Origin: an uncultured Pseudomonadales bacterium
GTDB lineage: Bacteria; Patescibacteriota; Microgenomatia; UBA1400; PJMF01
Length of the DNA: 64,000 nucleotides
Reading direction: 5' to 3'
Assembly (NCBI GenBank): GCA_964648715.1
Contig: CAZYNM010000001.1
Location: 16,040 to 80,039 of the forward strand
The notes under the pieces are model-generated. The model was not told the DNA's origin and did not search any database. It worked only from the letters and a program-made list of their open reading frames with translations. How positions within the stretch are numbered: the stretch's first letter is position 1; each line of letters opens with the position of its first letter. Shown in pieces: positions 1-64,000 of the stretch. The position numbers were made by a program, and so were the translations under genes.

Positions 1-1
1 T

Positions 2-778
2 CATGAGTTTGCCTGGAACACCTTTGGTTTTGGGTTCCGTGATCTCATTGATGAACAAAAATCATTAGCGTTCTGGCAGACCATTGCACGATTCAAACGT
101 GCCGTAGTAGAAGAAGCAACTCAATATTCCAAAAAACTGGGCGTTAATATCCCTCACACAAATACCACCATCAAGCCATCTGGTACCATCTCCAAACTTT
201 TTGCTCTCACCGAAGGAGCGCACCTCCCAAGTATGCGCGAGTACATTCGCTGGGTGCAGTACCGTTCAGATGATCCCGCTGTAGAGAAGTACCGCAAAAA
301 GGGCTACCCCGTCAAAGAACTGAAAAGCTACCAAGGCTCCACTGTGGTTGGTTTTCCCACTCAACCGCTCATCTGTAGAATTGGTATGAATGGTGAACTC
401 GTGACCGCTGCCGAAGCAACGCCAGAAGAGCAGTACAAGTGGCTAATGCTTCTAGAAAAGTACTGGATTGTGGGTATTGATGAAGCAGGCAAGCCACTAG
501 AAGATACTGGTAACCAAGTGTCGTACACCCTCAAGTATGACCCACAAAAAGTGTCATACAAAGAATTCTCAGCAATGGTACGTCAGTATCAAGGTCTCAT
601 TAAGTGTTGTTCTGTCATGCCTCAACAAGATGCCACAGCCTATGAATACCAGCCTGAGCAGCCAGTCACCATCAGTGAGTTCATGAAGGTGCTCAATGAA
701 ATTGAGCAGGACGAGAACCTTCTTGAAGACATAGATTACGAACACTTAAAATGTGCTAGCGGAGCTTGTCCCATATAG
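2..778 (+). CDS. ribonucleotide reductase large subunit, C-terminal part (5' partial; reading frame is open from window start)
   Basis: Frame 2 is open from nt 2; translation HEFAWNTFGFGFRDL...TNTTIKPSGTISKLF...; C-terminal CASGACPI resembles the redox-active CxSGAC tail of RNR large subunits; stop TAG 776-778. Confidence 0.55.
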   Translation, partial: HEFAWNTFGFGFRDLIDEQKSLAFWQTIARFKRAVVEEATQYSKKLGVNIPHTNTTIKPSGTISKLFALTEGAHLPSMREYIRWVQYRSDDPAVEKYRKKGYPVKELKSYQGSTVVGFPTQPLICRIGMNGELVTAAEATPEEQYKWLMLLEKYWIVGIDEAGKPLEDTGNQVSYTLKYDPQKVSYKEFSAMVRQYQGLIKCCSVMPQQDATAYEYQPEQPVTISEFMKVLNEIEQDENLLEDIDYEHLKCASGACPI

Positions 779-847
779 TGGGTACTTGCGGGAAATGGCG
801 CTTGCTCTGTATACTGGTATGAAAGATGGTGTGTTTAGGGCTCTATC

Positions 848-876
848 TTGAGAAAAATGTAGAAATATCGTATAAT
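848..876 (+). promoter_or_regulatory. sigma70-like promoter TTGAGA-17nt-TATAAT upstream of giant ORF
   Basis: TTGAGA at 848-853, 17-nt spacer, TATAAT at 871-876, about 34 nt before ATG 910. Confidence 0.5.
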
Positions 877-909
877 TTGATACCAGTATCTCGTTAAAGA
901 GAGCACATT

Positions 910-3900
910 ATGACAGAAGCACATAATAACTCCGCAGCAGAAGTTGCACAACAATTAGCTCAAGAACTTTTAAAGCAAACTGGTGCGGCAGATGAACCAC
1001 AAGCTGATCCAATCGGAAAGAGCAAAGAAGTTAAAGATGCAGGTGCGCAACAAAAAGCTGAATTAATTCAGAATCGCATCCAGACTGGTGAGTTAATGAA
1101 TGATCTCCCTGGTACCGTAGCTCTTGCGCGTGAACCAGCTGTAGCGGCTCTTCTGAAAAAGATGCTGACGCCAGCCGACCATCAGACTATTACTGATTTG
1201 ATCCAACAGTTTGATGGAGCCCCAGCTGAAGAGCATAAAGATCCAACTGTGACATCAGCTCCCAGACCAGAGAAAACGAAACAGGTTGCTCCACCTTCTT
1301 CTCATGATGCAGCACCTCAGAATCATGAGAATGAACACGCTGATGATCAAGAAGAGGAAGAAGCAGAAGTTGAACGCATTGCCAGTCCTTTTGATCGTTT
1401 GGGACGTCGTGGCATGGTGCGCAGAATAAATGAAGCTATTGCTGCAGACGCTGCACACCAGGTTTTTGTTGATAGAAACATTGATGTTACGCGCACTCAC
1501 GCATACCAAATGAACGAAGCGTGGGACAATCGCGATAATCCTGAGATAATGGCGCAAATACTCACTGATGCTCTTGCAAACGCTCTCGACCTGCGTATTC
1601 CTCGTAATGTACGTGGTGCAGAGCGGGCAACACAAGCTGCTGAGAACTGGACGATTGCCACTCGCCTTGCTGAGCGCATTGTCAATATTGAAGCAAATCC
1701 AGAACCAAGACGCGGTGTGGCCGCACTCACTGAAGGGATTCGCAATAGAGTAGCTCGTGGTTTCCGTGGGGCACTAGATGCTCTTGGTAGATTCTATAAT
1801 CGCGCAGTAGAAGCAAATGCCGGCACTGTCCGCGGTGTAGACATTGTTCCAGTGGTCTCTCGTGATGTCCAGCGCGCTCAAGCCACTGCTCCAGAACGTG
1901 AGTTTACCCCAGAAGATAGAACACGATTTGAAGCATTTGTTGAACACATTAGAGATGAAAAAGTAAAGAAAAATGTTGCTACACAGTTACGCAAGCTTCG
2001 TACTGAAAATGCTATCCCTGTGGTTGATGAAAGTGATGCAGCTGCAGATGCTGTAGAGGCTCTCACTCCAGAACAAGTATCGCAACGCCAGCATGTACTC
2101 GACCTTATCTCAGATGCCTTTGCCTATCTCAAAGATCTAAACTTTGATCCCGATCTTGAAGATGAAGATATGGCTCTGGAAAATCCTGACGATATTCTTG
2201 CCCTGCTTGAAATTCTCAAGGAACTCAACATTACTATAGATAGTGCAAAAAAGAAAAAAAATGTACGAACTGTTGATGAGTTTATGCCTGTTGCACCTGT
2301 TGTGCCTGAGGACGATGCAGAAGAGCCCGCAGATGATGGCGCTCCAGAATCAGAAGATGATGCACCACAGAAGGAAAAAAAGCTTTCATTGTGGCAACGT
2401 ATGCAGTTTTGGAAGCGTGGTGAACGTGATGCGGACGCGTTTATGGATGGAGATAACGCAGCAGACTTGAATTATCTTCAAGCAGAGCTTAGTGAGGGAT
2501 TGAAGAAACTTCATCCAAAAGATAGAAACTATAAAACTAAGCGTGGTGCATACGTTCGTGCCATCGGTCTTTTAGCACAAGTACAAGCAGGTGAACTTGT
2601 TGAGGGCGATGATATCCCTCGTAATCACAAAGCTATTAATCAACTCAGAAAAGAGCTGAGCGTACTGGGTATAGCAAGTAGAGAAGCAGAAGCAGATGCT
2701 ATCACTACAGACACAGAAGCTCAAAAGAATGCTGAGAAAGCAGTTGATGGCTCAGATCTACCACCAAGCAAGAAACGATGGCTTAAAGATAAGCTCAAGG
2801 CTGGCTGGAATTGTGTAAAAAGTCCCGCATTCCTTCTGGGTGCAGCGACTGGTGTGGCCACGGATATTCTTCTCTATGTAACCGGTGCAGATCATACCTG
2901 GAAGAGGGGCGTATATGTTGCGGCTACAGCATTCCTTGCTGATGGTGCTATGAGTACTTATGTCAGAGCTAAGTTGGTTAGTGCCTCCAGTATGGGAGGA
3001 CCAGTGGGTCTGGGTGCCTATGGTTTATTCTGGGTGCTTGATAAAGGAGTTCAAATTGTAGGCCCGGGAAATGTAAGTAAGTTTGGCGCAGGGTTCTTTG
3101 GTGGCTATGAATTAGCGCATATTGGTCATCATGTCTACGATCAGTATTCAGCCACTGCTGCCACTCACACCGTTACAGCAGGTGAAGGTCAGACAGGCAC
3201 TGGTGCTGATTCAAAACACTCATCGCTTACAGGCGTTGAACCAGTTAAACCAGATCACGGTGAAAAACTCACCGATGATACCCCACCAAAGGCTAACGCT
3301 TCTGTTGATACTCATACAGTCGCTCCTGCAGCAGATGCTCCAAAGGTAGACACAACTGCCAACGTGCAGACTTCTGGTGAACAGCATCTGAGTGGTAATC
3401 CACTTACCGCACAACAAACAAACGTGCAAGCTTCTGGTGAACAGCACTTGAGTGGCAACCCTCTTGCACAAACACAAACGATAGTTGTAGATACTGAGAA
3501 ACTTCAAGATCAAGCACAGAATTGGGCACAGCAAATTGGTGCTTGGTGGAGAAATACTGTAACAAATGCTCAGCAAAATACTGGAGCACAACACCACAAT
3601 CAACAGGGAGAAACAAACCCAAATGCACAATTTATGGCTGATCTGAATCAAAAACGTGCAGGTGTAGATGTCACTGCAAATATTCACGATGGTAGTTCGG
3701 CAGCAGACTCTTCTGCTGACCACAGTAATCAGGGTTCAGACACGATGAATGACGCAGCTGGAAATACAGCTGGTGCCCACGGTGGTGTAGAAACAGGTGA
3801 TCTATCTCATGTTAAAGTCGTTACATTTGACAAACCATATATTTGGGAAGATGTAAAGGCAGTTACTGGAGACAACGGTGCAGTTACTGATGCTGTCAAA

Positions 3901-4878
3901 GATGCAACCGTCATGATGAATCACGCAGGCATGAGCACGCATGAATATCACCAAGGTGATCAAGTTGTTGTGATAGACTCCAACGTCCATACTGTCGCAG
4001 ATCTGCAAGCCTTGCACGCGAATCACCCAGAAGCACAGGGGTATGTCTTCTCTGACACTGCCATTGGGCGCATTGCTGAGTTTTACAAGCAAGCAGCACA
4101 AACACCTGCAGATCACAGAACGCCACTTCAAGAAGACGTGATGCGACATTTCACGGGAGGAACCTCTGGTGAAGAACTTGGTAAACATCCTGCTGCTGTT
4201 GAGGCACTCCTCAAGATTGCCAACGGAGAAACAGTGGATGGCAGTAAGCACATTATTGGTGGCGAGCATGTCGCCGACACCACTGTACATGCTACTACTG
4301 TATCTACTGCAGAAGCCCAACCAGTTGCGGAAGGTGGTGCAAAAGAACTTCTAGATGCTGCTATTGAACAGTACAAGCTGGATCTCAAGCACCCGCTAGC
4401 CGCTCAAGGCGTTATTGATCACTTCATGCATGAAGTCCCTAACAATACGGTTGATCATCCAGAACGGATTGCGCTCTTTGTTGATAACGTCTGGGGTAAA
4501 TGGGTGGATGCCTGTCACACGCTCAACCTGGACCCAATGAAAGCTAATCCAAAAATTGTGGACTATGTCGCCAATCCAGGATATCAAGGTAATGATCTGC
4601 TCACAGTCTCACCAGTACGTGCGGTTATGATTGAATATATCCAGCATGGAAATAGCATGAGTGAGCTTGGTATTACTCGTGGAGCAAATGAGCATACTTT
4701 TCTGAATCTAGATACGGTGCATGGTGTTCTGGCAAAAGTAGATGATAATCCGCTTATTGCCCAACTCATGGCAAACAACGGTGTAGATTCTGCGATTGGT
4801 CAACTCAATATAGAAGATATATTTGGCAATGACGCTGCCGACTATTATAAGAGAGTACAGAACAAGCAAGTACCGTAA
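910..4878 (+). CDS. giant hypothetical protein (1322 aa): acidic N-terminal region, central hydrophobic multi-helix segment, Thr/Gln-rich repeat region, unknown C-terminal domain
   Basis: Long uninterrupted ORF with coding-like composition; no signal peptide; hydrophobic block around aa 640-740 (AFLLGAATGVATDILLYV...GLGAYGLFWVL); in-frame 60-nt tandem repeat. Confidence 0.6.
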   Translation: MTEAHNNSAAEVAQQLAQELLKQTGAADEPQADPIGKSKEVKDAGAQQKAELIQNRIQTGELMNDLPGTVALAREPAVAALLKKMLTPADHQTITDLIQQFDGAPAEEHKDPTVTSAPRPEKTKQVAPPSSHDAAPQNHENEHADDQEEEEAEVERIASPFDRLGRRGMVRRINEAIAADAAHQVFVDRNIDVTRTHAYQMNEAWDNRDNPEIMAQILTDALANALDLRIPRNVRGAERATQAAENWTIATRLAERIVNIEANPEPRRGVAALTEGIRNRVARGFRGALDALGRFYNRAVEANAGTVRGVDIVPVVSRDVQRAQATAPEREFTPEDRTRFEAFVEHIRDEKVKKNVATQLRKLRTENAIPVVDESDAAADAVEALTPEQVSQRQHVLDLISDAFAYLKDLNFDPDLEDEDMALENPDDILALLEILKELNITIDSAKKKKNVRTVDEFMPVAPVVPEDDAEEPADDGAPESEDDAPQKEKKLSLWQRMQFWKRGERDADAFMDGDNAADLNYLQAELSEGLKKLHPKDRNYKTKRGAYVRAIGLLAQVQAGELVEGDDIPRNHKAINQLRKELSVLGIASREAEADAITTDTEAQKNAEKAVDGSDLPPSKKRWLKDKLKAGWNCVKSPAFLLGAATGVATDILLYVTGADHTWKRGVYVAATAFLADGAMSTYVRAKLVSASSMGGPVGLGAYGLFWVLDKGVQIVGPGNVSKFGAGFFGGYELAHIGHHVYDQYSATAATHTVTAGEGQTGTGADSKHSSLTGVEPVKPDHGEKLTDDTPPKANASVDTHTVAPAADAPKVDTTANVQTSGEQHLSGNPLTAQQTNVQASGEQHLSGNPLAQTQTIVVDTEKLQDQAQNWAQQIGAWWRNTVTNAQQNTGAQHHNQQGETNPNAQFMADLNQKRAGVDVTANIHDGSSAADSSADHSNQGSDTMNDAAGNTAGAHGGVETGDLSHVKVVTFDKPYIWEDVKAVTGDNGAVTDAVKDATVMMNHAGMSTHEYHQGDQVVVIDSNVHTVADLQALHANHPEAQGYVFSDTAIGRIAEFYKQAAQTPADHRTPLQEDVMRHFTGGTSGEELGKHPAAVEALLKIANGETVDGSKHIIGGEHVADTTVHATTVSTAEAQPVAEGGAKELLDAAIEQYKLDLKHPLAAQGVIDHFMHEVPNNTVDHPERIALFVDNVWGKWVDACHTLNLDPMKANPKIVDYVANPGYQGNDLLTVSPVRAVMIEYIQHGNSMSELGITRGANEHTFLNLDTVHGVLAKVDDNPLIAQLMANNGVDSAIGQLNIEDIFGNDAADYYKRVQNKQVP
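3361..3480 (+). repeat. 2 x 60-nt imperfect tandem direct repeat inside giant ORF (encodes NVQ(T/A)SGEQHLSGNPL...)
   Basis: aacgtgcagacttctggtgaacagcatctgagtggtaatcc... repeated as aacgtgcaagcttctggtgaacagcacttgagtggcaaccc... Confidence 0.8.
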
Positions 4879-4906
4879 TAGCTAATACAAAAAGGTTCAA
4901 ACAACT

Positions 4907-5221
4907 ATGTCAGAATCTACTGCCCCAGCTTTTTCAGCGCTGACCAGACTGAAAGACGCACTAACAAAAGCCAATATGAGTGAAGATAATGTCTCATTCA
5001 TACTTGGTCGGCTAACCCGCGTTATCACTGAAACTGTTGTTACTGAAGTTGCTCAGGCTCTAGGTGAAGAAGAGCTTAAACAAGTTGCAAATGTTGCTTC
5101 TGAAGAAGAAAAAATGCAGAAAATGGCGATTCTCTTTGAGCAAAAAACGGGGAAAAGTATTACCGTACTTAGAGAAGAAGTTACTGAAAAAATGGTCGCT
5201 GAATTTGAAGCACTTGAGTAG
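4907..5221 (+). CDS. small acidic hypothetical protein (104 aa)
   Basis: ORF 28 nt downstream of the giant gene, same strand; Glu-rich helical-looking sequence; no recognisable motif. Confidence 0.4.
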   Translation: MSESTAPAFSALTRLKDALTKANMSEDNVSFILGRLTRVITETVVTEVAQALGEEELKQVANVASEEEKMQKMAILFEQKTGKSITVLREEVTEKMVAEFEALE

Positions 5222-5241
5222 CTGTTTGGTGTGGGGTACCT

Positions 5242-7812
5242 ATGGCAGGTAATGAACAAGAACGGTCACAGGAAAACCATGCAAAATTACAACAGCTTGC
5301 ACGTCCAGTGCTTGAGTACTGTTTGGTTAGCGATGTCCGACTAACAAAAGAAAATGCACCCAAAGCGGTCTCAGCAACAAATGCACTTATTAAGGTAAGT
5401 ACCGAACTTTTTGCGCGTACTCCCGATACTGTCTCACTAAAAACTGCCGAGTACATAGCACAGGTACTGCAAGCAGTACAGTTCAAATTGTTAAGTGTTG
5501 GTCTTCGTACTGATGTTACTGATACAGGTATGGTGGGTTCTAGACCTGAGATTCGCCCTATTATACAGAAACGGAGTGCTGCTTCAGATCCACTTGCGGC
5601 AGCTTCAGAGGCTGGATTGAGAATTGTAGTGGAAAATTCTCATGCATCACCAGCACAGCTCAGAGATAACAGATCAGAACTTGTCGCTGTATACAACTAT
5701 TACGATCAAACGCGTTACCGTAGGCACGCTCAAAAACCTTATAGTGAACAAGAACTAACACAACAGGCTCGAGTGCTGACTGCAATGATTACTTCCCTCA
5801 TTAGTATGGGGAGGAACTTTTCACTTGAACTTAGAGGTGTAGACAACAAAGTGGCTAAACCTGCCCCAGAATTTTCCGGTGCAATGAGTTGGGAAAAAGC
5901 AAAAGGCGCTGTCGAGCTTATTCAATATGCTTCCTTGGAAGGAATGGAACCACTGCGTGATCACCTCAAGAAGTTTGGTGATCAGGAACAACATCAGTTT
6001 CACGATTTTTCTCTTGGCGCTCATGAAGCCGCTGTTATATATAACACGACTCATTATACTGAATTACCCATTTTTCCTGAGTGCCATGTCCAGTTTGATC
6101 CAAAGCTCCAGCGACTCGTTGAAGTAGGTGCGGCGCTCCATGATATTGGCAAAGTAGGTGCGGCAGAAGCAAATAGGCTTGGTTTAGATCCACAAAACAG
6201 AGGAAGAGAACCTAGACATACAGAAAATTCTGCACAGATTGTTGAAACACAGATCCTTAGTAAAATACCCTGGCTAACCGAAGAGGATAAGCAAAGAGTG
6301 TTGTTCCTGGTTAAGCACCATGACTGGCTTGGTGACTTGGGTTTTTATAAAAATGGAGACATCAGAAAGCAGCGGGAGGTCTTCAGAGAAAAGTCTTATG
6401 AGCAGCGCCTACATGAGCTGGTAAGCTCAGTGCGGGAGCCACAAGATCTAGCCTTGCTGTACCGACTAACCTTGTGTGATGTGGCAGGTATAAAAAAGGA
6501 CAATGCGCTGTTGACAAGAGAAGCGCAGCACTTGATTTATGCAGCCTACTGCGAAGCAGTTTCACTATGTCTGCAGAACCAAAGCCAAGAACAGAAACAA
6601 GCACCGATAAATCGCGAATTACAACAAGCTGAGAGTGCTTATTTTAGTCAACAAGCACGCATCGCACGGGGTGAGTCATTCATTGAAGCACAGGGAGGAA
6701 AGGCAGAGCATTCACTCTTTTCATATGCGTTGCCCACCCATCGCTGCTCCATAGATGCAGCAGTGGGTATCTTAAGTTCCGGTATGCTTGTATCGACACA
6801 AGACAGAGGAGTTAACTTCAAAGTTGCTGGCTTAGCTGCCGACTACGGTTGTATCACCTTTATAGGTAAAGGAAATGAAGTAGAGTTACTCCAACCTGAT
6901 GCTCCAAGCCCCTTTGATTACACCCAGAAATGGCAGAAGGGTCACAAACATGCATACAATGTCTTTGACTTAGCTGGTGTTGAAGGAACTTCAAAAGCAC
7001 GTGATTTTGGTGGACACGTAGCAGATATTCTCAAAGCAAAGCATGGTATTGATATCAACGACGAAACGCAGTACCCTCCCGCCAGTCGCACTAATCTTTT
7101 ACGTGAGCATTCTCAGTATTTAGTTGGTGATTGGGCAACCACGGCACAAGTTCCTGCGTGCGAAGGGCCTCAATTGAATGTAGGAATTCGAGCTTCAGAG
7201 AAAGCGTATTATCGCCCTCGTCTCGAATCTGCTGCTCAAAAAATGGGATGCACAGTGGACGACATTAAAGGTGCCGTGAGCACGGAATGTATTTGCGCCA
7301 TTATGGTTCCAGAGTTCTTGACCAAAGAGCCGGTTTATAACCGGTTGGCAGCACTAGCCAGTCAAAGAGGTGTAGATATTGTGATTTCACCGAGCGGTCA
7401 GACAGTGCTTGAGTACCTGGGCGACTCGCTCGCATATTTTTTAGATACAACCCGCTTTGTTCATCAGCCTATTCATAAGCTTGGGCCGTTGGTAGCGAAA
7501 GCCCTGGGAACGCAGTATGGAGTTAAGCTAACCTATCCAGGTGCTCAGACCTATGCAACTAGTACAGAAGGGCAAACATTCATGCAGTATGTGAAGCAGT
7601 ACCTCACGGAAAAGGGTCAATCAACTGATGCATTTGATGTTGTAAGACAGGGTATCGGGAAAAAACTGGTTCGTAGGAATATTTCCGGACAGTTCGCTAA
7701 TACCATGTGTCAAGAAGCGTATCAAGCTGAGCAAGCAACCTATTTTGGTTACAGCTCTAAGCGAGAACTAAAAGCTAAAAAAGCTGATATCAAAAGAAGG
7801 TATCAAGCTTAA
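5242..7812 (+). CDS. HD-domain (metal-dependent phosphohydrolase superfamily) protein, 856 aa, with large unknown N- and C-terminal regions
   Basis: Central motifs GAHEAAV...H, AALHDIGK (classic HD motif), VKHHDWLGDLG, LCDVAGI, consistent with the H..HD..H..D signature; stop overlaps next start (TAATG). Confidence 0.55.
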   Translation: MAGNEQERSQENHAKLQQLARPVLEYCLVSDVRLTKENAPKAVSATNALIKVSTELFARTPDTVSLKTAEYIAQVLQAVQFKLLSVGLRTDVTDTGMVGSRPEIRPIIQKRSAASDPLAAASEAGLRIVVENSHASPAQLRDNRSELVAVYNYYDQTRYRRHAQKPYSEQELTQQARVLTAMITSLISMGRNFSLELRGVDNKVAKPAPEFSGAMSWEKAKGAVELIQYASLEGMEPLRDHLKKFGDQEQHQFHDFSLGAHEAAVIYNTTHYTELPIFPECHVQFDPKLQRLVEVGAALHDIGKVGAAEANRLGLDPQNRGREPRHTENSAQIVETQILSKIPWLTEEDKQRVLFLVKHHDWLGDLGFYKNGDIRKQREVFREKSYEQRLHELVSSVREPQDLALLYRLTLCDVAGIKKDNALLTREAQHLIYAAYCEAVSLCLQNQSQEQKQAPINRELQQAESAYFSQQARIARGESFIEAQGGKAEHSLFSYALPTHRCSIDAAVGILSSGMLVSTQDRGVNFKVAGLAADYGCITFIGKGNEVELLQPDAPSPFDYTQKWQKGHKHAYNVFDLAGVEGTSKARDFGGHVADILKAKHGIDINDETQYPPASRTNLLREHSQYLVGDWATTAQVPACEGPQLNVGIRASEKAYYRPRLESAAQKMGCTVDDIKGAVSTECICAIMVPEFLTKEPVYNRLAALASQRGVDIVISPSGQTVLEYLGDSLAYFLDTTRFVHQPIHKLGPLVAKALGTQYGVKLTYPGAQTYATSTEGQTFMQYVKQYLTEKGQSTDAFDVVRQGIGKKLVRRNISGQFANTMCQEAYQAEQATYFGYSSKRELKAKKADIKRRYQA

Positions 7813-8708
7813 TGTCAAAAGAAAATTCTGGTAAGAGCGAGACGCCAGTTGGTAGAGACACACAGGAGCTGCAGCTTACTGAATGGATTACGCTTGAGAT
7901 TGTCGTTGGTGATATAACTTCAGTAGAAGCAGATGCTGTTGTATGTTCTTCAAATGGCTTCTTATTGATGGGTAGTGGCTCCGCAGGTGCATTACGGGAA
8001 GCAGGAGGGTATTACAATCCTACAGCAGACAGTGCAGCACGTATGCACGCACACATGGCACATCTACCCTTGCGGCTTGCGGAAAGCAGTACCGGCTTTG
8101 CTCGTCTGGAAAGACAGTCAGTTCATATTGCGACTGATAGAGAAGGTAGGCACTATTTCTCTGATGTTCAGACGGGCGCATTCGATCTCCTGGCACACAA
8201 TGGAATTGATGAGAAAACAGGGCTGTATAAGCCATACAAAGTGGGAGATGTTGTCCGTCAACCACTGCGCTTGGCAGCCGACAAAGATGGTACCCTACCT
8301 CGGGTTCTGTACCATGTTATTGCTATGACGTACAAACTGGCTATGGTGAAGCACAAAGACGTTGCTTATTATGTACTTGGTGATAAAGTCCCCGCCACGC
8401 CAAACTCCATTGATGCGTGTATGCATGCCTTACTTGCTCAGCTTCAAACTACTTCAGATTCGACTGTGGCAATACCCCTGATAGGTAGCAACAAAGGTGG
8501 ACTCACTGCCACCGATTCTGCACGAACAATTGTCCTAAGTTTACAAAGCTCATCAGCAGAGAAAAAGCTGCATGTTAAACTAGTACTTGATAAAGAGGTT
8601 GCTCAAAAGAACCCCGAATTGAGGACCATTCTGGAAAGAGCCGTCTCATCACGACCCAATCAGGTGGGCATGCTAATACAGGCCATAAAAGCTAAATTAG
8701 GTGGCTAA
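7812..8708 (+). CDS. macro-domain protein (ADP-ribose binding / processing), 298 aa with internal insertion
   Basis: N-terminal LEIVVGDITSVEADAVVCSSNGFLLMGSGSAGALREAGG matches the macro-domain GDIT...DA(I/V)VN..N..L..G.GV..AI..AGG signature; C-terminal VAIPLIGSNKGG resembles the macro phosphate-binding loop. Confidence 0.6.
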   Translation: MSKENSGKSETPVGRDTQELQLTEWITLEIVVGDITSVEADAVVCSSNGFLLMGSGSAGALREAGGYYNPTADSAARMHAHMAHLPLRLAESSTGFARLERQSVHIATDREGRHYFSDVQTGAFDLLAHNGIDEKTGLYKPYKVGDVVRQPLRLAADKDGTLPRVLYHVIAMTYKLAMVKHKDVAYYVLGDKVPATPNSIDACMHALLAQLQTTSDSTVAIPLIGSNKGGLTATDSARTIVLSLQSSSAEKKLHVKLVLDKEVAQKNPELRTILERAVSSRPNQVGMLIQAIKAKLGG

Positions 8709-8713
8709 AAGAT

Positions 8714-10051
8714 ATGGTAGAACAAAAGATATGGACACCATCTGAATTTGTTATAACGCGGGCAAATACATTGGTCACCCAGGTCCTTGAAGTCTTAAAA
8801 CCAACTTCAGATGCCAACAAAGATGAGCAGCTAAGCAGACTAGCAAACGATGCAAACACACTCTTAGAAAAGCTCGCACAGACATTTCGCGATGATCCTG
8901 AATTAATTGATCAAGCTACCATGCAACTACTCGCAAAGTCACTCATCACTGTGCAGATGTGCTTGCTGAGTGAGCACAGATCAACACGATTAGCTGTGCA
9001 TGCCAGTAAAGAACAAGAAAGTGTTGTGCCACAATCAGGTGATGTGATGGAACATGCTCGAGCGTGTCTCATGTTAATTCAAGATGGTGGACCTGAAGCC
9101 GTAGACAAACTTGTGGCTGCTTATAATCACTTTGTTGCTTTGCGTGATAGAGAACACAGTCTAGTCAAATACAGCACTGAGCAGATGCAGTTCTTTGCTA
9201 GAGTGCAGGTGGCGGTACAAACAAAGCTCATTTCAGAAGGTGTAGCTTGTCAATTGGTTGCAGAAAGCATGAAGCCGCTCATTAAATTTGGTGAGAACAC
9301 GCCTCCTGAAAACTTTGAACGCGCAGAGGCAGTTGGGCTCAAGCTAATACATAGAGATATCTCCTACTTACAATCTGTTTTGCGTTCGCATACCTCAGGA
9401 GGAAGTGCATGTGTTCCCCTTTCCTATGCGTACTTACGTATTTTGAGAGACTCGATAACAGATCGTTCCCAGCAAGAAAGTATGGTGCAAGGCATACTTG
9501 CTCAATGGAGAAAAAGGTTTAATGGTAACTGGGTAGGACCATCTGATTTCTTTGATACCACCAGCGACCAGGAAAGGAAATTGGACGCATTAAGCACACT
9601 GGACACCTCGCTCAGCAATACTGGTTTTGACGCTGTGGACTGTATTATCACCTATCTGGAAATGCCTGCGCATACTTTGTCTCGCGGCAAACTGGGGGTG
9701 ACACAGATAGAAATTAGTAGCAAACGAGGTGAACGACAAATGATTATCACCACAGCAGAGGGGCTCAAAGGGAGAGTCATTCACGTTGATGCTCAGAATC
9801 CTTATTGGCAGCAGCACAAAAATGCTATTCCTCGTGTGGGTACCTATGATTACACAGCGGGGCAACATGCTCTTCTAGTTGTTGATGGCAAAAAACTAGC
9901 AGACAACTCCTATGAAATATATGTTATTGATCCCATGACAGGGTGTGTGCTGGCTGTGAACCAATCTGAGTTGATTAGAGTGATACGAAAAACAAGTGAT
10001 GTTTCTCAGCAAAGATTCCAGATTCAGTTAGGAACGTGCACGATTAGCTAG
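8714..10051 (+). CDS. hypothetical protein (445 aa)
   Basis: Long ORF 6 nt after the macro gene, same strand; no recognisable motif. Confidence 0.45.
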   Translation: MVEQKIWTPSEFVITRANTLVTQVLEVLKPTSDANKDEQLSRLANDANTLLEKLAQTFRDDPELIDQATMQLLAKSLITVQMCLLSEHRSTRLAVHASKEQESVVPQSGDVMEHARACLMLIQDGGPEAVDKLVAAYNHFVALRDREHSLVKYSTEQMQFFARVQVAVQTKLISEGVACQLVAESMKPLIKFGENTPPENFERAEAVGLKLIHRDISYLQSVLRSHTSGGSACVPLSYAYLRILRDSITDRSQQESMVQGILAQWRKRFNGNWVGPSDFFDTTSDQERKLDALSTLDTSLSNTGFDAVDCIITYLEMPAHTLSRGKLGVTQIEISSKRGERQMIITTAEGLKGRVIHVDAQNPYWQQHKNAIPRVGTYDYTAGQHALLVVDGKKLADNSYEIYVIDPMTGCVLAVNQSELIRVIRKTSDVSQQRFQIQLGTCTIS

Positions 10052-10075
10052 TTAAGTAGTTTGACCAAAGCCAGC

Positions 10076-11140
10076 TCAAAGAGACGCTCTTGGTTGTCTA
10101 TCAGGGAATTTTGCCATATCCGTATATGCAATATGTTGTGGGTTGAGCGCAGCAGCAACCCCAATCATAGCCGCATTATCACCACAGAGTTTCTTGTGAA
10201 AGGGAACTTTTACTTTGGGTGAATAATTTTTTTGTGCTCGTGCAACTGTGCGGATCATTCTCCGTAGTTCCATGTTGGCGGCTACACCCCCACTTAGCCA
10301 AATTTCGCTATATCTCTCCTGAGATAAAAGATAGTTCAATTTATAACAAATATGTTTGAATACAGCATTTTGTATGCTCGCACTTAAGTCATATATCATC
10401 TGTTTACTCAGTGGGTGGTCATTCGTCATTTTTTCAATACGGTTTCGGGTATAAGTCTTGAGTCCAGAGAAACTGAGATCATACGATTTTATTTGTGTGA
10501 GGGGAAGCGGGAAGTCGTATGCATGAGCATTCCCGACTTTAGCAAATGCCTCGATGACAGGACCAGCAGGATAGCCAAGGTTGAGCATGCGACCAACTTT
10601 ATCTAGGCACTCACCTGCTGCATCATCCAGCGTCCGCCCAATCACTGTATATTCACCAAAGCCAGTTACCCGAACAAACTCTGAATGTCCGCCTGAAATG
10701 ATCACCCCTAGTACCGGAAACCGAGTGGGTACGGCGGTGGGAACTTTTGTGCGAGGATTTGGTTTAGCGAGCACTGAAAGCAAATGACCTTCCATGTGAT
10801 TGACTGGTATGAGTGGTAACGTGTGTTTGGTAGCAAATTGCTTGATGAAACGGATACCTACCTCCAACGCTGGAGCCAGTCCTGGCCCTATGGTTACTGC
10901 ACACGCTGCCAACTGACTGGAGGTCAATCCAGCCTTTTGCACTGCGCGCTGGACACATTTTTCAATGTTTTCAGCGTGGGCCAGTTTGGCGACTGTGGGG
11001 AACACCCCACCATATGGGCGGTGGAGTTCTACTTGTGAGGCAACCACGTTACTGAGAACCGTTATGCCCTGTACCACCGCACAACTTGTCTCATCACAAG
11101 AGGTGTCAACAGCAAGAATAGGCCCAGTATTAGGTTTCAT
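10076..11140 (-). CDS. tsaD: tRNA N6-adenosine threonylcarbamoyltransferase TsaD (Kae1/Gcp family)
   Basis: ILAVDTSCDETSCAVV..., HMEGHLLS, VIISGGHSEFV motifs; start chosen at MKPNTGPIL (internal Met of the longer ORF 11176). Confidence 0.8.
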   Translation of the reverse strand: MKPNTGPILAVDTSCDETSCAVVQGITVLSNVVASQVELHRPYGGVFPTVAKLAHAENIEKCVQRAVQKAGLTSSQLAACAVTIGPGLAPALEVGIRFIKQFATKHTLPLIPVNHMEGHLLSVLAKPNPRTKVPTAVPTRFPVLGVIISGGHSEFVRVTGFGEYTVIGRTLDDAAGECLDKVGRMLNLGYPAGPVIEAFAKVGNAHAYDFPLPLTQIKSYDLSFSGLKTYTRNRIEKMTNDHPLSKQMIYDLSASIQNAVFKHICYKLNYLLSQERYSEIWLSGGVAANMELRRMIRTVARAQKNYSPKVKVPFHKKLCGDNAAMIGVAAALNPQHIAYTDMAKFPDRQPRASL

Positions 11141-12224
11141 AAATTGTAATATTTCGTGTACTACCCATATCCTCAAACGTACAGATCAGTGAGGGTACCC
11201 CGGCTGTAATGAGGAGTGGAGTTGCAAACTGGGCAACTTGTGACCACCACTCAACAACAATTACGTGGTTTGGTTTCAACAGTTCAGCAAAGTCTAACTT
11301 TTCAAAAAGATCAACGGTATCTACTTTCCAAAAATCAGCGTGTATGAGCGTACCTGTGACTCCATGCCGAGTGAACGGATACTCTTCATAATACGTATAA
11401 GTGGGAGAACGCAACACATCAGGCAGTTGTAAAAATTGAGCTATCCCTTTTGAAAAGATTGTTTTACCCGCACCCAGTGGACCATTCAAGCCAAACACTA
11501 GACCAGTTTTTTTTATTTGCTCCCAATTCTTGAGTATAAGTTTTCCTGCCAAATCTTTGGTTTCTGCTTCTGAGCTAGTAGTCAGCGTGTAGCCACTTTT
11601 TTGAGTCGGTTGTTGAAGCAGTACACCCTGACGGAGCGTAACTGGTGTAGCAAGTGTGGTGTCAATAACTGTAGAGGGTGGACGTTGGGGAAGCGTACCT
11701 GCATCAAGACAACAATCAATAAGTGACTTTTGTGTCTCGGAGAGTGCACCAAAAATATCTGCAAGCGAGTAGGGGCGTTTCTCGCCCGAAGCATTTGCGG
11801 AAGTAGCTGTAATAGGTTTCCCATAGGCACGAAGTAGCTTTAACATAAACGGGTAGTCCGGTATCCTCACTCCGATGGTGCCAAATTCTGATGCCACACC
11901 CGGTGCCAATGTGCCTTTACGTACGTACGATACTACCGTGAGCGGTCCAGGCAAAAATTGCGCGTAGAGAGTTCTCGCTTGATCATTGACTACTGCATAC
12001 TGTTCAGCTACCAGTGCATCTGGAACTGCGATGGAGAGTGGTTTTCCTTCTCTGCGTGCTTTGTATCGCAGTAACTTGTCTACGGCGTGCGGTAGCGTAG
12101 CATCAACGCCAGCGCCATAGGTTGTTTCGGTAGGAAAGATGACGAGTCCTCCTTGAGCAAGTATGGTGCACGCCTGAGCAATGATGTCAGTTTCTTGGGT
12201 TTCTGCCAGTTTGAGTATTTGCAT
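11130..12224 (-). CDS. fused threonylcarbamoyl-AMP synthase (TsaC/YrdC domain) and TsaE P-loop ATPase
   Basis: N-terminal LVIFPTETTYGAGVDA...ITATSANASG (YrdC/Sua5 domain); C-terminal GLNGPLGAGKTIFSKGIAQFL...SPTYTYYEEY (TsaE/YjeE Walker A and SPT motif); overlaps tsaD start by ~11 nt. Confidence 0.7.
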   Translation of the reverse strand: MQILKLAETQETDIIAQACTILAQGGLVIFPTETTYGAGVDATLPHAVDKLLRYKARREGKPLSIAVPDALVAEQYAVVNDQARTLYAQFLPGPLTVVSYVRKGTLAPGVASEFGTIGVRIPDYPFMLKLLRAYGKPITATSANASGEKRPYSLADIFGALSETQKSLIDCCLDAGTLPQRPPSTVIDTTLATPVTLRQGVLLQQPTQKSGYTLTTSSEAETKDLAGKLILKNWEQIKKTGLVFGLNGPLGAGKTIFSKGIAQFLQLPDVLRSPTYTYYEEYPFTRHGVTGTLIHADFWKVDTVDLFEKLDFAELLKPNHVIVVEWWSQVAQFATPLLITAGVPSLICTFEDMGSTRNITIYET

Positions 12225-12264
12225 ACAGGCTGTATTATAGCGTGGTATATAATAAAGACACGCT

Positions 12265-12600
12265 ATGTATCAAGCTAGCCCTCAATTTGTCTCTACCCAG
12301 ATACCACAAGCAAGCAAGTTCAATCTATATCTCAAGACACAAGAAATGAAAGAACTGGCCCGAGTTCTTCAGTACGTGAGCGCTCTCCCTAAGAGACAGA
12401 GAAATGCTTGGGCCAAGGAGCACGCGACTTTGATTCAGCAGGCAGTAGATTTTTTTGTACAGGAATCAAATGCGACACTGGCAGAGCTTTCGCTTGATGC
12501 AGAAGTGATTGAACTTTCTAAAGAGTTAGTAACATCTTTACGAGATGCTGTTGATATGGCGCAAGGCATCTTATTTACTGCACGTACACATAAAAGTTGA
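12265..12600 (+). CDS. hypothetical protein (111 aa)
   Basis: ORF immediately upstream of yidC; no motif recognised. Confidence 0.35.
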   Translation: MYQASPQFVSTQIPQASKFNLYLKTQEMKELARVLQYVSALPKRQRNAWAKEHATLIQQAVDFFVQESNATLAELSLDAEVIELSKELVTSLRDAVDMAQGILFTARTHKS

Positions 12601-12603
12601 CAT

Positions 12604-13374
12604 ATGTTTGAATGGTTTACTATTCTGGTTTATCAACCTTTCCTTAATGTACTGGTGTTTTTCTATTGGGTGCTCGATACGATGAGTAATCACCATGGGG
12701 ACATGGGAATTGCAGTGGTTTTGTTAACTCTGTTTATTCGCTTTTTACTGCTACCTTTGTCAATAGCAGAGCATCGGGGTGAGAAGAGCAGGCGGGAAAT
12801 AAGTACTGCACTTGAAGAAATAGAAAAACAGTATGCCACTGATCCAGTGGGAAGAGATGCTGCCAAAAAAGCAGTGATGAAAACAAATAGAGGAATATTA
12901 ATTGCTGAAGTGTGTAATTTAACTGTCCAAGTTACCATTGCAATCATGCTCTACTTCATTTTTAAACACGGCTTAACTGGGGGGGACAAGCACTTGCTGT
13001 ATCCGTTCCTCAAGAATGTACAACTGCCACAAGTTCCGTACTTTTTAGGTACATATGACCTCACAAAGCCCAGCTTGTTTCTCAACCTTACACAAAGCTT
13101 TTTGATTTTTGTCCTTGAGACGCTCCTCATGTATACATCTCCATATCCCACAACCCGAGCACAAGTTGTTCGCATGCAATTGGTGCTGCCCCTGGTTTCT
13201 TTCTTCGTCTTTTTAGGTATGCCTGCGGGTAAAAAAGTATTTATCATTACCACACTCTGTTTTAGTATTGTTTTAGCAATTGTGAGAGCCGTGCAACGGT
13301 GGTTCTCTGACTACAAATACAAAAAAGAAGCGCAAGCTGCGGCTGGTGAACAAGTTGTGGTTGACGTTCACTAG
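12604..13374 (+). CDS. yidC: membrane protein insertase YidC (short form)
   Basis: GDMGIAVVLLTLFIRFLLLPLSIAEHRGE...EKQYATDP resembles the YidC/Oxa1 core (GNWGLAIILLTIIVRLILLPLT...KYK.DP); multiple TM segments. Confidence 0.6.
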   Translation: MFEWFTILVYQPFLNVLVFFYWVLDTMSNHHGDMGIAVVLLTLFIRFLLLPLSIAEHRGEKSRREISTALEEIEKQYATDPVGRDAAKKAVMKTNRGILIAEVCNLTVQVTIAIMLYFIFKHGLTGGDKHLLYPFLKNVQLPQVPYFLGTYDLTKPSLFLNLTQSFLIFVLETLLMYTSPYPTTRAQVVRMQLVLPLVSFFVFLGMPAGKKVFIITTLCFSIVLAIVRAVQRWFSDYKYKKEAQAAAGEQVVVDVH

Positions 13375-13392
13375 TGTACAATAGAGGGAAGT

Positions 13393-14091
13393 ATGGAGTT
13401 TGATAAGTTAGTTGTTTCATTTTTGGTAGATGAAGTCGTTGGTGGCTTTTTTATTTCTGTACCTCCTGGGCACATTGCCTGTGTGTATGACAGAGGTCGG
13501 GGTGTTCTTCCGCATGTGTGGGGGCCTGGATTACACTTTAAAATTCCTTTTTGGCAAGTTGCCAAACTTTTTAATGCACAAATGCTGGAGTATTCTATGC
13601 GTGACGGTTTTGATTATGCCGCCAACAAGGAAGCTCTTGGTGATGGTCAAATCATGACAACAACTCGCGATGGAGAAGATATTTATGTGGAAGGATCAAT
13701 TCTTTTCAGAATCGATAGAGTCAATGCACCAGAACTTTGGGAAAACATTGGTGAGAATGTTGTCTCCAAAGTGGTAAGACCAATCTCCCGGAGCAGGGTT
13801 GCGAGCGTCTTTGCTGAAAAAACCCTGGAGGAAATTAAGAAAAACAGAAGTGAAGTAGAAAGCATTGTTAAAAAAGAACTCAATCAGTATTTTGCTGCTC
13901 GTGGCCTCAATTGCGAGGGATTTTTGCTTTCAACCATTAAGCGTGCAAAAGATGGTAAAGCAGAGCTGGTAGTAGAACACGATCCCCAACCTCAGTTCGC
14001 GTATGCACAACCCATGATGTATCCGTATATTCCTCAACAACAACCACTAGAGACACATTCTGCTGGTCAAACGCACGGTTCCCAACACTAG
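13393..14091 (+). CDS. SPFH/band-7 (prohibitin/HflC-like) domain protein
   Basis: VPPGHIACVYDRGRGVLPHVWGPGLHFKIPFWQ matches the SPFH domain core; N-terminal TM anchor. Confidence 0.6.
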   Translation: MEFDKLVVSFLVDEVVGGFFISVPPGHIACVYDRGRGVLPHVWGPGLHFKIPFWQVAKLFNAQMLEYSMRDGFDYAANKEALGDGQIMTTTRDGEDIYVEGSILFRIDRVNAPELWENIGENVVSKVVRPISRSRVASVFAEKTLEEIKKNRSEVESIVKKELNQYFAARGLNCEGFLLSTIKRAKDGKAELVVEHDPQPQFAYAQPMMYPYIPQQQPLETHSAGQTHGSQH

Positions 14092-14104
14092 GGGTAGAAT
14101 GCCC

Positions 14105-14142
14105 TTGACAGATAATTAGCAGTCTACTAGACTATCTGCTTA
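14105..14142 (+). promoter_or_regulatory. groESL promoter (TTGACA-17-TAGACT) with overlapping CIRCE-like inverted repeat TTAGCAGTC-N9-ATCTGCTTA
   Basis: TTGACA 14105-14110; imperfect CIRCE (consensus TTAGCACTC-N9-GAGTGCTAA) at 14116-14142; left half 8/9, right half weaker. Confidence 0.45.
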
Positions 14143-14176
14143 TCAGACTTATTAAGTGTACCTATAAAGGAGTGTT

Positions 14177-14479
14177 ATGGCACAGATATCAATTGCCAAT
14201 CTGCAACCCACACCAGGCTATGTTTTGGTAGAGCCGGCAACTCAGCCCAAACAAACTGCATCTGGTATTTATCTCCCTGATTCACAAAATGAGAAACCAC
14301 AGCACGGCACTGTCCTTGCTTGTGGAGCATCAAGTATGGATGATGGTGTCAAAGTAGAGTGCCCTGTTAAAAAAGGTGATCAAGTTATTTACAAAAAATG
14401 GGGTGGCAATGAATTCAAAATTGCTGATGTGGAATACCAATTTCTTAAGTTTGAAGATGTATTAGCGATTATTAAATAA
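14177..14479 (+). CDS. groES: co-chaperonin GroES
   Basis: 100 aa; ...GIYLPDSQNEKPQHGTVLACG...GDQVIYKKWGG... typical GroES; strong RBS AAAGGAG. Confidence 0.9.
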   Translation: MAQISIANLQPTPGYVLVEPATQPKQTASGIYLPDSQNEKPQHGTVLACGASSMDDGVKVECPVKKGDQVIYKKWGGNEFKIADVEYQFLKFEDVLAIIK

Positions 14480-16114
<1,635 letters not shown>

Positions 16115-16137
16115 TCTTTTCATCTTACACTGTCAAG

Positions 16138-16166
16138 AAAAAGCGGGGTTTTTACCCCGCTTTTTG
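16138..16166 (+). terminator. rho-independent terminator after groEL
   Basis: aaaagcggggt-tttt-accccgcttttt: GC-rich 9-bp stem followed by T-run. Confidence 0.8.
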
Positions 16167-16186
16167 ATGTGGTATAGTGGATAGAA

Positions 16187-17542
16187 ATGACAGAAAGCAT
16201 ACTTAAATCTACACAAATAGAAGTCCAACCGACCACTGAGCTTAAGAATGTTCTTGCTATGCTAAAGAAGCATGGACATGAGGACCAGACACTTGCCCAG
16301 TGGCTTGCAGAGGAAATTGCGTATGCACTCAAGCGTAATGATACAGTTAATCATTTTAGAGAAACTGTTCAACGCGTTTTGACCAATTTTGGCTTGGGCT
16401 CTGTAGGGGAACTGGAAGGAGAACTCTGCAATTATTACTATCGTGAGTCACTTTCCCCACATGAGCGAAAACGAGTTGTGGAACAGCAGACTCTAAGAAG
16501 AGACATCACCCGTGTATTTTATTCTCATGGAATTGCTAATACTTGGCTTGCCGATTGGGTTGCCGAATTAGCAGAACACAATAGGACACTTCCTACTACT
16601 GGTACAGTAGAAAACTTTCGAGCAAGAGTTATGGAGATTTTAAAGGCGAGTAATGTTTCTTTACCAGCCTTGGTGGATGATCTGGTGGCGGTCTACGAAG
16701 GACGGAAAGTGGTTCCAGCAGCTGATGCACACAATGCGCAACAAAAGAGTGATCCTGCAACATTGAGACAGGAGACTACAGTACGACCATTCCCCTCAAA
16801 AGCATTGGTAAGCTCGCCAGCTTCTGCTAAAGAACAGCCAATAGAATCTGCAGAAGTAGTGGCAGATCCAGATACAGCATTCCGTACTATGGTGAACCAG
16901 CAGATACATGTTGTATTGGAGCGTTTTGGTCGTCCCAATAGAGAGCTCACCAAGTGGCTTGCCGAAGAAGTTGAAACAGCACAAGAGAAAAAATATACAC
17001 GTGAGCAGTTCCAAATTACAGTGGCACGTGTGCTTGAGTATTTTAATCTACACAAGAACAACAGACTGATTACCGCTTTGACTGAATGCTACCTCAATAT
17101 CCCTGCCAAAGATGGATATGAACCTCCAAAACCGGAAGTTGTCCCAGCAGAACCAATGCCTGCTGAGCTCGCTGGTCGTGCAGCAGAATTTGTGGGTCTG
17201 TTATTTGCTTTTCTAAACGTGCGTAATTCAGTATTTGAGGCTCACTTTCGTGAGCTGTATGTTGAGTTACTTACTCGTGACGGCGTTACTGCAACCTATA
17301 TGCAGCAGCGTTTAAAAAACATTTGTGCGATGCATGGCTATGGGAAAGAAGTTCTCATAGAAGAAGCAATTCGTTTCATGCAGGGTTCACCACGCTTCCA
17401 AGAGAGTGCGGTGACTACTCTGCGAGGAGAGCGAGATAAAAAAGCAGCAAAAGAACAGATGCGAGCAGAGCACAAGGATCAGATTGTGCAGCGTCTACTA
17501 AGACCAGTACGCAGGCTTTTTAATGGTCGCCTCTCAACGTAA
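16187..17542 (+). CDS. hypothetical protein (451 aa) with three internal ~100-aa repeats
   Basis: Recurrent blocks LAQWLAEEIAYALKRNDTVNHFRETVQRVLTNFGL / LADWVAELAEHNRTLPTTGTVENFRARVMEIL / LTKWLAEEVETAQEKKYTREQFQITVARVLEYFNL. Confidence 0.45.
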   Translation: MTESILKSTQIEVQPTTELKNVLAMLKKHGHEDQTLAQWLAEEIAYALKRNDTVNHFRETVQRVLTNFGLGSVGELEGELCNYYYRESLSPHERKRVVEQQTLRRDITRVFYSHGIANTWLADWVAELAEHNRTLPTTGTVENFRARVMEILKASNVSLPALVDDLVAVYEGRKVVPAADAHNAQQKSDPATLRQETTVRPFPSKALVSSPASAKEQPIESAEVVADPDTAFRTMVNQQIHVVLERFGRPNRELTKWLAEEVETAQEKKYTREQFQITVARVLEYFNLHKNNRLITALTECYLNIPAKDGYEPPKPEVVPAEPMPAELAGRAAEFVGLLFAFLNVRNSVFEAHFRELYVELLTRDGVTATYMQQRLKNICAMHGYGKEVLIEEAIRFMQGSPRFQESAVTTLRGERDKKAAKEQMRAEHKDQIVQRLLRPVRRLFNGRLST

Positions 17543-18143
17543 TCGCGCTCATATTCATGGGTACTCCTGGCCCTTCAGCTCGATAGGAGTAGAACTTTTT
17601 GGGTGTATGGAGGGTGCAATCATTGCTTGTGGTAATGAGAAGCTGTTCTGGTGAAAAAATGCTTTCAGCCTGGAGCCTATTTTCTTTGTACAGATCAAAA
17701 TGCTGCGTCTTTTCTTGATTGGTAGTGTGACAGCTAGTACAGAGTGCTGGCCCAAACCATAGGTACAGAGGACCTTGCAGTACATAACTTTTTTTGAGGT
17801 GACGGAGAACTTTTTTGAGTATCAACTGTTGGGTACTTCTTCTTCCTGCATGGATAGCCGCAACCAGTCCTTTTGGATGATACACCAGAATAGGAAGGCA
17901 GTCTGCGTGTCGTACAACGAGCGTCAAGCCTGGTCTAGTGGTAATAAGGCCGTCTGCAATAAGTTTTTCTTCTGCACTTGGTGGAGTGTGTACAGTAACA
18001 AAATCGGCTCTATGAACTTGCGTCATAGAAACACACACAGTATTTGCGAAACTTTCTGTAGTGCGCAACCTCTCTAGAGATGAAGTATCTCGTGTGGTAA
18101 CTGCAGTAAAAACTCCGGGGTGGGGTATGAGGTGTGTCAACAT
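17520..18143 (-). CDS. PgeF/YfiH-family purine nucleoside phosphorylase / peptidoglycan editing factor (DUF152)
   Basis: LVVRHADCLPILV and AAIHAGRRS match the YfiH HxDC / HAGWRG cores; the supplied ORF (to 18209) overlaps the minus-strand tRNA, so start trimmed to internal Met at ~18143. Confidence 0.55.
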   Translation of the reverse strand: MLTHLIPHPGVFTAVTTRDTSSLERLRTTESFANTVCVSMTQVHRADFVTVHTPPSAEEKLIADGLITTRPGLTLVVRHADCLPILVYHPKGLVAAIHAGRRSTQQLILKKVLRHLKKSYVLQGPLYLWFGPALCTSCHTTNQEKTQHFDLYKENRLQAESIFSPEQLLITTSNDCTLHTPKKFYSYRAEGPGVPMNMSAITLRGDH

Positions 18144-18161
18144 GAGGCAAAGCAAGTAGAG

Positions 18162-18235
18162 TACCAGGGGAGAGATTCGAACTCTCGACCTTGGGTTTAT
18201 GAATCCCATGCTCTAACCAACTGAGCTACCCTGGC
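18162..18235 (-). tRNA. tRNA with CAT anticodon (elongator Met or Ile2-lysidine type)
   Basis: Reverse complement GCCAGGGTAGCTCAGTTGGTTAGAGCATGGGATTCATAAACCCAAGGTCGAGAGTTCGAATCTCTCCCCTGGTA: acceptor GCCAGGG/CCCTGGT (G1-U72), D arm GCTC...GAGC, anticodon loop TTCATAA, T arm GAGAG-TTCGAAT-CTCTC; CCA not encoded. Confidence 0.8.
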
Positions 18236-18335
18236 ACGATACTGACAGGCAAATTATACCAGATATTCGTACCCTTGGTATTATGAGAGTTCTAGCGTAT
18301 AATCAGGAACGCTTGCAGCGAAAAAAGCAAGTTCG

Positions 18336-18404
18336 CGCGGGGTAGTGTACGGTGCACGTGAGGCTCATAATCTCACAGGCCGGGTTCGACTCCCGGCCCC
18401 GCAA
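18336..18404 (+). tRNA. initiator tRNA-fMet (CAT) with C1:A72 mismatch
   Basis: CGCGGGGTAGTGTACGGTGCACGTGAGGCTCATAATCTCACAGGCCGGGTTCGACTCCCGGCCCCGCAA: acceptor CGCGGGG/CCCCGCA as in E. coli tRNA-fMet, anticodon loop CTCATAA, T arm CCGGG-TTCGACT-CCCGG; short D arm; CCA not encoded. Confidence 0.75.
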
Positions 18405-18416
18405 CATGAGTGTGTT

Positions 18417-18446
18417 AACCAAGAGCTAGTTATCTTGGTTTTTTTT
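18417..18446 (+). terminator. rho-independent terminator after tRNA-fMet
   Basis: aaccaaga-gctagtta-tcttggtt followed by TTTTTTTT. Confidence 0.7.
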
Positions 18447-18558
18447 ATGTGTGTTTAACAAATCCCATAAGAAATAATATAAGCAACAACATGATATACT
18501 ACCGCTCTGGTCGTTAAAAAGTTAAGAGTGTTTTTGTGCGCCACAAAAGGAGGTGCGC

Positions 18559-19065
18559 ATGGGTTCGAACAGTCGAAAAAGCGGTAGCGAAAGCTTCAGC
18601 GACGGCGTTATTAAGGCAATCGCAAATGCCATCGCTGCCCTCGTGATAGGACTAATTGCCTACTGGTGGGAGTTCCAGGTCAACCCATCAGGTAATTTTT
18701 CCTTTGAAGCTGATTCTTCTTCTAGCCAGCAAGTGTATGCCGTTGCCGGCGTTTCATGCCACGGGGACAAAATCCCGTGGCAGTTCGAAATTGCCGACAC
18801 ATGGTATTCATCCAGCGCCAAGAAAAGCAAAGCCACACTCCGTGTATGGCGTGCTTCTGGTACTGGAGCACATATCGATGAGCAAGAAGTTGAGATCAAA
18901 GAATCAGGACATTTCTACCTGGAAGCGTGTCCCGATGAGGAAGTCAGTGTCGCCTATGTATGGGACATCAAGTCAGGAGAACTCTTTGTACATTTCCGAG
19001 TGCACCCGGAGTTTGAGTTCTATTCTGTCAAACCAACAGCTTTACCTCAAAAGGAGGGAAAATAA
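18559..19065 (+). CDS. membrane-anchored hypothetical protein (paralogue A)
   Basis: RBS AAAGGAGG 18546-18553, ATG 18559; one N-terminal TM helix then a soluble domain with ...YAVAGVSCHGDKIPWQFE...VAYVWDIKSGELFVHFRVHPEFE... Confidence 0.5.
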   Translation: MGSNSRKSGSESFSDGVIKAIANAIAALVIGLIAYWWEFQVNPSGNFSFEADSSSSQQVYAVAGVSCHGDKIPWQFEIADTWYSSSAKKSKATLRVWRASGTGAHIDEQEVEIKESGHFYLEACPDEEVSVAYVWDIKSGELFVHFRVHPEFEFYSVKPTALPQKEGK

Positions 19066-19568
19066 TGAAAAAACGACATATCTTTCTGATCATTGGCGCC
19101 TGGGCAGTGCTCATGGCAGTAGCGTTACTCATCGTGCTCATTCCCTGGCGAGTCGCACAGGCGTTCTCCATTCTGCTTTTAGGCGTACTGTACCTTGGAC
19201 CATTCAAACTAGCCGAGGACGCATACGACTTTGTAGACAAGGTGCTTGACTCACGCTTCATGCCGGAGGTCAAAATCCACTGGAGCTGGCACTTCTTGTT
19301 TGCTGCCCTTGTTGGTAGCCTTTTTCTTGTTCTGTGGCCAGGGCTTACCGTCCTCATCGTCACAGATGGAAACTGGTACGTGGCCGAGTGGCTGTCGTAC
19401 CTCCGCCAGCTTGACAAAAGCCCTGGGCTTTTAGGTTACCCAGCCTACGCAGTCCGCCTTGGTGAGTGGGCGGCCGTCACTGCCTATGTTGGCTATGTCT
19501 ATGAAATGGCCCTGTTGAGCTTCACACGATGGTTTCAAGCCAGGAGGGAATCCAATGGCAAAAAATGA
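19065..19568 (+). CDS. polytopic membrane protein (about 4 TM helices), unknown function
   Basis: Start overlaps previous stop (ATAATGA); hydrophobic segments IFLIIGAWAVLMAVALLIVLI, FSILLLGVLYLGPF, FLFAALVGSLFLVLWPGLTVLIV. Confidence 0.5.
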   Translation: MKKRHIFLIIGAWAVLMAVALLIVLIPWRVAQAFSILLLGVLYLGPFKLAEDAYDFVDKVLDSRFMPEVKIHWSWHFLFAALVGSLFLVLWPGLTVLIVTDGNWYVAEWLSYLRQLDKSPGLLGYPAYAVRLGEWAAVTAYVGYVYEMALLSFTRWFQARRESNGKK

Positions 19569-20013
19569 CAAACAACTCCCAGAGCCGCTGCAGTGGATTC
19601 AACTGATTATCAACATTGCCCGGGTGGCCATTTACCTGGCAATGTTCATTTTCTGGCTAGTCGAGTTTGTGTTCAATCCAGCAAACAATTCTGACTACTA
19701 CCTGTATTTTGGTCACACGTACCAGGTGGCAGGTGTGGCCTGTGCGGGAGAGAACCAAACATGGCAGCTCGAAATGGCTGCCATTGAGCAGAACGGCAAA
19801 AGCAACTTTGCAAAGGCTATCATTACCCGTCAGAAAGTTGCTGAGGAACATAACCAGCGTGCTTGGATCGAGTTGCGACCCAAAGCCTCGTTGGTGTTTC
19901 CCTGCCTTGAAGACGGAACTGAAACTGAAGTTGCTCTGATTTGGGATGTCTATCCCGACAGAGCATACCTCAGGGTTCATCCACAACATGAAGTCTGGGA
20001 GGTGAACAGATAA
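19555..20013 (+). CDS. membrane-anchored hypothetical protein (paralogue C of 18559-19065)
   Basis: N-terminal TM helix then ...NPANNSDYYLYFGHTYQVAGVACAGENQTWQLE...VALIWDVYPDRAYLRVHPQHE..., alignable block by block to paralogue A. Confidence 0.5.
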   Translation: MAKNDKQLPEPLQWIQLIINIARVAIYLAMFIFWLVEFVFNPANNSDYYLYFGHTYQVAGVACAGENQTWQLEMAAIEQNGKSNFAKAIITRQKVAEEHNQRAWIELRPKASLVFPCLEDGTETEVALIWDVYPDRAYLRVHPQHEVWEVNR

Positions 20014-20041
20014 AAACACTCTAAAACTGAATAACGGGCAT

Positions 20042-20069
20042 AGCATGGGCGTCTCCAAACGCCCATGCT
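20042..20069. terminator. perfect 11-bp hairpin between convergent genes (probable bidirectional terminator)
   Basis: agcatgggcgt-ctccaa-acgcccatgct; no clear T-tract on the plus strand. Confidence 0.5.
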
Positions 20070-20122
20070 CTCCTTCGAGTAGTGAGTGCTACTCCTGATG
20101 AGTCCAAAAGGACGAAAAGGAA

Positions 20123-20482
20123 CTAGTTAAATAAAAGTGCTTTCCATTGTTGCCAGACAGTCTTTTCTGAATCTGTTACAGTGGTATCTAGCTGATTCGC
20201 ATCAGCAGTGCTGCGTAAGGTAACAACCACTTCATCTGGTCTTTGACGTAGAAGTTCATTTCTAAGGATTTTTTCTTGTGCCAGTGGCGTGAGCACATAC
20301 GCATGTTTTTGCTCTAGTTCTCGTACTTCGGCTGCTAATGCATCTCGATCTTGCTCAAGTGTCTGAACAAATGCAGAAGAATGCATAGCCTTTTGTGCGC
20401 TGTGCTCGAGAGAGAAGTACAAAAAGACTCCCACACATGCCGCAAGGCAAAGTGTAACTGGGTGGGTTATGATCTGACGCAT
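20123..20482 (-). CDS. FtsB/DivIC-like septum formation initiator (TM plus coiled coil), tentative
   Basis: 119 aa; N-terminal TM helix VTLCLAACVGVFLYF followed by a coiled-coil-like stretch LEQDRDALAAEVRELEQKHAYV. Confidence 0.3.
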   Translation of the reverse strand: MRQIITHPVTLCLAACVGVFLYFSLEHSAQKAMHSSAFVQTLEQDRDALAAEVRELEQKHAYVLTPLAQEKILRNELLRQRPDEVVVTLRSTADANQLDTTVTDSEKTVWQQWKALLFN

Positions 20483-20621
20483 TGCAAAAAAGCCCCTGTT
20501 ATGATATTATAAGTCTTACAAAAACTCTAACTTCCTGTCAAGTAGCTTCACAGTAGAAACACGACAGGCTGTTTGTTGGTTCGATAGTAAACAACCTGCT
20601 TACTAGTATAAGAAAGACAGT

Positions 20622-21500
20622 ATGGCCAGTACAGTATCATCCTTGAGCGAGCTTCACGCCTTGTTCGTGCAAAGTCTTAAGGACGCAGGTAAAGCCCACG
20701 CGACTGTCATTGCATACAGCAAAGATATTGAACAACTAGTGTTTTTTTTGCGTGACGAAAAATCAAAAACAACTCCAGAAGCTATTACTGACACAGATAT
20801 AGAAGATTTCAAAGAGCTACTTAAAAAACAACGATACACAGGTAAGTCAATCTCAAGAAAGATCAATTCAATTAAAGCATACTTTAGGTATCTTCAAGCC
20901 CAAGGTCTGCTGCGTGATAATCCCGCAGACGTAATTACTCATCCAAAGTATGATCAATCACCTCCTCGAGTACTCACCAAAACTGAGTATCGCGCTTTAC
21001 GCGATGCTTGCCGTGGAGACGCTCGCATGGCTGCCGTTGTGGAGTTGCTCCTTCAAACTGGCATGCGCATTAGTGAACTCGCTGCACTTGAAATTCCTGA
21101 TATCGACTTTGAGCGCAATGTTATTACGATTCAACCTCAAGAAGCACGTGGCCTGCGTCGTGTGCCATTAAATACTGCTGCCAAACAGGCTGTCATGGAT
21201 TACTTGTCTCTGCGCCCAAGAGCACGAGAAAAAGTGTTGTTCCTCACAAAAACGTGTCGACCATTCTTAGTTCGTAACATCAGAACAGCACTTGATCGCT
21301 ACTTTAGACTGGCAGGAATTAAAGATGCAAAAGTGAACGACCTACGTCATACATTCATCGTGGAGCAACTTAAAGCAGGCACTCCACTGGTGTATATCTC
21401 GCAATTGGTTGGTCACAAGCGCATTACAACAACAGAGAAGTATCTCAAACTAATAGAAGCTCCAGACATGCAGCCGTCTATTCAAATTGAAGAACTCTAA
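20622..21500 (+). CDS. tyrosine site-specific recombinase (XerC/XerD/integrase family)
   Basis: N-terminal SAM-like core-binding domain; C-terminal catalytic motifs GMRISEL, LRHTF, GHKRITTTEKYLKL (catalytic Tyr). Confidence 0.7.
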   Translation: MASTVSSLSELHALFVQSLKDAGKAHATVIAYSKDIEQLVFFLRDEKSKTTPEAITDTDIEDFKELLKKQRYTGKSISRKINSIKAYFRYLQAQGLLRDNPADVITHPKYDQSPPRVLTKTEYRALRDACRGDARMAAVVELLLQTGMRISELAALEIPDIDFERNVITIQPQEARGLRRVPLNTAAKQAVMDYLSLRPRAREKVLFLTKTCRPFLVRNIRTALDRYFRLAGIKDAKVNDLRHTFIVEQLKAGTPLVYISQLVGHKRITTTEKYLKLIEAPDMQPSIQIEEL

Positions 21501-21931
21501 ACTTTCCTCTTTCCAAACATTTGCATTCACGGTAGTATACTGCCCATACTATCCCGCACTAGTACGCGGTGATAGAAATTAATGAGAAAGAGGCACATGC
21601 CCATCCCAGAACGATTTTTAACTCCTTCACCTGCTGTTGAGCGTTTTTCTGGTAACTTTCTTTTTTTGCGCGCTTGGATAGAGACAGTGATGCGTTTTGA
21701 ACAATACACACCAGTGCAGCTCCCCAATAACGCAGAGTCACATTTCAGGGCAGTAGAAGACAACAGAACTCGCCTTGGCATAGGAAGTGCTAGTCATTCA
21801 GAACAGAAGTCTTTAGGTGTGGCCGCACAGATCAGGAACAAGCTTATGCGCACTCCGCAACGTGGTGGTCAGAGTGAACGCTCCAAAAGAGGTAATAAAT
21901 CTGGGCAAACAGGTAATACACACTAAAACTT

Positions 21932-22279
21932 ATGCAGGAACAACTCCCAAAACCAGAACAGATCAGCTATGATGAGTTTGTGAAACTTGATATACGAATA
22001 GCAACAGTCACCGCTGCTACAGTTGTGGAAGGTGCAGACAAACTGCTCAAACTCACTCTTGATGTTGGTGAACTTGGTGAGCGTACAGTTGTGTCTGGGA
22101 TTCGACTTTGGTATGCACCAGATGATCTAGTGGGTAGTCAGGTTGTATATTTGGCAAATCTAGCGCCGCGTATGTTACGAGGTGTACTCAGTCAAGGCAT
22201 GCTGCTGGCAGGTGGAGATGAGACAGCTCATCTCCTAAAGCCGGATGCAGCAGTGGCACCAGGAACCGCTGTTCGTTAG
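21932..22279 (+). CDS. tRNA-binding domain protein (CsaA/Trbp111/EMAP-II-like OB fold)
   Basis: FVKLDIRIATVTAAT..ADKLLKLTLDVGELGERTVVSGI...LVGSQVVYLANLAPRMLRGVLSQGMLLA matches the tRNA-binding domain found at MetRS C-termini. Confidence 0.6.
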   Translation: MQEQLPKPEQISYDEFVKLDIRIATVTAATVVEGADKLLKLTLDVGELGERTVVSGIRLWYAPDDLVGSQVVYLANLAPRMLRGVLSQGMLLAGGDETAHLLKPDAAVAPGTAVR

Positions 22280-22370
22280 CGTAGGCAAAATAAGCTTCTT
22301 GTGCGAAAGGCATTTTGTGGGTACTATGTGCATTCATGATACAATAGCCACCAGATGAGGATATGCGTGT

Positions 22371-24299
22371 ATGGCCAAAGAAACCCTGAAACAATCTGAA
22401 GCAAAGCACAAAGAAACTGTTGAAAAAAATAATCGCTCTCGTACCCCAGAACAAGAGGAAGGATTCCGTTCCTTTTATTTCCAGTTCAACTTGGGTAACT
22501 TTTTCAATAAAGGGTTGCTGTATGTGTTTATTGCGCTTCTCTTCATTCCTTTTCTCATTTCTTTTTTTTCTGGAGAGGCTGCAAGCAAGATTACTCTTTC
22601 TGAGTTAATTGCTGATGTAAAGCAAGAAAAAGTTGAAAGAATTGAAATCTCTGGTAATGATCTCAACGTTACGTATACAGACAAGTCTCATAAGACTACT
22701 AAAAAAGAAGATGGTCAAGAGTTGGTCGCTGTGTTTAAAGCTGCAGACCTAGACCTTACCAAGACAAACATTGAAGTTGTTCAACACTCCTTTTGGAGCA
22801 TGGGTTGGGAGTTACTGATTACTTTGCTGCCAATTGTACTCATGGTTGGTTTCTTTTTATTCTTATTCCGCCAAGCACGTGGTGGACAAGATGGCATTAT
22901 GGGTATTGGTAGGAGCAAAGCGAAGCTTTTTGTGAAAGGCAAACAAAACATCACCTTCAAGGATGTTGGTGGTATGCAGGAAGCAAAAAAAGAACTTGAA
23001 GAGATTGTAGACTTTCTCAAAGATCCCAAGAAGTACGTCAAGGTTGGGGCACGGACACCAAAAGGTGTGTTACTTGTTGGTCCATCTGGTACCGGTAAAA
23101 CCTTGTTGGCTCGCGCAGTGGCTGGTGAAGCAAATGTGCAGTTTCTCTCTATAGCGGGTAGTGAATTTATGGAAATGTTGGTAGGTGTTGGTGCTTCTAG
23201 AGCAAGAGATCTTTTTGCTACCGCAAAAAAGCTAGCACCAGCAATTATTTTTATTGATGAAATTGACGCAATTGGAAGAGTACGAGGTATGGGGAGTATG
23301 GGTGGGCATGACGAGCGTGAGCAAACACTCAACCAAATCTTGGTAGAGATGGATGGTTTTACTCAAAATGATAATGTGATTGTCATGGCTGCTACCAATC
23401 GAGGTGATATGCTTGATCCAGCATTGGTGCGTCCTGGCCGCTTTGACCGACGTGTCACTGTCTCACTTCCTGATCTTGATGAGCGTAAGTATATCCTTTC
23501 CATTCACGCGAAATCAAAACCCTTTGCTGCAGAAGTAAATTGGGATAAGGTTGCCAAGCGAACAGTTGGTTTCTCTGGCGCTGATCTTGAAAATATGCTT
23601 AACGAAGCAGCAATAGCAGTCGCACGTGCCAGTAGAACAGAAATTACATCGGAGGACATAGAAGAAGCATCATTGAAGGTCAAACTGGGTCCAAGCAAGA
23701 AGCGGTTACATGATGAGTATGAGCGAAAGATGACAGCATATCATGAAGCTGGTCATGCACTTGTAGCTCACGTTTCACCAATGGCCGACCCCGTGCATCG
23801 CATTTCTATCGTGTCTCGCGGTCATGCCCTTGGTTTTACGCTCACCCCTCCTGAGCGTGACAAGCTCCAAACAACTAAATCCGAACTGCTTGATGAGATT
23901 GCCGTTCTGTTGGGTGGTCGTGCTGCTGAAAAGCTCATTTTCAATGAACTGACGGCAGGAGCAAGTAGTGACATTGAACGTGCTACGCGCATTGCGCGTG
24001 CAATGGTAATGGACTATGGTATGAGTGATTTGGGTCCCATGAACTTCTCCCCTCAATATGACATGAACTACAATCGATCCTGGGGTGAGCCGCAAAAGAT
24101 ATCAGAAGAACTACAACAAAAGGTAGATGCAGAAGTGAGAGCTTTTATTGCAGCGGGTGAAGAGACTGCACTCAAGATTCTCAAAAAATACTCAAAACAG
24201 CTTGCGCTTGTCTCAGAACGTCTACTAGAGGTAGAGTCTCTTGACGGCGATGAATTTGAAGCAGTAATGGCTATGCCCAAGGTGAAGGCAAGTGTATGA
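22371..24299 (+). CDS. ftsH: ATP-dependent zinc metalloprotease FtsH
   Basis: TM helices; Walker A GPSGTGKT; Walker [10 protein letters not shown]; second region of homology; HEAGHALV zinc motif. Confidence 0.95.
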
Positions 24300-24946
24300 T
24301 CATGAAAGAGCAGGATCCTGAACATAAACTCCCTCGAAATACGGAAGATAGAACTAAGAAAGAAAAACCTGCCATTGAAGAAGACACTGCAGAAGGTGAA
24401 CAAGACCCCTACGCTGACTCAGTTGCGTTGTTTTCCTTACTTGTTGAAGAACATCTTACTCACAATACACTTCCTATTACCCGTATGTGGACTAGTGTCT
24501 TAGAATTTTTTGATGCCGCTCAGGTGCCTTTTGACGCAGTTAAGCTTGATAAGTATCCTGGAGAGCAAATCATACCAGGGTTAGAAGCACGTCTAGCACA
24601 AGATGTTCAACAAGATTACTTCATGATGGGCGTTGAGGATGATCAGGGCTTTGAGCAAGACATGGTGCCTCCCTTCATTATTATCATGAATGGTGAAGAA
24701 GAGATTGTTTTCTTTTCACGGGTGCAAAATAGTGAAGTGTTCATTCTTTCTCCCAAGGATCTTCCTGCTCATGAAGACTGGTCTACTGATGCATCACTTA
24801 GGCAAGCTGTTGGTGCGCTAGTCACAAAAAAGTTTGATGAGCATACCTTTTATAGCAGATACTATCGCAGTCTCACTGCCGATGACTTGCCACGTAGCAT
24901 CAAAAGGTTTTTAATTAAGACTGTTACCGCACAGAATTTCTCTTAA
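24296..24946 (+). CDS. hypothetical acidic protein (216 aa)
   Basis: Start overlaps ftsH stop (ATGA); no recognised motif. Confidence 0.4.
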   Translation: MIMKEQDPEHKLPRNTEDRTKKEKPAIEEDTAEGEQDPYADSVALFSLLVEEHLTHNTLPITRMWTSVLEFFDAAQVPFDAVKLDKYPGEQIIPGLEARLAQDVQQDYFMMGVEDDQGFEQDMVPPFIIIMNGEEEIVFFSRVQNSEVFILSPKDLPAHEDWSTDASLRQAVGALVTKKFDEHTFYSRYYRSLTADDLPRSIKRFLIKTVTAQNFS

Positions 24947-24963
24947 CGAGTTTGTGAACGTCT

Positions 24964-25914
24964 ATGCCAAATAACCCATCAAAACTTATGGTAATAGATG
25001 GACACGGACTTATTTATCGTGCCTATCACGCATTTCCCCCCCTTACTACCACAGAAGGTATACTGGTAAATGCAGTATATGGATTTACTCGCATTCTACT
25101 TACCGCACTTAGAGACATTAAACCAGAGTACTGTGTGGTGACGTTTGACCATAAGAAACCCACCTTACGAGCGCAGGCGTACGCTGAATATAAAGCACAC
25201 CGTGAAGAAATGCCGGATGACTTAAAACCTCAAATAGACATAGTCAAACAGGTAGTCCAGACACTTAATATTCCTCAGTTTGAAAAGGAAGGGTACGAAG
25301 CAGACGATTTAATGGGAACCATTAGCCGGCAAGTGTGTGAAGAAACTAATATCCATGTTGTTATCGTCTCAGGAGACAAGGATTTACTTCAACTAGTAAC
25401 TGAGTGTGTGCATGTTTGGATGCCCCCACGCGGTAAGGATGGTGTGGAGCTAGAGTATGGGCCACAAGAAGTACAACATTTGCTTAAAGTTATCCCAACT
25501 CAAGTTCCTGATCTCAAGGGTTTGATGGGGGATACATCAGATAACATACCTGGAGTAAGGGGTATAGGACCCAAAACTGCACAGATACTTATTGAGCATT
25601 TTCACAGCGTTGAAGGGGTATACGAAGCTGTTGACTCAATAGAAAAGGGAACGAGTAGCCCAGCGCACCTCTCTGTACTTAAAGGAAGTACGCTCACAAA
25701 GCTAATTGCAGATAAAGATGCCGCGTTTTTGAGTAAAAAACTAGCTACCATAGACCGATACGCACCCGTCACTTTCAATCTTGACGCATGTGTGGTCTCT
25801 GACTTCAATAAGCAAGCAGTTATAGAACTCTTTGAACGACTGTTATTTAAATCATTAATACCTTTGTTGCCAAAGGATGATTTTGAGCTTGGAGTGCAGA
25901 ATGCGCTTTTTTAA
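24964..25914 (+). CDS. stand-alone 5'-3' exonuclease / flap endonuclease (Pol I N-terminal-domain-like)
   Basis: LMVIDGHGLIYRAYHAF, NAVYGFTRIL, GYEADDLMGT, SGDKDLLQL, GDTSDNIPGVRGIGPKTA; no polymerase domain follows. Confidence 0.75.
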   Translation: MPNNPSKLMVIDGHGLIYRAYHAFPPLTTTEGILVNAVYGFTRILLTALRDIKPEYCVVTFDHKKPTLRAQAYAEYKAHREEMPDDLKPQIDIVKQVVQTLNIPQFEKEGYEADDLMGTISRQVCEETNIHVVIVSGDKDLLQLVTECVHVWMPPRGKDGVELEYGPQEVQHLLKVIPTQVPDLKGLMGDTSDNIPGVRGIGPKTAQILIEHFHSVEGVYEAVDSIEKGTSSPAHLSVLKGSTLTKLIADKDAAFLSKKLATIDRYAPVTFNLDACVVSDFNKQAVIELFERLLFKSLIPLLPKDDFELGVQNALF

Positions 25915-25931
25915 GTAGAGCAGGGTATACT

Positions 25932-27041
25932 ATGCCTATGGCAAAGCCTCGAATAGCACTCATACATGACTACTTACGAGAGTATGGGGGTGCAGAGCGT
26001 GTGTTGGAAGCACTGCACGATCTTTATCCAGATGCACCTGTGTACACTGCTTTTTTTGATCGTGTTTCACTTGGTGTGCACGCTGACCGTTTTGCTGGCT
26101 GGGACATTCGAGAAACTAGAATGACTTGGTTGCCCTTCTATAGACAACTGCATTCACCGTACCGTATCTGTGCTCCTTTTTTTTTCAAAATGCTTGACCT
26201 ACGTGCGTTTGATTGTGTCATATCTTCAACCAATGCCTACTATGCAAAAGCGGTTGAGGTACCTCATGGTGTTCACATATGTTATTGTCACACTCCGCCA
26301 CGTGCTTTGTATGGATATACAACAGTAAGTGACTGGAAAAAGAATCCCTTGATCAGAATTTTAGGTGAAGTAAGCAACCATTTCTTGCGTATAGTTGACT
26401 TTGCACTTGCACAAAAAGTAGATCATTTCATTGCTAATTCGCAAGAAACAGCTCGGAGAATCAAGAAATTTTACAATCGTGAAAGTACTGTCATCCATCC
26501 ACCTGTACAAGTCAGTGAGTACGCACCAAAAGAACAAGTACGATCTTATTTTCTGTATGTGAATAGACTGGCGCTTGCCAAGCATCCTGAATTGGCAGTA
26601 GCTGTTTGTACGCAGGAGAATCTACCACTTAAAGTAGTCGGTGAAGGACGGATGCGTGCAGAACTTGAAAGTATGGCAGGACCCACTATTACGTTTTTAG
26701 GTGGGGTAAGTGATGCAGAGCTCGCTCATCTCTATCAGGGAGCACAGGCACTTTTGTATCCAGTTGAAGATGAAGATTTTGGCATTGTACCTGTTGAGGC
26801 AATGGGCTGGGGTGTACCAGTAATTGCCCATAACTCAGGAGGGCCAAAAGAAACCATCAAAGATGGAGTAACGGGTGTACTATTTAATGAACTGTCTGTG
26901 TCAGCACTTTCTCAGGCACTGCACCATGCCAGAACCAAACAGTTCTCGGTACAAACTCTTCACGAACATGCACGCAGTTTTGCTGTTCCCGTATTCAAGA
27001 AAAAAATTGCAGCATTTGTTCGGAAGGCTATGAAGGAGTAA
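25932..27041 (+). CDS. GT4-family glycosyltransferase
   Basis: EDFGIVPVEAMGWGVPVIAHNSGGPKETIKDGVTGVLF matches the GT4 E(X7)E region. Confidence 0.65.
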   Translation: MPMAKPRIALIHDYLREYGGAERVLEALHDLYPDAPVYTAFFDRVSLGVHADRFAGWDIRETRMTWLPFYRQLHSPYRICAPFFFKMLDLRAFDCVISSTNAYYAKAVEVPHGVHICYCHTPPRALYGYTTVSDWKKNPLIRILGEVSNHFLRIVDFALAQKVDHFIANSQETARRIKKFYNRESTVIHPPVQVSEYAPKEQVRSYFLYVNRLALAKHPELAVAVCTQENLPLKVVGEGRMRAELESMAGPTITFLGGVSDAELAHLYQGAQALLYPVEDEDFGIVPVEAMGWGVPVIAHNSGGPKETIKDGVTGVLFNELSVSALSQALHHARTKQFSVQTLHEHARSFAVPVFKKKIAAFVRKAMKE

Positions 27042-28449
27042 CTTCCACTAGTGCCACTTCAAATACTCCCAGTGGGACAAGTACTTGTACTTCACCTGTT
27101 TGTGTCACCACGGATTTAGTCTGTGCAGCTTTACTTAAGTAGGTAATTTTTACAGTGTATGTTCCCGGAGAGACATTCTTAAAAGTTACGGGGACAGTTT
27201 CTACGTTTTTCCCGTTTGGATCATAGTTGGAGAGGATCACTTGCCAGTGTGTTGCATCTGTACGTGCAGCAAGCGCTTTGACAAAGGTGCCTTTGCCAAC
27301 CAACTGTAGTCGTTCCCTACCAATGGTTTCCAGTAATCTCAGCGCGTGGTATCTTGGCTTGGCTTGGTTGCCATGATCTGTATGTGTGAATAGACCCCAG
27401 CGTCCCCAGCGTGCTTGTCCTGCTGGATCTTTACCATCCTGCACTTCAAACACAAAAGCCTTGTTCACAATGCCTACCATCTCAATGCCTCCTGCTACGG
27501 TGTGGGCAGCCGATTGTGTGCCATCATATCCCGGATGATTTTTGCTGTCATGTCCCCACTCAGTAATGTGAAACTCTACAGTAGGCTCAAGCTGTGGGTA
27601 GTTTGTCATCCATTGACGCACATCCGTCATATCTTTTCGGAAAACATCAATGTCGGTGTCATACCGGTGCCAGGAGAAAAAATCAAATTTAAGATGGTTC
27701 TCACTCACATGCTTCATGAGTGCATCAAACCAGTTTTTGTATAAAGCAGTAATGGCAGGACCACCCAACTTAAAGGGTTGTGAAACACGTGCTGTGGCAG
27801 CACCCTGTGCAGCATAGGTATAGAGGGTGAGGTAATTGCGCGAACCATAGTATTTCCAGCCACCAAAAAGATCTGGTTCGTTCCATACTTCATAGTACAC
27901 ATCACGTGTTGCGCGTGTTCCACTGACATGTTCAATTGTTTTTTGAACCATCAACTGCCAATCTTCATACCGTGTTGGCGGTGCTGTAAGTTCCCCACCT
28001 TGTGCTAAGCTTGGTGCCATGTAGGACAATGAGATATATGGCTTGGCCCCCACAGATTGAATGTCATCAAGTATTTGATCAAACTTTGAAAAGTTAAACT
28101 GTATATTTCCAGGCGTTCCAGAGACAATATCATAAAAATCAAAAATATGATCAAGTCGAATATACTCGGGGTGAAGAGCTCGTACTTGACTGACTAGAGG
28201 CTGTAGTCGCCACTCATGATCTTCACCTCCTTGTGCTAGGTGTCGCCATGGGCGGTCAAACGTACCAAGTACTGCAGTTGTGTCTATTACAATGTTAGCT
28301 GGTTCTGGAGCAGCATGTGGTAATAAGTTGGTAACCACATCAAGGTTCCGAACACTCAGCACCAAACTCAGACCAATAATGAAAGTAAGTACCAACGCTC
28401 CTATTGACTGCTTAATCAGTTTCCTGCCAACTCCAGCACGTGTAATCAT
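27028..28449 (-). CDS. membrane-anchored clan GH-A glycoside hydrolase (GH5/GH39-like TIM barrel)
   Basis: N-terminal TM helix; VYYEVWNEPD (acid/base Glu in NEP) and FHITEWG (nucleophile Glu) motifs; 3' end overlaps the convergent GT4 gene by 14 nt. Confidence 0.5.
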   Translation of the reverse strand: MITRAGVGRKLIKQSIGALVLTFIIGLSLVLSVRNLDVVTNLLPHAAPEPANIVIDTTAVLGTFDRPWRHLAQGGEDHEWRLQPLVSQVRALHPEYIRLDHIFDFYDIVSGTPGNIQFNFSKFDQILDDIQSVGAKPYISLSYMAPSLAQGGELTAPPTRYEDWQLMVQKTIEHVSGTRATRDVYYEVWNEPDLFGGWKYYGSRNYLTLYTYAAQGAATARVSQPFKLGGPAITALYKNWFDALMKHVSENHLKFDFFSWHRYDTDIDVFRKDMTDVRQWMTNYPQLEPTVEFHITEWGHDSKNHPGYDGTQSAAHTVAGGIEMVGIVNKAFVFEVQDGKDPAGQARWGRWGLFTHTDHGNQAKPRYHALRLLETIGRERLQLVGKGTFVKALAARTDATHWQVILSNYDPNGKNVETVPVTFKNVSPGTYTVKITYLSKAAQTKSVVTQTGEVQVLVPLGVFEVALVEVTPS

Positions 28450-28484
28450 GCATCTATCTTGTCATACTTTTTGTATGCTGTCAT

Positions 28485-28521
28485 TTGACTTTTTTTAGCA
28501 AAGACTATATAGTAGTGCTAA
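28485..28521 (+). promoter_or_regulatory. hrcA promoter (TTGACT-17-TATAGT) overlapping CIRCE operator TTAGCAAAG-N9-TAGTGCTAA
   Basis: TTGACT 28485-28490; CIRCE 28495-28521 with perfect TTAGCA/TGCTAA arms and 9-nt spacer. Confidence 0.65.
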
Positions 28522-28574
28522 TTTGGCTATCCATGTGCCTTGCAGATGAGTGAGAAGCCAGGTATAAAAGTATT

Positions 28575-29297
28575 ATGATTGATTTAACACCCCGACAAAT
28601 CCAGATCCTCCGAGCTATTATTCAAGAGTTTATTGATACTGCTGAACCTGTAGGTTCTGACACTATTGATAAAAAATATAGCATCGGTGTCTCACCTGCT
28701 ACTATTCGTAATGAGATGGTGCATCTGGCTGAGCAAGGTTATCTTTCAAAGACACACAGCAGCGCTGGACGCACGCCCACACCAATAGCTCTCAAGTTGT
28801 ATGTCAACGAGCTTATGAAAGAAAAGGAGCTATCTGTAGCAGATGAAGTGTCAGCCAAAGAGAAAATTTGGGAGTGTCGCAAAGAAATAGATGAATTGCT
28901 GGAAGAGATGACCAAAGTCTTAGCTGAGCGTTCACATGCACTTGGTTTGTCCGTACTCAATCAGCAACGTGTTTTTCATTCTGGTTATGCAAATCTTCTG
29001 AATATGCCAGAGTTTTATGACATTAATGTCATGCGTCAGGTTTTGCAGCTTATCGAAGAAGTGAAATCTCTCGATGATATTTTTTCTCATGCGATCAGTG
29101 AGAACCAAGTACAAGTTATCTATGGTCAAGAATTGGGAAATAAAGACTTGGAGCCAATCGGGCTGATTCATATGTCATTTACAGTACGTGGTGTTCCATG
29201 CAGACTAGGAGTGCTGGGCTCAAGTCGATTTGACTATGCCTATATCATTCCTATGATGAAGTACATGCGTGCTTTGGTAAAAGAGCTTGCCGAATAG
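28575..29297 (+). CDS. hrcA: heat-inducible transcription repressor HrcA (short, 240 aa)
   Basis: LTPRQIQILRAIIQEFIDTAEPVGSDTI...GVSPATIRNEMVHLAEQGYLSKTHSSAGRTPT is the HrcA winged-helix N-terminus. Confidence 0.8.
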   Translation: MIDLTPRQIQILRAIIQEFIDTAEPVGSDTIDKKYSIGVSPATIRNEMVHLAEQGYLSKTHSSAGRTPTPIALKLYVNELMKEKELSVADEVSAKEKIWECRKEIDELLEEMTKVLAERSHALGLSVLNQQRVFHSGYANLLNMPEFYDINVMRQVLQLIEEVKSLDDIFSHAISENQVQVIYGQELGNKDLEPIGLIHMSFTVRGVPCRLGVLGSSRFDYAYIIPMMKYMRALVKELAE

Positions 29298-29300
29298 AGA

Positions 29301-29822
29301 GTGTCCATGACAAAACAACCTGTTCAACCATCAACAACTGATGTTGCTCACGAACCCAGTATAACCGGTGATGACGCAGTAGCGTTACTCACACAAACTA
29401 TTGCCAAACTCGAACAGCAAGTGCAGGCACTTAAGGAAGATGCGCTTCGTTCACAAGCCGACTATCAGAATTTAGTGCGTCGTACCCGTGAAGAGAGAGC
29501 TCAGTTTGTGCAGCTTGCACTGCGTGAGTGTATGCAAGAACTTATAGAGCCACTTGAACACCTCAGTATGACTGCTGAGCAGCTTAAAAACCCTGTTCTT
29601 GATATGGTGGTGGGGCAGCTGTGGAATAAGCTTAAGACACAAGGTCTTACTGAACTTGATGTGATGGGTAAACCATTCTCAGTCGAAACTATGGAAGTTG
29701 TAGAACTCACTGAAGGTGCTACTGAGACTACCGGTGTGGTAGTGAAGATCGTAAAGCGCGGCTATGCCTTGCAAGGAAGTGTGCTACAGCACGCAAAAGT
29801 CATTATTGGACTTACAAGTTAG
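29301..29822 (+). CDS. grpE: nucleotide exchange factor GrpE
   Basis: Coiled-coil LKEDALRSQADYQNLVRRTREERAQ plus C-terminal beta domain; located between hrcA and dnaK. Confidence 0.75.
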   Translation: MSMTKQPVQPSTTDVAHEPSITGDDAVALLTQTIAKLEQQVQALKEDALRSQADYQNLVRRTREERAQFVQLALRECMQELIEPLEHLSMTAEQLKNPVLDMVVGQLWNKLKTQGLTELDVMGKPFSVETMEVVELTEGATETTGVVVKIVKRGYALQGSVLQHAKVIIGLTS

Positions 29823-29845
29823 CAATCTATTGACAACACTGCTAA
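29819..29845 (+). promoter_or_regulatory. third CIRCE-like element TTAGCAATC-N9-CACTGCTAA spanning the grpE stop codon, with TTGACA-18-TATAGT promoter before dnaK
   Basis: TTAGCA...TGCTAA inverted arms with 9-nt spacer; spacer contains TTGACA; TATAGT about 18 nt further. Confidence 0.5.
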
Positions 29846-29885
29846 ATTTGTAGTATAGTTTGAGGAAGAAAAAACGAAAGGGTAT

Positions 29886-31808
29886 ATGGCAAATTCAGGA
29901 AAGATCATAGGTATTGACCTTGGTACCACCAACTCGGCAGTTGCTGTTATGGAAGGTGGTTCACCTAAAGTTATTCCTACCCGAGAAGGCAGAAATACTT
30001 TTCCATCAATTGTGGCATTTAAAGGTGATGATATTATTGTGGGTGACCCAGCAAAACGCCAGATGGTCATGAATCCCAAAAAAACCATCAACTCAGTCAA
30101 GCGTTTCATGGGACGCAAACTCAAGGACGACGCTGTAAAGTCAGCCATCAAACATGTGTCCTACTCTGTGGGCGAAGGCAAGCAGGGTATGGCTGTCGTG
30201 GAGATTGATGGTAAACAGTACACTCCACAGGAAATTTCCGCAAAGATCTTGGCCAAAGCCAAGCAAGATGCTGAAAGTTATTTGGGTGGAGAAGTAACTA
30301 GAGCAGTTATCACAGTTCCAGCATACTTTGATGACTCACAGCGCCAAGCGACCAAACAAGCAGGAGAGATCGCTGGTCTTACAGTAGAGCGTATTGTAAA
30401 CGAACCAACGGCGGCTGCACTAGCCTACGGTCTTGATAAAAAAGGAAATAGTACCATCGCTGTTTACGACCTAGGTGGCGGAACTTTTGATATTTCTATT
30501 TTGGAAATTGGTGAAGGTGTCTTTGAAGTTAAAGCCACCAATGGTGATACTTTTTTGGGTGGTGATGACTTTGATAACGTCATCATTGAGTGGATTCTGG
30601 CGGAGTTTAAAAAAGAAACCGGTAAAGATCTTGCTAAAGACCCACAGGCATTACAGCGTATTAAAGATGCAGCAGAAAAAGCTAAAATAGAACTTTCTAG
30701 CGCTCAAAGTACAGAAATCAATCAGCCATTCATCACGCAGGGTGATGATAGTCAACCACTCCACCTTACCTTGACACTGAGTCGTGCCAAGCTTGAAGAG
30801 TTGGTTGATGAACTTATTAAGAAAACCTTTGGTCCAGTCAAGAAAGCTATGGACGACGCCAAAGTAAAACCCAGCGATATTGCTGAAGTTGTGTTGGTGG
30901 GTGGTATGACCCGTATGCCCAAAGTGGTAGAAGAAGTTAAGAAGTTCTTTGGCAAACAGCCACATCAGGGGGTTAATCCAGACGAGGTAGTAGCTGTTGG
31001 TGCAGCAGTACAAGCAGGTGTGATTGGTGGAGATGTCAAAGATGTTGTCCTCCTTGACGTTACGCCACTTACCTTGGGTCTGGAGACTCTTGGTGGTGTA
31101 CGCACCCCGCTTATAGAGCGTAATACCACGGTTCCTACCAAGAAGTCGCAGGTGTTCTCAACTGCCGCAGATAATCAGACACAAGTTGAGATTAATGTCT
31201 TGCAAGGTGAGCGCGAAATGGCTACAGACAATCGTTCACTTGGCCGCTTTATCCTTGATGGTATTCCTCCAGCACCACGTGGGGTTCCTCAAGTTGAAGT
31301 GACCTTTGATATTGATTCAAACGGTATTTTGCATGTTACTGCCAAAGAAAAGAATACGGGTAAGGAGCAGAAGATTACGATTCAAAACTCTACTAATCTT
31401 TCCAAGGAAGAAGTTGAGAAGATGAAGGCTGAAGCTGAAAAACACGCCGAAGAAGACAAGCAAAAGCGTGAGCTTATTGAAGCAAAAAATCATGCCACCA
31501 GCGTGTCATTTGAGATTGAGAAACAACTCAAAGAATACGGTGACAAACTTGATGCCAAAGACAAAGAATCTATTGAAGAAAATGTGAAAAAGCTCAAAGA
31601 ACTGGCACAAAAAGAAGACGTCACCAAAGCAGAGCTTGATACCGCAACAGAAGAAATGTTCAAGTCTGCACAAAAAATTGGTGAAGCAATGCAGAAAGCT
31701 GGTGCAACACCAGGTGCTACTCCCTCAGGAGAGACCCCTGCTGCTGAAGCTAAAGATGCTAAGGCGGATGAAAAGAAAGATGCCGAAGAAGGCGAAGTGG
31801 TGAACTAA
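29886..31808 (+). CDS. dnaK: molecular chaperone DnaK (Hsp70)
   Basis: [36 protein letters not shown]; C-terminal acidic EEGEVVN. Confidence 0.95.
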
Positions 31809-31835
31809 TCACTGCGAAACAGTGTGATCAATGAA

Positions 31836-31867
31836 AAGCCTGGTGGGCCTGCCCATCAGGCTTTTTT
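31836..31867. terminator. hairpin plus T-run between convergent dnaK and GCS2 genes
   Basis: aagcctggtgggc-ctg-cccatcaggctt followed by TTTTTT. Confidence 0.7.
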
Positions 31868-31887
31868 GTAGGTTAAGGAGTGAAAAA

Positions 31888-33117
31888 CTACACACCAAAT
31901 AGGGTGTTGCTGTCTAGGTGTGTTGCTAGTCGTTTGTAGACCTCAACAATATCAGTGCGTGTTGGTTTAGGAGGTAGTACTCGCATGATGCGTGTTGCTA
32001 AGGTGCCCTGTTCAAGGATCGTCGCGATGGTATGCATCCACGGCTGTTCTGGCATACGCGTTTTGGTTAATTCAAGCAAGTGGTGAAGTATCTCACGGGT
32101 AGTGAAGCGGGCGCCAGAAACACCAAGTGTAGAGAGGTATTCTTGATCGGTGATTCCCGTAGCTTCCGCACTGCGCATGCACTCACGCAATACAGTACCA
32201 AGTTGTTCATGATTGAGTGCTTGTTGAGCAGCAAGCGGTGTAAAAGCTTCTTCTACAAACATTTGTACAATGGCAGTAATGAATTGACATATAGCAAGGT
32301 CTGCACGTGGGCATTCTTGTGCATCAATAAGTCTAATCTCAATGCGTCCCTCTGCAAAGTTCACTCGTGCTCCTCGTGAGTTGAGTGCTGGAGTAGACAA
32401 GACCTTGTCAGGATCAACTGGTGCAATTTGTGCATACAATGGCTCAAGTATTTTGGCGGTATATTCAGCTTCACTCCATGCCGCTTCAGGAACAATGCTC
32501 CCTGTAATGAGTGGATATTTTTCTTGATTGGTTCTGTATACTTCAAGCCGTGAATCAAGAAAACCGGTGTGCGCCCCTTCTAAGAGTGGGGTGCTTGCGG
32601 CCACTGCCGGAATAAGTGGCAAAACTAAGCGGATGGCTGCATGCAAACGAGCAAACTCAGCATCTGTGGCAAAGGAAAAATTAAGGTGTGTACTCTGTAG
32701 ATTAGCCCACCCGTGGCGATAGCAGTTGAAGAGTGTGTGGTAATGTTCATACACTTCATGCCATTGGTGTTGCCATACTACTGTTTCTTTAGTTGGATCC
32801 ATAAAAGGATGCGCACCCGTGGGGAGCAAGCATGCGTGGTGTGGTTCCAGGAGTGCATTGAGAGCTTGAACTTCACTTGCAAACTGATTTGCAAGATCAT
32901 CTAGCCCATTAACCGGGAGTGCAGGACGCACTTCAACCACATGTGCTACCAATTCGTTTGACCAATTAAGGCCAGATGGACGGTTTACCTCATCAGTCAC
33001 CGTACCGTCAGTTGTGCGCAGTACTTGGTCTGAAATAGGCAGTACCTGTAAAGTTTCTTTGTCTACAATCATGTACTCAATTTCTACACCGTATTTAGAG
33101 AAGAGTGAGTACTTCAT
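31888..33117 (-). CDS. carboxylate-amine ligase, glutamate-cysteine ligase family 2 (GCS2/YbdK-like)
   Basis: N-terminal YGVEIEYMIVD matches the GCS2 GVEEEF motif; ~400 aa. Confidence 0.6.
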   Translation of the reverse strand: MKYSLFSKYGVEIEYMIVDKETLQVLPISDQVLRTTDGTVTDEVNRPSGLNWSNELVAHVVEVRPALPVNGLDDLANQFASEVQALNALLEPHHACLLPTGAHPFMDPTKETVVWQHQWHEVYEHYHTLFNCYRHGWANLQSTHLNFSFATDAEFARLHAAIRLVLPLIPAVAASTPLLEGAHTGFLDSRLEVYRTNQEKYPLITGSIVPEAAWSEAEYTAKILEPLYAQIAPVDPDKVLSTPALNSRGARVNFAEGRIEIRLIDAQECPRADLAICQFITAIVQMFVEEAFTPLAAQQALNHEQLGTVLRECMRSAEATGITDQEYLSTLGVSGARFTTREILHHLLELTKTRMPEQPWMHTIATILEQGTLATRIMRVLPPKPTRTDIVEVYKRLATHLDSNTLFGV

Positions 33118-34607
33118 AGAGAAACTTTTTCTTGTCTACTGAGATGTGCCACGCGACGCATAAAAGAAGCAATAATAATCTCATATAGTTTTTGTTTTAG
33201 CACTTGATCTTCAACTCTATTGTCAATGTTGGGGTTATCATTGACCTCAATAACAAGCACATCATCACCAATCTCTTTCAGATCAACGCCATAGAGACCA
33301 TCGCCAATAAGCTCCGTTGCGGAAAGAGCAGCTCTAAGAACTTTTTTGGGTACATCTTCTATTGCCAGCGTCTCATGTTTGCCATCTACCGTAGTTTTAT
33401 TACCCCAATCGTAGATCTGCCAGTGATTCTTTGCCATGTAGTACTTGCACGCAAAAAGTGGTTTGCCATCGAGAACGCCAATGCGCCAATCAAAATCAGT
33501 AGGCATAAATGATTGCGCAATGATGAGATCTGACTCTTCCAGCATTTTCTCCAATTTATTCTTGAGCTCACGACGTGTTGAAACTTTGATAACTCCTTGT
33601 GAAAAAGAACTGTCAGGAAGCTTAAGCACACACGGCAGTCCCACAACCTGTTCAACTTGGTCTATAGTATGTTTATGGACGATCATAGTGGGTGGGGTCG
33701 GGATTTTTGCTTTTGCTAACAGTTCCGCCAAATATACCTTGTTTGAACAGCGCATAATAGAATCGGGGTCATCAATGACAGCAATGCCCTCGGTGAGTGC
33801 CCTACGGGCAAAACGGTACGTATAGTGATTCACCGCAGTAGTGGCACGAATGAACAATGCATCAAACTCTTCAATGCGTGAGTATTCTTGAGGACTCAGC
33901 ACTTCTACGTGGATGTGCTCATCCTCGGCGGCAGTGATGAAGTTTTTTATAGCTTGTTTATTGGAGGGAGGTGCTTTTTCTGTGGGATCAACCAAAATAG
34001 CAAGGTCAAAGATGGGGTTCTCAAGCTTGGGAAGAGCGTGCCTTTTTTTGCGAAAGTATTCATCTGCACAAGCACTCACAAAATTTCTATCTTCATCAGG
34101 GATATCGGTCACCTGAAGAGGTGAAATATTTTGTAAGATCCAGCGCTTATTAAACACAAACTGTGCTTTGAAAAGTGGTGTCTGGAAGAGACTATACAAC
34201 TCACGACTGAGCTCATCATAACTATCTGCAAAGTTTTTACCAAAATAGACAGAGAGTGTAAACTCTGTTGATTTAATACGTCGTAAACTTTTTTGAAAAA
34301 GCGAATCCAGCTCATCAGAGATGGAACGAATAATGGTGCGTGATTTGAAGTCTTGGATAGTGCTAATTTCAGGAATGACACGATGGCCGCGAGCTTCGGC
34401 TAGAAGTGATACGTAATACCCTAGGGTTTGGTACCGGTATGAACTGCATAAATTAAAAATTCGCACAGAGGAGAGCTGACTATATTTAGGATTGGTGAGG
34501 TACTCACGTGCGGAGATAACAGGGACTTGTTGAGAAAGTTGCCAGCGGTCAGGATTGTTGACCACGATGATGTTGTGCATATACGTGCTAGAGGTACAGG
34601 ACAGCAT
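33114..34607 (-). CDS. RimK-like ATP-grasp ligase with N-terminal RLAN-type domain
   Basis: C-terminal half: GLPCVLKLPDSSFSQGVIKV, DLIIAQSFMPT, GVDLKEIGDDVLVIEVNDNPNID (ATP-grasp E..N motif); ~250-aa N-terminal extension as in RLAN-ATP-grasp proteins; stop overlaps GCS2 start. Confidence 0.55.
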   Translation of the reverse strand: MLSCTSSTYMHNIIVVNNPDRWQLSQQVPVISAREYLTNPKYSQLSSVRIFNLCSSYRYQTLGYYVSLLAEARGHRVIPEISTIQDFKSRTIIRSISDELDSLFQKSLRRIKSTEFTLSVYFGKNFADSYDELSRELYSLFQTPLFKAQFVFNKRWILQNISPLQVTDIPDEDRNFVSACADEYFRKKRHALPKLENPIFDLAILVDPTEKAPPSNKQAIKNFITAAEDEHIHVEVLSPQEYSRIEEFDALFIRATTAVNHYTYRFARRALTEGIAVIDDPDSIMRCSNKVYLAELLAKAKIPTPPTMIVHKHTIDQVEQVVGLPCVLKLPDSSFSQGVIKVSTRRELKNKLEKMLEESDLIIAQSFMPTDFDWRIGVLDGKPLFACKYYMAKNHWQIYDWGNKTTVDGKHETLAIEDVPKKVLRAALSATELIGDGLYGVDLKEIGDDVLVIEVNDNPNIDNRVEDQVLKQKLYEIIIASFMRRVAHLSRQEKVSL

Positions 34608-34664
34608 TATACACTAGTTTACTGGTCTGCAAGAGTGATATCTATGGTATGCTATGACTACTAT

Positions 34665-35348
34665 ATGGAACCTACATTATCAGTTATAGTTCCTGTGTAC
34701 AATGAAGAAAAAACAGTGGCTGAAGTCTTGAAACGACTTCTCAAAGTTTCCATTGTTGATGAGATCATTGTGGTAGACGATGGCTCTCATGATGACACTG
34801 AAATAAAAGTGCGGAGTGTCAAAAGCAAGAAAATTACCTACTTCAAAAAAGACAATGGTGGAAAAGGTAGTGCTATTCAGTATGGATTAACCCAAGTAAC
34901 TGGAACTCACGTACTTATTCAAGACGCAGACCTAGAATATGATCCAGAAGACATCCCTACTTTATTTGAACCTATCCAGCGTGGTCGAGTTGAAATTGTA
35001 TATGGTTCACGTTTTTTGGGGCCACATCTCAACTTACTTTTTTGGCATCGCTTAGGTAATCACTTGCTAAATGTTGCGGTAAATATTTTGTTTAATACAA
35101 CACTGTCTGACATGGAAACATGTTACAAATTATTGCCAACAGGTGTGTTCCGTTCGCTCAATATAACCTCTAATAATTTTGATATTGAACCAGAAATCAC
35201 CTGCAAACTTTTGTTGCAAGGATACAAGATCTACGAAGTTCCTATTAGTTACATCGGGCGAGATTTTAGTGAGGGTAAGAAGATCACCTGGAGAGATGGT
35301 ATTAGTGCATTACGAACAATTATTGGTTTACGCGTAGGTATGAACTAA
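34665..35348 (+). CDS. GT2-family glycosyltransferase (GtrB/DPM-synthase-like)
   Basis: LSVIVPVYNEEKT, VVDDGSHDDT, LIQDADLEYDPEDIP motifs; the supplied ORF start (34527) overlaps the upstream gene, so start moved to ATG 34665 (ATG 34644 is an alternative). Confidence 0.65.
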   Translation: MEPTLSVIVPVYNEEKTVAEVLKRLLKVSIVDEIIVVDDGSHDDTEIKVRSVKSKKITYFKKDNGGKGSAIQYGLTQVTGTHVLIQDADLEYDPEDIPTLFEPIQRGRVEIVYGSRFLGPHLNLLFWHRLGNHLLNVAVNILFNTTLSDMETCYKLLPTGVFRSLNITSNNFDIEPEITCKLLLQGYKIYEVPISYIGRDFSEGKKITWRDGISALRTIIGLRVGMN

Positions 35349-35375
35349 CGAGTAACACACAGAAGTCAGCAACGT

Positions 35376-37715
35376 ATGCACTTTTTTCAGCAAGCAAAGG
35401 TACGAGAATGGGGTGGAATAACGCTTGTTTGTATTCTCTTGCTTTTCGCACGTTTTTATCCATTTATCTTAGGAAAAACACTGTTTTTTGGAGATAACTA
35501 TTCACTCATGGTCCCAGCTAAAGTATTTACTGCAACGGCAATTCGCGCTGGTGAAATGCCCTTTTGGAACCCGTACCTTTTTGGTGGTCTCAATTGGATT
35601 GGTGATATTAATTTTTCCACTGTTTATTTTTCAACTTTTTTCTTTGTGCTATTTGATACTGTTGCTGCATTTAATTTCACCATCGTCAGTCACTATGTAA
35701 TTACCTTTGTAGGTATGTATATACTTATGCGTACCTATCAGGACAGAATCGTTTCCTGTACGATAGCTGCATTGTGGATGTTCTCCACACAGTTTGCAGG
35801 AGCAACCAACAATCTCTCAACATTGCAATCAATGGCTTGGTTTCCATGGATTATATGGGCTGGTCTCAACGTTCATAGGACATATTTTAGGAAAATAACT
35901 TTTGGTTTGTTGGTGACACTCCAATTTTTGGCTGGATACCCACAACATGTAGTGTATGCAGTCCTTACTGTAGTTATACATAGTTTGCTTAGTAGCTCAC
36001 TTTCGTGGAAACGATGGCTGACAGGCTGGGTAGTAACGGGCATTGTTGTTGTTTCTATGGCAACCGTTGCATGGCTGCCTTTTGCCCAAGCACTCTTGCA
36101 GTCAACACGTATGGAACAAACAACAGTGCAAGCACAAACAGGATCTCTTCATCCTGTAATGATAGTAAAAGCTATTCTTTCGTATGCTTTTGATAATCCC
36201 AGCAAAGGGATAAAGTGGGGACCTGCTTGGAACGGGCAACCCAATATGGTTTGGAATATCAGTAGCATTGGGTTAGTAGTACTCATATTATCCCTGATGC
36301 AAGGAGGCCTGTGGCATAAGAAAGTGCGTGTTTTTGCAGGGATTGCACTGGTATCTCTTATCTTATCCTTTGGTGCCTATCTACCGGGGTATGAATATCT
36401 ACAAAAAGCAGTACCATTTTTGCGCATTGGTAGATACCCAAGTATGGTACTCATTGTGACACAGTTGTATCTTTTGCTGTGGCTAGGGAATGTGGTCCGT
36501 TCTGTACTGATGCCGCGCAGATTGGCGCACCTAGTTGGATGGGTGGCTGCTGTGAGCGCGTTTCTTGTTGGGCTACAGTGGCTATGGATTAAGCGTGCTC
36601 CCACGCAGTGGTGGTCAACTTTAAACGAAGTTGCTCAAGGAAGTCTCACGAAAAGTACATTCCACACACTGGCTCGTGATGTGCAGATTGCAAATATGAT
36701 TAGTGAAAATATTTTTGTTGTTGGATGTGTACTCTCACTTGGTATGTGGGCAGCATACAAAAAAAAGTTTTTTATTCTCTCTATGCTAATGATCTTTGAG
36801 TGCTGGTATAGCACGCAAGCGAACTTTCTTTTTGCTCCCTCTGAAATCTACCCATCCAGTAGAGAGCCAAGTGTGATTGTTCAGCAACAAGATGAAACAC
36901 TTTTTTCGAAACTATCAGAGACTCAGTACAGGGCACTAACAAGAGCTAGTAATAAACCATACAGTGATTTTGGCAGTTACTGGGAAGCACTGGTAGTGCG
37001 CGCCCCATTCTCTGATTCATTTGTTAACGAGAATGAATTACAAACATATACACGTCTCAAGAATCTACGTGATACATTTGCCCCCGATTGGCATCTGCGT
37101 TGGAACATTCGTTTTATTAATGGTTACACAGCGTTACTGCCCCAAGACTTTGCACATATTTGGCAGCGATCGTATGAGCAACCACGCATTAACTTTATTT
37201 CTTCGGTAGATCCTAACGATGGAGAACAACAACTACTACTCAAAAAATGGGCGGTAAAGTATTACCTGGTAGATTCTTCATATCCATTGTATGGTGAAGT
37301 ATTCACTTCACAACCAGTTGCTTCACAAGGTGCGTTACTCTTGTACGAAATTCCTGGAGCACTTCCTCGTTTTAGAGGCAGCGAACAACCTATTGAGCTC
37401 AAAGAAGTGCAAGAGAAAACATCTTCCCAAAGAGTGACTGTTGATTCCCCTCGTGCACAAGATCTCATCATTGCCGATCGGTATGATGAGCAGTGGGTGG
37501 GGAAAGTAAATGGAAGACCACAGCAAATTCATCTTAAAGACGGCATGCGAAGTATAGAGATTCCAGCCGGAAGTAGCACCGTTGAGTTGTCATTTGTGCC
37601 AGTCTGGTTTTATCGTGGCATATGGATCACTATGCTTAGTAGCATGGTTTGGTTAGTTGTGGGGGTGATTAGCACTCAGAAGTGGATAGTGCTTAACAGA
37701 ATGTTGGGTAAGTGA
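35376..37715 (+). CDS. large polytopic membrane protein, probable GT-C fold glycosyltransferase (YfhO/ArnT-like)
   Basis: 779 aa; ~12-14 predicted TM helices in the N-terminal 480 aa, then a ~280-aa soluble domain and a C-terminal TM; sits directly after a GtrB-like GT2. Confidence 0.4.
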   Translation: MHFFQQAKVREWGGITLVCILLLFARFYPFILGKTLFFGDNYSLMVPAKVFTATAIRAGEMPFWNPYLFGGLNWIGDINFSTVYFSTFFFVLFDTVAAFNFTIVSHYVITFVGMYILMRTYQDRIVSCTIAALWMFSTQFAGATNNLSTLQSMAWFPWIIWAGLNVHRTYFRKITFGLLVTLQFLAGYPQHVVYAVLTVVIHSLLSSSLSWKRWLTGWVVTGIVVVSMATVAWLPFAQALLQSTRMEQTTVQAQTGSLHPVMIVKAILSYAFDNPSKGIKWGPAWNGQPNMVWNISSIGLVVLILSLMQGGLWHKKVRVFAGIALVSLILSFGAYLPGYEYLQKAVPFLRIGRYPSMVLIVTQLYLLLWLGNVVRSVLMPRRLAHLVGWVAAVSAFLVGLQWLWIKRAPTQWWSTLNEVAQGSLTKSTFHTLARDVQIANMISENIFVVGCVLSLGMWAAYKKKFFILSMLMIFECWYSTQANFLFAPSEIYPSSREPSVIVQQQDETLFSKLSETQYRALTRASNKPYSDFGSYWEALVVRAPFSDSFVNENELQTYTRLKNLRDTFAPDWHLRWNIRFINGYTALLPQDFAHIWQRSYEQPRINFISSVDPNDGEQQLLLKKWAVKYYLVDSSYPLYGEVFTSQPVASQGALLLYEIPGALPRFRGSEQPIELKEVQEKTSSQRVTVDSPRAQDLIIADRYDEQWVGKVNGRPQQIHLKDGMRSIEIPAGSSTVELSFVPVWFYRGIWITMLSSMVWLVVGVISTQKWIVLNRMLGK

Positions 37716-37736
37716 TACAATTTTCTTTCATCAGCT

Positions 37737-38603
37737 ATGGCAACACAACGAGATTACTACGAAGTTTTGGGAGTTAAAAAAGGTGCTTCAGAAGCAGACC
37801 TGAAGGCGGCCTATCGTAAAATGGCACTTAAGTGGCACCCCGATAGAAACGCAGATAATAAAGCAGAAGCAGAACAGAAGTTTAAAGAAATCAACGAAGC
37901 CTACCAAGTGCTATCTGATCCTCAGAAAAAACAGATGTATGACCAGTTTGGTCATGCTGCCTTTGACCCTGCCAGTGGTATGGGAGGCAATCCATTTGCT
38001 GGTGGCACACGCCAAGGCCCATTTACGTACACCTACACAACTGGTGGTAACAATCCGTTTGGTGGTTTTGATGGTGGTGATCCATTTGAGATCTTTGAGC
38101 AGTTCTTTGGCGGTGGCTTTGGTGGTTTCTCGCAAGCTGCTCGTCGTCCACGCTATTCCTTGACTATTGATTTCATGGAGGCAGTGAAGGGTACGGTGAA
38201 AGAAGTGCAAATAGAGGGTAAGAAACGAAGTATCAAAATTCCTCCTGGTGCAGATGATGGTACGCGCATCCGCTTTGATGAGTTTGATATTACATTATCT
38301 GTGCGCTCTCATGAGCGTTTTAAGCGTGAAGGTACAGATTTGTATGTAGACCACACCATCTCATTTTCGATGGCAGCACTGGGTGGCGTTACCAACCTCG
38401 ATACACTAGAACAGACGTTGCAACTCAAGATCCGCCCAGGAACAGCCTCACACACACTTGTGCGTCTGCGGGGAGAAGGTGTCCCACACATGCGAGGGAG
38501 TGGCAAAGGTGATCTGTACGTGCGACTTTTAGTAACCGTTCCTGAAAAACTGACTACAGCTCAAAAAAAGGCTCTGAAGGCTCTTGAAGAAGCTGGGCTG
38601 TAG
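37737..38603 (+). CDS. DnaJ-like co-chaperone (J domain plus G/F region plus C-terminal domains, no zinc finger)
   Basis: [33 protein letters not shown] (HPD motif); Gly/Phe-rich linker; no CxxCxGxG repeats. Confidence 0.75.
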
Positions 38604-38746
38604 ATGGTCTTGAGTCGTTTCACTTTACTTCTGCCTTATTTTTTTGTATAATGCTTTTACTGTTGATAGGAGGAAGGGCACGGTAAAACGGGAGCCCTTT
38701 TTTATTACAACACGAAAGTAATGGTACTTATTTAATAAATAAAATT

Positions 38747-40024
38747 ATGCAAGATTCAAAAATTGTTCGTACAGACTTTGCTGCAGCAATTACCCAGATT
38801 GCTAACGAGCGGAAAATACCAGTTGATGCTATTTTTGAGGCTATCAAACTTGCCCTCGTGTCTGCGTTTCGCAAGCAATTTGGACCACTCCCTGAAGATA
38901 TGCACTACTATGCAACGCTCAACGAAGAAAGTGGTGAATCAGCTATTTTTAAAGCACCAATCATAGAAAAAAATGAAGAAACTGGCGAAGCAATTTCTTG
39001 GAATGAGAAGAAGAGTGAAGATGTCACTCCAGCAGGATTTGGTCGTATTGCGGCTCAAACTGCAAAGCAAGTTATCTTACAAAAGATTAGAGAATCAGAA
39101 AAAGATCAAGTTATTCTCGAGTTCAGTGGCAAGCTTGGTGAAGTTGTGACTGCGCAGATATTACGTATGGATGGCAGAACCGTTATTCTTGACATCGGTC
39201 GTGGGCAGGGCTATATGCCTCCCGAGGAACAGATGCGTGGTGAGTTTTATCGCATGAATAACCGCATCACTGTTTTCATCAAAGAGATCCGTGAAACACA
39301 CAAGGGTAAAAACGTGATTGTGTCACGTGCGGACAAGATGCTTGTTGCTAAGCTGTTTGAACGCGAAGTTCCAGAAGTTGCCTCTGGTGCAGTGCAAATT
39401 GCTATGATTGCTCGTGAGGCAGGTGTTCGTACCAAGCTGGCAGTTCGTTCAACCCAAGAGGGTGTAGACCCAGTGGGTGCGTGTGTAGGACAGCGTGGTG
39501 TTCGTGTGCAAGAAGTGATTCGTGAACTCAACAACGAAAAATTAGATATTATCCCGTACACCGAAGACGTGCACGCCCTGATTAAAGCTGCGTTAGCTCC
39601 TGCTGAGAACTTGTCAGTGACCATTGATACTGAAAATCGTTCTGCAGTGATTACAGCTCCCGATGATCAACTCAGTCTTGCGGTAGGTCGTGGTGGCCAG
39701 AATGTTCGTCTCGCTGCCAAGCTAGTGAATATGCATTTGACCGTGAAATCAACAGCTGGTCAAGCAACCACCGCTACACCAAAGGAAGAATATGAGATTG
39801 ACACGTTCCCTGGCATAACCTCCGATACTCGTCAGCTTTTGGTTGAACATAAACTCACGACACTCGGTGACTTATCACGTTTCAAAGACAAATGGCATGG
39901 ATTTGAGCTCCCCAGTGATCAGGTAGCTATCCTTGACACCAGAGTAGCAGCATTCGATGCTGAGATGGCTGCTTATGAACCTATTCGATTGCAAAAAAAG
40001 ATGCAGAGACAAGCTGCTGAATAA
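38747..40024 (+). CDS. nusA: transcription termination/antitermination factor NusA
   Basis: N-terminal domain, S1 (GEVVTAQILRMDGRTVILDIGRGQG) and KH domains (VGACVGQRGVRVQ...). Confidence 0.85.
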   Translation: MQDSKIVRTDFAAAITQIANERKIPVDAIFEAIKLALVSAFRKQFGPLPEDMHYYATLNEESGESAIFKAPIIEKNEETGEAISWNEKKSEDVTPAGFGRIAAQTAKQVILQKIRESEKDQVILEFSGKLGEVVTAQILRMDGRTVILDIGRGQGYMPPEEQMRGEFYRMNNRITVFIKEIRETHKGKNVIVSRADKMLVAKLFEREVPEVASGAVQIAMIAREAGVRTKLAVRSTQEGVDPVGACVGQRGVRVQEVIRELNNEKLDIIPYTEDVHALIKAALAPAENLSVTIDTENRSAVITAPDDQLSLAVGRGGQNVRLAAKLVNMHLTVKSTAGQATTATPKEEYEIDTFPGITSDTRQLLVEHKLTTLGDLSRFKDKWHGFELPSDQVAILDTRVAAFDAEMAAYEPIRLQKKMQRQAAE

Positions 40025-40047
40025 TAAAGGATGAGGAAAAGCCACGT

Positions 40048-41520
40048 ATGGCAACACAAAAGAGACCACCAGTTATAACGATCATGGGACACGTTGACCA
40101 TGGTAAGACGTCGCTGTTGGACTACATTCGCAAAACTCGAGTTGCCGCTCGTGAAGCAGGTGGTATTACTCAGCACATTGGTGCCTACCAAGTGGAGTTC
40201 CGCAATGAGAAGCTAACGTTTATTGATACCCCAGGTCATGCTGCGTTTAATAAAATGCGTCAGCGTGGTTCTCAACTGACGGATATTGTGGTACTAGTTG
40301 TAGCTGCAGATGATGGTGTCAAACCTCAGACGATTGAATCAATTAGACACATCAAGGAAGCCGGAGTCCCTGTGGTTGTTGCAATCAATAAAATTGATTT
40401 ACCCAATACATTTCCTGATATGGCCAAAGCACAGCTCGCTGACCAAGGTATCTTGGTACAGGGGTACGGTGGAGATATAGACACAATTGAACTTTCCGCC
40501 AAGACAGGTCAAGGTGTTGATACCTTATTGGAAACCCTGGTGACCATGGCAGAACTCAATGGATACACTGCTGATGCTGATGCTCCTCTCAAGGCGATCG
40601 TTATTGAGTCAGCAAAAGATCCTCGCCGTGGTTCTGTCGCAAGTGTGATTGTGCAACAAGGTACGTTGAGGGTTCGACAAGATATCTTTACTGAAACTGC
40701 TTCTGGAAGAGTGAAGCTTCTCAGTGATGAGGATGGGACACCGTTGCAAACAGTTACTCCTGGAAGTCCTGCAGAAATTATTGGTTTTGAAGAGGTTCCT
40801 GAGGTTGGTGAGACAGTCTGTGATATGGACGCAGAGTATCCGGTTGAGGAAGAAGATGCTGATGAGGAAGCAACAGAAGGCACACGAAGCGTTCGGTTTG
40901 CAGGTCTAGATTTTGGTGCGTTGATTGAAGACAAGCCAAAGCTTAAGCTCATCATTAAAGCAGATGTTTCTGGTACACTTGAGGCAATTACTCAGACGCT
41001 TGATGCAGAAAGTACTGAGCTTTTGGATTCAGGAGTTGGGCAAGTAACTGAAGGTGATGTCGATCTGGCACAAGCAAGTGATGCTATGATTATCGCTTTT
41101 CATATCAAGGTAAGCAAACAGCTCAAGCAGTATGCAAAAGATCATGGTGTGCGCTTGAAGACTTACGATGTCATTTATCATCTCATTGAAGATCTACAAA
41201 AATTGATGCTAAAGCTCATGGATAGTAGTATCGATGAAATTGTGACTGGTGAGGCAGAAGTTATGCAAATATTTGAGATGCGTGGAGATCGCATTGCAGG
41301 CATTCGTGTCAAAACAGGTGAAATCAAAAAACATGATTTGTTACATATGAAACGCGGCGAAGAAGTGTTGTTTAATCCTGTTATTAAATCCATGATGCAC
41401 GGCAAACAAGAAATTGAGAGTGTCAAAGTAAAGAATGAGTGTGGTCTTACTTTTAAGAATCGCAAACTTGATTTCCAGCCAGGTGACATCTTGGTTGCCT
41501 ACAAGATTGCTGATGAATAA
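40048..41520 (+). CDS. infB: translation initiation factor IF-2 (minimal form starting at the G domain)
   Basis: RPPVITIMGHVDHGKTSLLD, DTPGHAAF, NKID; 490 aa, lacks the long N-terminal region. Confidence 0.85.
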   Translation: MATQKRPPVITIMGHVDHGKTSLLDYIRKTRVAAREAGGITQHIGAYQVEFRNEKLTFIDTPGHAAFNKMRQRGSQLTDIVVLVVAADDGVKPQTIESIRHIKEAGVPVVVAINKIDLPNTFPDMAKAQLADQGILVQGYGGDIDTIELSAKTGQGVDTLLETLVTMAELNGYTADADAPLKAIVIESAKDPRRGSVASVIVQQGTLRVRQDIFTETASGRVKLLSDEDGTPLQTVTPGSPAEIIGFEEVPEVGETVCDMDAEYPVEEEDADEEATEGTRSVRFAGLDFGALIEDKPKLKLIIKADVSGTLEAITQTLDAESTELLDSGVGQVTEGDVDLAQASDAMIIAFHIKVSKQLKQYAKDHGVRLKTYDVIYHLIEDLQKLMLKLMDSSIDEIVTGEAEVMQIFEMRGDRIAGIRVKTGEIKKHDLLHMKRGEEVLFNPVIKSMMHGKQEIESVKVKNECGLTFKNRKLDFQPGDILVAYKIADE

Positions 41521-41617
41521 CCAGTGTGTTATAATTCACGCCACAGTATAAATGGTTACATTCCTTGTTAGTCGGATGGGTTCTGACTTCACGAGAGAAT
41601 GGTCATGAAAGGATACC

Positions 41618-41887
41618 ATGTCATTAACAAAAGTACAAAAAACCCAACTCATCAAAGATTTTCAATTATTTGAAGGTGATACTGGATCTCCAGAAGTGCA
41701 GATTGCTCTTTTGACTGCATCCATCCAGCAATTAACTGGTCACTTAAAACAACACAAAAAAGATGACCACTCTCGCAGAGGTCTCCTCAAGCAAGTTGCC
41801 AAACGCCGCCGCCTCCTCAACTTCTTACTTGAAAGAAGTGAAGAGCGCTATCGTGCCCTCATTGGTCGTCTTGGATTGAGTAAATAA
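41618..41887 (+). CDS. rpsO: 30S ribosomal protein S15
   Basis: 89 aa; [14 protein letters not shown]...[29 protein letters not shown]. Confidence 0.9.
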
Positions 41888-41897
41888 TTCACCTTGA

Positions 41898-43232
41898 TTA
41901 CATAAGAAACTTGAGCCATATCACCGCAAATGTAATGGTGGCGTTGAGTATAACAAGTGGTACCCCAACTTTGAGATACTGCATGAAATTGACGTGGTGA
42001 CCTTCTTTTTCGGCTTGGCCAAATGCTATAACATTACAGGCAGCTGCAATGGGAGAACCAGCGCCACCTATTGAGGTACCTAAATTGAGTGCCCACCAGA
42101 GTGGATAGACATACAGTCCTGTTTTTTCCATGGCCTGTATTGCTGCTACCATTGTTATGTTGTACGGCACGTTATCAATAAATGTTGACAAAATTCCTGA
42201 ACCAAGCGAGATAAAGAAAGTAAGAATAGTAAGGTTCCCACCTGATAGATATACCAACCCTTTACCTAATGCCTCAATAATTTGAGTAAATTCAAGTGAA
42301 CCAACAACCACAAACAACCCCATGAAGAAAAATAATATCTCCCAATCAATAAGGTAGCGGAACACTTTTTGTGGTTCACGGTGAAATATAAGCATACACA
42401 GGAACGCCCCAGTCAAAGTAATAGTCGCATTATCCAGTGTAAACCCCGTCCACTGTTTAATTTGCTCTTTGAGAATCATAAGTAAGATGACCGCAAATAG
42501 AATGGGAGTACCTCGATAGAGCACTCGTTTGTTTCTCAGTGCAGCCTGTGGGCGAAAAAGCGCAACATCTGACGGTTTAACCTGTACAGCACTCAGTTGT
42601 TTGCGAAATACAAAAAGTGAATATACAGTAACTACCACTGAAAGAAGCATGACAATCATCCCCGAATTATTCACTACTTCGGCAAAACTGAGACCGACTG
42701 TCTTGGCTTGGTAATAGGTAGTAGGGTCGGAAATTGGTGTAGCTGCGCCACCCAAATTGGCCATAGCAACTAGTACAAATAAATAGGGCATCAAGGGTAA
42801 TTTGAGCTCTTTTACCAAAATAAGCACGATGGGAGCAATGATAAGGATGGTGGGTATATTAGAAAAAAGTGCGGTCATGAAAAGAGTAAGATAGCCTATT
42901 GTTACCAGTAACAAGTATTGATTGCCTTTGATTTTTTTAACCAGCCAAATAGCCAAAGCTTCAAACAGTCCCGAGTCTTTCACAATCCCAATGAGTATCA
43001 TCATGCCCACCACAAACCCTAAAATATCAAGATTGTGTGCAATAAACTGAACAGCATTTTCTTGCGATGAGTGCATGGAGCTACGAAACACTTGCGCAAT
43101 GACAAGTACGAGCGCGCCTAGACCAGCCACTAACACCTTGTTGAGTTTCTCAGTAATGAGGAAATAGTACACGCCGGTCAACACCACCAATGCAATACCA
43201 GAAAAAAGAGTGATGGGCAGTTCACTAAACAT
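41898..43232 (-). CDS. ion transporter of the ArsB/NhaD/CitMHS permease superfamily (tentative)
   Basis: 444 aa, ~12 TM helices, internal two-repeat hydrophobic architecture. Confidence 0.4.
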   Translation of the reverse strand: MFSELPITLFSGIALVVLTGVYYFLITEKLNKVLVAGLGALVLVIAQVFRSSMHSSQENAVQFIAHNLDILGFVVGMMILIGIVKDSGLFEALAIWLVKKIKGNQYLLLVTIGYLTLFMTALFSNIPTILIIAPIVLILVKELKLPLMPYLFVLVAMANLGGAATPISDPTTYYQAKTVGLSFAEVVNNSGMIVMLLSVVVTVYSLFVFRKQLSAVQVKPSDVALFRPQAALRNKRVLYRGTPILFAVILLMILKEQIKQWTGFTLDNATITLTGAFLCMLIFHREPQKVFRYLIDWEILFFFMGLFVVVGSLEFTQIIEALGKGLVYLSGGNLTILTFFISLGSGILSTFIDNVPYNITMVAAIQAMEKTGLYVYPLWWALNLGTSIGGAGSPIAAACNVIAFGQAEKEGHHVNFMQYLKVGVPLVILNATITFAVIWLKFLM

Positions 43233-43244
43233 AGGTTGCTCTTT

Positions 43245-43727
43245 TTATAACTTCATTCCCACAGCAAGTGCTTTTTTGATCTCAGAGCGGGTAACGACGC
43301 CAATAAGTTCCTTATTCTCAATAACGGGTACAATATAGAGATCGCCTCTTAAAAACTCGGCAGTCACCGACATGATATGATCTTCCAGAGATACCCACTC
43401 AAAATCTTTGCGCATAATTTTGGTGACGGGTTGATCTTGGATGTCTGCACACATTTCGTGGAAAAATCCTTTTTTGTACAATGCAGCAGCAATTCCAAGG
43501 TTTTTTCGGAATTGTCTTGGCACTGTTGCACCGGCGATATCCTGAACAGACAAGACCCCAACCACTTTTCGTGGATTCTTAACATCAAGCACAATGAGAC
43601 CATTAATTTTTTTATTGACTATAACCTTGAGTGACTCACGCACTGTAAGATCTGAAAGAATGGTGACGGGATCTTTATGGTAGATCTCTTTGATAAGCAT
43701 ATAGTTATGGTATACATCGTGCAGCAC
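43245..43727 (-). CDS. CBS-domain pair protein
   Basis: 160 aa; two CBS-like motifs (GLIVLDVKNPRKVVGVLSVQDI; YIVPVIENKELIGVVTRSEI). Confidence 0.6.
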   Translation of the reverse strand: MLHDVYHNYMLIKEIYHKDPVTILSDLTVRESLKVIVNKKINGLIVLDVKNPRKVVGVLSVQDIAGATVPRQFRKNLGIAAALYKKGFFHEMCADIQDQPVTKIMRKDFEWVSLEDHIMSVTAEFLRGDLYIVPVIENKELIGVVTRSEIKKALAVGMKL

Positions 43728-43742
43728 GCTGGCAAGTAGAAA

Positions 43743-43751
43743 TGGTATAAT
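43743..43751 (+). promoter_or_regulatory. extended -10 promoter element TGGTATAAT upstream of pnp
   Basis: TGnTATAAT at 43743-43751, ~115 nt before ATG 43867; leader contains hairpin-forming segments. Confidence 0.45.
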
Positions 43752-43866
43752 AGAGTCCAGTATAGAAGTTGTGCTCTGGGTGTTTGAGCATTCTAGAGAG
43801 CTGATAGGAATATCCTGTCGTCTCTCAGAGAATACTCACCCACACTACAACACTACATTTTAAGGA

Positions 43867-46143
43867 GTGGATATGTCATATCCTCAGTATCCTCACACGT
43901 ACAAAAAAGACGTTACGGTGGGAAACAAAGTAGTATCAGTGGAAGTAGGACACTTTTCCGAACAGGTTTCAGCTGCAGTGATTACTCGCATGGGTGACAC
44001 CGTGGTGCATACCACCGTTGCATTAGGTAGAAAAGTGAACTTGGGATACTTTCCTCTTTCAGTAGAATACGCCGAAAAATTATTTGCCAGTGGCATTATC
44101 AAGGGTTCTCGCTGGGTGAAACGTGATGGTCGCCCCAGTGATGATGCGATTCTCAAGGGTCGCGTTGTGGACCGTTCTCTGCGTCCCATGTTTCCTGATG
44201 GTATTACTAATGAAGTGCAAGTGATCAGTACTGTGTTTTCCTATGATGGTGAAAATCAGCCCGATATGCTTGCCCTCTTGGGTGGTGCTATCGGTTTGAG
44301 TATTTCTGATATTCCTTTTGATGGACCTATCGCTGGTATTCGCATGGGTTACCAAAAAGCAACCGGTGCATTTGTCATTAATCCAACTGTTTCAGAACAA
44401 GAAAACAGTGATATGGATTTGATTGTATCAGGGACCGGCAACACGGTTGTCATGGTTGAGGCTGGGGCCAACGAAGTGTCCGAAGCAGTCATGGTGGAAG
44501 CACTCACCAAAGCACAAGAAATTTTCGCTGGTGTGTGTGGACAGATTACAGAGATGATGGGTGAAATTGGAAAAGAGAAAAAGTCTCTCATTGATCTCAA
44601 TGAAGAAGCAGAAGCACGAACGACTGCACTCAAAGAGCGCATGATGACTAAGTACGGGAAAGAGCTTCGCACCGTAGTGGAAAAAGAGGGCAAGCTTGAA
44701 GAAAGTGGTGCCTCAGAATTGGTGAAGACTGTGGTTGCTGCCTTCAATGAAGGTGTTGCAGAAGAAAAAGCCTTGTATACAGAAGCAGAAATCTCAGATG
44801 CCTTGCACTCACTTACTAAGAAGATTGCGCGCACCATGATTATTGAAGAAAAAGTTCGCCCTGATGGCCGCAAGACGGATGAGATTCGTCCTATTTGGTG
44901 TGAAGTAGATGTGTTCCCTCGCACACATGGTAGTGCTATGTTCAAGAGAGGTGCTACGCAAGCAGTTACTATTACTACCCTTGGTGCTCCCAACTTGGGA
45001 CAACTTATTGAAAGTATAGAAGGTGAAGAAGTTCGCCACTATATGCACCACTACAACATGCCTCCGTATGCATCTGGAGAGACGGGACGCTTTGGTGCTC
45101 CCAAACGCCGCGAGATTGGACATGGAGCACTTGCTGAGCGAGCATTACTTCCTATGATCCCTTCACAAGAAGTCTTCCCGTATGCCATTCATGTTGTGTC
45201 AGAAATCATGAGCTCTAATGGTTCAACTTCACAAGCATCAGTCTGTGGATCAACCATGTCATTGATGGCAGCTGGTGTACCTATTAAACGCCCAGTAGCG
45301 GGTATCGCAATGGGACTGATGAGTGATGGTGAAACATACGTAGTACTTTCAGACATTCAAGGTCTGGAGGACCATGTGGGTGATATGGACTTCAAGGTAG
45401 CTGGTACTACGGAAGGTATTACTGCTATTCAGATGGATATCAAACTCAAGGGCGTACCACGACCAGTGCTTGAGCAGGCACTTGATCAAGCAAAAGCAGG
45501 TCGTCTGCACATTTTGCAGAAGATGCTTGCCGCTATACCTGCACCTCGTGCTGAGCTGTCCCAGTATGCACCAAAGATTGAACAAGTCTCCATCCCTGGA
45601 GACAAAATTGGTGAACTCATTGGTCCAGGAGGAAAGCACATCAAAGGCCTCATCGAGAAATTTGGAGCTCAAATTGATGTGGAAGAAAATGAAGACAATA
45701 CCTTGGGTATCGTTACTATCTCTTCGGCTGATCAGGCTAAGATTAGTGGTGCAAAGACGTATATCACCAATATGTTCCGTGAAGTGGCACCTGGAGATGA
45801 ATTTGACGGCACAGTGACTCGTGTTGAGTCATATGGTGCATTTGTGGAGTTTTTATCAGGCCGTGAAGGTCTTGTCCATGTTTCACAGATGTCTACTGAG
45901 TTTGTGCCGGATGCATCAGCATTGGTACACCTTGGCGATAGTGTGCATGTCCGCGTTTCTGAGATCAAAGAAGACGGTAAGATTGGTCTTTCTATGCTCA
46001 GTGCAGAGGAAGCTGAACAAGCACGACAAAATCGACCATCTGGCGATCGCGGTGATCGTGGTGGCAGACCTCCTTTCAGAGGTGGCAGAGGTGGTGGTCG
46101 TCGCTTTGGCGGTGACAGACACGAGCGCCATGAACGCAGATAA
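43867..46143 (+). CDS. pnp: polynucleotide phosphorylase (PNPase) with C-terminal Arg/Gly-rich tail
   Basis: Two RNase PH domains, KH (GPGGKHIKGLIEKFGAQI), S1 (GDEFDGTVTRVESYGAFVEF), then QNRPSGDRGDRGGRPPFRGGRGGGRRFGGDRHERHERR. Confidence 0.95.
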   Translation: MDMSYPQYPHTYKKDVTVGNKVVSVEVGHFSEQVSAAVITRMGDTVVHTTVALGRKVNLGYFPLSVEYAEKLFASGIIKGSRWVKRDGRPSDDAILKGRVVDRSLRPMFPDGITNEVQVISTVFSYDGENQPDMLALLGGAIGLSISDIPFDGPIAGIRMGYQKATGAFVINPTVSEQENSDMDLIVSGTGNTVVMVEAGANEVSEAVMVEALTKAQEIFAGVCGQITEMMGEIGKEKKSLIDLNEEAEARTTALKERMMTKYGKELRTVVEKEGKLEESGASELVKTVVAAFNEGVAEEKALYTEAEISDALHSLTKKIARTMIIEEKVRPDGRKTDEIRPIWCEVDVFPRTHGSAMFKRGATQAVTITTLGAPNLGQLIESIEGEEVRHYMHHYNMPPYASGETGRFGAPKRREIGHGALAERALLPMIPSQEVFPYAIHVVSEIMSSNGSTSQASVCGSTMSLMAAGVPIKRPVAGIAMGLMSDGETYVVLSDIQGLEDHVGDMDFKVAGTTEGITAIQMDIKLKGVPRPVLEQALDQAKAGRLHILQKMLAAIPAPRAELSQYAPKIEQVSIPGDKIGELIGPGGKHIKGLIEKFGAQIDVEENEDNTLGIVTISSADQAKISGAKTYITNMFREVAPGDEFDGTVTRVESYGAFVEFLSGREGLVHVSQMSTEFVPDASALVHLGDSVHVRVSEIKEDGKIGLSMLSAEEAEQARQNRPSGDRGDRGGRPPFRGGRGGGRRFGGDRHERHERR

Positions 46144-46164
46144 CTATAGCGTTGTAATTAAGGA

Positions 46165-46197
46165 AGCCCTGAGCTAAAACGCTCAGGGCTTTTTTTG
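46165..46197 (+). terminator. rho-independent terminator after pnp
   Basis: agccctgagc-taaaac-gctcagggct followed by TTTTTTT. Confidence 0.85.
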
Positions 46198-46221
46198 TGC
46201 TAAACAAGGTATACTAAGTTC

Positions 46222-47058
46222 ATGCGACTTTCTGCCATTAGCCATGATACTCGCTTTTGTCTCTTAGCTCTTGATAGCATTACGAACTGTGCCGATCACT
46301 GTGGGACTAATCTGCAAACTGAGCTGGGGAAAACACAGCTGCAAGATGTGATCACCCAAATGGTAAAGACATATACTGGTACGTACACTGGTGTGTTATT
46401 GTCACCAGAAGTGGGGTACGATGCGCTCTATGAGAAACTTCCTGCTGCAGGCGTGGCCTTTCCCTTGGAACGCCGGTTATACGATGCCGACCCGCTCACT
46501 ATTCCCATTCTGAAAGACCAGTGGGGCGTTGAACATATCGCACAAAATTATGGAGTAGCAAAGCTGGAGCTGTATTATCATCCTCGCGAAAAGGAAGCGG
46601 GTATTAAACAGCAGATGGTGGCTGAACTCTATGACTACTGTAAGAATCAAGGAATCGACCTACTACTAGAACTGGTGATATACATTGAAGGCACACAATC
46701 AACATATACTGCTCAACTTCCTGAGGTGCAACTTGAAGCGGTACAAGAGCTGCGTGGTTCATGCTCGTTAATGGCATTAGAGTATCCATTGAATGCTCTC
46801 AATACAGTGACATTGACTGCTGAACTTGATATACCCTGGATTTTGACTGCACGAAGCACGCCGTATGAGGAGTTCAAGGAACAGCTGAGAACTGCTATGG
46901 AAAGTGGAGCAGTGGGTTACATGGGAGCTGAGTTTTTGCTGCCGCCACTTCCTCAAACAGGTGTTAGTCTGTGGGATGCAGAAAAGATACAATCGTATAT
47001 ACTAACCACAGGCCTGGATCGGGCACACGAATTACATAGGATAGTTACAGAAAGATAA
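46222..47058 (+). CDS. class I aldolase family protein (LacD/tagatose-bisphosphate aldolase-like), tentative
   Basis: [13 protein letters not shown] resembles the LacD LLDPEYG motif; TIM-barrel-like length. Confidence 0.3.
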
Positions 47059-47065
47059 GATAGGT

Positions 47066-47665
47066 ATGTTTACACTCCCTTCACTACCATATGAATATAG
47101 TGCCTTAGAGCCATATTTTGATGCTAAGACCATGGAAATTCATCATACTAAGCACCATCAAACCTATGTGGATAAACTCAACGCTGCACTACAAACACAG
47201 CGAGAGATTTCTGCACAAAGTGTAGAGGAGTTGTTGCAGAACATTACTCAGGTACCAGAAAGTATCCGAATGGCAGTTCGTAATCACGGTGGTGGTCACT
47301 CAAATCACACCTTGTTTTGGCAATCACTCAGCCCACAAGGTGGTGGTGAACCTACTGGTGCTTTGGCAGAACTGATCGTGCGTGATTTTGGTACCTATAC
47401 CTCTTTTAAAGAGGCTTTTACAACATGTGCGCAAAATCACTTTGGCTCTGGCTGGGCTTGGTTGGTCCTACAAAGTAATGGAGCACTCAAAGTTTACTCT
47501 ACTGCCAACCAAGATTCTCCCTATATGACGGGTGATAAACCTGTTTTGGGTCTCGATATATGGGAGCACGCTTATTATCTGAAATACCAAAACAAACGGC
47601 CAGACTATATTCAGGCTTTTTGGTCTTTGGTAAACTGGAAAGTTGTGGCAAATAGAATTGCGTAA
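47066..47665 (+). CDS. Fe/Mn superoxide dismutase
   Basis: [29 protein letters not shown]...[18 protein letters not shown]. Confidence 0.9.
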
Positions 47666-47667
47666 TC

Positions 47668-48252
47668 ATGTTACAAGTGTTTCTTGACGTTGAGACAAAG
47701 AAAATCTTTGATGATGTGGGTGGGTATTTTCCTGATAGGCTGGGTGTCTCTTTTGTGGGTGTATGTGTGCGAGACGGCATGACTGGCAAAGGTGAAATGC
47801 GCTCTTTTTTTGAACAGGATATTCCCTCACTCTTTCCATTACTTGAGCAGGCGGATGTAGTAGTGGGATTCAACATTGATGAGTTTGATATGCAAACATT
47901 GGTGCCGTACTATAAAGGAAGTATTACGAGTATTCCCACCTTGGATCTTTTGGACCGGATCAAAAAAAGTGTTGGTCATCGTATTGGTTTGGATGCAGTT
48001 GCGCAGGAAACGTTGGGTATTGGAAAATCAGGTAATGGTCTAGATGCCGTCAAATACTATCAGCAAAAAAACTGGGAAGCACTTGAAAAATACTGTTTAC
48101 AAGATGTAGCGGTAACCCGAGATGTCTATGACGCTGGGGTGCGAACTGGCAAAGTGAAATTTAAGAACAAGTGGAATAGATTAATTGAATGTCCAGTTAA
48201 TTTTTCATTTACACCCCGTAAGGATGCTGGAGTACAAATGAGTTTATTATGA
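47668..48252 (+). CDS. DEDDy-type 3'-5' exonuclease domain protein (RNase H-like fold)
   Basis: FLDVETKK (Exo I D.E), VVGFNIDEFD (Exo II), YCLQDVAVTRDVY (Exo III Y...D). Confidence 0.5.
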   Translation: MLQVFLDVETKKIFDDVGGYFPDRLGVSFVGVCVRDGMTGKGEMRSFFEQDIPSLFPLLEQADVVVGFNIDEFDMQTLVPYYKGSITSIPTLDLLDRIKKSVGHRIGLDAVAQETLGIGKSGNGLDAVKYYQQKNWEALEKYCLQDVAVTRDVYDAGVRTGKVKFKNKWNRLIECPVNFSFTPRKDAGVQMSLL

Positions 48253-48782
48253 ACCCAAAATTATGTATGACTGCAGCAGGCGTTTTGCTGCATGAAGGAC
48301 AAGTTTTGCTTGTGAAGCACAAAAAATTGGGCATTTGGCTCAACCCTGGGGGGCATATTGAACAAGATGAACTGCCACACCATGCTGCAGAACGAGAGTT
48401 TTTTGAAGAGACTGGTGTCCGTGTAGAAGCGTACGACTTTTCACCGCACCTTGCCCAAAAGAAAGCTGATACCAGTTTTTTCATTCCAAATCCTCTTACA
48501 ACCAACGTTCATTGGATTTGTAAAGAAAATTACGAAGCACGCTGTGCACAAGGTGCAGAGTACCAAAGGAATGCTGTGTGGAGCAAAGGTTGTGAAAAAC
48601 ACTGCAACTTTTTATATTTGGTGCGACCCACAGGAGACCTTACCTACACTCAAAATGAGGCTGAGAGTGATGGCATTGGATGGTTCACTCAATCCAATAT
48701 ACACACGCTAAAAACACACGATAACATCCGAACTGAGCTTGAGCTGGCCTTTAATCTTTTTGATCACCAAGAAAAGTGCTAG
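48249..48782 (+). CDS. Nudix hydrolase
   Basis: Nudix box GGHIEQDELPHHAAEREFFEETGV. Confidence 0.7.
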   Translation: MNPKLCMTAAGVLLHEGQVLLVKHKKLGIWLNPGGHIEQDELPHHAAEREFFEETGVRVEAYDFSPHLAQKKADTSFFIPNPLTTNVHWICKENYEARCAQGAEYQRNAVWSKGCEKHCNFLYLVRPTGDLTYTQNEAESDGIGWFTQSNIHTLKTHDNIRTELELAFNLFDHQEKC

Positions 48783-49113
48783 CAATTTGTGTGGACAATA
48801 CAAGTTCTGGCTTTGTTTTATTGTGGTCAGCTGCCCATACATCCGCCATTTTAGTGAGCATCTCATCTCGCGTAACTGGCTTAAGTTCACCAGCTTCTAT
48901 TTTTGCTGCACGAGTGCGGGCCGCGTTTAATTGTTCTTGAGTGACACCTAATTTGTCTACTTGCGCAGTGGGGTATTTTTGTACGAGTTCAAACACAGCA
49001 ATCGTAACATCAACACCATCAAAAATATCTTCATAAAATTGACCAATGGTTCTTTCAATGAATGGAGTAGGTTTAACTACTTCTGGAGTAGTAGCTTGTT
49101 CTGCCATCGTCAT
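48751..49113 (-). CDS. hypothetical protein (120 aa)
   Basis: ORF with balanced composition, divergent from sufC; 32-nt 3' overlap with the Nudix gene; no motif recognised. Confidence 0.3.
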   Translation of the reverse strand: MTMAEQATTPEVVKPTPFIERTIGQFYEDIFDGVDVTIAVFELVQKYPTAQVDKLGVTQEQLNAARTRAAKIEAGELKPVTRDEMLTKMADVWAADHNKTKPELVLSTQIASTFLGDQKD

Positions 49114-49216
49114 GTAGACCTTCCTTGTGTTGTGTCTCGTTTCACAACATACCTAGCATTTTTATACTCTAGACAGCTACTGAAAGCAACAGCGAGTATC
49201 TGTTACAATACGGCGG

Positions 49217-49999
49217 ATGTTAGAAATAAAAAATCTACACGCCGCGTTTGAGCAGACTGCTATTCTTCGTGGAGTATCCTTGACTGTGGAACCTGGTTCA
49301 TTGCATGCCATTATGGGTCCAAATGGATCAGGCAAAAGTACCTTTGCCAGTGTGTTGGCTGGACATCCATTTTTTACAGTCACAGATCCCGAGAAACACA
49401 GCACCAGTATCTTACTTGATGGGTCAGATATCTTGGAAGCATCACCTGATGAGCGGTCACAAGCAGGACTCTTCCTTGCATTTCAATATCCAGTTGAAGT
49501 GCCCGGTGTATCGGTACAGAACTTCTTGAGGCAGGCACATAAAGCGCGCTTTGCTACAGAGCCAGACAAACAGTTTGCTCGTGCCTTGGACTTTTTTACC
49601 TACCTTAGAGAAACAGCAAACGAGTTTGGTATTAATGAGTCATTTCTTACTCGTGGGCTCAATGAAGGATTTAGTGGGGGAGAAAAAAAACAGTTGGAGA
49701 TTTTGCAGATGGCAGTGCTTGCACCTCGCTATGCCATTTTAGATGAAACAGATTCTGGTCTTGATATGGATGCTATCAAAAAAGTGTCAGTCAATGTCCA
49801 GAAAATACGCGCCAGAACCGGAATGGGTTGTATCTTGATCACGCATTACAACCGCATTCTAGAATACTTATCTCCATCAGCGGTTCACGTGATGGTGGCT
49901 GGTGCCATCGTACGATCTGGCGGTCCAGAACTCATCAAAACCCTTGAAGCAGAAGGGTATGCACCGTATAAGCACATGGTAGAGGAGTCACGCGCATGA
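49217..49999 (+). CDS. sufC: Fe-S cluster assembly ATPase SufC
   Basis: MLEIKNLHAAF..., Walker A GPNGSGKST, ABC signature FSGGEKKQLEI, Walker B ILDETDSGLD. Confidence 0.85.
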   Translation: MLEIKNLHAAFEQTAILRGVSLTVEPGSLHAIMGPNGSGKSTFASVLAGHPFFTVTDPEKHSTSILLDGSDILEASPDERSQAGLFLAFQYPVEVPGVSVQNFLRQAHKARFATEPDKQFARALDFFTYLRETANEFGINESFLTRGLNEGFSGGEKKQLEILQMAVLAPRYAILDETDSGLDMDAIKKVSVNVQKIRARTGMGCILITHYNRILEYLSPSAVHVMVAGAIVRSGGPELIKTLEAEGYAPYKHMVEESRA

Positions 50000-50484
50000 A
50001 AGCCCCACACGAACACCAACTCACCTCCGAAGTTAAGTTGTTGCAAAAAGCTGTCTTGGTACAGGGAGAGAAAGCACTGATTCTGAAGCGTTCAGCAGAC
50101 AGTGGTAGCCGTGCTGAGAAATGGGATTTGCCGGGAGGTAATACTGAATGGCCAGACGGTTCAGAAGACATACGTAATCCTCACTTACAAGATGTAGTGC
50201 GTGAAATCTTTGAAGAGACAGGCATAGAACTGTCAACTTCTGCAGTGTCAGACTGCCTATATGTGGGGAGCTATTTTGAGCCAGGAAAAGAGATCTATAC
50301 CATTATTCTAGGCTGGGGCATCACTTTGCCATTAGATGTACTACAACACGACATAGTATTAAGCGATGAGCACACAGCTTCTACCTGGATTAGTCTTTCA
50401 GAGTTTGATCAATACGACTTTGGATTTGCTGGTGAGCAGAATGGGTTCATAAGACTGATGATTGAAAAGGCTCTCAAGCGTTAA
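49996..50484 (+). CDS. Nudix hydrolase (second copy, inserted between sufC and sufB)
   Basis: Nudix box GGNTEWPDGSEDIRNPHLQDVVREIFEETGI; start overlaps sufC stop (ATGA). Confidence 0.6.
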   Translation: MKAPHEHQLTSEVKLLQKAVLVQGEKALILKRSADSGSRAEKWDLPGGNTEWPDGSEDIRNPHLQDVVREIFEETGIELSTSAVSDCLYVGSYFEPGKEIYTIILGWGITLPLDVLQHDIVLSDEHTASTWISLSEFDQYDFGFAGEQNGFIRLMIEKALKR

Positions 50485-50492
50485 GACAAGCT

Positions 50493-51917
50493 ATGGCTCG
50501 ATTTGCACAAAAGCACACAACTACTTTTGAAACAGCTCAAGATCACTATGAGCATGGGTATACATTCCCCACGAATCACTATGCACATATCACGAAGCCC
50601 GGTCTCAGCACACACGTAGTTGAGGAAATTTCTCACATCAAAGAAGAGCCAGCATGGATGCTCAAAGCTCGTCTCACTGCATACGAGCAATTTCTTGCCA
50701 AGCCTACGCCTACTTGGGGTGGAGATTTAAAGAATATTGATTACGATAAAATTCATTACTACCTGCGACCTACTGATGCACAAGCACACTCATGGAACGA
50801 TGTCCCTGCTGACGTCAAAGAAACGTTTGAACGTTTGGGTATCCCTCAGGCAGAACGAGCTGTGCTAGCAGGAGTTAAGGCTCAGTATGATAGTGAGGTT
50901 GTGTATGGTTCACTCAAAGAAGTATTTGCTAAAGACGGCGTTATATTCCTCTCCATGGATGATGGGTTGAAAGAGTATCCCGATCTTGTGAAGCAGTACT
51001 TTGGTACCGTTATTCCCAGCGGGGATAATAAGTTCTCGGCACTCAACACGGCAGCCTGGTCCGGTGGCTCATTTGTGTACATTCCCAAAGGAGTGCAGGT
51101 GAAACTGCCACTCCAGACTTACTTTAGAATTAACGCAGAAAATGCAGGTCAGTTTGAGCGCACGCTCATCATAGTTGATGAAGGGGCCAGTGTGCATTAC
51201 ATTGAAGGATGTACTGCACCTCAATTTTCTTCTGGTTCGCTCCACTCAGCAGTGGTGGAAATTGTAGTCAAAAAAGGTGCTCGTTGTCAGTACACCACTA
51301 TTCAAAATTGGTATAAAAATGTCTACAACTTGGTAACTAAGCGAGCGTTGGTGGAAGAAGACGCAAAAATGATCTGGACAGACTTTAATATGGGATCAAA
51401 ACTGACTATGAAGTACCCTGGCTTTATATTGGCAGGCAAAGGTGCTACTGGCGAAACGCTCAGTATGGCACTGGCTGGAGCTGGACAACATCAAGACACA
51501 GGATCAAAGGCTATTCACCTAGCTCCTTATACTAACTCTACCATTATTTCTAAATCTATTTCTAAAGATGGTGGACGCACCTCGTATCGTGGTTTGGTCA
51601 ACGTAGGTCCGCATGCTCACAACAGCAACAACACAGTGATCTGTGATGCGTTGCTACTTGATGATCATTCACGGTCGGATACGTACCCAGTAGATAGAAT
51701 TTTTAATTCACGTGTAGCAGTACAGCATGAAGCAACAGTCTCAAAAATAGGAGACGACCAGTTATTTTATTTGATGAGTAGAGGGGTGAGTGAAGAAGAT
51801 GCACGCAAGATGGTAGTACACGGTTTTATTGATGACCTTGTCAAGAAACTACCCTTTGAGTATGCGGTAGAAATGAACAGGCTGATTGATCATGAGATGG
51901 AAGGAAGTATCGGCTAA
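50493..51917 (+). CDS. sufB: Fe-S cluster assembly protein SufB
   Basis: 474 aa; SufB/SufD beta-helix core and C-terminal ...DDQLFYLMSRGVSEEDARKMVVHGFI. Confidence 0.85.
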   Translation: MARFAQKHTTTFETAQDHYEHGYTFPTNHYAHITKPGLSTHVVEEISHIKEEPAWMLKARLTAYEQFLAKPTPTWGGDLKNIDYDKIHYYLRPTDAQAHSWNDVPADVKETFERLGIPQAERAVLAGVKAQYDSEVVYGSLKEVFAKDGVIFLSMDDGLKEYPDLVKQYFGTVIPSGDNKFSALNTAAWSGGSFVYIPKGVQVKLPLQTYFRINAENAGQFERTLIIVDEGASVHYIEGCTAPQFSSGSLHSAVVEIVVKKGARCQYTTIQNWYKNVYNLVTKRALVEEDAKMIWTDFNMGSKLTMKYPGFILAGKGATGETLSMALAGAGQHQDTGSKAIHLAPYTNSTIISKSISKDGGRTSYRGLVNVGPHAHNSNNTVICDALLLDDHSRSDTYPVDRIFNSRVAVQHEATVSKIGDDQLFYLMSRGVSEEDARKMVVHGFIDDLVKKLPFEYAVEMNRLIDHEMEGSIG

Positions 51918-51937
51918 TGGCTAAGACATTCTGCCTG

Positions 51938-52306
51938 TTAGGCAGCCAGTAAGGTGGTGATTCTGTGCATCACCTGGTTAATACTCGTTTGTGCTTTGAT
52001 ATAGAATTCTTGTGCACCCAGTGACAGTGCAGTTCTCTCATGATCATTTGGCAAGTTTGTGAGTACAATTACGGGTACGTGAAACTCAGTGAGTTTGGTT
52101 CTCATTGTTTGCAGAAGACTGAATCCATCTTCTTTGCCTTCGAGGAGAATATCTAGGAGGACAATATCTGGCATATCTCTCTGTAAGAGTGCCAGTGCAT
52201 CGGGAACAGTGCGTGCTGTCTGAACAGAATGGCCAAGTCTTAGGAGCTTCAATTTATAAATTTCTATAAATTGTGGGTCGTCTTCAATAAGTAGTACTTT
52301 TTTCAT
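51938..52306 (-). CDS. stand-alone response-regulator receiver domain
   Basis: MKKVLLIEDDPQF...DIVLLDILLEG...PVIVLTNL (CheY-like D, D, T, K pattern); start set at MKKVLL rather than the longer ORF. Confidence 0.65.
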   Translation of the reverse strand: MKKVLLIEDDPQFIEIYKLKLLRLGHSVQTARTVPDALALLQRDMPDIVLLDILLEGKEDGFSLLQTMRTKLTEFHVPVIVLTNLPNDHERTALSLGAQEFYIKAQTSINQVMHRITTLLAA

Positions 52307-52311
52307 AAAGA

Positions 52312-53382
52312 TTATTTTTTTTGTATGTCCTTCACTGTATGAGCAACAGACCGATTGCATATAAATACAGTAGAGTCAGTTTGTATGACAACTAAGTCAC
52401 GCACACCAAGCAGTGCAATTCTTTGATGGTAGGGTATGACAAGACATCCCGTGGATTGCACTGTATCAACACTGGCTGAAGGCAAGGTTGGGAGTAGCAC
52501 ATTTCCTTGTTCATCATGTGGACAAGAGCGATAAAAACTTTCCCAGTTGCCAATATCCTGCCAGCTGTAATCGGCTTTATACACAAACAAGTGTTGGAGT
52601 TTTTCGGTTATTTTGTGTTCAAAAGACACTCGTTCAACTCGAGAGAACCATGATTTTAGTTGAACAAAATATTCTTTTTCTGAAGCAACAATACGTAACT
52701 GAAGTAGTTCTTGATATATCTCAGGCGCGTATGTTTTTATTTCTTGTAAAAGTATGGACGTACGCCACACATATACACCCGTGTTCCATACATACTGACC
52801 AGTAGCAATAAATAGTTCCGCCGTTTTTTTATCAGGTTTTTCAGTAAAAGTATCAACAGCATATAAATTTTGTGCTCGTGTTGGCAATCCAAGTTTGATG
52901 TAACCATATTGTGTTTCGGGGTATGCTGGCGGGGTACCAATACAGATAATCGAGTTGCGTTTCCTTGCTAGTTGAGCGACATGTTTAATAGTCGCAATAA
53001 AATTTTTTAAACCATAAATTTTATGGTCAGAAAATAGCATTACCGCAATAGAATCAGGGTAGAGTATCTCCAGATGGAGTGCAGTCAGTGCAATAGCAGC
53101 TGTTGTGTCAGCATTATGTGGTTGTATTACCAAATTTTTTTCTGGTATTTGAACTAGGTGCCGCAAAAGAGGTGCTAGTTTTTCGGTGGTCACAACTACA
53201 ATGTGCTCACGGGGAAAAGCAAGTAATGCTCGCTCATATGCTTCAACAAAAAGAGTTTCCTGTGCAAAAACGGGGTGTACCTGTTTGGGTAATTGAGGTG
53301 TAGAGACTGGCCATAACCGTTGACCATCTCCTCCAGCAAAGATTACTCCAATTGCTTGTTTGCAAGCATTTTTTGAGTACAT
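52312..53382 (-). CDS. mannose-1-phosphate guanylyltransferase-like nucleotidyltransferase (ManC/GMP family)
   Basis: GVIFAGGDGQRLWPVSTPQLPKQ matches the G.ILAGG.GTRLWPLS...PKQ sugar-nucleotidyltransferase motif; start chosen at MYSKNA. Confidence 0.6.
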   Translation of the reverse strand: MYSKNACKQAIGVIFAGGDGQRLWPVSTPQLPKQVHPVFAQETLFVEAYERALLAFPREHIVVVTTEKLAPLLRHLVQIPEKNLVIQPHNADTTAAIALTALHLEILYPDSIAVMLFSDHKIYGLKNFIATIKHVAQLARKRNSIICIGTPPAYPETQYGYIKLGLPTRAQNLYAVDTFTEKPDKKTAELFIATGQYVWNTGVYVWRTSILLQEIKTYAPEIYQELLQLRIVASEKEYFVQLKSWFSRVERVSFEHKITEKLQHLFVYKADYSWQDIGNWESFYRSCPHDEQGNVLLPTLPSASVDTVQSTGCLVIPYHQRIALLGVRDLVVIQTDSTVFICNRSVAHTVKDIQKK

Positions 53383-53446
53383 ACTATTCAGATTTTTTTT
53401 GTTACTATCAATATAGATTAAAGATTCACAGAATGTAAGTGGCTCC

Positions 53447-55315
53447 ATGCACTTGATAGATCGCCAATTATTCTATACACAGTTACGGAAAAGAGTTGGT
53501 TTTCGCATGCACAAAAATGAGGCTGGCTGGATGGCTACCAAGCAGCCAACTCTTTATTTAGCTGCACGACGACTGCATACAAAAACCTCCTTTTTTAAGA
53601 TGGTGGCAAAAGTCTGTGGACTGCCATACACAGATACGCTCCCAATTCGTATTTTTGAGAAAGACTCACTCGTCCAAAAAGTGGGGCTAGAAGCAGCGAG
53701 CAAGTATCTCTTCTTCCCCTATTATGAAAATAAAAAACTCTTTGTGGCTGTATCTGATCCATACCAGTGGCAAGAAATACAGCAGATATGCCAAGAGAAG
53801 CTTGGATGCTCTGAGATCAGTTTTGTGGTGACGGAACCATTCCGTATTTGGTCTGCACTTAATCATGCAAGCTATATTCCGTCACAGGAGGTGGCAGAAT
53901 CTCATCTGCATATTCAATACCCACAGTACTCAGGCAAAGAGCGTTCACATTTATTCTTAAAAGCTGTGCTCGTGGGTTGTGTTGGGCTTGGTCTTGGCGG
54001 ACTGCTGTTTTCACCACACACAATGGTGTTGGTGGTGCTAGTTACTCTTAATAGTCTCTACCTTATCTTGAATCCTCTGCGTCTAATCCTCTCGCTTGGC
54101 GCTTTTCGCATACAGAAAGAAGATAGTAATCAAAAAATCAAAGGGGCAGTGCCAGACCACACATTGCCTGTGTACACACTATTGATCCCACTTAAGGAAG
54201 AGAAAACAGTTGTCCCACAACTCATACAGAGTTTGCAGCAACTTGATTATCCGCCAGAAAAATTGGACATCAAGTTTGTGGTGGAAGTCACGGATACAAC
54301 TACGCTTAAAGCACTTGAGGACGCTGGTCTTTCTGTCCATGAAACGTCTCCATCAAGCTCGTATGAACTTCATCAAGTTGTTAAAGTTCCCGTTGGGGAG
54401 CTATCAACCAAACCTCGTTCGTGTAATTATGCTCTACAGTTTGCGCGGGGTGAATTGGTGGTCATTTATGATGCAGAAGACCAGCCTGACCCACTTCAAT
54501 TAAGAAAAGCATATTACGCCTTTCTCAATTCTCACCTCAATACCATATGTGTTCAAGCAAAATTAAACTACTACAATACAAATCAAAATATTATGACTCG
54601 CTGTTTTACTGCCGAGTATAGTTACTGGTTTGATATCTTATTACCTGCACTCGCTCACTGGCGAATTCCGTTGCCTTTGGGTGGAACGAGTAATCATTTT
54701 CAAACAAAAGCATTGAAGACTATTGGTACTTGGGATCCTTACAATGTTACTGAAGATGCAGAGCTGGGTTGGAGATTGAGTAGATTAGGATATCAAACTA
54801 CTATGATGGACTCATATACTCTTGAAGAAGCAAACAGTGAAACGCTCAACTGGATTAGACAGCGCACACGTTGGCAAAAAGGATTCTTGATGACGTTACT
54901 GGTGCATTTGCGACACCCCATACAATTAGTTCGTGATCTGGGTATACGGGGGGCAGTCGTGTCCACAGTTGTTTTCGCGAGTACAGTAGTGCTTCCTATC
55001 ATCAATCTGTGGTTGTGGATCCATTCGTTGTGCTGGCTTCTCTCAGAACAGCTTGGTCTGGTTACAGTTTTCACTACCTTGCCGGTATGGATAACTACAA
55101 TCACTTTAGCCAATTTAATTTTTGGCAATGTGTTATACATTGCTCTGCACGCCATAGGGCTCATCTATACAAAGCAGTGGCCATTACTCTGGATACTGCC
55201 ATTTTTACCGCTGTATTGGTTGCTACAATCTATTAGTGGTTATAGGTCTCTCTGGCAAATAACCAAGCAACCTCACCTGTGGGAAAAAACCAAACATGGC
55301 TTAGCGATAGCTTAA
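53447..55315 (+). CDS. processive GT2 polysaccharide synthase (cellulose/chitin/PNAG-synthase-like; D,D,D,QxxRW)
   Basis: TM helices flanking a GT2 domain with DYPPEKLDIKFVVE, YDAEDQP, TEDAELGWRL, QRTRWQKG motifs. Confidence 0.65.
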   Translation: MHLIDRQLFYTQLRKRVGFRMHKNEAGWMATKQPTLYLAARRLHTKTSFFKMVAKVCGLPYTDTLPIRIFEKDSLVQKVGLEAASKYLFFPYYENKKLFVAVSDPYQWQEIQQICQEKLGCSEISFVVTEPFRIWSALNHASYIPSQEVAESHLHIQYPQYSGKERSHLFLKAVLVGCVGLGLGGLLFSPHTMVLVVLVTLNSLYLILNPLRLILSLGAFRIQKEDSNQKIKGAVPDHTLPVYTLLIPLKEEKTVVPQLIQSLQQLDYPPEKLDIKFVVEVTDTTTLKALEDAGLSVHETSPSSSYELHQVVKVPVGELSTKPRSCNYALQFARGELVVIYDAEDQPDPLQLRKAYYAFLNSHLNTICVQAKLNYYNTNQNIMTRCFTAEYSYWFDILLPALAHWRIPLPLGGTSNHFQTKALKTIGTWDPYNVTEDAELGWRLSRLGYQTTMMDSYTLEEANSETLNWIRQRTRWQKGFLMTLLVHLRHPIQLVRDLGIRGAVVSTVVFASTVVLPIINLWLWIHSLCWLLSEQLGLVTVFTTLPVWITTITLANLIFGNVLYIALHAIGLIYTKQWPLLWILPFLPLYWLLQSISGYRSLWQITKQPHLWEKTKHGLAIA

Positions 55316-55318
55316 ACT

Positions 55319-55690
55319 TCAATTGACCAAATATTCGTTACATTTGTTTACAAGATCTTTAATTGAAATATCACTCTTAATGAAGACATCAGATGCACCC
55401 AGTGAAAGGGCCTCTTTTGCGATTTCTGGTTGATCATTATTGGTAGCCACTAGGATAGGAATCACTTTTGTATATTCATTTTTATTAAATTGTTTTAGAA
55501 AATCTATCCCGTTCATAACAGGCATAAGTAGATCAAGAATGATAAGGTCTGGTTGATTTTTCTTTATTCTAGCCAGCGCTTCTTGACCATTAGCAGCAGT
55601 TATAACTTGAAAGTCTGTCTGTGACAGTTTGAGTGTATAGGCATCCATCAAAAATGTGTCATCTTCTACAACCAATATGATTTTTGCCAT
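55319..55690 (-). CDS. stand-alone CheY-like response-regulator receiver
   Basis: MAKIILVVEDD...DLIILDLLMP...ILVATNN... Confidence 0.7.
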   Translation of the reverse strand: MAKIILVVEDDTFLMDAYTLKLSQTDFQVITAANGQEALARIKKNQPDLIILDLLMPVMNGIDFLKQFNKNEYTKVIPILVATNNDQPEIAKEALSLGASDVFIKSDISIKDLVNKCNEYLVN

Positions 55691-55811
55691 ATATGCCTTT
55701 TTTAAGTAGCTACCCCGAACACTCTTTTCAGTATAGCATACAAATCTTTTTACAACTTTGGTTAATCAATGGATGTATAAGTTAAAACGAAAATGTGTTA
55801 CTATCCTAACC

Positions 55812-57716
55812 ATGAGTGAGCAACCACATGCATTTGAACAACTACCTATTTGTCTTTTGCAGTTAAATGCACAAGGGGAGTGTGTGTATGCCAATACCCA
55901 TATATTGAAGACAGCACAAGGAACATTTGCAGACTTTGCTGCTCATAAGTGGCAACATATTTTTTACAAACTAGATGCGCAAAAAATTTTGGGATACATT
56001 AAGGATGCGCAACCCGAACAGAATATACTTGTCTTTGATGCTCAGATTACCCTACCAAGCGGTGTGCGCTGGACGCAGGTTCGAGTGTGTCGCATGCAAG
56101 GACAGGATAACACTATTTTGTTGTTTGTTGATATATCACAGGTGAAAGAACAGGCAGAATTGCTTTTTGTGAATGAAGAGAAATTCCGAGGCGCATTTGA
56201 AAATGTTTCAGCTGGCATGGCGCTTGTTTCCCTTGATGGAACGTTACTCAAAGTAAATAGCGCTTTATGTAAAATGCTGGGATATTCTCGAGGTGAAATT
56301 GAAGGCAAAAACTTTCAGGTGTTGTCTCACCCAGATGATCTTCATGAAGATGAGGAAAATTCAAAAAAAGTTCTCTCGGGGAAAATAAGTCATTATCAGA
56401 TAGAAAAGCGCTATCTGCATAGGGATCAATCACAAATATGGACTATTTTAAGTGTGGATTTAGTTGCTGATAACGTGGGACAACCGCAATTCTTTATTTG
56501 TCATATTCAAGATATTTCCAAACTGAAACAAACGTCGCTTGCGCTGGCAGATAAAATTGCGGAGTTGTCTGACCAAGTCAAAGAAACGCAAAAATTTAAA
56601 CTAGCTGTTGAGTTTGCTTCTGACCATATAGTGATTAGTGACCCAAATGGTATTGTGGTGTATGCCAATCAAGCAGTAGAACATGTGACTGGGTATACAG
56701 CCTCAGAAGCGTTTGGAAAAAAAGCGGGTAAACTTTGGAGTTCACCCATGCCGCCAGAATACTATAAAAACATGTGGCACATTATTAAAGAAGAGAAGCA
56801 GACCTTCCAGGGTGAGATCATTAATAGAAGAAAATCTGGCGAGGAATACACAGCACACCTCACTATTTCACCTATATTAGATGACACTGGTGAAGTAGTT
56901 TTCTTTCTGGGAATTGAGCGAGATATCTCAAAGGAAAAGTCTATTGACAAAGCAAAGTCGGAATTTGTTTCCTTTGCATCACATCAGCTGCGAACACCAC
57001 TTACTTCAGTCAAGTGGTACACCGAAATGCTTTTGGCTGGTGATGCTGGTCCCCTTACTGCAAATCAAGGAAAGTATGTCAAAGAAATATATGTTGGTAG
57101 TAAAAGAATGGTCTCATTGGTTACTGCACTCCTCAATGTTTCACGTATTGAAATGGGAACATTCTCTGTTGAGCCAGAACCTACCAACATTGAAGACGTC
57201 ATAGACGTAGTTCTTGATGAATTGAAGTTGCAGATTGCTGAAAAAGAACTTGAAGTGAAACGAGATATCGCCATGTTGGGATCAGTCCTCACTGATCAGA
57301 AATTGATACGGATTGTATTCCAGAACTTGCTTACCAACTCTATTAAATACACACCCACCAAAGGGAAAATTACGATTCAGTTGCAGAAGGCTGCTGCTGG
57401 AGAGGAAGTACATAACAAGCGCATTCCGCAGGCCGCATGGATCATCTCTGTGCAAGATACAGGATACGGTATTCCCGACCAACAAAAAAATATGATCTTC
57501 ACCAAACTTTTCCGGGCTGATAACGTGAGGATAAAAGATACAACTGGCACAGGGTTGGGTCTCTATATCACCAAATCCATCATTACCGAATCTGGCGGTG
57601 AGATTTGGTTTACTTCTACGGAAGACGTGGGTTCGGTGTTTTCATTTTGGTTACCACTCAACGGTATGAATAAGCGATCGGGTAGCAGATCGCTAGAAGA
57701 GAATCATGAATCCTAA
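55812..57716 (+). CDS. PAS-domain sensor histidine kinase
   Basis: Two PAS-like regions, H-box FASHQLRTPLTSV, HATPase N/G boxes (LLTNSIKYT; GTGLGLYITKSI); start set at MSEQPH (the supplied ORF starts upstream at TTG 55758). Confidence 0.75.
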   Translation: MSEQPHAFEQLPICLLQLNAQGECVYANTHILKTAQGTFADFAAHKWQHIFYKLDAQKILGYIKDAQPEQNILVFDAQITLPSGVRWTQVRVCRMQGQDNTILLFVDISQVKEQAELLFVNEEKFRGAFENVSAGMALVSLDGTLLKVNSALCKMLGYSRGEIEGKNFQVLSHPDDLHEDEENSKKVLSGKISHYQIEKRYLHRDQSQIWTILSVDLVADNVGQPQFFICHIQDISKLKQTSLALADKIAELSDQVKETQKFKLAVEFASDHIVISDPNGIVVYANQAVEHVTGYTASEAFGKKAGKLWSSPMPPEYYKNMWHIIKEEKQTFQGEIINRRKSGEEYTAHLTISPILDDTGEVVFFLGIERDISKEKSIDKAKSEFVSFASHQLRTPLTSVKWYTEMLLAGDAGPLTANQGKYVKEIYVGSKRMVSLVTALLNVSRIEMGTFSVEPEPTNIEDVIDVVLDELKLQIAEKELEVKRDIAMLGSVLTDQKLIRIVFQNLLTNSIKYTPTKGKITIQLQKAAAGEEVHNKRIPQAAWIISVQDTGYGIPDQQKNMIFTKLFRADNVRIKDTTGTGLGLYITKSIITESGGEIWFTSTEDVGSVFSFWLPLNGMNKRSGSRSLEENHES

Positions 57717-58131
57717 AAATTATTCTGAGTTTACTATTCTGGTGATTGAAGATGAGCTACCTTTGCAAGATGCAATCAGGATCAAACTAGAGAACAATGG
57801 CTTACGTGTTGTGACTGCACGCAGTGTTAAGCAAGCGTTGTCGTATATCACCGAACTGCCAACTATTGATATTATTTGGCTTGATCACTACCTATTGGGC
57901 CAAGAAAACGGTTTAGCTTTTGTAGCAACCTTGAAGGATCCCGACAGTGTCCACAAAAATATCCCTATTTTTGTAGTGTCAAATAGTGTGGGACAAGATA
58001 AGATAACAAGCTATATACGATTGGGTGTCAATAAATATTATACAAAAACTGACTTTTCACTGGCCGAGATTGTTACGGATATCAAAGAGTTTGTGAGTGA
58101 AAGTGCAGATCAACCTGTTACCAAAGACTAA
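57706..58131 (+). CDS. stand-alone response-regulator receiver domain
   Basis: FTILVIEDELP...IDIIWLDHYL...IFVVSN; start overlaps HK stop. Confidence 0.6.
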   Translation: MNPKNYSEFTILVIEDELPLQDAIRIKLENNGLRVVTARSVKQALSYITELPTIDIIWLDHYLLGQENGLAFVATLKDPDSVHKNIPIFVVSNSVGQDKITSYIRLGVNKYYTKTDFSLAEIVTDIKEFVSESADQPVTKD

Positions 58132-58155
58132 GTCAAGTTTTGGTACAATACCACA

Positions 58156-58647
58156 ATGCAGAAAATGAACACATATGTGGTAAATGCACAAGAGCACCGT
58201 CATATCACTATTAGTGAAGTTGGGATACATGAGGTAAACTTGATCGGCCCAGCAGCAGAAGCAACAATTGTTGGTAGTTTTCATGCCACTGGCGCAGAAC
58301 AAAAAAGTGTTACTGTTGTTATCAACCACCAAGCTGCACACACACGTTCAAGCACTATTCTTAAAGGAGTCGCGAGTGACTCAGCACAGATTTATTTTAC
58401 GGGTAAGATTAAAGTAGCAGAGCATTGCCCTGACACTAATGCGTTTTTGACTGAGCGTATCCTTCTGTTATCTGACACAGCAGTTGCGCATGCCGTGCCA
58501 GATCTTGAAATACTTACAGATGATGTGAAATGCTCGCATGCAGCAAGTATCTCACACATCCCCGACCAGCACCTTTTTTATCTCATGAGCAGAGGATTGA
58601 CCCGCCAAGCTGCTCAAGACTTGATTGTTGATGGGTTTCTAAAATAA
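58156..58647 (+). CDS. short SufD-like protein (SufB/SufD family C-terminal region only, 163 aa)
   Basis: C-terminal DDVKCSHAASISHIPDQHLFYLMSRGLTRQAAQDLIVDGFL parallels the SufB C-terminus in this window; much shorter than canonical SufD. Confidence 0.55.
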   Translation: MQKMNTYVVNAQEHRHITISEVGIHEVNLIGPAAEATIVGSFHATGAEQKSVTVVINHQAAHTRSSTILKGVASDSAQIYFTGKIKVAEHCPDTNAFLTERILLLSDTAVAHAVPDLEILTDDVKCSHAASISHIPDQHLFYLMSRGLTRQAAQDLIVDGFLK

Positions 58648-59913
58648 GTAATCTCTATTTTTGGCAATAGACCAGATTCCTGGAGGAACTGGAGGGAGTT
58701 TGTGTTGATTGTGTAACGCCGATCTGATCTCGCAGACATAGGAAAAAATTTCTTCATACGAATTGCCTGCCAACTCTAGTTGGGCTGCCAAGGTGCCGTG
58801 GTCACTTTTGGCTGGTTTGTGCATAGTGGATGGAATACGAATGGTTGTACTGGGTATAAGTTCTTTGAGTTCTTCAAGTTGAGCGTAGGTATGCATTTGA
58901 GTAGAAAAAATGTTTGCTTGACACACTGTGCAGTTTGCTTCATGAAAAGTGAATGCTGCAGAACCCAATGCAACGTCGATAATGGCCTTGCTAATATCAA
59001 AATCATAGGCGGTCTTGTAGAGAAAACGGAAGGTATATGCCGCCCGTGAATTAATTTCAATCAGCACTGGTTTACCTTCAATAATCCAGTACTCAACGTT
59101 AAAAAACGTGTGATCAAGACCAATAGTTTTTATATCACTGCATGTTTGTGCCAAGAGTGCCCCCTGCATAGGGGCAGGAAGCCTAGAAGGGGAACTAAAG
59201 TTGTCAAAAAGAGTGTAATCACCCATAGGAAAGTTGGTATCAGTGATGAAGAGTGGCGTCACATGCCCGGCTTGTACGTATCCTTCTACGGTCACTTGTG
59301 GTGCGTGAATAAGTGGCTCAATAGTCATGGCATCGATGCATGCTTCTGGATACCGTGTGGCCAGTGAAGTATGTTTGAGTACTTCGTATATGGGAGCATT
59401 TAAGACAGGTAACTTCTTGTGTAATTGTGGGAGTACTCTCTCTATATCAGCTGGCGTATGAGCTTCAAAGCCGAGAGTCCCAAAAGAAGAATAGGGTGCT
59501 TTTAGATAACAAGGGAGTTTTGCTTTGGGGAAAGTGTCCCAGATATTCCACAGTTCTGATGACACTGCACAGTGTGTTTTTACTTTGGTGAGCTGTTTAT
59601 GCAAAGCTAGAAAAATACTCTCTACCGATGATCCTGGCAGATGCAGTTGCTCATTGAGATACGCTGCAATTAATGATCCCAAATCATTTTCACTCACGAC
59701 TGCTGCAATACAGTGCTCTCGGCAGTATGAAAGGCAAAATGCAAGAAATTCTGCATCTGGATATGGGCTGGGACCAGTCGCTTCTACAGAAAAAGTAATG
59801 TGATGCAATGTGAGATGAGCAGAGCGTTTCTCCACAGCAATAGGAGGACGCCTAACGGTCCCAGTACTTTTTGCTATGCGAAGAAGTGAAGTCATGATGA
59901 GTGTCTGTCCCAT
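58639..59913 (-). CDS. ATP-grasp family ligase (unknown substrate)
   Basis: VEYWIIEGKPVLIEINSR (ATP-grasp E.N motif) and overall ~420-aa three-domain layout; start uncertain (Met at 59913 or 59895); the longer ORF to 60054 would overlap sufS. Confidence 0.5.
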   Translation of the reverse strand: MGQTLIMTSLLRIAKSTGTVRRPPIAVEKRSAHLTLHHITFSVEATGPSPYPDAEFLAFCLSYCREHCIAAVVSENDLGSLIAAYLNEQLHLPGSSVESIFLALHKQLTKVKTHCAVSSELWNIWDTFPKAKLPCYLKAPYSSFGTLGFEAHTPADIERVLPQLHKKLPVLNAPIYEVLKHTSLATRYPEACIDAMTIEPLIHAPQVTVEGYVQAGHVTPLFITDTNFPMGDYTLFDNFSSPSRLPAPMQGALLAQTCSDIKTIGLDHTFFNVEYWIIEGKPVLIEINSRAAYTFRFLYKTAYDFDISKAIIDVALGSAAFTFHEANCTVCQANIFSTQMHTYAQLEELKELIPSTTIRIPSTMHKPAKSDHGTLAAQLELAGNSYEEIFSYVCEIRSALHNQHKLPPVPPGIWSIAKNRDYLF

Positions 59914-59932
59914 TATACGGTACAATACAGAT

Positions 59933-61204
59933 ATGTTTGATTCGCATATAGTTCGGCGGGACTTTCCACTTTTTGCACAACCAGTCCACCAAGGTTTGGT
60001 GTATCTTGACAGTGCTGCTACTAGCCAGAAACCCCAGGTAGTCTTGGATGCCATTGCTGACTACTACCGTACTAGCACTGCCAACGTACACCGTGGTGTT
60101 CACACACTCTCGGATGCCAGCACGCATGTCTGGGAAGAAAGCAGGAAAACAATAGCCCATTTTTTTGGTGCTATGCCGCAAGAACTTATCATAACGCGGA
60201 ACACCACCGAGGCACTCAATGGTGTGGCGTACGGGTGGGGAGATGCGCATCTTAAACCTGGAGACGTAATCCTCACAACGTTACTAGAACATCACGCCAA
60301 TATTGTGCCATGGCAGCAACTATGTGCCCGCACTGGTGCAGAACTGGTATTTGTACCGGTTGTGCCACAGACAGGTAGGGTTGCCTGGGACACCTTTGAA
60401 GAACTGCTTAAGCAGTATGGTGCCCGTATACGGTTGGTTGCATGTACGCATGTTTCAAATACGCTGGGCACCCTGGTGCCTGTGGATAAATTGGTTGCAC
60501 TTGTTCGCGCAACGTGTAGTGGAGACAGTCCACGCATCTTGATTGATGGCGCACAAGCAGCTCCGCATATTCCGGTTAATTTCGATGCACTAGGCGTTGA
60601 TTTCTATGCCTTTAGTGGCCATAAGATGCTTGGTCCCATGGGCAGTGGAGGGCTGCTAGTACGGTCAAAGTTACTAGAGTCCGGAGAAATGCAGCCATGG
60701 TTTTTTGGTGGAGGAATGATTGCAGAAGTGCACACAACCGGTACCCAGCTCCATCCAGATCCACAAGAACGATTCACCGCAGGCACACCTGATGTGGCAA
60801 GTGCTGCAGGTCTAGCTGCAGCCTGCAACTATCTTACTGCTCTCGATATGAAAGAAGTTGCCAAACATGATGCCCAGTTGGTGACATATGCCACTCAGCA
60901 GTTACACGCAGCTCCTGGTGTGCAGCTAGTTGGTCCTTTGCCAACAGCGGCAGATAGTATTTTTGATCGCTGTGGGTCAGTGGCGTTTGTATATACAGGG
61001 GTCCATGCGCATGATGTTGCACAAGTACTTGATAGTGAAGGTATTGCGGTACGCAGTGGTCACCACTGCACCATGCCGCTTCATGAAGCATGTGGTTGGC
61101 AAGCAACGGTGCGTGCAAGCTTCTCTGTGTACACCACCACAGAAGATATTGATGCGCTCTGTGCAGGACTCAAGAAAGTAGCGCAGGTATTTGGTACGCC
61201 ATGA
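59933..61204 (+). CDS. sufS: cysteine desulfurase SufS
   Basis: VRRDFPLF...LVYLDSAATSQKP, PLP-Lys motif SGHKMLGPMGSGGL, catalytic region RSGHHC; start set at MFDSHIV. Confidence 0.85.
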   Translation: MFDSHIVRRDFPLFAQPVHQGLVYLDSAATSQKPQVVLDAIADYYRTSTANVHRGVHTLSDASTHVWEESRKTIAHFFGAMPQELIITRNTTEALNGVAYGWGDAHLKPGDVILTTLLEHHANIVPWQQLCARTGAELVFVPVVPQTGRVAWDTFEELLKQYGARIRLVACTHVSNTLGTLVPVDKLVALVRATCSGDSPRILIDGAQAAPHIPVNFDALGVDFYAFSGHKMLGPMGSGGLLVRSKLLESGEMQPWFFGGGMIAEVHTTGTQLHPDPQERFTAGTPDVASAAGLAAACNYLTALDMKEVAKHDAQLVTYATQQLHAAPGVQLVGPLPTAADSIFDRCGSVAFVYTGVHAHDVAQVLDSEGIAVRSGHHCTMPLHEACGWQATVRASFSVYTTTEDIDALCAGLKKVAQVFGTP

Positions 61205-61578
61205 CAGCAGATACACTCTATACCACTGATCTTTTAGAAGAGTATCGCGAGCCGCAAAACAAGGTGGTTCTGCCGGATGCTGACATGGTTCAAGCACAGT
61301 TTAACGCCAGCTGTGGTGATGACGTAACGGTGTATGTCAAACTCCAAAGCAACAAAACCCATATTGAAAAGGTTACTTGGCAGGGCAGTGGTTGTGTGAT
61401 TAGTCAGGTGACATTAAGTAAACTGAGTGCGTTTGTGGTAGGTAAAGAAGTGTCCGCAGTGCTTGAGCTAAAACAAACTGATTTGTTGAGCTTGCTTGGT
61501 ATGTCAGAAATTAGCTATGGTCGAGAGAAGTGCTTGCTGCTGGGACTGCGTGCTCTGCAGCAAGCTGTGGAGAAGTAG
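61201..61578 (+). CDS. sufU: SufU/IscU-like Fe-S scaffold / sulfur acceptor
   Basis: YREPQNKVVLPDAD...FNASCGDDVTVYVKL...GSGCVISQ...REKCLLLGLRAL (three conserved Cys). Confidence 0.75.
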   Translation: MTADTLYTTDLLEEYREPQNKVVLPDADMVQAQFNASCGDDVTVYVKLQSNKTHIEKVTWQGSGCVISQVTLSKLSAFVVGKEVSAVLELKQTDLLSLLGMSEISYGREKCLLLGLRALQQAVEK

Positions 61579-61630
61579 TCTTGATCGTGGTATAGTCAGC
61601 TTAATTTTCCTGAAAGAGGAGGTTTTGTCT

Positions 61631-64000
61631 ATGTCAAATTCTTCGCAATATGGACGAGTTTTTGATGAATTCACAAATCTATACCCTGTATCTAAAACAC
61701 TCCGTTTTGAACTTGTCCCTGATCCAGCCTCCCTTGAACACATGAAGACTAGATTTGGATATGATCCTGAAATTCAAGCTTTCTTGTGTGACAAAGAAAT
61801 TGAAGATGCATATCAAAGACTCAAACCAGTTTTAGATAAAATTCACGAGCAGTTTATTACTGAAAGTCTAACTTCCAATGACGTAAAGAAAATTGATTTT
61901 TCTGAATATTTTAAGACTTTTTTTGAAATAAAAGAGAGTAAAAAAGGTGATCTTAAAAAGGTAGAAAGTCAGCTCCGCAAACAAATTGGAGATGCTTTTG
62001 TTAGCACATCCATTGCTTGGAAGCCTAAAGCAGGTAATAACTCAAAAGGCAAACCAATTTTGAGTGACAATGGCTACAAAATTTTGACTGAAAAGGGAAT
62101 ACTCAAGTATATTGAAATTCATGCTGATGATTTTGTTGACATCCTTGATAAGGATACATTACTAAAGATATTGGAACAATTTAGTGACTTTTTCACATAT
62201 TTCTCAGGATTTAGCCAAAATAGAGAAAATTACTATACCACTAAAGACGAAAAGGAAACTGCGGTAGCTACGCGTATAGTTTCAGTGAATCTTCCTAAAT
62301 TTTGCGACAATATTGTAGCTTTTCAAGAAAGAACACAAGAATACCTCGAAATATCTAATTACTTAGAGAATATTGGTGTTAACTTAGTTGATCTACAAAA
62401 AAACAAATTAGAACCAGTTGCAAAGGAATTATTTGTAATAGAACATTTTTCGAATTGCTTATCTCAACAGGAAATAGATATTTATAACGAAAAAATAGGG
62501 AAAGTAAATTTACTTGTCAATTTGTACAATCAAAATAAAAAGAGTCAAAAGAATGAATTTAAGAAATTACCGCAGTTTAAAACACTGTATAAACAGATTG
62601 GATGTGGAAAGAGAAAAGTAACATTTGAGCAAATTACAGATTATTCTGAGAGAGAAGCTCAAGAAAAACGTGCTCAGAAGAAGCAAGCATTATCTGTTGA
62701 GGCTGTTTTGAACACAGTTGTAAATGCAGGAAATAAATATTTTAAAATACCATCTACAGATGGGATGGTGCATTCTGTCCTAGATTTTGTGAAGTATCTT
62801 AGAGAAGCAAATTCATATGAAGGAATTTATATAACAAAGACTGCACTTAATTCCATATCAGGAAAGTATTTTAATCAATGGGATGTACTACAAAAAGCTT
62901 TGGTTAAATCAGGTGTATTTGCTACAGACAAAAAATCAGAGGATGGATTTAGAATACCTGCAGCTATTGAACTTTCTGCTTTATTTGAAGTAATCAATAC
63001 AGTTGAGGATTGGAAAGTATCATTCTTTAAGCCTGCAGTATTGAAAGATTCAGTGAAAGCAAAGTTGATTGAATCAAGTGCATCTGCAGCAAGTGCATTG
63101 CTAGCATGTATTTTTTCAGATCTAGAGCAAGCAGTCTCAAAGTTTATTGAAAATCAAAGTGCCGTTCTAGAATCAGCTGACTTCAAAAGTGTTGAAAGAA
63201 AAGAGGTGATTAAGAATTGGCTAGATCAAATGCTTGTCATCAGCCAAATCGTTAAGTACTTCTCAGTTAAAGAAAAAGATGTAAAGGGTAAGTCACTTGA
63301 TCCATTAGTCGCAGAATTTATGAAAAACTTTTTTGAAGGTGATGCGCACTGGTCATCTTGGTATGACTTAATTCGCAATTTCATGACTAGAAAAGTGCAA
63401 GATAGAGCTAATGACAAGGCAAATAGAATGAAGTTGAACTTCGGAAATAGCACACTTGCCGATGGCTGGGATGTTAATAAAGAACCAAGTAATTATTGTG
63501 TTTTACTAAAGAATCCAAACGGAAAATACCATCTAGCTATAATTTCAAAATCAAATGGTAAACAAACGAATGCTAATACATTTGTAAAAAATAGCAAAAA
63601 CCCACTATACATTGTGAGAGATGTAAGCAATGTCTGGCAAAAAATGGAGTATAAACTTTTACCTGGCCCAAATAAAATGTTGCCTAAATGCTTATTACCA
63701 AAATCAAACATTAAAAAATATGGAGCGTCTAACGAAGTAATTGATATATATAATTCAGGTGCATTCAAAAAGAATGAGTCTAATTTTTCAATTAGTAAAC
63801 TTCATATCCTAATTGATTTCTATAAACAGGCAATAAGAAAATATACTGATTGGCAATGTTTTAACTTCAACTTTTTACACACAGAAAAATATACTGATAT
63901 TAGTGAGTTTTATCATGATGTTGAAAAGGCTGGTTACATAGTTAATTTTGTATCAATAAGTGGTGAGCACCTAAATAAGTTAGTTAATGAAGGAAAAATC
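61631..64000 (+). CDS. cas12a: CRISPR-associated endonuclease Cas12a (Cpf1), N-terminal ~790 aa; 3' partial, runs off the window
   Basis: RBS AAAGAGGAGG then ATG 61631; ORF open and in frame to nt 64000; translation contains Cas12a hallmarks: YPVSKTLRFELVP (N-terminal), FSGFSQNRENYYT, RIVSVNLPKFCDNI, MKLNFGNSTLADGWDVNKE (WED), YKLLPGPNKMLPK (PAM-interacting), FYHDVEKAGY...FVSISGEHLNKLVNEGKI; absent from the supplied ORF track because it has no in-window stop. Confidence 0.85.
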   Translation, partial: MSNSSQYGRVFDEFTNLYPVSKTLRFELVPDPASLEHMKTRFGYDPEIQAFLCDKEIEDAYQRLKPVLDKIHEQFITESLTSNDVKKIDFSEYFKTFFEIKESKKGDLKKVESQLRKQIGDAFVSTSIAWKPKAGNNSKGKPILSDNGYKILTEKGILKYIEIHADDFVDILDKDTLLKILEQFSDFFTYFSGFSQNRENYYTTKDEKETAVATRIVSVNLPKFCDNIVAFQERTQEYLEISNYLENIGVNLVDLQKNKLEPVAKELFVIEHFSNCLSQQEIDIYNEKIGKVNLLVNLYNQNKKSQKNEFKKLPQFKTLYKQIGCGKRKVTFEQITDYSEREAQEKRAQKKQALSVEAVLNTVVNAGNKYFKIPSTDGMVHSVLDFVKYLREANSYEGIYITKTALNSISGKYFNQWDVLQKALVKSGVFATDKKSEDGFRIPAAIELSALFEVINTVEDWKVSFFKPAVLKDSVKAKLIESSASAASALLACIFSDLEQAVSKFIENQSAVLESADFKSVERKEVIKNWLDQMLVISQIVKYFSVKEKDVKGKSLDPLVAEFMKNFFEGDAHWSSWYDLIRNFMTRKVQDRANDKANRMKLNFGNSTLADGWDVNKEPSNYCVLLKNPNGKYHLAIISKSNGKQTNANTFVKNSKNPLYIVRDVSNVWQKMEYKLLPGPNKMLPKCLLPKSNIKKYGASNEVIDIYNSGAFKKNESNFSISKLHILIDFYKQAIRKYTDWQCFNFNFLHTEKYTDISEFYHDVEKAGYIVNFVSISGEHLNKLVNEGKI

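Follow-up and report, generated by a model that had tools for sequence, protein, structure and literature searches.

Five tightly packed genes on the plus strand lie between a class II RNR gene and t6A genes in the 64,000-nucleotide stretch of DNA analysed here (the window, W), raising the question of whether they form one module and what it would do. The bacterium is Woesebacteria-like (CPR), and we tentatively read the block as a lineage-restricted effector/toxin cassette with the macro-domain protein as antidote. Related loci are labelled L001–L023, and L001 is the 84% sister locus.

Organization and conservation of the locus

848..876, plus strand: putative sigma-70-like promoter, TTGAGA-17-TATAAT
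910..4878, plus strand: giant protein, 1322 aa, pI 5.0 (ORF; homologues beside the small-protein gene in L001, L002, L005, L006, L007 and L021 by BLAST)
4907..5221, plus strand: small acidic helical protein, 104 aa, pI 4.7 (ORF; HMM from homologues)
5242..7812, plus strand: three-module HD protein, 856 aa, N-module + HD + PTHRC (ORF, profile searches, alignments)
7812..8708, plus strand: macro-domain protein, 298 aa (PDB profile matches)
8714..10051, plus strand: 445-aa protein, N-module (aa ~7-216; N-module HMM E 1e-85) and C-terminal domain

All five ORFs are real genes, and the operon-like packing proposed in the original prediction is borne out, with intergenic spacings of 28, 20, -1 and 5 nt. 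At the HD/macro junction, GCTTAATGTCA, the TAA stop and the ATG start have one base in common. The predicted near-consensus promoter matches at 11 of 12 positions, is the best site within 600-12400 and sits in the only sizeable intergenic gap (779-909, 131 nt), 5' of the giant gene; promoter-like sites overall are not commoner than in shuffled sequence. The flanks are also as predicted. The RNR C-terminus upstream (TIGR02505, E 5.9e-7) shares 82% identity with the last part of an L002 RNR that is near full length, and 24 nt downstream, convergent, lie TsaD and a TsaC/Sua5-TsaE fusion, named after the Pfam labels of the syntenic L001 genes. Placing the block in an accessory region was less fortunate: its GC content of 0.41-0.47 is host-like, the RNR-TsaD slot is conserved and no mobility genes were found at the locus, so it does not resemble a recently acquired island. 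The whole window is gene-dense, and Cas12a is encoded at 61631-64000; the genome carries other defence genes.

The operon-like unit of the original prediction is not a fixed set of five genes. The full set is co-located in W and the sister genome L001 only, and elsewhere the conserved sub-blocks are giant plus small and HD plus macro. It could be argued that the five genes are functionally unrelated and packed only through the compactness of CPR genomes, and both the restriction of the full set to the sister genome and the gene density of the window fit this. However, both sub-block adjacencies are seen again in loci with 31-37% protein identity, and also after a rearrangement, genes 3 and 5 (HD and 445-aa) have a common domain found nowhere else, and the HD and macro stop and start codons overlap; this explanation, already disfavoured, is very improbable. 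The locus sample is small, and since most loci come from one clade and occupy the same RNR-TsaD slot, part of the synteny is inherited and not independently maintained, a point against the cassette.

All five genes are under purifying selection, with dN/dS values of 0.06-0.17 against L001; these ratios are only rough because dS (0.8-1.7, and 1.3-1.7 for four of the five genes) is near saturation. The values are 0.12 for the giant gene, 0.07 for the small gene and 0.06 for the HD gene, which is constrained like TsaD. The giant, macro and 445-aa genes evolve at two to three times the rate of the flanking TsaD and TsaC-E genes, in favour of the cassette.

A constant pair: the giant protein and its small partner

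2767..3144, plus strand: giant aa 620-745, with a hydrophobic cluster rich in Gly/Ala after the basic patch KKRWLKDKLK (hydropathy, giant alignment)
3361..3479, plus strand: 60-nt x 2 tandem repeat in the low-complexity linker of the giant, duplicating the peptide NVQxSGEQHLSGNPL
3787..4875, plus strand: conserved C-terminal domain of the giant, aa ~960-1322, the most conserved part of the alignment of giants

Judged by sequence, the giant is the constant, fast-evolving component of the locus. Its N-terminal half is acidic and of low complexity, no signal peptide was found, and searches of Pfam, NCBIfam, PADLOC and PHROG gave no match. The label 'membrane' comes from hydropathy only, with one clear hydrophobic segment (aa 638-660) and two to three weaker Gly/Ala-rich ones; the cluster at aa 620-745 is presumed to be a membrane anchor of one to four helices. 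This cluster is kept in four of the five full-length giants aligned (W, L001, L005 and L002, and not evident in L006), and it is the sole significant BLAST patch between the W and L002 giants. The C-terminal domain is 49% identical to the C-terminus of the L007 giant and 28% identical to that of L021; the proposed profile search of this region, run against Pfam, returned no match at E<=10, and no family is assigned.

The small protein belongs to no known family in Pfam, NCBIfam, PADLOC and PHROG searches. An HMM built from six homologues finds a match directly after the giant gene in every locus, including L021, which lies outside the model set (E 2.5e-19). Giant and small genes are adjacent in seven distinct loci (W, L001, L002/L023, L005, L006, L007-9/L017-18 and L021), and in L006 the adjacency survives even though the two genes are inverted with respect to HD-macro; both observations count for the cassette. 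The earlier idea that giant and small protein are an effector and its immunity protein is not sustained, as both are the constant part of the locus.

The HD protein and its three modules

5275..5937, plus strand: N-module, aa ~12-232, a ~210-aa helical module common to the 445-aa protein and P0025-type cargo proteins
5944..6591, plus strand: HD metal-dependent phosphohydrolase domain, aa ~235-450 (Pfam HD E 0.003, under the gathering score)
6709..7809, plus strand: PTHRC, a new alpha/beta + helical domain, aa ~490-856 (~370 aa; alignments, AF2 model)

The HD protein family is very rare: HMMER gave 25 matches at E<=1e-3 among 1.84 billion representatives, of which only five, query included, are family members and the others mainly generic HD domains. 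The original prediction had overlooked both the N-module common to the HD and 445-aa proteins and the distinct new domain in the C-terminal half of the HD protein. The N-module has no Pfam match. It links the W HD protein to the 445-aa homologues (BLAST E 2e-8 and 7.5e-6), to L004_743 (E 5e-19) and, by exhaustive HMMER, to P0025 (E 1.6e-12, profile positions 36-213).

The HD assignment holds at the family level. The ligand set is intact (H251/H254, H261, H300-D301, H326, H360, D413), the motifs H..H, LHDIGK, HHD and D are kept across the family, and member P0023 exceeds the Pfam gathering score (28.4 versus 22). In the H359-H360-D361 motif of W, only H360 is invariant in the family alignment (A8). 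Among solved structures, the closest match is to the Aquifex class II tRNA nucleotidyltransferase HD domain (3wfo-3wfs, E 4e-6), with HD-GYP phosphodiesterases next (E 0.1-0.4). Cas3 was considered and rejected as the nearest relative, since Cas3-HD models match only under their cut-offs and the tRNA-nucleotidyltransferase HD domain is closer.

PTHRC carries the invariant residues T499 H500 R501, R522 G523, F526, Y535 G536, D588, Q708, Y725, S729, R811, N820, E830, Y834 and Y837. The profile and structure checks proposed for this region gave no family match in Pfam, NCBIfam or PDB sequence searches, and Foldseek of the AF2 model (pLDDT 73, pTM 0.74) found nothing in the PDB at E<=1e-3. Weak Foldseek matches to Tpt1 (prob 0.92 over 41 columns) and Thermus DarT (TM 0.36-0.40) hint at an ART/Tpt1-like fold in the model, which profile-profile comparison does not support (hhalign versus Tpt1, 0.2%).

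These features could describe a metabolic or RNA-end-processing pair rather than a weapon. A Tpt1-like reaction of PTHRC would draw on NAD+ and yield a cyclic phosphate or 2',3'-cyclic ends for HD to open, and the macro enzyme would remove the 1''-phosphate or ADP-ribose, following yeast Tpt1/Cpd1/Poa1 logic. The closeness of HD to the CCA-enzyme HD domain fits, and the E. coli version is said, in work by Yakunin et al. from 2004, to be a 2',3'-cyclic phosphodiesterase and phosphatase. The local Foldseek match to Tpt1, a 'phosphatase' PHROG match of the macro N-terminal block, the TsaD-like constraint on the HD gene and the nucleotide and tRNA genes next door (RNR, t6A) point the same way. However, the hhalign result for Tpt1, the dispensability of the HD-macro pair in the close relatives L005 and L007 and the extreme rarity of the HD family argue against it, and the shared N-module and the PTHRC domains at giant-protein tips are left unexplained. 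We regard it as unlikely.

The macro-domain protein

The macro assignment likewise holds at the family level. The family profile matches the solved macrodomain 2dx6 (E 5e-11) with both ADP-ribose-loop motif blocks collinear, and it also matches MacroD-type structures (2e-6), MACROD2, AF1521 and PARP9/14. The protein keeps N48 and the GSGSAG and IGSNKGG loops, carries an insert of ~70 aa behind the first Gly-rich loop, and its NCBIfam and Pfam macro pieces fall under the cut-offs. The L006 homologue (E 4e-15) is matched by NCBIfam macro models at E 7e-7.

Homologues lie directly 3' of the HD gene in L001, L006 and L002 (an N-terminal fragment), so that macro follows HD in four of four loci with downstream DNA visible; the spacing is an overlap of 1-4 nt or a gap of 8-10 nt, with the stop/start overlap in W and L001. 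HD and macro are jointly absent from three cargo-variant loci (L005, L007, L004). This conserved adjacency supports the predicted functional link and, with the retained ADP-ribose-binding loops, speaks for the cassette.

The same coupling would suit an intracellular toxin-antitoxin or anti-phage defence pair of DarT-DarG or Thoeris-type logic, with the toxin retained in the cell and released on infection, and the giant/small adjacency merely inherited synteny. DarT-DarG is a toxin-antitoxin system of a DNA ADP-ribosyltransferase and a macrodomain glycohydrolase. DarG and the ThsA macro domain are among the weak matches of the macro protein, PTHRC weakly matches DarT in Foldseek, HD and macro are present together or missing together, and the genome carries Cas12a. 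However, PADLOC found no DarT and placed none of the five proteins above threshold for a known defence-system component, and the DarG model, whose cut-off is 250 bits, gives a score of just 18.7. Moreover, the N-module recurs in other cargo proteins occurring only after giant/small, PTHRC elsewhere tips giant membrane proteins, and HD-macro still adjoins giant/small after the L006 inversion. We therefore consider such a pair rather doubtful.

Swappable cargo and the preferred reading

After giant and small come one to three cargo enzyme genes, which vary between related genomes whose flanking housekeeping proteins are 67-93% identical. In the W clade, the N-module is joined to unrelated C-termini: HD + PTHRC, a Cys-His-Asp domain, or a third, P0025-type domain of no known family. 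The module is common to these three cargo types and occurs nowhere else in W or the loci fetched, again in favour of the cassette. The Cys-His-Asp domain is that of the 445-aa protein; in L001, L004 and L005 its homologues are in every case found immediately ahead of TsaD. Its invariant C233, H385 and D406 (GSACVPLSYAYL ... HALLVxD ... IDPMTG; alignment A7) form what appears from sequence to be a papain/C39-like pattern; PDB and Pfam searches do not back the peptidase idea (Herpes_teg_N, E 0.11, at most). Except for HD and macro, all domains of the locus are new.

PTHRC also occurs apart from this arrangement. In UGA-recoded CPR lineages it lies at the very C-terminal end of two giant proteins, a membrane protein of 2349 aa in L012 and one of at least 1187 aa in L013. 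The ORF that comes next is 117-122 aa long in both cases, by analogy a polymorphic-toxin-like layout; in L010 it is fused to HD in reversed order.

Variable cargo and PTHRC-tipped giants strengthen the original suggestion of conflict or host interaction, and the cassette remains our tentative preference. The locus would consist of two conserved pairs and swappable genes. HD-PTHRC would be a toxin-like effector on nucleic acids or nucleotides, and the macro enzyme its cognate antidote in the producer cell, reversing an ADP-ribose-type modification or destroying an ADP-ribose-derived product. The N-module may tether cargo to the giant/small platform at the membrane, and the cargo would act on a neighbouring or host cell. 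Several observations weigh against the cassette. Profile searches of the five proteins found no secretion-system gene, signal peptide or known trafficking domain, and hydropathy predicts no membrane segment in the cargo proteins. No immunity-like gene follows the 445-aa and P0025-type cargos, HD resembles RNA-end and nucleotide phosphohydrolases and not known toxin nucleases, and an ART/Tpt1-like PTHRC fails at the sequence-profile level. Lastly, the N-modules are mutually just 25-37% identical, and thus give no sign of recent cassette exchange by recombination, and their HMM detects none in the HD proteins of L002, L006 and L021, which are more distant.

Comparison with known systems

Compared with DarT-DarG, the locus also has an enzyme gene followed directly by a macrodomain gene, gained and lost together, and PTHRC has weak structural matches to DarT. 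However, the PTHRC protein has no sequence or profile similarity to DarT, the W macro protein with its insert of ~70 aa falls under the DarG model cut-off, and the upstream protein also carries an HD domain and N-module, within a giant-protein locus. The pathway of Tpt1/KptA, cyclic phosphodiesterase and Appr-1''-p phosphatase (macro) could, in principle, be matched by an NAD-using domain, a CCA-enzyme-kind HD and a macro domain, but PTHRC is not detectably Tpt1, and the pair is dispensable in close relatives and linked to giant proteins.

Polymorphic toxin and effector-immunity loci (CDI, Rhs, LXG; Zhang et al. 2012, PMC3482391) resemble the locus in having a large protein or conserved N-terminal part with variable C-terminal enzymatic domains and a candidate immunity gene directly downstream; PTHRC at the giant tips of L012 and L013, with a small ORF next, is a further likeness. 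These systems are documented to include immunity enzymes that remove ADP-ribose and toxin domains of the papain-like Cys-His-Asp type (PMC3482391), in favour of the cassette. In contrast, the locus has no recognised secretion/trafficking domain and no T5/T6/T7 or PVC apparatus, the candidate toxin in W is a separate protein and not the tip of the giant, the N-modules are old paralogues, and only one of the three cargo types is followed by an immunity-like gene.

Giant membrane or surface proteins of CPR bacteria, for example in Vampirococcus lugosii, belong to lineages with an episymbiotic lifestyle and presumably serve in contact with the host (PMC8080830). Like them, the W giant exceeds 1000 aa, evolves fast, is predicted to be membrane-associated and has no known domains. 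It differs in being paired with a dedicated small protein and followed by a series of enzyme genes, and adhesion-type repeats (WD40, PKD and the like) were not detected in it.

Organization and conservation of the locus

The five plus-strand ORFs of the original prediction are present exactly as described, between positions 910 and 10051:

910–4878, plus strand: giant protein gene (1322 aa)
4907–5221, plus strand: small acidic protein gene (104 aa)
5242–7812, plus strand: HD-PTHRC gene (856 aa)
7812–8708, plus strand: macro gene (298 aa)
8714–10051, plus strand: gene for the 445-aa protein

The intergenic spacings are, in order, 28, 20, −1 and 5 nt, the HD stop and the macro start having one base in common (GCTTAATGTCA). 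The predicted promoter, TTGAGA-17-TATAAT at 848–876, lies inside the 131-nt upstream gap, matches at 11 of 12 positions and is the best site in the region. The placement between a ribonucleotide reductase (RNR) gene and t6A genes also holds: the C-terminus of a class II RNR is encoded upstream, and TsaD with a TsaC/Sua5–TsaE fusion lies 24 nt downstream, convergent to the block. Beyond the fusion are YidC, a Band-7 protein, GroES and GroEL. At 90% identity this GroEL clusters with that of a 'Candidatus Woesebacteria bacterium', which places the genome in the CPR/Patescibacteria. The GC content of the five genes (0.41–0.47) is like that of the rest of the genome; because of this host-like composition and the absence of mobility genes, we rule out recent horizontal acquisition of the block. 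All five genes are under purifying selection relative to the 84% sister locus (L001), with dN/dS ratios of 0.06–0.17 that are rough because dS is near saturation. In the same comparison, the giant, macro and 445 genes evolve 2–3 times faster than the flanking TsaD and TsaC–E genes, and the HD gene is as constrained as TsaD.

The TsaC/Sua5 (YrdC)–TsaE fusion is a single 364-aa protein (11130–12224, minus strand) that overlaps the TsaD start and is kept in all related loci. Between it and YidC lies a 111-aa ORF without family assignment (12265–12600, plus strand), which is conserved across all related contigs (L001, 92% identity; L007, 78%) under strong purifying selection (dN/dS 0.04). Elsewhere in the window, two divergent tRNA-Met(CAT) genes are separated by about 100 nt at 18161–18405 (ARAGORN, Rfam), one of which is presumably of the initiator or tRNA-Ile2 precursor type. 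An ORF of at least 790 aa (61631–64000, plus strand), open at the window end, encodes the N-terminal portion of a Cas12a/Cpf1 nuclease (Pfam REC1, E 3e-36; Cpf1 PI-like, 6e-31; Cpf1 REC2, 1e-6); its GC content of 0.32, compared with about 0.44 elsewhere, suggests horizontal acquisition.

Gene order at the window and at related fetched loci (N-module, helical N-terminal domain; PTHRC, C-terminal domain of the HD protein; P0025-type, third type of cargo)
Window and L001: giant, small, [N-module:HD-PTHRC], macro, [N-module:445]
L002/L023: RNR, extra 284-aa gene, giant, small, HD-PTHRC, macro (N-terminus only, contig end)
L021: RNR, giant, small, 240-aa gene, HD (cut by contig end)
L006: giant and small on the opposite strand, directly adjoining HD-PTHRC, then macro
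L005: RNR, giant, small, 445-like, TsaD
L007–9 and L017–18: giant, small, P0025-type, TsaD
L004: P0025-type, 445-like, TsaD

The giant and small genes form a constant pair in seven distinct loci, and the macro gene directly follows HD-PTHRC in all four loci with visible downstream sequence; three variant loci lack both HD and macro. The enzyme genes that follow the giant–small pair, the cargo, vary among genomes whose flanking housekeeping proteins are 67–93% identical. That the genes are unrelated and merely packed together appears very improbable to us in view of these conserved pairs; as a complete set, the predicted five-gene unit recurs in the 84% sister genome, but only there. A metagenome scan gave no new locus, returning only the L002 organism (as L022 and L023), and a scan of viral contigs gave nothing. 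The extra 284-aa and 240-aa genes of L002 and L021 have no similarity to N-module or 445-like proteins.

Two independent assemblies of the L002 organism both break at the locus (L002 9021–9393 and the end of L023), one inside the HD gene and the other just after a 54-aa macro N-terminal fragment, past which the sequence is unrelated and reverse-strand. These breaks suggest strain heterogeneity or rearrangement at the HD–macro junction. In L005 (GCA_964394125.1), the class II RNR, a single ORF in the relatives of the window, is called as two ORFs (620 and 110 aa; 2122–4326), which reflects either a frameshift, a stop or an assembly error.

The HD domain

The HD assignment is upheld by metal-ligand motifs conserved throughout the family and by the full-length family member P0023, which scores 28.4 against the Pfam PF01966 gathering threshold of 22; the window protein itself scores 18.2. 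The domain occupies residues ~235–450, and His251, His254, His261, His300-Asp301, His326, His360 and Asp413 are invariant in a six-sequence family alignment, with His359 and Asp361 varying in P0023 (YHE). The HD alignments also took in five family members and two generic HD relatives. The nearest PDB match to a domain-only profile is the HD domain of the Aquifex class II tRNA nucleotidyltransferase (E 4e-6), followed by weak matches to HD-GYP phosphodiesterases. We reject a Cas3-like nuclease: the profile matches the CCA-enzyme HD and no Cas3 structure, so the sub-threshold Cas3 matches (TIGR01596 in NCBIfam, 24.5 bits against a cut-off of 43.45; PADLOC, E 2e-7, over the HD core only) are taken as generic. 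The HD protein has no helicase domain, and no cas genes adjoin the block.

The HD domain of the E. coli CCA enzyme is reportedly a 2′,3′-cyclic phosphodiesterase/phosphatase. A CCA-type HD domain favours an alternative in which the HD-PTHRC and macro genes encode a Tpt1/Cpd1/Poa1-like set for processing RNA ends or ADP-ribose phosphates. However, the HD–macro pair is dispensable in relatives and the genes are linked to giant proteins, and we consider this alternative unlikely.

Two database proteins of ~900–1100 aa (P0027 and P0028) carry at their C-termini an HD domain of the window protein's subtype, preceded by helical repeats and then a conserved uncharacterized region (FLSCHVTNAFGGGAALVEG ... 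SYNELLVRRWTVGGLFY). An hhalign comparison finds no relation of this region to ART, PTHRC or Tpt1.

The PTHRC domain

The C-terminal part of the HD protein (residues ~490–856) is a conserved domain, PTHRC. Its invariant residues are Thr499-His500-Arg501, Arg522-Gly523, Phe526, Tyr535-Gly536 and Asp588, together with Gln708, Tyr725, Ser729, Arg811, Asn820, Glu830, Tyr834 and Tyr837. The protein families of the locus are extremely rare; the HD-PTHRC protein has three members among 5.8 billion clustered proteins. An exhaustive search of 1.84 billion representatives gave only five matches that belong to the family, counting the representative of the query, and the remaining matches are mainly generic HD domains.

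Before any fold search, the motifs THR[CT]S...GIL.SG.L.S...RG.NF suggested a core of ART/Tpt1/DarT type that binds NAD; such a core would account for the macro partner. The AF2 model from a seven-sequence alignment (pLDDT 73, pTM 0.74) gives no Foldseek match to the PDB at E ≤ 1e-3. Yeast Tpt1 ranks second with a weak match (prob 0.92, 41 columns), and four entries of Thermus DarT are among the top 26 (E 0.8–2, TM 0.36–0.40, also weak). Pfam, NCBIfam, PADLOC and PDB sequence searches do not support this identity, nor does hhalign against a Tpt1 alignment of E. coli KptA and three solved homologues (0.2% probability). With Foldseek matches this weak and the hhalign result, an ART fold stays a conjecture, and we treat PTHRC as a new domain with no fold class assigned.

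PTHRC also occurs in low-GC contigs (20–32% GC) whose genes give correct translations only when UGA is read as Gly. In L012 a 2349-aa protein that contains strong membrane segments has PTHRC at its very C-terminus, and in L013–15 a giant of 1187 aa or more likewise ends in this domain. An ORF of 117–122 aa follows the PTHRC giant in both cases; the L012 and L013 ORFs have no detectable homology to each other or to the macro protein. In L010/11, PTHRC and HD are fused in reverse order. That HD and PTHRC are fused repeatedly, and in either order, is an argument for joint action of the two domains.

The database proteins of L010–L015 are reproduced only with UGA as a sense codon, and not with code 11. 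The database calls use Trp; Gly (code 25) restores the Gly-rich motifs, and many Trp residues in P0033, P0036 and P0040 are mistranslated Gly. In the giant of L013, a single in-frame TAA at ~3560–3590 interrupts the PTHRC domain (...WTHRTTLDAL, stop, SILQLGYMNGGSRGVQF...). The gene is split there in the calls of three assemblies (L013, L014 and L015), the junction sequence being read only in L013. Pseudogenization of a toxin tip, read-through, or reassignment of another codon in this UGA = Gly lineage could account for the TAA.

The macro protein

The predicted macro domain is confirmed by the family profile, which matches solved macrodomains in the PDB, including 2dx6 (TTHA0132; E 5.4e-11), with both ADP-ribose blocks collinear. 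The N-terminal GDIT...N...G-x-G-x-x-G and C-terminal I-G-[ST]-x-x-G-G loops are collinear with those of solved macrodomains. The 49 PDB matches at E ≤ 1 comprise 2dx6 and 48 other macrodomain-related chains, among them several designed proteins based on the 2dx6 scaffold as well as MacroD-type, MACROD2, AF1521 and PARP9/14 macrodomains. The window protein alone is sub-threshold in Pfam (PF01661, 18.8 bits; gathering threshold 22) and NCBIfam (pieces at E 4e-7, far under the equivalog cut-offs) because an insert of ~70 aa splits the match. Asn48 and both Gly-rich loops are kept, and Ala takes the place of the MacroD-type Asp, as it does in 2dx6. Binding or hydrolysis of an ADP-ribose derivative is a candidate function.

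The N-module and the other proteins

Profile searches, which matched the HD and macro families, left the other parts of the predicted block unmatched: in Pfam, NCBIfam, PADLOC, PHROGs and PDB sequences there is no match to the giant, to the small and 445-aa proteins, or to the HD protein's C-terminal half. The helical N-module (residues ~12–232 of the HD protein) is shared with the N-termini of the 445-aa family, of P0025 (811 aa) and of the 743-aa gene product of L004, and is otherwise absent from the window and from all fetched loci. P0025 has no PDB, Pfam or NCBIfam identity. In the C-terminal half of the 445-aa protein, Cys233, His385 and Asp406 are invariant in a papain/C39-like context (four homologues), with no PDB or Pfam match (best Herpes_teg_N, E 0.11). 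The five proteins lack an N-terminal hydrophobic signal. Phage families (PHROGs) are linked only through generic macro and HD cores (phrog_335 and phrog_6931). In the low-complexity linker of the giant, a 60-nt unit occurs twice (3361–3479, 80% match), duplicating a 20-aa peptide, which suggests length variation of the linker.

A cargo-locus model

Our best explanation, a tentative one, is a lineage-restricted cargo locus. The constant platform would consist of the fast-evolving giant, probably membrane-anchored, and its small acidic partner, and enzymes bearing the N-module would be interchangeable cargo. HD-PTHRC would be a toxin-like effector whose targets are nucleic acids or nucleotides, with the macro enzyme, to which it is coupled in translation, as antidote. 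The comparisons show conserved gene pairs, a shared module, varying cargo and the domain architectures, whereas we infer that HD-PTHRC is toxic, that macro is the antidote, that the N-module acts as a tether and that cargo is exported. Four points stand against the model: no secretion or trafficking domain is found (T5SS/T6SS/T7SS/PVC, signal peptide and RHS modules have no Pfam or NCBIfam match in the five proteins and their relatives), the N-modules are old paralogues (25–37% identity), no immunity-like gene follows the 445 and P0025 cargos, and independent loci are few.

A bolder version, which we find doubtful, is a contact-dependent delivery device of the CPR bacteria in this clade. Here the giant membrane protein and its small partner would present to a host or competitor cell interchangeable enzymes that either bear the N-module as a tag or, as in L012, are fused directly. 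PTHRC would be a new NAD-using (ADP-ribosylating) toxin fold acting together with the CCA-type HD phosphodiesterase, and the insert-bearing macrodomain would protect the producer by neutralizing it.

Attack, feeding and competition by the ultra-small, host-dependent CPR/Patescibacteria are largely unexplained, and for most of their giant proteins no role is assigned. The locus offers a concrete testable unit: the invariant residues of PTHRC, a candidate macro antidote and a candidate adaptor module that would link several enzymes to the giant. Should the toxin/antidote reading prove right, conflict systems gain a new toxin fold and a new form of carrier, and a function is proposed for the giant proteins of CPR bacteria. 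Should it prove wrong, HD, PTHRC and macro still make up a novel set of enzymes for processing nucleotides or RNA ends.

Comparison with known systems

HD and macro are known superfamilies. New, and confined to a few CPR lineages, are the families of the giant, its small partner, the N-module and PTHRC. The locus is well anchored by comparative evidence, whereas its central chemistry and export are proposals. In polymorphic toxin/immunity systems, a giant protein carries a variable enzymatic tip and is followed by a small ORF (PMC3482391). The architecture of L012 and L013, a PTHRC tip on a giant and then a small ORF, resembles this layout, and the three different C-termini carried by the N-module are a partial likeness in the window. 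In contrast, the toxin-like domain of the window is on a separate protein, and the locus is without a trafficking module.

The adjacent, co-inherited enzyme–macro pair, present in all four loci and absent together from three, resembles DarT–DarG. A rival reading is an intracellular DarTG- or Thoeris-like defence or toxin–antitoxin pair. We think such a pair improbable here: DarT (DUF4433) has no match in PADLOC, Pfam or NCBIfam, including seven-member scans at E ≤ 10, and the macro protein scores 18.7 bits with the DarG model NF048014 (cut-off 250), E 0.0044 with the PADLOC DarG model and 18.5 bits with the ThsA_Macro model (cut-off 25), with no TIR gene (the ThsB partner) in the block. Although it falls outside both polymorphic toxin systems and DarTG by their membership tests, the cargo locus resembles both in its logic.

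Follow-up and report, generated by a model that had tools for sequence, protein, structure and literature searches.

The window analyzed here, a 64,000-nucleotide stretch of DNA, contains two adjacent minus-strand genes predicted to encode amide ligases, and these lie between dnaK and a glycosylation gene, as originally predicted. Both open reading frames were confirmed, at 31888-33117(-) and 33114-34607(-). The features of the locus are listed below in order of position.

29886-31808, plus strand: dnaK, on one flank of the pair
31888-33117, minus strand: GCS2-family (YbdK-like, glutamine-synthetase fold) carboxylate-amine ligase, 409 aa, matching Pfam PF04107
31892-31907, minus strand: hairpin resembling a terminator at the stop codon of GCS2, with a T-run after it, from a hairpin scan
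33114-33117, minus strand: ATGA stop/start overlap of the RLAN gene and the GCS2 gene, reading ...tct cta TGA over ATG aag tac
33114-34580, minus strand: RLAN plus RimK-type ATP-grasp ligase, 488 aa, with the reading frame open to an ATG at 34607 (497 aa)
33219-34004, minus strand: pre-ATP-grasp and ATP-grasp catalytic module, residues 193-454 of the 488-aa protein (TIGR00768, E 6e-21)
34074-34511, minus strand: RLAN domain, residues 24-169 of the 488-aa protein (PF14401, E 3.8e-48)
34606-34632, minus strand: promoter-like TTGCAG - 15 nt - TATAAT, 5' of the ATG at 34580, a putative element read by eye
About 34662 to 35348, plus strand: GT2 glycosyltransferase, on the other flank of the pair

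The overlapping stop and start that had been described for these genes correspond to ATGA at 33117-33114, and this overlap, which is identical in two related loci (L061 and L064), couples the two genes translationally. As judged from sequence, the host is a Microgenomates (Patescibacteria/CPR) bacterium; the window DnaK is 80-86% identical to proteins from Pacebacteria and Woesebacteria. The interval between dnaK and the GT2 gene is a variable slot, with different cargo in relatives that have equal flanking synteny, and the GT2 gene itself is conserved. Judging by identity patterns alone, the ligase pair probably reached this slot in Microgenomates by horizontal transfer; its GC and GC3 are within the normal range of the window and give no compositional sign of transfer.

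We consider the ATG at 34580 (MHNIIVVNNP..., 488 aa) to be the likely start of the RLAN gene, rather than the ATG at 34607, because the database copy of the protein (P0001) and its homologues measure 484-491 aa and because the upstream ATG falls partly within a TATAAT box at 34611-34606. The TTGCAG/TATAAT element was missed by an automated scan because its 15-nt spacer is outside the 16-18 nt range of that scan. At the other end of the pair, the terminator-like hairpin is a weak candidate, as hairpins of this kind are no more numerous in the region than expected from shuffled sequence.

HMM searches of the two proteins returned exactly the expected GCS2, RLAN and RimK-type ATP-grasp families. 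Within the 497-aa reading frame, RLAN occupies residues 33-178 (PF14401, 163.4 bits versus a cut-off of 25), the RimK-type ATP-grasp domain lies C-terminal to it at residues 288-463 (PF08443, E 1.1e-10), and the TIGR00768 match spans residues 202-463 with the pre-ATP-grasp subdomain included. The C-terminal half is therefore RimK-type, as proposed. The N-terminal extension matches RLAN alone and no other family, which supports the interpretation of the locus as an amidoligase pair, and its size is about 190-200 aa instead of the ~250 aa first estimated. Across 33 homologues, RLAN has an invariant block (R40, N43, Y50, G54, Y55, Y56, V57, S58, L59, A61, R64, P70, T74, Q76 and D77), and the ATP-grasp invariants are K320, Q356, D364-W365-R366, D433, E445 and N447. 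Residues K320, Q356, D433, E445 and N447 align with RimK/LysX, and R366 is aligned to an Arg of Pseudomonas RimK (chain position 189); RimK R189 binds the terminal acidic residue of the acceptor (PMC10375531). The ligase has the features that mark an active enzyme in the ATP-grasp superfamily (the ATP-binding Lys, the hinge, the Mg-binding D/E/N triad and the fold) and is predicted to be one.

The AlphaFold2 model of the RLAN-ATP-grasp protein has a mean pLDDT of 82.8, and the best solved structures for it are ArgX (Foldseek E 5.6e-16), LysX, RimK and Ddl, all matching the C-terminal ~300 aa. A sequence search of the PDB with the RLAN domain gave no relative, and Foldseek searches with an RLAN-only model returned only ATP-grasp enzymes, weakly (best E 6e-4, TM 0.3-0.4, rmsd about 13 Å). 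An internal duplication as the origin of RLAN is no more than a lead: the hhalign comparison of the N- and C-terminal halves was not significant (E 0.49) and the Foldseek similarity was weak. The protein did not reach the curated cut-offs for RimK (TIGR00768, 75 versus 143.4; NF007764, 31.9 versus 331), for LysX/ArgX (TIGR02144, 68.6 bits versus 275.6) or for GshB (NF003573, 28 versus 272; NF009110, 52.8 versus 408).

The 409-aa product of the second gene, which contains KYGVEIEYMIVD, matches Pfam PF04107 (E 2.9e-26, 92.9 bits versus a cut-off of 21, 276 of 291 profile positions) and has the predicted GVEIEY sequence, an E-x-E metal motif, at residues 10-15. Among 25 RLAN-linked GCS2 orthologues, 93 positions show a conservation of at least 95%; the window protein keeps every one of them, including E12 and E14 of GVEIEY, E55, H59, E62, H144, R248, E260 and R262. 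This protein scored under the cut-off of every curated YbdK/GshA model (TIGR02050 for the YbdK family, 60.9 versus 176.4; the GshA equivalogs NF010039, 63.7 versus 371, and TIGR02048, 36.3 versus 249), and its match to the YbdK structure had an E of only 6e-4.

The genomic context of the family was tallied over 60 loci, the window plus 59 related genome loci that were retrieved with peptide patterns from the window RLAN protein and hence are no random sample. In 25 of the 60, the next gene after RLAN encodes a GCS2 ligase; as 24 of these are loci other than the window, from several phyla, the pairing is no accident. In about 20 of the 25, the two ligase genes have a C39-like peptidase (PF13529) and an FGase (PF05013) as flanking genes. 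Elsewhere, by its domain content, the pair is part of a widespread four-gene cassette predicted to encode a C39-like cysteine peptidase, the RLAN-RimK ATP-grasp ligase, the GCS2 ligase and an FGase-family amidohydrolase, and we recovered this cassette complete in Ignavibacteria, Legionella, Gammaproteobacteria and Bacteroidota. The window has the arrangement by which the cassette is recognized, with GCS2 next after the RLAN-ATP-grasp gene and on the same strand. In tblastn searches of the 64-kb window, neither the upstream C39-like peptidase (all cluster-2 peptidases as queries, best E 0.07) nor the downstream FGase (all cluster-3 proteins, best E 0.1) was found. Two-gene versions made up of the ligases only are present in the window, in L001 (85%/68% protein identity to the window pair, with shared synteny), in L061 (70%/52%, in a different context) and in L011. 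Identity of the RLAN protein falls to about 60% in Bacteroidota, Ignavibacteria, Omnitrophota and Gammaproteobacteria.

In 31 of the 60 loci the partner of the RLAN ligase, fused or adjacent, is a RimI-like GNAT protein that scores at or near the cut-off of the RimI equivalog (87.9 bits versus 86.4) and is at times fused to the C39-like peptidase. The two kinds of partner, GCS2 (25 loci) and GNAT (31 loci), are mutually exclusive, with zero co-occurrence in the 60 loci. Stand-alone copies of the RLAN ligase adjoin amino-acid or peptide transporters. A nearby small peptide or target gene had also been considered; no small substrate-protein gene is conserved beside the pair or the cassette in any lineage examined.

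An operon of RLAN-RimK, GCS2, FGase and papain-like-peptidase genes was reportedly predicted by Iyer, Abhiman, Burroughs and Aravind in 2009 (Mol Biosyst 5:1636). It resembles the window in its RLAN plus RimK-like ATP-grasp architecture and in the GCS2 gene directly after it; it differs in having the peptidase and FGase, whereas the window pair is in a CPR genome with chaperone-gene surroundings. What our analysis adds to the original prediction is that the pair is a reduced form of the four-gene cassette, that its host belongs to the CPR, that it occupies a variable slot and that GNAT is an alternative partner of RLAN.

We tentatively favor, as an interpretation that falls a little short of probable, that this translationally coupled pair of ATP-dependent amide ligases is the ligase core of the four-gene cassette and makes a small glutathione- or NAAG-like peptide. 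Both ligases would turn a carboxylate into an acyl-phosphate and then join an amine to it. GCS2 would act first, producing an N-(gamma-glutamyl)-type amide, that is, an N-capped amino acid; the RLAN-RimK ligase would hold the free carboxylate of this product through R366, the equivalent of RimK R189, and attach one or a few L-glutamates. RLAN, which may have an ATP-grasp-like half-fold, would help as an accessory module in binding the substrate or in assembly. In GNAT lineages an acetyl cap would take the place of the gamma-glutamyl group. Turnover of the product would fall to the two hydrolases where the cassette is complete; the CPR version would make the product only. The order of the reactions is a guess.

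The proposal that the partner N-caps an amino acid, with a gamma-glutamyl or an acetyl group, comes from the GCS2-or-GNAT exclusivity. We favor this capping model because the two partner types mirror known pathways, because stand-alone ligase copies adjoin amino-acid or peptide transporters and because no small substrate-protein gene is conserved beside the pair. Glutathione is made by GshA and GshB, which, like the window genes, combine a GS-fold carboxylate-amine ligase (GCS2-type GshA, with the E-x-E motif seen as GVEIEY) with an ATP-grasp ligase. The Ngg system, with GNAT and ligase functions, makes N-acetylglutaminylglutamine (PMC8070244), and N-acetylaspartylglutamate is made by a RimK homologue (PMC7907349). 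In both Ngg and NAT8L plus RIMKLA/B (NAAG), an N-capping acyltransferase works with a RimK-type/ATP-grasp ligase to give an N-capped dipeptide, an arrangement that the GNAT-RLAN-ATP-grasp fusions parallel; the window differs from these systems in having GCS2 instead of GNAT and in leaving TIGR03103 unmatched. More broadly, and with distinctly less confidence, RLAN-ATP-grasp ligases might make a large and unexplored class of N-capped glutamyl peptides whose caps come from interchangeable GCS2 or GNAT partners, the CPR pair being a minimal hydrolase-free route to a glutathione- or osmolyte-like peptide.

A serious, if somewhat unlikely, rival is protein or peptide tagging, in which RLAN-RimK would extend a specific protein by glutamate(s) attached at its C-terminal acidic residue, RLAN would recognize the target, GCS2 would form a second isopeptide or a cap in the manner of PafA, and, where the cassette is complete, the C39 peptidase and FGase would trim or remove the tag. 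RimK acting on S6 and LysX/ArgX acting on LysW are precedents. The solved relatives nearest to the ATP-grasp half (ArgX, LysX and RimK; LysX/ArgX structures 3vpc, 3vpb, 3vpd and 5k2m are the best matches) have protein C-termini as their substrates, and the alternative partner GNAT is most like RimI, which acetylates protein N-termini; these observations favor tagging and count against the capping model. The inclusion of the protein ligase PafA among GCS2-fold enzymes (PMC7947786) also counts against capping. Tagging is further favored by conservation of the acceptor-binding Arg and by the occasional fusion of the GNAT to the C39-like peptidase. Identity of about 57% across phyla and the invariant RLAN surface would also fit a universally conserved macromolecular target. 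However, no candidate target gene is conserved beside the cassette in any lineage, the 64-kb window has no S6 or LysW-like gene (by approximate queries), and no acidic-tailed small ORF lies near the pair. In addition, scores for the RimK, LysX and ArgX equivalogs are far under their cut-offs, and RimK-family members that act on small molecules exist, namely MptN and CofF, which are among the model matches, and NAAG synthase (PMC7907349). The locus also differs from LysX/ArgX systems in having no lysine/arginine biosynthesis genes nearby.

An ordinary glutathione pathway, with GCS2 as GshA (gamma-Glu-Cys ligase) and the ATP-grasp protein as GshB, has the right folds, weak matches to glutathione synthetase models (PRK12458, 3e-14; PRK05246, 8.8e-07) and also to gshA models, and homologues that some sources label 'glutathione synthase'. 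We consider it improbable: GshA and GshB equivalogs are all far under cut-off (for example 36 versus 249 and 28 versus 272), the ATP-grasp domain is nearer to RimK, LysX and MptN than to GshB, GshB lacks RLAN, and the GNAT partner and the FGase/C39 cassette members are foreign to glutathione synthesis. It is less probable still that the pair is a decaying or functionless remnant of a transferred cassette. Two of four cassette genes are missing and the slot is one whose cargo is replaced in relatives, but both ORFs are full-length with all family-invariant residues, the pair and its overlap are kept at 85%/68% and 70%/52% protein identity, its composition is fully ameliorated, and unrelated lineages (L011, L061) have two-gene versions too. 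We regard it as very improbable indeed that the ligase is a plain RimK, with ribosomal protein S6 as the target of polyglutamylation, beside an unrelated gene. The window ligase shares with the E. coli and Pseudomonas S6 poly-alpha-L-glutamate ligase the ATP-grasp fold (Foldseek E about 1e-15, TM about 0.75 on target), the ATP/Mg residues and the acceptor-binding Arg, but is only about 20% identical to it, has an additional ~190-aa RLAN module, is tightly coupled to GCS2 across phyla and reaches 31.9 bits where the S6-L-glutamate ligase model (NF007764) requires 331; rpsF was not found in the 64-kb window using an approximate E. coli S6 query. The failure to reach curated cut-offs leads us to reject both the plain RimK and the glutathione pathway.

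The RLAN family, which is very common and shows strong sequence conservation (about 57% identity between phyla), has no known product; annotation pipelines label its members merely 'RimK family protein' and 'glutamate-cysteine ligase family protein'. Consistent with the earlier statement that the products are largely uncharacterized, our literature search found no experimental work on the RLAN/PF14401 family and no substrate or product for any member. The GCS2-or-GNAT partner rule provides a concrete, testable hypothesis for the substrate class; apart from this rule, our results are the correct annotation of an already predicted system and not a new type of biology. As the smallest natural version, with two ligases and zero hydrolases in a reduced genome, the window pair would be convenient for heterologous expression and product discovery. 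If the broader reading, with a class of N-capped glutamyl peptides, is true, the pair would be the simplest handle for product identification, and a hydrolase-free CPR peptide route would stand out in a lineage thought nearly devoid of biosynthetic capacity.

A second, orphan ATP-grasp gene had been placed at 58639-59913(-). The long ORF is present, while its assignment to the ATP-grasp family was not borne out by HMMs; it had no Pfam, PDB or PADLOC match and aligned weakly with the ATP-grasp core in hhalign (E 1e-3, probability 22%). Neither ligase protein of the pair matched the PADLOC anti-phage defence models. The RLAN-ATP-grasp family comprises >8000 clusters at 90% identity and about 440-760 at 50% identity, and only 11 records place it on plasmids, most of these being chromids or probable pieces of chromosomes.

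The pair lies between dnaK and a glycosylation gene, as had been predicted, with the following layout:

29886-31808, plus strand: dnaK, one flank of the pair
31888-33117, minus strand: GCS2 ORF, 409 aa
33117-33114, minus strand: ATGA stop/start overlap, read from the sequence as tct-cta-TGA over ATG-aag-tac
33114-34607, minus strand: RLAN-ATP-grasp ORF, 497 aa as an open frame
34074-34511, minus strand: RLAN domain
~34662-35348, plus strand: GT2 glycosyltransferase, the other flank, with a 779-aa membrane protein and then dnaJ beyond

The ATGA bears out the proposed stop/start overlap of two minus-strand genes. The GCS2 protein, with N-terminus MKYSLFSKYGVEIEYMIVD, matched nearly the whole Pfam GCS2 model (E 2.9e-26), and the upstream protein has the expected RLAN-type N-terminus (PF14401, E 3.8e-48, residues 33-178) and RimK-type ATP-grasp C-terminal half (PF08443, residues 288-463). 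The N-terminal extension had been put at ~250 aa; because the span of the RimK-family model TIGR00768 (residues 202-463) already includes the pre-ATP-grasp subdomain, the actual addition to a normal RimK-type ligase is ~190-200 aa. As the database copy of this protein (P0001) is 488 aa long, its homologues are 484-491 aa and start with MxxIVVVNNP, and a TATAAT box (34611-34606) overlaps the upstream ATG of the ORF, the true start of the gene is probably ATG 34580.

Residues K320, Q356, D364-W365-R366, D433, E445 and N447 of the ATP-grasp domain (488-aa numbering) are invariant across 33 homologues and align with ATP/Mg residues of LysX and RimK. R366 aligned with the Arg that occupies chain position 189 in Pseudomonas RimK; in a structural and molecular dynamics study (PMC10375531), RimK R189 was found to bind the acceptor at its terminal acidic residue. 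The AlphaFold2 model of the RLAN-ATP-grasp protein (mean pLDDT 82.8) retrieved ArgX, LysX, RimK and D-Ala-D-Ala ligases as its top solved-structure matches (E ~1e-15, TM ~0.75-0.8 on the target), all confined to the C-terminal ~300 residues. The GCS2 protein retains 93 of the 93 positions conserved at a level of at least 95% in 25 RLAN-linked orthologues, including the E-x-E motif and further Glu/His/Arg residues typical of the glutamine-synthetase fold. Neither protein reached the curated equivalog cut-offs for RimK, LysX, MptN, CofF, GshB, YbdK or GshA, and we rejected a plain RimK since the RLAN-ATP-grasp protein scores under the RimK cut-off. The fold and chemistry of both ligases are clear, but specificity is not transferable from characterised equivalogs.

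No solved relative of RLAN was found by sequence. As a model of RLAN alone (pLDDT 78) retrieved only ATP-grasp enzymes from the PDB (ArgX, PPIP5K/Asp1, ITPK1, PsnB and synapsin), in weak matches (best E 6e-4, TM 0.3-0.4), the domain may be a degenerate half ATP-grasp, consisting of a pre-ATP-grasp plus lid module. When the N- and C-terminal halves were compared as profiles, they aligned collinearly but without significance (E 0.49).

Homologues of the RLAN protein form > 8000 90%-identity clusters, with ~55-60% identity to proteins from Bacteroidota, Ignavibacteria, Omnitrophota and Gammaproteobacteria; at the 50% level, the RLAN domain alone retrieved 757 representatives, of which 439 had E <= 1e-10. 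We retrieved 60 related genome loci and clustered their ORFs, which revealed two architectures. The cassette form, present in Ignavibacteria, Legionella, other Gammaproteobacteria and Flavobacteriia, has an RLAN ligase of 484-490 aa within a co-directional, often overlapping gene set that carries only generic PGAP names:

cassette gene 1: C39-like cysteine peptidase (PF13529), ~235 aa
cassette gene 2: RLAN-ATP-grasp ligase
cassette gene 3: GCS2
cassette gene 4: FGase-family amidohydrolase (PF05013), ~235 aa

The other form pairs the RLAN ligase with a RimI-like GNAT, in three arrangements:

arrangement 1: N-terminal fusion to the RLAN ligase, ~650 aa product
arrangement 2: GNAT encoded just upstream of the RLAN ligase
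arrangement 3: GNAT fused to a C39-like peptidase, for example in the related locus L048 (DUF3335)

Across the window and 59 retrieved loci (n=60; the remaining locus, L060, gave no RLAN ORF), the partner was GCS2 in 25/60 and GNAT, fused or adjacent, in 31/60, with both occurring in 0/60. The 64-kb window holds the two ligases alone, C39 and FGase homologues being absent throughout, and this two-gene form recurs in three related loci:

L001: 85%/68% identity, identical synteny
L061: 70%/52% identity, different neighbourhood
L011: gammaproteobacterial locus

From these data, we conclude that both proteins are ATP-dependent carboxylate-amine ligases, both intact, and that the two are coupled in translation and inherited together across phyla. 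The amidoligase pair of the original prediction was confirmed, and its interpretation supported.

Stand-alone RLAN ligases were also found, next to amino-acid or peptide transporters, and the ligase is rarely plasmid-borne. One P. aeruginosa locus (L068:4902-6491, record NZ_CP133752.1) encodes a stand-alone 529-aa RLAN-RimK protein (42% identity) beside aatJQMP-type glutamate/aspartate ABC transporter genes, pagP and an aminotransferase. We take this protein to be PAO1 PA1345; our literature search found no functional study of a PA1345-type protein.

The gene content of the window is housekeeping (GroEL, FtsH, hrcA-grpE-dnaK, dnaJ, nusA, a short IF-2, PNPase and SufB). Its DnaK shares 80-86% identity with proteins that carry the names Pacebacteria, Woesebacteria or Patescibacteria, which places the host among the Microgenomates-type CPR bacteria. 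The RLAN protein differs from DnaK in this respect: only three or four relatives reach 70% identity, after which identity falls to ~60%, in unrelated phyla. Close relatives share the synteny FtsH ... GT4-GH39-hrcA-grpE-dnaK-slot-GT2-membrane protein-dnaJ, and the cargo of the dnaK-to-GT2 slot (31809-34661 in the window; L066:10930-13550 and L067:10933-14055 in related loci) differs:

relative with DnaK 93% identical: 817-aa tandem ATP-grasp/LAL-type protein, unrelated to the pair
relative with DnaK 86% identical: 993-aa VIT-domain protein

Since syntenic relatives carry other cargo, the pair is cargo of a variable slot, and its acquisition is most simply read as horizontal. The normal GC and GC3 of the pair for the window, and its maintenance in genomes whose GCS2 proteins have diverged to 68% identity, suggest that this acquisition was not recent and that the genes are under selection.

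An association of RLAN, GCS2, FGase and peptidase genes was reportedly predicted in a 2009 comparative-genomics study, and we found no experimental study of the RLAN/GCS2 association in the literature; therefore, the window pair is a reduced member of an already predicted kind, in an unusual host. A defence system was rejected, as PADLOC gave no match for the pair.

The mutual exclusion of GCS2 and GNAT suggests that they do one job, capping an amino group with an acyl residue. We tentatively propose a small-peptide model, somewhat short of an even chance, in which an N-capped amino acid is extended with glutamate. GCS2 would cap the amino group with gamma-glutamyl, GNAT would cap it with acetyl in the lineages that use GNAT, and the RLAN-RimK ligase would then add glutamate at the free carboxylate of the capped amino acid; where the cassette is complete, breakdown of the product would fall to the papain-like peptidase and to the FGase-family enzyme, from a family of N-acyl-glutamate amidohydrolases. 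The main rival, protein or peptide tagging, is favoured by the nearest structures (RimK, LysX and ArgX all act on protein C-termini), by the RimI-like GNAT partner and by the presence of PafA among GCS2-fold ligases. Against tagging, the cassette has no conserved target gene in its neighbourhood in the related loci compared, nor is one visible near the pair in the window; we regard tagging as less likely than the small-peptide model. For the small-peptide model there are known parallels: GshA and GshB make glutathione by a route like the proposed GCS2 cap and ATP-grasp extension, and the proposed GNAT cap and RLAN ligase extension resemble the acetyltransferase plus RimK-type/ATP-grasp ligase routes to N-acetylaspartylglutamate (PMC7907349) and N-acetylglutaminylglutamine (PMC8070244).

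A second ATP-grasp gene had also been predicted, and a long ORF is indeed present:

58639-59913, minus strand: ORF between sufD and sufS, 424 aa, long enough to be real

This ORF had no Pfam, PDB or PADLOC match and aligned weakly in hhalign to ATP-grasp core motifs (LPCYLKAPYSSF, VLIEINSR), so its identity as an ATP-grasp is plausible but unproven. No NCBIfam match at E <= 1e-10 was obtained for ORFs 910-4878 (1322 aa), 5242-7812 (856 aa), 8714-10051 (445 aa) and 16187-17542 (451 aa), and the 779-aa protein (35376-37715), a multi-pass membrane protein by sequence that adjoins GT2 in relatives too, had no match in Pfam (E <= 1e-3) or PADLOC. Positions 62001-64000 have a GC of 0.318 vs ~0.44 elsewhere, few ORFs of at least 50 aa and no Rfam match. 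Two divergent tRNA-Met (CAT) genes lie ~100 nt apart at 18161-18405, the second scoring lower in Rfam (45.5 bits). Finally, IF-2 (40048-41520, plus strand) is only 490 aa long and matched TIGR00487 from position 83 onward only; it seems to be missing the N-terminal part that longer IF-2 proteins have, which would fit a reduced CPR-type genome.

Follow-up and report, generated by a model that had tools for sequence, protein, structure and literature searches.

The window analysed here, a stretch of 64,000 nucleotides, ends inside an open frame on the plus strand, which starts at ATG 61631-61633 immediately downstream of the scaffold gene sufU and runs off the window edge (Table 1). Up to nt 64000 this frame comprises 790 codons without a stop, a length with a chance probability of about 7e-31 as estimated from base composition, and the other two plus-strand frames over the same stretch contain 56 and 112 stops. 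This ORF covers 60 % of a chromosomal cas12a gene, counted from the 5' end. The first-pass annotation of this DNA had reported about 790 residues without a stop, an ATG with a strong ribosome-binding site and a distance of 52 nt to sufU, and each of these is found as described: the codon count agrees, AAAGAGGAGG stands ahead of the ATG with an 8-nt spacer, and the NifU_N/SufU ORF ends at 61578. The six motifs that it quoted are all present in the given order (KTLRFELVP at aa 22-30, FSGFSQNRENYY at aa 191-202, NLPKF at aa 220-224, MKLNFGNSTLADGWDVNKE at aa 600-618, YKLLPGPNKMLPK at aa 674-686 and FYHDVEKAGY...NEGK at aa 760-789). It had also explained the absence of the gene from the ORF track by the lack of an in-window stop, and the track indeed omits ORFs that run off the window end.

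Table 1. Features at the window end, with positions in the 64,000-nt window
Feature	Position	Strand	Basis
sufS-type class-V aminotransferase gene (cysteine desulfurase family)	59876..61204	+	Pfam PF00266, E = 1.6e-118
sufU/NifU_N scaffold gene	61201..61578	+	Pfam PF01592, E = 5.3e-18
Promoter-like site TGGAGA, 17-nt spacer, TATAGT with TG extension	61568..61596	+	weak consensus match only
Shine-Dalgarno sequence AAAGAGGAGG	61613..61622	+	read directly from sequence
cas12a (cpf1), codons 1-790 of 1315	61631..64000	+	open frame, TIGR04330, identity to P0001
REC1 (aa 62-323)	61814..62599	+	Pfam PF18501, E = 3.2e-36, full profile 1-250
REC2 (aa 380-550)	62768..63280	+	Pfam PF21918, 29.2 bits (cutoff 27)
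WED-II motif MKLNFGNSTLADGWDVNKE, including K617	63428..63484	+	read from sequence/translation
LKL motif LLPGPNKMLPK	63650-63688	+	begins just before the PI domain
PI domain (aa 678-769)	63662..63937	+	Pfam PF22222, E = 6e-31, profile 1-91 of 91

The earlier statement that the gene lies directly downstream of the suf operon holds in so far as sufU adjoins cas12a, but the suf genes themselves are interrupted. Between sufB (50493-51917) and a short SufBD-core ORF (58156-58647) are ~6 kb encoding response regulators, a histidine kinase, a nucleotidyl-transferase and a glycosyltransferase, and a minus-strand gene of unknown kind sits between this short ORF and sufS. The true start of sufS is probably near 59933; its alignment to the syntenic relative described below begins at residue 20. 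Transcription of cas12a might start within the 52-nt gap, at the weak promoter-like site there, or might result from read-through from sufSU. The promoter-like site overlaps the sufU stop codon, and since two such sites were found in the region against 2.8 expected by chance, it is no evidence of function. No terminator-like site was found between sufU and cas12a.

Assignment to Cas12a and the nuclease residues

Profile, domain and solved-structure comparisons all assign the fragment to Cas12a (Cpf1), in line with the identity first proposed from the motifs. The full-length protein (P0001, 1315 aa), recorded from an NCBI assembly, is 100 % identical across all 790 residues of the fragment. On the Cas12a equivalog profile TIGR04330 (cas_Cpf1, cutoff 300) the fragment scores 357 bits and P0001 729.8 bits, and the solved-structure matches of the fragment (27/27) are Cas12a/Cpf1 chains. 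Pfam detects REC1, Cpf1_PI-like and REC2 in the fragment, and adds RuvC_1 (aa 890-1273) and NUC (aa 1090-1242) in P0001. The window encodes WED-I, REC1, REC2, WED-II, PI and the start of WED-III; beyond it P0001 continues with WED-III, RuvC-I/II/III, the bridge helix and Nuc, so that the RuvC and Nuc domains anticipated beyond nt 64000 are both present. The bilobed order WED-REC1-REC2-WED-PI-WED-RuvC-BH-RuvC-Nuc-RuvC is seen in the fragment and P0001, colinear with Fn and ReChb.

The DNase residues of P0001, which lie beyond the window end, are intact. RuvC D906, E1007 and D1253 and Nuc R1242 align with Fn IDRGE, FEDLN, DANGAY and FDSR, and in the alignment of P0001 with FnCas12a and ReChb the segments IGIDRGE, VLEDLN, GDANGAY and FDSR are kept. 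Among 111 relatives the catalytic columns hold D in 111/111, E in 111/111, D in 110/111 and R in 109/111. The gene is apparently intact and encodes a genuine Cas12a nuclease. As the window contains the N-terminal 60 % alone, and P0001 gives a weak secondary NCBIfam match to Cas12e/CasX (62.8 bits, cutoff 200), one may consider another Cas12 subtype sharing the N-terminal half, for instance Cas12a2, with its RNA-triggered abortive infection, or a type V effector of another kind. The likelihood of this is negligible, given that the alignment of P0001 to FnCas12a and ReChb spans the entire protein, with the bridge helix, RuvC-II/III and Nuc, and given the score of P0001 on the Cas12a equivalog; the Cas12e match is far below the cutoff and limited to the shared RuvC core, and there are no non-Cas12a chains among the structure matches at E <= 0.001. 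Cas12a2 differs from Cas12a in its C-terminal half, so that the two do not align end to end. This identity was rejected, as P0001 aligns with FnCas12a through the C-terminal half and no Cas12a2 chain occurs in the structure matches.

A T-rich 5' PAM is predicted from the WED lysine K617 and from K682/K686 of the LKL motif. K617 (in GWDVNKE), which we take to correspond to As K548 / Fn K613, the PAM-contacting WED lysine of characterised Cas12a, does not vary in the 30-sequence clade alignment, and 80 of the 111 relatives have K there; at the position of K686, 77 of the 111 have K. Residues K682, M683, P685 and K686 correspond to Fn K667, M668, P670 and K671, the role of the LKL lysines being taken from bioRxiv 10.1101/122648. 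The protein can be aligned over its whole length with FnCas12a, LbCas12a and AsCas12a (PDB 5NFV, 5XUS, 5B43) and with the reconstructed ancestor ReChb (8QWD), ReChb matching the window fragment at E = 1.3e-74 and FnCas12a the C-terminal half at 1e-75. The RuvC D/E/D, the Nuc Arg, the bridge-helix region, the WED lysine and the LKL PAM motif are kept, although overall identity to these reference enzymes is low.

We regard the ORF at the window end, with a probability of roughly 0.93, as encoding the single-protein effector of a type V-A CRISPR-Cas system, carried by a Patescibacteria (CPR) genome. The host is a Patescibacteria/CPR bacterium, Woesebacteria/Pacebacteria-like, and the best named GroEL matches are to Woesebacteria (83 %), Pacebacteria (80 %) and Patescibacteria. 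The domain order is the same as in PeCpf1/PeCas12a (Candidatus Peregrinibacteria bacterium GW2011_GWA2_33_10, locus L047) and in a CPR-type Cas12a clade from Ryanbacteria, Gracilibacteria, Paceibacter, Magasanikbacteria and Taylorbacteria. Identity over the best tblastn segment is 44-51 % for L004-L016, the nearest loci of this kind, and 46 % for PeCpf1. The protein had earlier been called clearly divergent, which is correct in that it shares 70 % identity with its nearest relative and at most 50 % with the rest, but it falls inside a large, already-sampled CPR clade. It is an ordinary additional ortholog in a very well-known family, one further Cas12a without characterisation where hundreds of members are already known, and its sequence is already public in the NCBI assembly. 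As a 1315-aa enzyme that probably has a T-rich PAM, it would be of practical use for ortholog mining only.

The syntenic relative, its array and the insertion site

The closest sequence relative is P0002 (1362 aa), found in the Logan assemblies SRR14271343, SRR14271353 and SRR14271340 (loci L001-L003), which is 70 % identical over the window fragment and carries ~50 additional residues in its first 840. Its locus has the same gene order as the window, with a response-regulator/kinase block, a short sufD-like gene, a minus-strand gene, sufS, sufU and cas12a, whereas the intergenic sequence between sufU and cas12a is unrelated to that of the window. Cas12a identity between the two syntenic genomes (70 %) compares with 47-81 % for the flanking genes, and the sequences support purifying selection on Cas12a and its vertical retention between the two.

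Downstream of cas12a the P0002 locus carries cas4-cas1-cas2 and then an array whose 4 repeats recur every 63 nt and end in the canonical handle ATTTCTACTTTTGTAGAT, which is also the crRNA handle of the reference Cas12a enzymes. Two repeats are intact, one has a broken stem, and in one the stem is compensated by a double change, CCTAC...GTAGG; the array is tiny and decaying. Its three spacers had no exact 20-nt match in viral_contigs. The genes cas4, cas1 and cas2 are all present in 56 of the 72 related loci, and likewise follow cas12a at the PeCpf1 and CPR clade loci. Arrays that end in TCTAC-N4-GTAGAT, with a period of 61-64 nt, are present at nearly all related loci. A type V-A locus is characterised by an array of ~36-nt repeats that end in a UCUAC-N3-5-GUAGAU stem-loop, with no tracrRNA, and this is the type of array at the P0002 locus and at ~55 related loci. 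Repeats ending in ATTTCTACTTTTGTAGAT are shared with PeCpf1 and the CPR clade, the syntenic relative serving as stand-in for this comparison; the window lineage differs from them in its Microgenomates-like host (by GroEL), in the insertion site after sufU and in the very small array, the last seen in the P0002 locus. By analogy with this relative, cas4-cas1-cas2 and a short array are most likely located in the ~3 kb beyond nt 65578, near which the stop codon of cas12a is expected, and the repeats of the window genome would be expected to end in TCTACTTTTGTAGAT. Within the 64-kb window, the only repeat reported by Tandem Repeats Finder is an unrelated one of 60 nt in two copies (3361-3479). Matches to the handle TCTACT-N4-GTAGAT (<=2 mismatches) were considered as an array and rejected, the 6 scattered matches against 4.6 expected being attributable to chance.

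The relative has the standard type V-A architecture, which disagrees with the earlier suggestion of an unusual locus architecture. The position after sufU, also called unusual, is indeed a lineage-specific site, but it shows no sign of functional meaning. A functional coupling of cas12a to the suf genes, for example through co-regulation in a shared operon, Cas4 requiring a 4Fe-4S cluster, would account for the terminator-free 52-nt gap and for the persistence of the order sufS-sufU-cas12a in a relative with only 48 % SufU identity. It is also true that Cas4 proteins bind an Fe-S cluster. We nevertheless find such coupling highly improbable, as a suf gene within 10 kb is absent at all 69 other Cas12a loci and the two genomes have no conserved sequence between sufU and cas12a. 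Furthermore, CPR genomes are small and gene-dense, so that defence islands necessarily abut housekeeping genes. The GC content of cas12a is 32 %, compared with 39-49 % in every 2-kb bin of the remaining window (about 44 %), and in the syntenic relative it is 32-35 % from cas12a through cas2 and 41-45 % in the flanks; the sharp step at the cas12a start marks an inserted island. The suf adjacency is probably incidental, positional rather than functional. The low-GC cas island was probably acquired horizontally and placed after sufU in an ancestor of the two known carrier lineages.

As the effector of such a system, Cas12a would bind a crRNA some 42-44 nt long, with the 5' handle AUUUCUACUUUUGUAGAU forming the Cas12a pseudoknot. 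The PAM would be recognised through K617 and K682/K686, and after R-loop formation the single RuvC site would cut both DNA strands, the outcome being immunity against phage and plasmid DNA. We infer crRNA binding, PAM recognition and cleavage from the family, the syntenic relative and the conserved residues.

The pre-crRNA processing site and immune function

The pre-crRNA RNase site in WED-III, formed in Fn by H843, K852 and K869, does not have its canonical set of residues in P0001. P0001 has lost the segment with Fn H843, and no His stands between its FYR and RF. The AEIFYR-to-RF stretch measures 31 aa in P0001 against 44-48 aa in the canonical-type sequences compared, and the TIGR04330 alignments skip about profile positions 786-844. 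The equivalent of K869 is K860, a position with K in only 55 of the 111 relatives, and the equivalent of K852 is ambiguous in the alignment. In the clade the K869 position varies freely, and no residue between A841 and R863 is invariant.

The H843-bearing loop is missing from P0001 and from most of its clade, the published PeCpf1 included. Since PeCpf1 shares the His-less state, with the same short loop between FYR and RF as the CPR clade, this feature of the RNase site does not define Cas12a membership. In the retrieved papers, 'PbCas12a' presumably denotes a Prevotella enzyme and not one from Parcubacteria. We found no literature on a His-less Cas12a RNase site.

The missing histidine can also be read as a sign of lost immune function, in which case the protein would be an orphan or domesticated Cas12a homologue, active for instance in gene regulation, or an effector lacking a working array. 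The only visible array of the lineage has four repeats of which two are mutated, the spacers of the relative have no viral match, and the 64-kb window holds no array, all of which would fit. We consider this very unlikely, however, as the RuvC D/E/D and Nuc Arg are intact and invariant, cas4, cas1 and cas2 of the relative are intact, and Cas12a is conserved as much as its housekeeping neighbours. The compensatory change in the mutated repeat keeps the stem and thus argues for selection on crRNA structure, and the short His-less loop also occurs at loci whose arrays are large, reaching 60 repeats (for example L048, L005 and L019).

The absence of the canonical RNase histidine means that crRNA maturation may not follow the FnCas12a mechanism. 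Self-processing via H/K/K is, according to textbooks, a family-wide trait of Cas12a. It is possible, if doubtful, that for the clade enzymes crRNA maturation uses another catalytic arrangement, another site or a host RNase; if so, this would contradict the family-wide statement. A major natural branch of Cas12a apparently without the processing histidine could matter more than the ortholog itself, with a bearing on array-based multiplexing with such orthologs and on the evolution of crRNA maturation in type V-A, although the observation concerns the whole clade and is sited outside the window.

The repeats of the clade also differ from those of the reference enzymes at the first nucleotide of the mature crRNA, A-19, which adjoins the canonical scissile phosphate and is not conserved in the clade. 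When loci were sorted by loop length plus presence of the His, A was found at this position in 16 of the 32 clade loci compared with all 17 His-bearing loci (raw Fisher test of loop type against repeat position -19, p = 2.5e-4, kinship ignored). What the clade repeats conserve instead is a T-A-T element, located 7-9 nt upstream of the stem.

Identity of the gene at the window edge

The first-pass annotation had read the end of the window as the start of a Cas12a gene, and the analysis supports that identity with a probability of about 0.93-0.97. As that annotation described, the frame opens with an ATG preceded at 8 nt by AAAGAGGAGG as ribosome binding site and continues for 790 stop-free codons through the final window base. 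From the base composition of the stretch 8.4 % of random codons are expected to be stops, which gives a chance of about 7e-31 for such an open frame, and the remaining two forward frames are interrupted by 56 and 112 stops over the same stretch. ORFs running past the window end are not listed by the ORF tool, so that the track lacks this gene, which fits the reason originally offered, the want of an in-window stop. All six motifs quoted in favour of Cas12a were found in the translation, in the order stated.

The 790-residue fragment scored 357 bits (cutoff 300) with TIGR04330, the NCBI Cas12a/Cpf1 equivalog, of which it spans only profile positions 1-734 of 1288. Pfam recognised Cas12a REC1 (E = 3e-36), PI (E = 6e-31, full profile) and REC2, and all 27 solved-structure chains matched at E <= 0.001 were Cas12a/Cpf1, with the reconstructed ancestral enzyme ReChb on top (1.3e-74), followed by Lb2, Fn, Lb and As Cas12a. 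In the protein database, P0001 (1315 aa, from an NCBI assembly, 149,645-bp contig) is 100 % identical to the fragment over all 790 residues and is therefore its full-length product; the protein sequence is already in a public assembly. P0001 reaches 729.8 bits with TIGR04330 and contains the RuvC and Nuc domains predicted to lie beyond the window (Pfam RuvC_1 and NUC (Cas12a)). Over its last 525 residues it is colinear with FnCas12a and ReChb, and the active-site residues are intact and nearly invariant among 111 full-length relatives aligned with MAFFT (Table). Neither an early stop, nor a lack of RuvC and Nuc, nor assignment to a non-Cas family was found.

Features of the window and active-site residues of the full-length protein P0001
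Feature	Window position	Strand	Remarks
sufC	49217-49999
sufB	50493-51917
Block of about 6 kb	after sufB		three response regulators, PAS histidine kinase, NTP-transferase, family-2 glycosyltransferase
163-aa ORF (short sufD-like)	after the block		covers SufBD core C-terminal half only
471-aa ORF	58639-60054	-	between short sufD-like ORF and sufS
sufS-sufU	ending 61578		last of the suf genes; sufU is the NifU_N/SufU ORF
Promoter-like site	61568-61596		TGnTATAGT
AAAGAGGAGG	61613-61622		upstream of cas12a
cas12a	ATG at 61631		open through final window base
RuvC-I			IGIDRGE, D906; kept in Fn/ReChb alignment; 111/111 relatives
RuvC-II			VLEDLN, E1007; kept in Fn/ReChb alignment; 111/111 relatives
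RuvC-III			GDANGAY, D1253; kept in Fn/ReChb alignment; 110/111 relatives
Nuc			FDSR, R1242; kept in Fn/ReChb alignment; 109/111 relatives
1322-aa ORF	910-4878	+	no Pfam family, E <= 1e-5
856-aa ORF	5242-7812	+	no Pfam family, E <= 1e-5
779-aa ORF	35376-37715	+	no Pfam family, E <= 1e-5
60-nt tandem repeat	3361-3479		two copies, 80 % match, within 1322-aa ORF

The WED lysine K617 (in GWDVNKE) is conserved, as is the PI "LKL" motif LLPGPNKMLPK, whose K682, M683, P685 and K686 correspond to Fn K667, M668, P670 and K671, residues with roles in PAM reading and unwinding (bioRxiv 10.1101/122648). Directly supported for this protein are thus the domain order, the intact DNase residues, the WED lysine and the LKL motif. 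It would be expected to bind a crRNA with the AUUUCUACUUUUGUAGAU handle, to read a T-rich 5' PAM, to form an R-loop and to use the RuvC site for cleavage of both strands, in the manner of characterised Cas12a enzymes.

The Cas12a call was correct, and the protein is a further member of a known family that will not surprise a specialist. CPR type V-A systems are already documented, among them PeCpf1 of Peregrinibacteria and the Roizmanbacteria systems cited in passages of PMC7757703, according to which metagenomic Cas12a diversity has also been mined extensively.

The probable type V-A locus and its suf neighbours

The closest relative, P0002 (70 % identity), was found on three Logan contigs (L001-L003), which share with the window the gene order response regulator, nucleotidyl-transferase, glycosyltransferase, response regulator, PAS histidine kinase, response regulator, short SufBD-core protein, unknown minus-strand gene, sufS, sufU, cas12a. 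In the relative cas4, cas1 and cas2 follow, and about 200 nt past cas2 there is an array in which four repeats recur every 63 nt (L002 14367-14590, equal to L003 8232-8455). Two repeats are intact (TTGATAATTAGTTCCACATTTCTACTTTTGTAGAT) and end in the canonical Cas12a handle, the third has a broken stem (TCTTTATTCTTGTAGAT), and the fourth carries a compensatory double change that leaves the stem paired (CCTAC...GTAGG). This array is decaying, and none of its three spacers matched viral contigs. Nearly all of 69 further Cas12a loci, taken from species-representative genomes, have arrays that share this handle and have a period of 61-64 nt, and cas4, cas1 and cas2 occur together in 56 of the 72 loci (the 69 and L001-L003). 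No CRISPR array was found in the 64-kb window on the upstream side of cas12a. We infer that the window gene opens a standard type V-A locus, the complete form of which probably lies downstream; the suggestion of an unusual locus architecture was not borne out.

The GC content of cas12a is 32 %, compared with a window mean of 43.6 % and 39-49 % in all upstream 2-kb bins, and in the relative cas12a through cas2 have 32-35 % and the flanks 41-45 %, so that the cas genes form a compositional island. Between the window and the P0002 genome the identity is 70 % for Cas12a, 62 % for SufS, 48 % for SufU and 47-81 % for other neighbours; the island thus predates the split of the two lineages and has been kept under purifying selection.

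The suf genes reported upstream are present, and the 52-nt distance from sufU to cas12a is exact, but the genes do not form one contiguous operon, as about 6 kb of other genes lie between them (Table). The interrupted arrangement (window 49217-61578) is also kept in L001. The 471-aa minus-strand ORF had no Pfam match; L001-L002 carry a counterpart in the corresponding place (47 % identity). Because the longest sufS ORF and the 5' part of the 471-aa ORF overlap, one of the two starts is probably shorter than listed. No suf gene was found near cas12a in any of the 69 other loci, and the window and the P0002 genome have unrelated sufU-cas12a spacers. From these sequence comparisons we read the adjacency as a probable insertion accident in a compact genome, with no functional link. 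No terminator was found in the gap, and matches like its single promoter-like site occur at chance frequency; cas12a may have a promoter of its own or be reached by read-through.

The pre-crRNA processing loop

Of the defining Cas12a features that could be examined, all were found except the RNase triad, which is also absent from PeCpf1, an accepted family member. FnCas12a cuts pre-crRNA by means of WED-III H843 (acid), K852 and K869 (base), as described in passages of PMC11127173 and 10.1101/122648. P0001 has 31 aa, none of them histidine, from AEIFYR to RF, whereas the canonical-type sequences compared have 44-48 aa; Fn "ITHP" falls in a gap of the HMMER alignment, and the TIGR04330 alignment to P0001 is split in two, with roughly profile positions 786-844 left out. 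A loop His is missing in 89 of the 111 relatives, only 55 have K in the K869-equivalent column, and A841-R863 has no invariant column among the 30 closest sequences. Judged from the alignments, the His-less loop (P0001 aa 840-865) appears typical of the clade and is found in most CPR-type Cas12a. It concerns this clade and not the window gene in particular, and is a lead rather than a finding.

Among the loci the loop is short and His-less in 41, including PeCpf1 (L047), and long and His-bearing in 19, besides one that is truncated in the alignment. The repeat base at -19, directly 3' of the canonical scissile phosphate, is A in 17/17 His-bearing loci, and in 32 short-loop loci it is A in 16, G in 13, T in 2 and C in 1 (raw Fisher p = 2.5e-4, ignoring phylogeny). 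Short-loop repeats instead conserve a T-A-T that lies 9-7 nt before the stem. Short-loop loci have large arrays, up to 60 repeats, so crRNAs must be made somehow. We found no mention of a His-less Cas12a processing loop in the literature, and a non-canonical crRNA maturation in this clade is a tentative and rather unlikely reading.

Six close Cas12a relatives (L007, L008, L009, L012, L018 and L061; 33-49 % identity in the best tblastn segment) come from MAG contigs that bear the label "uncultured Gammaproteobacteria" or "Bdellovibrionales". Five have the CPR-type short loop, and that of L012 is long and His-less. Either these automated bin labels cannot be trusted or other phyla have acquired the CPR-type Cas12a.

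Host and chromosomal setting

The window is ordinary chromosome, with genes for GroEL, FtsH, DnaK, PNPase, sufC and sufB and two tRNAs. The best named GroEL relatives are from Candidatus Woesebacteria (83 %), Pacebacteria (80 %) and "Patescibacteria group", which indicates a CPR bacterium as host. Three large ORFs had no Pfam family (Table). The tandem repeat within the largest of them probably encodes a repeated peptide segment.
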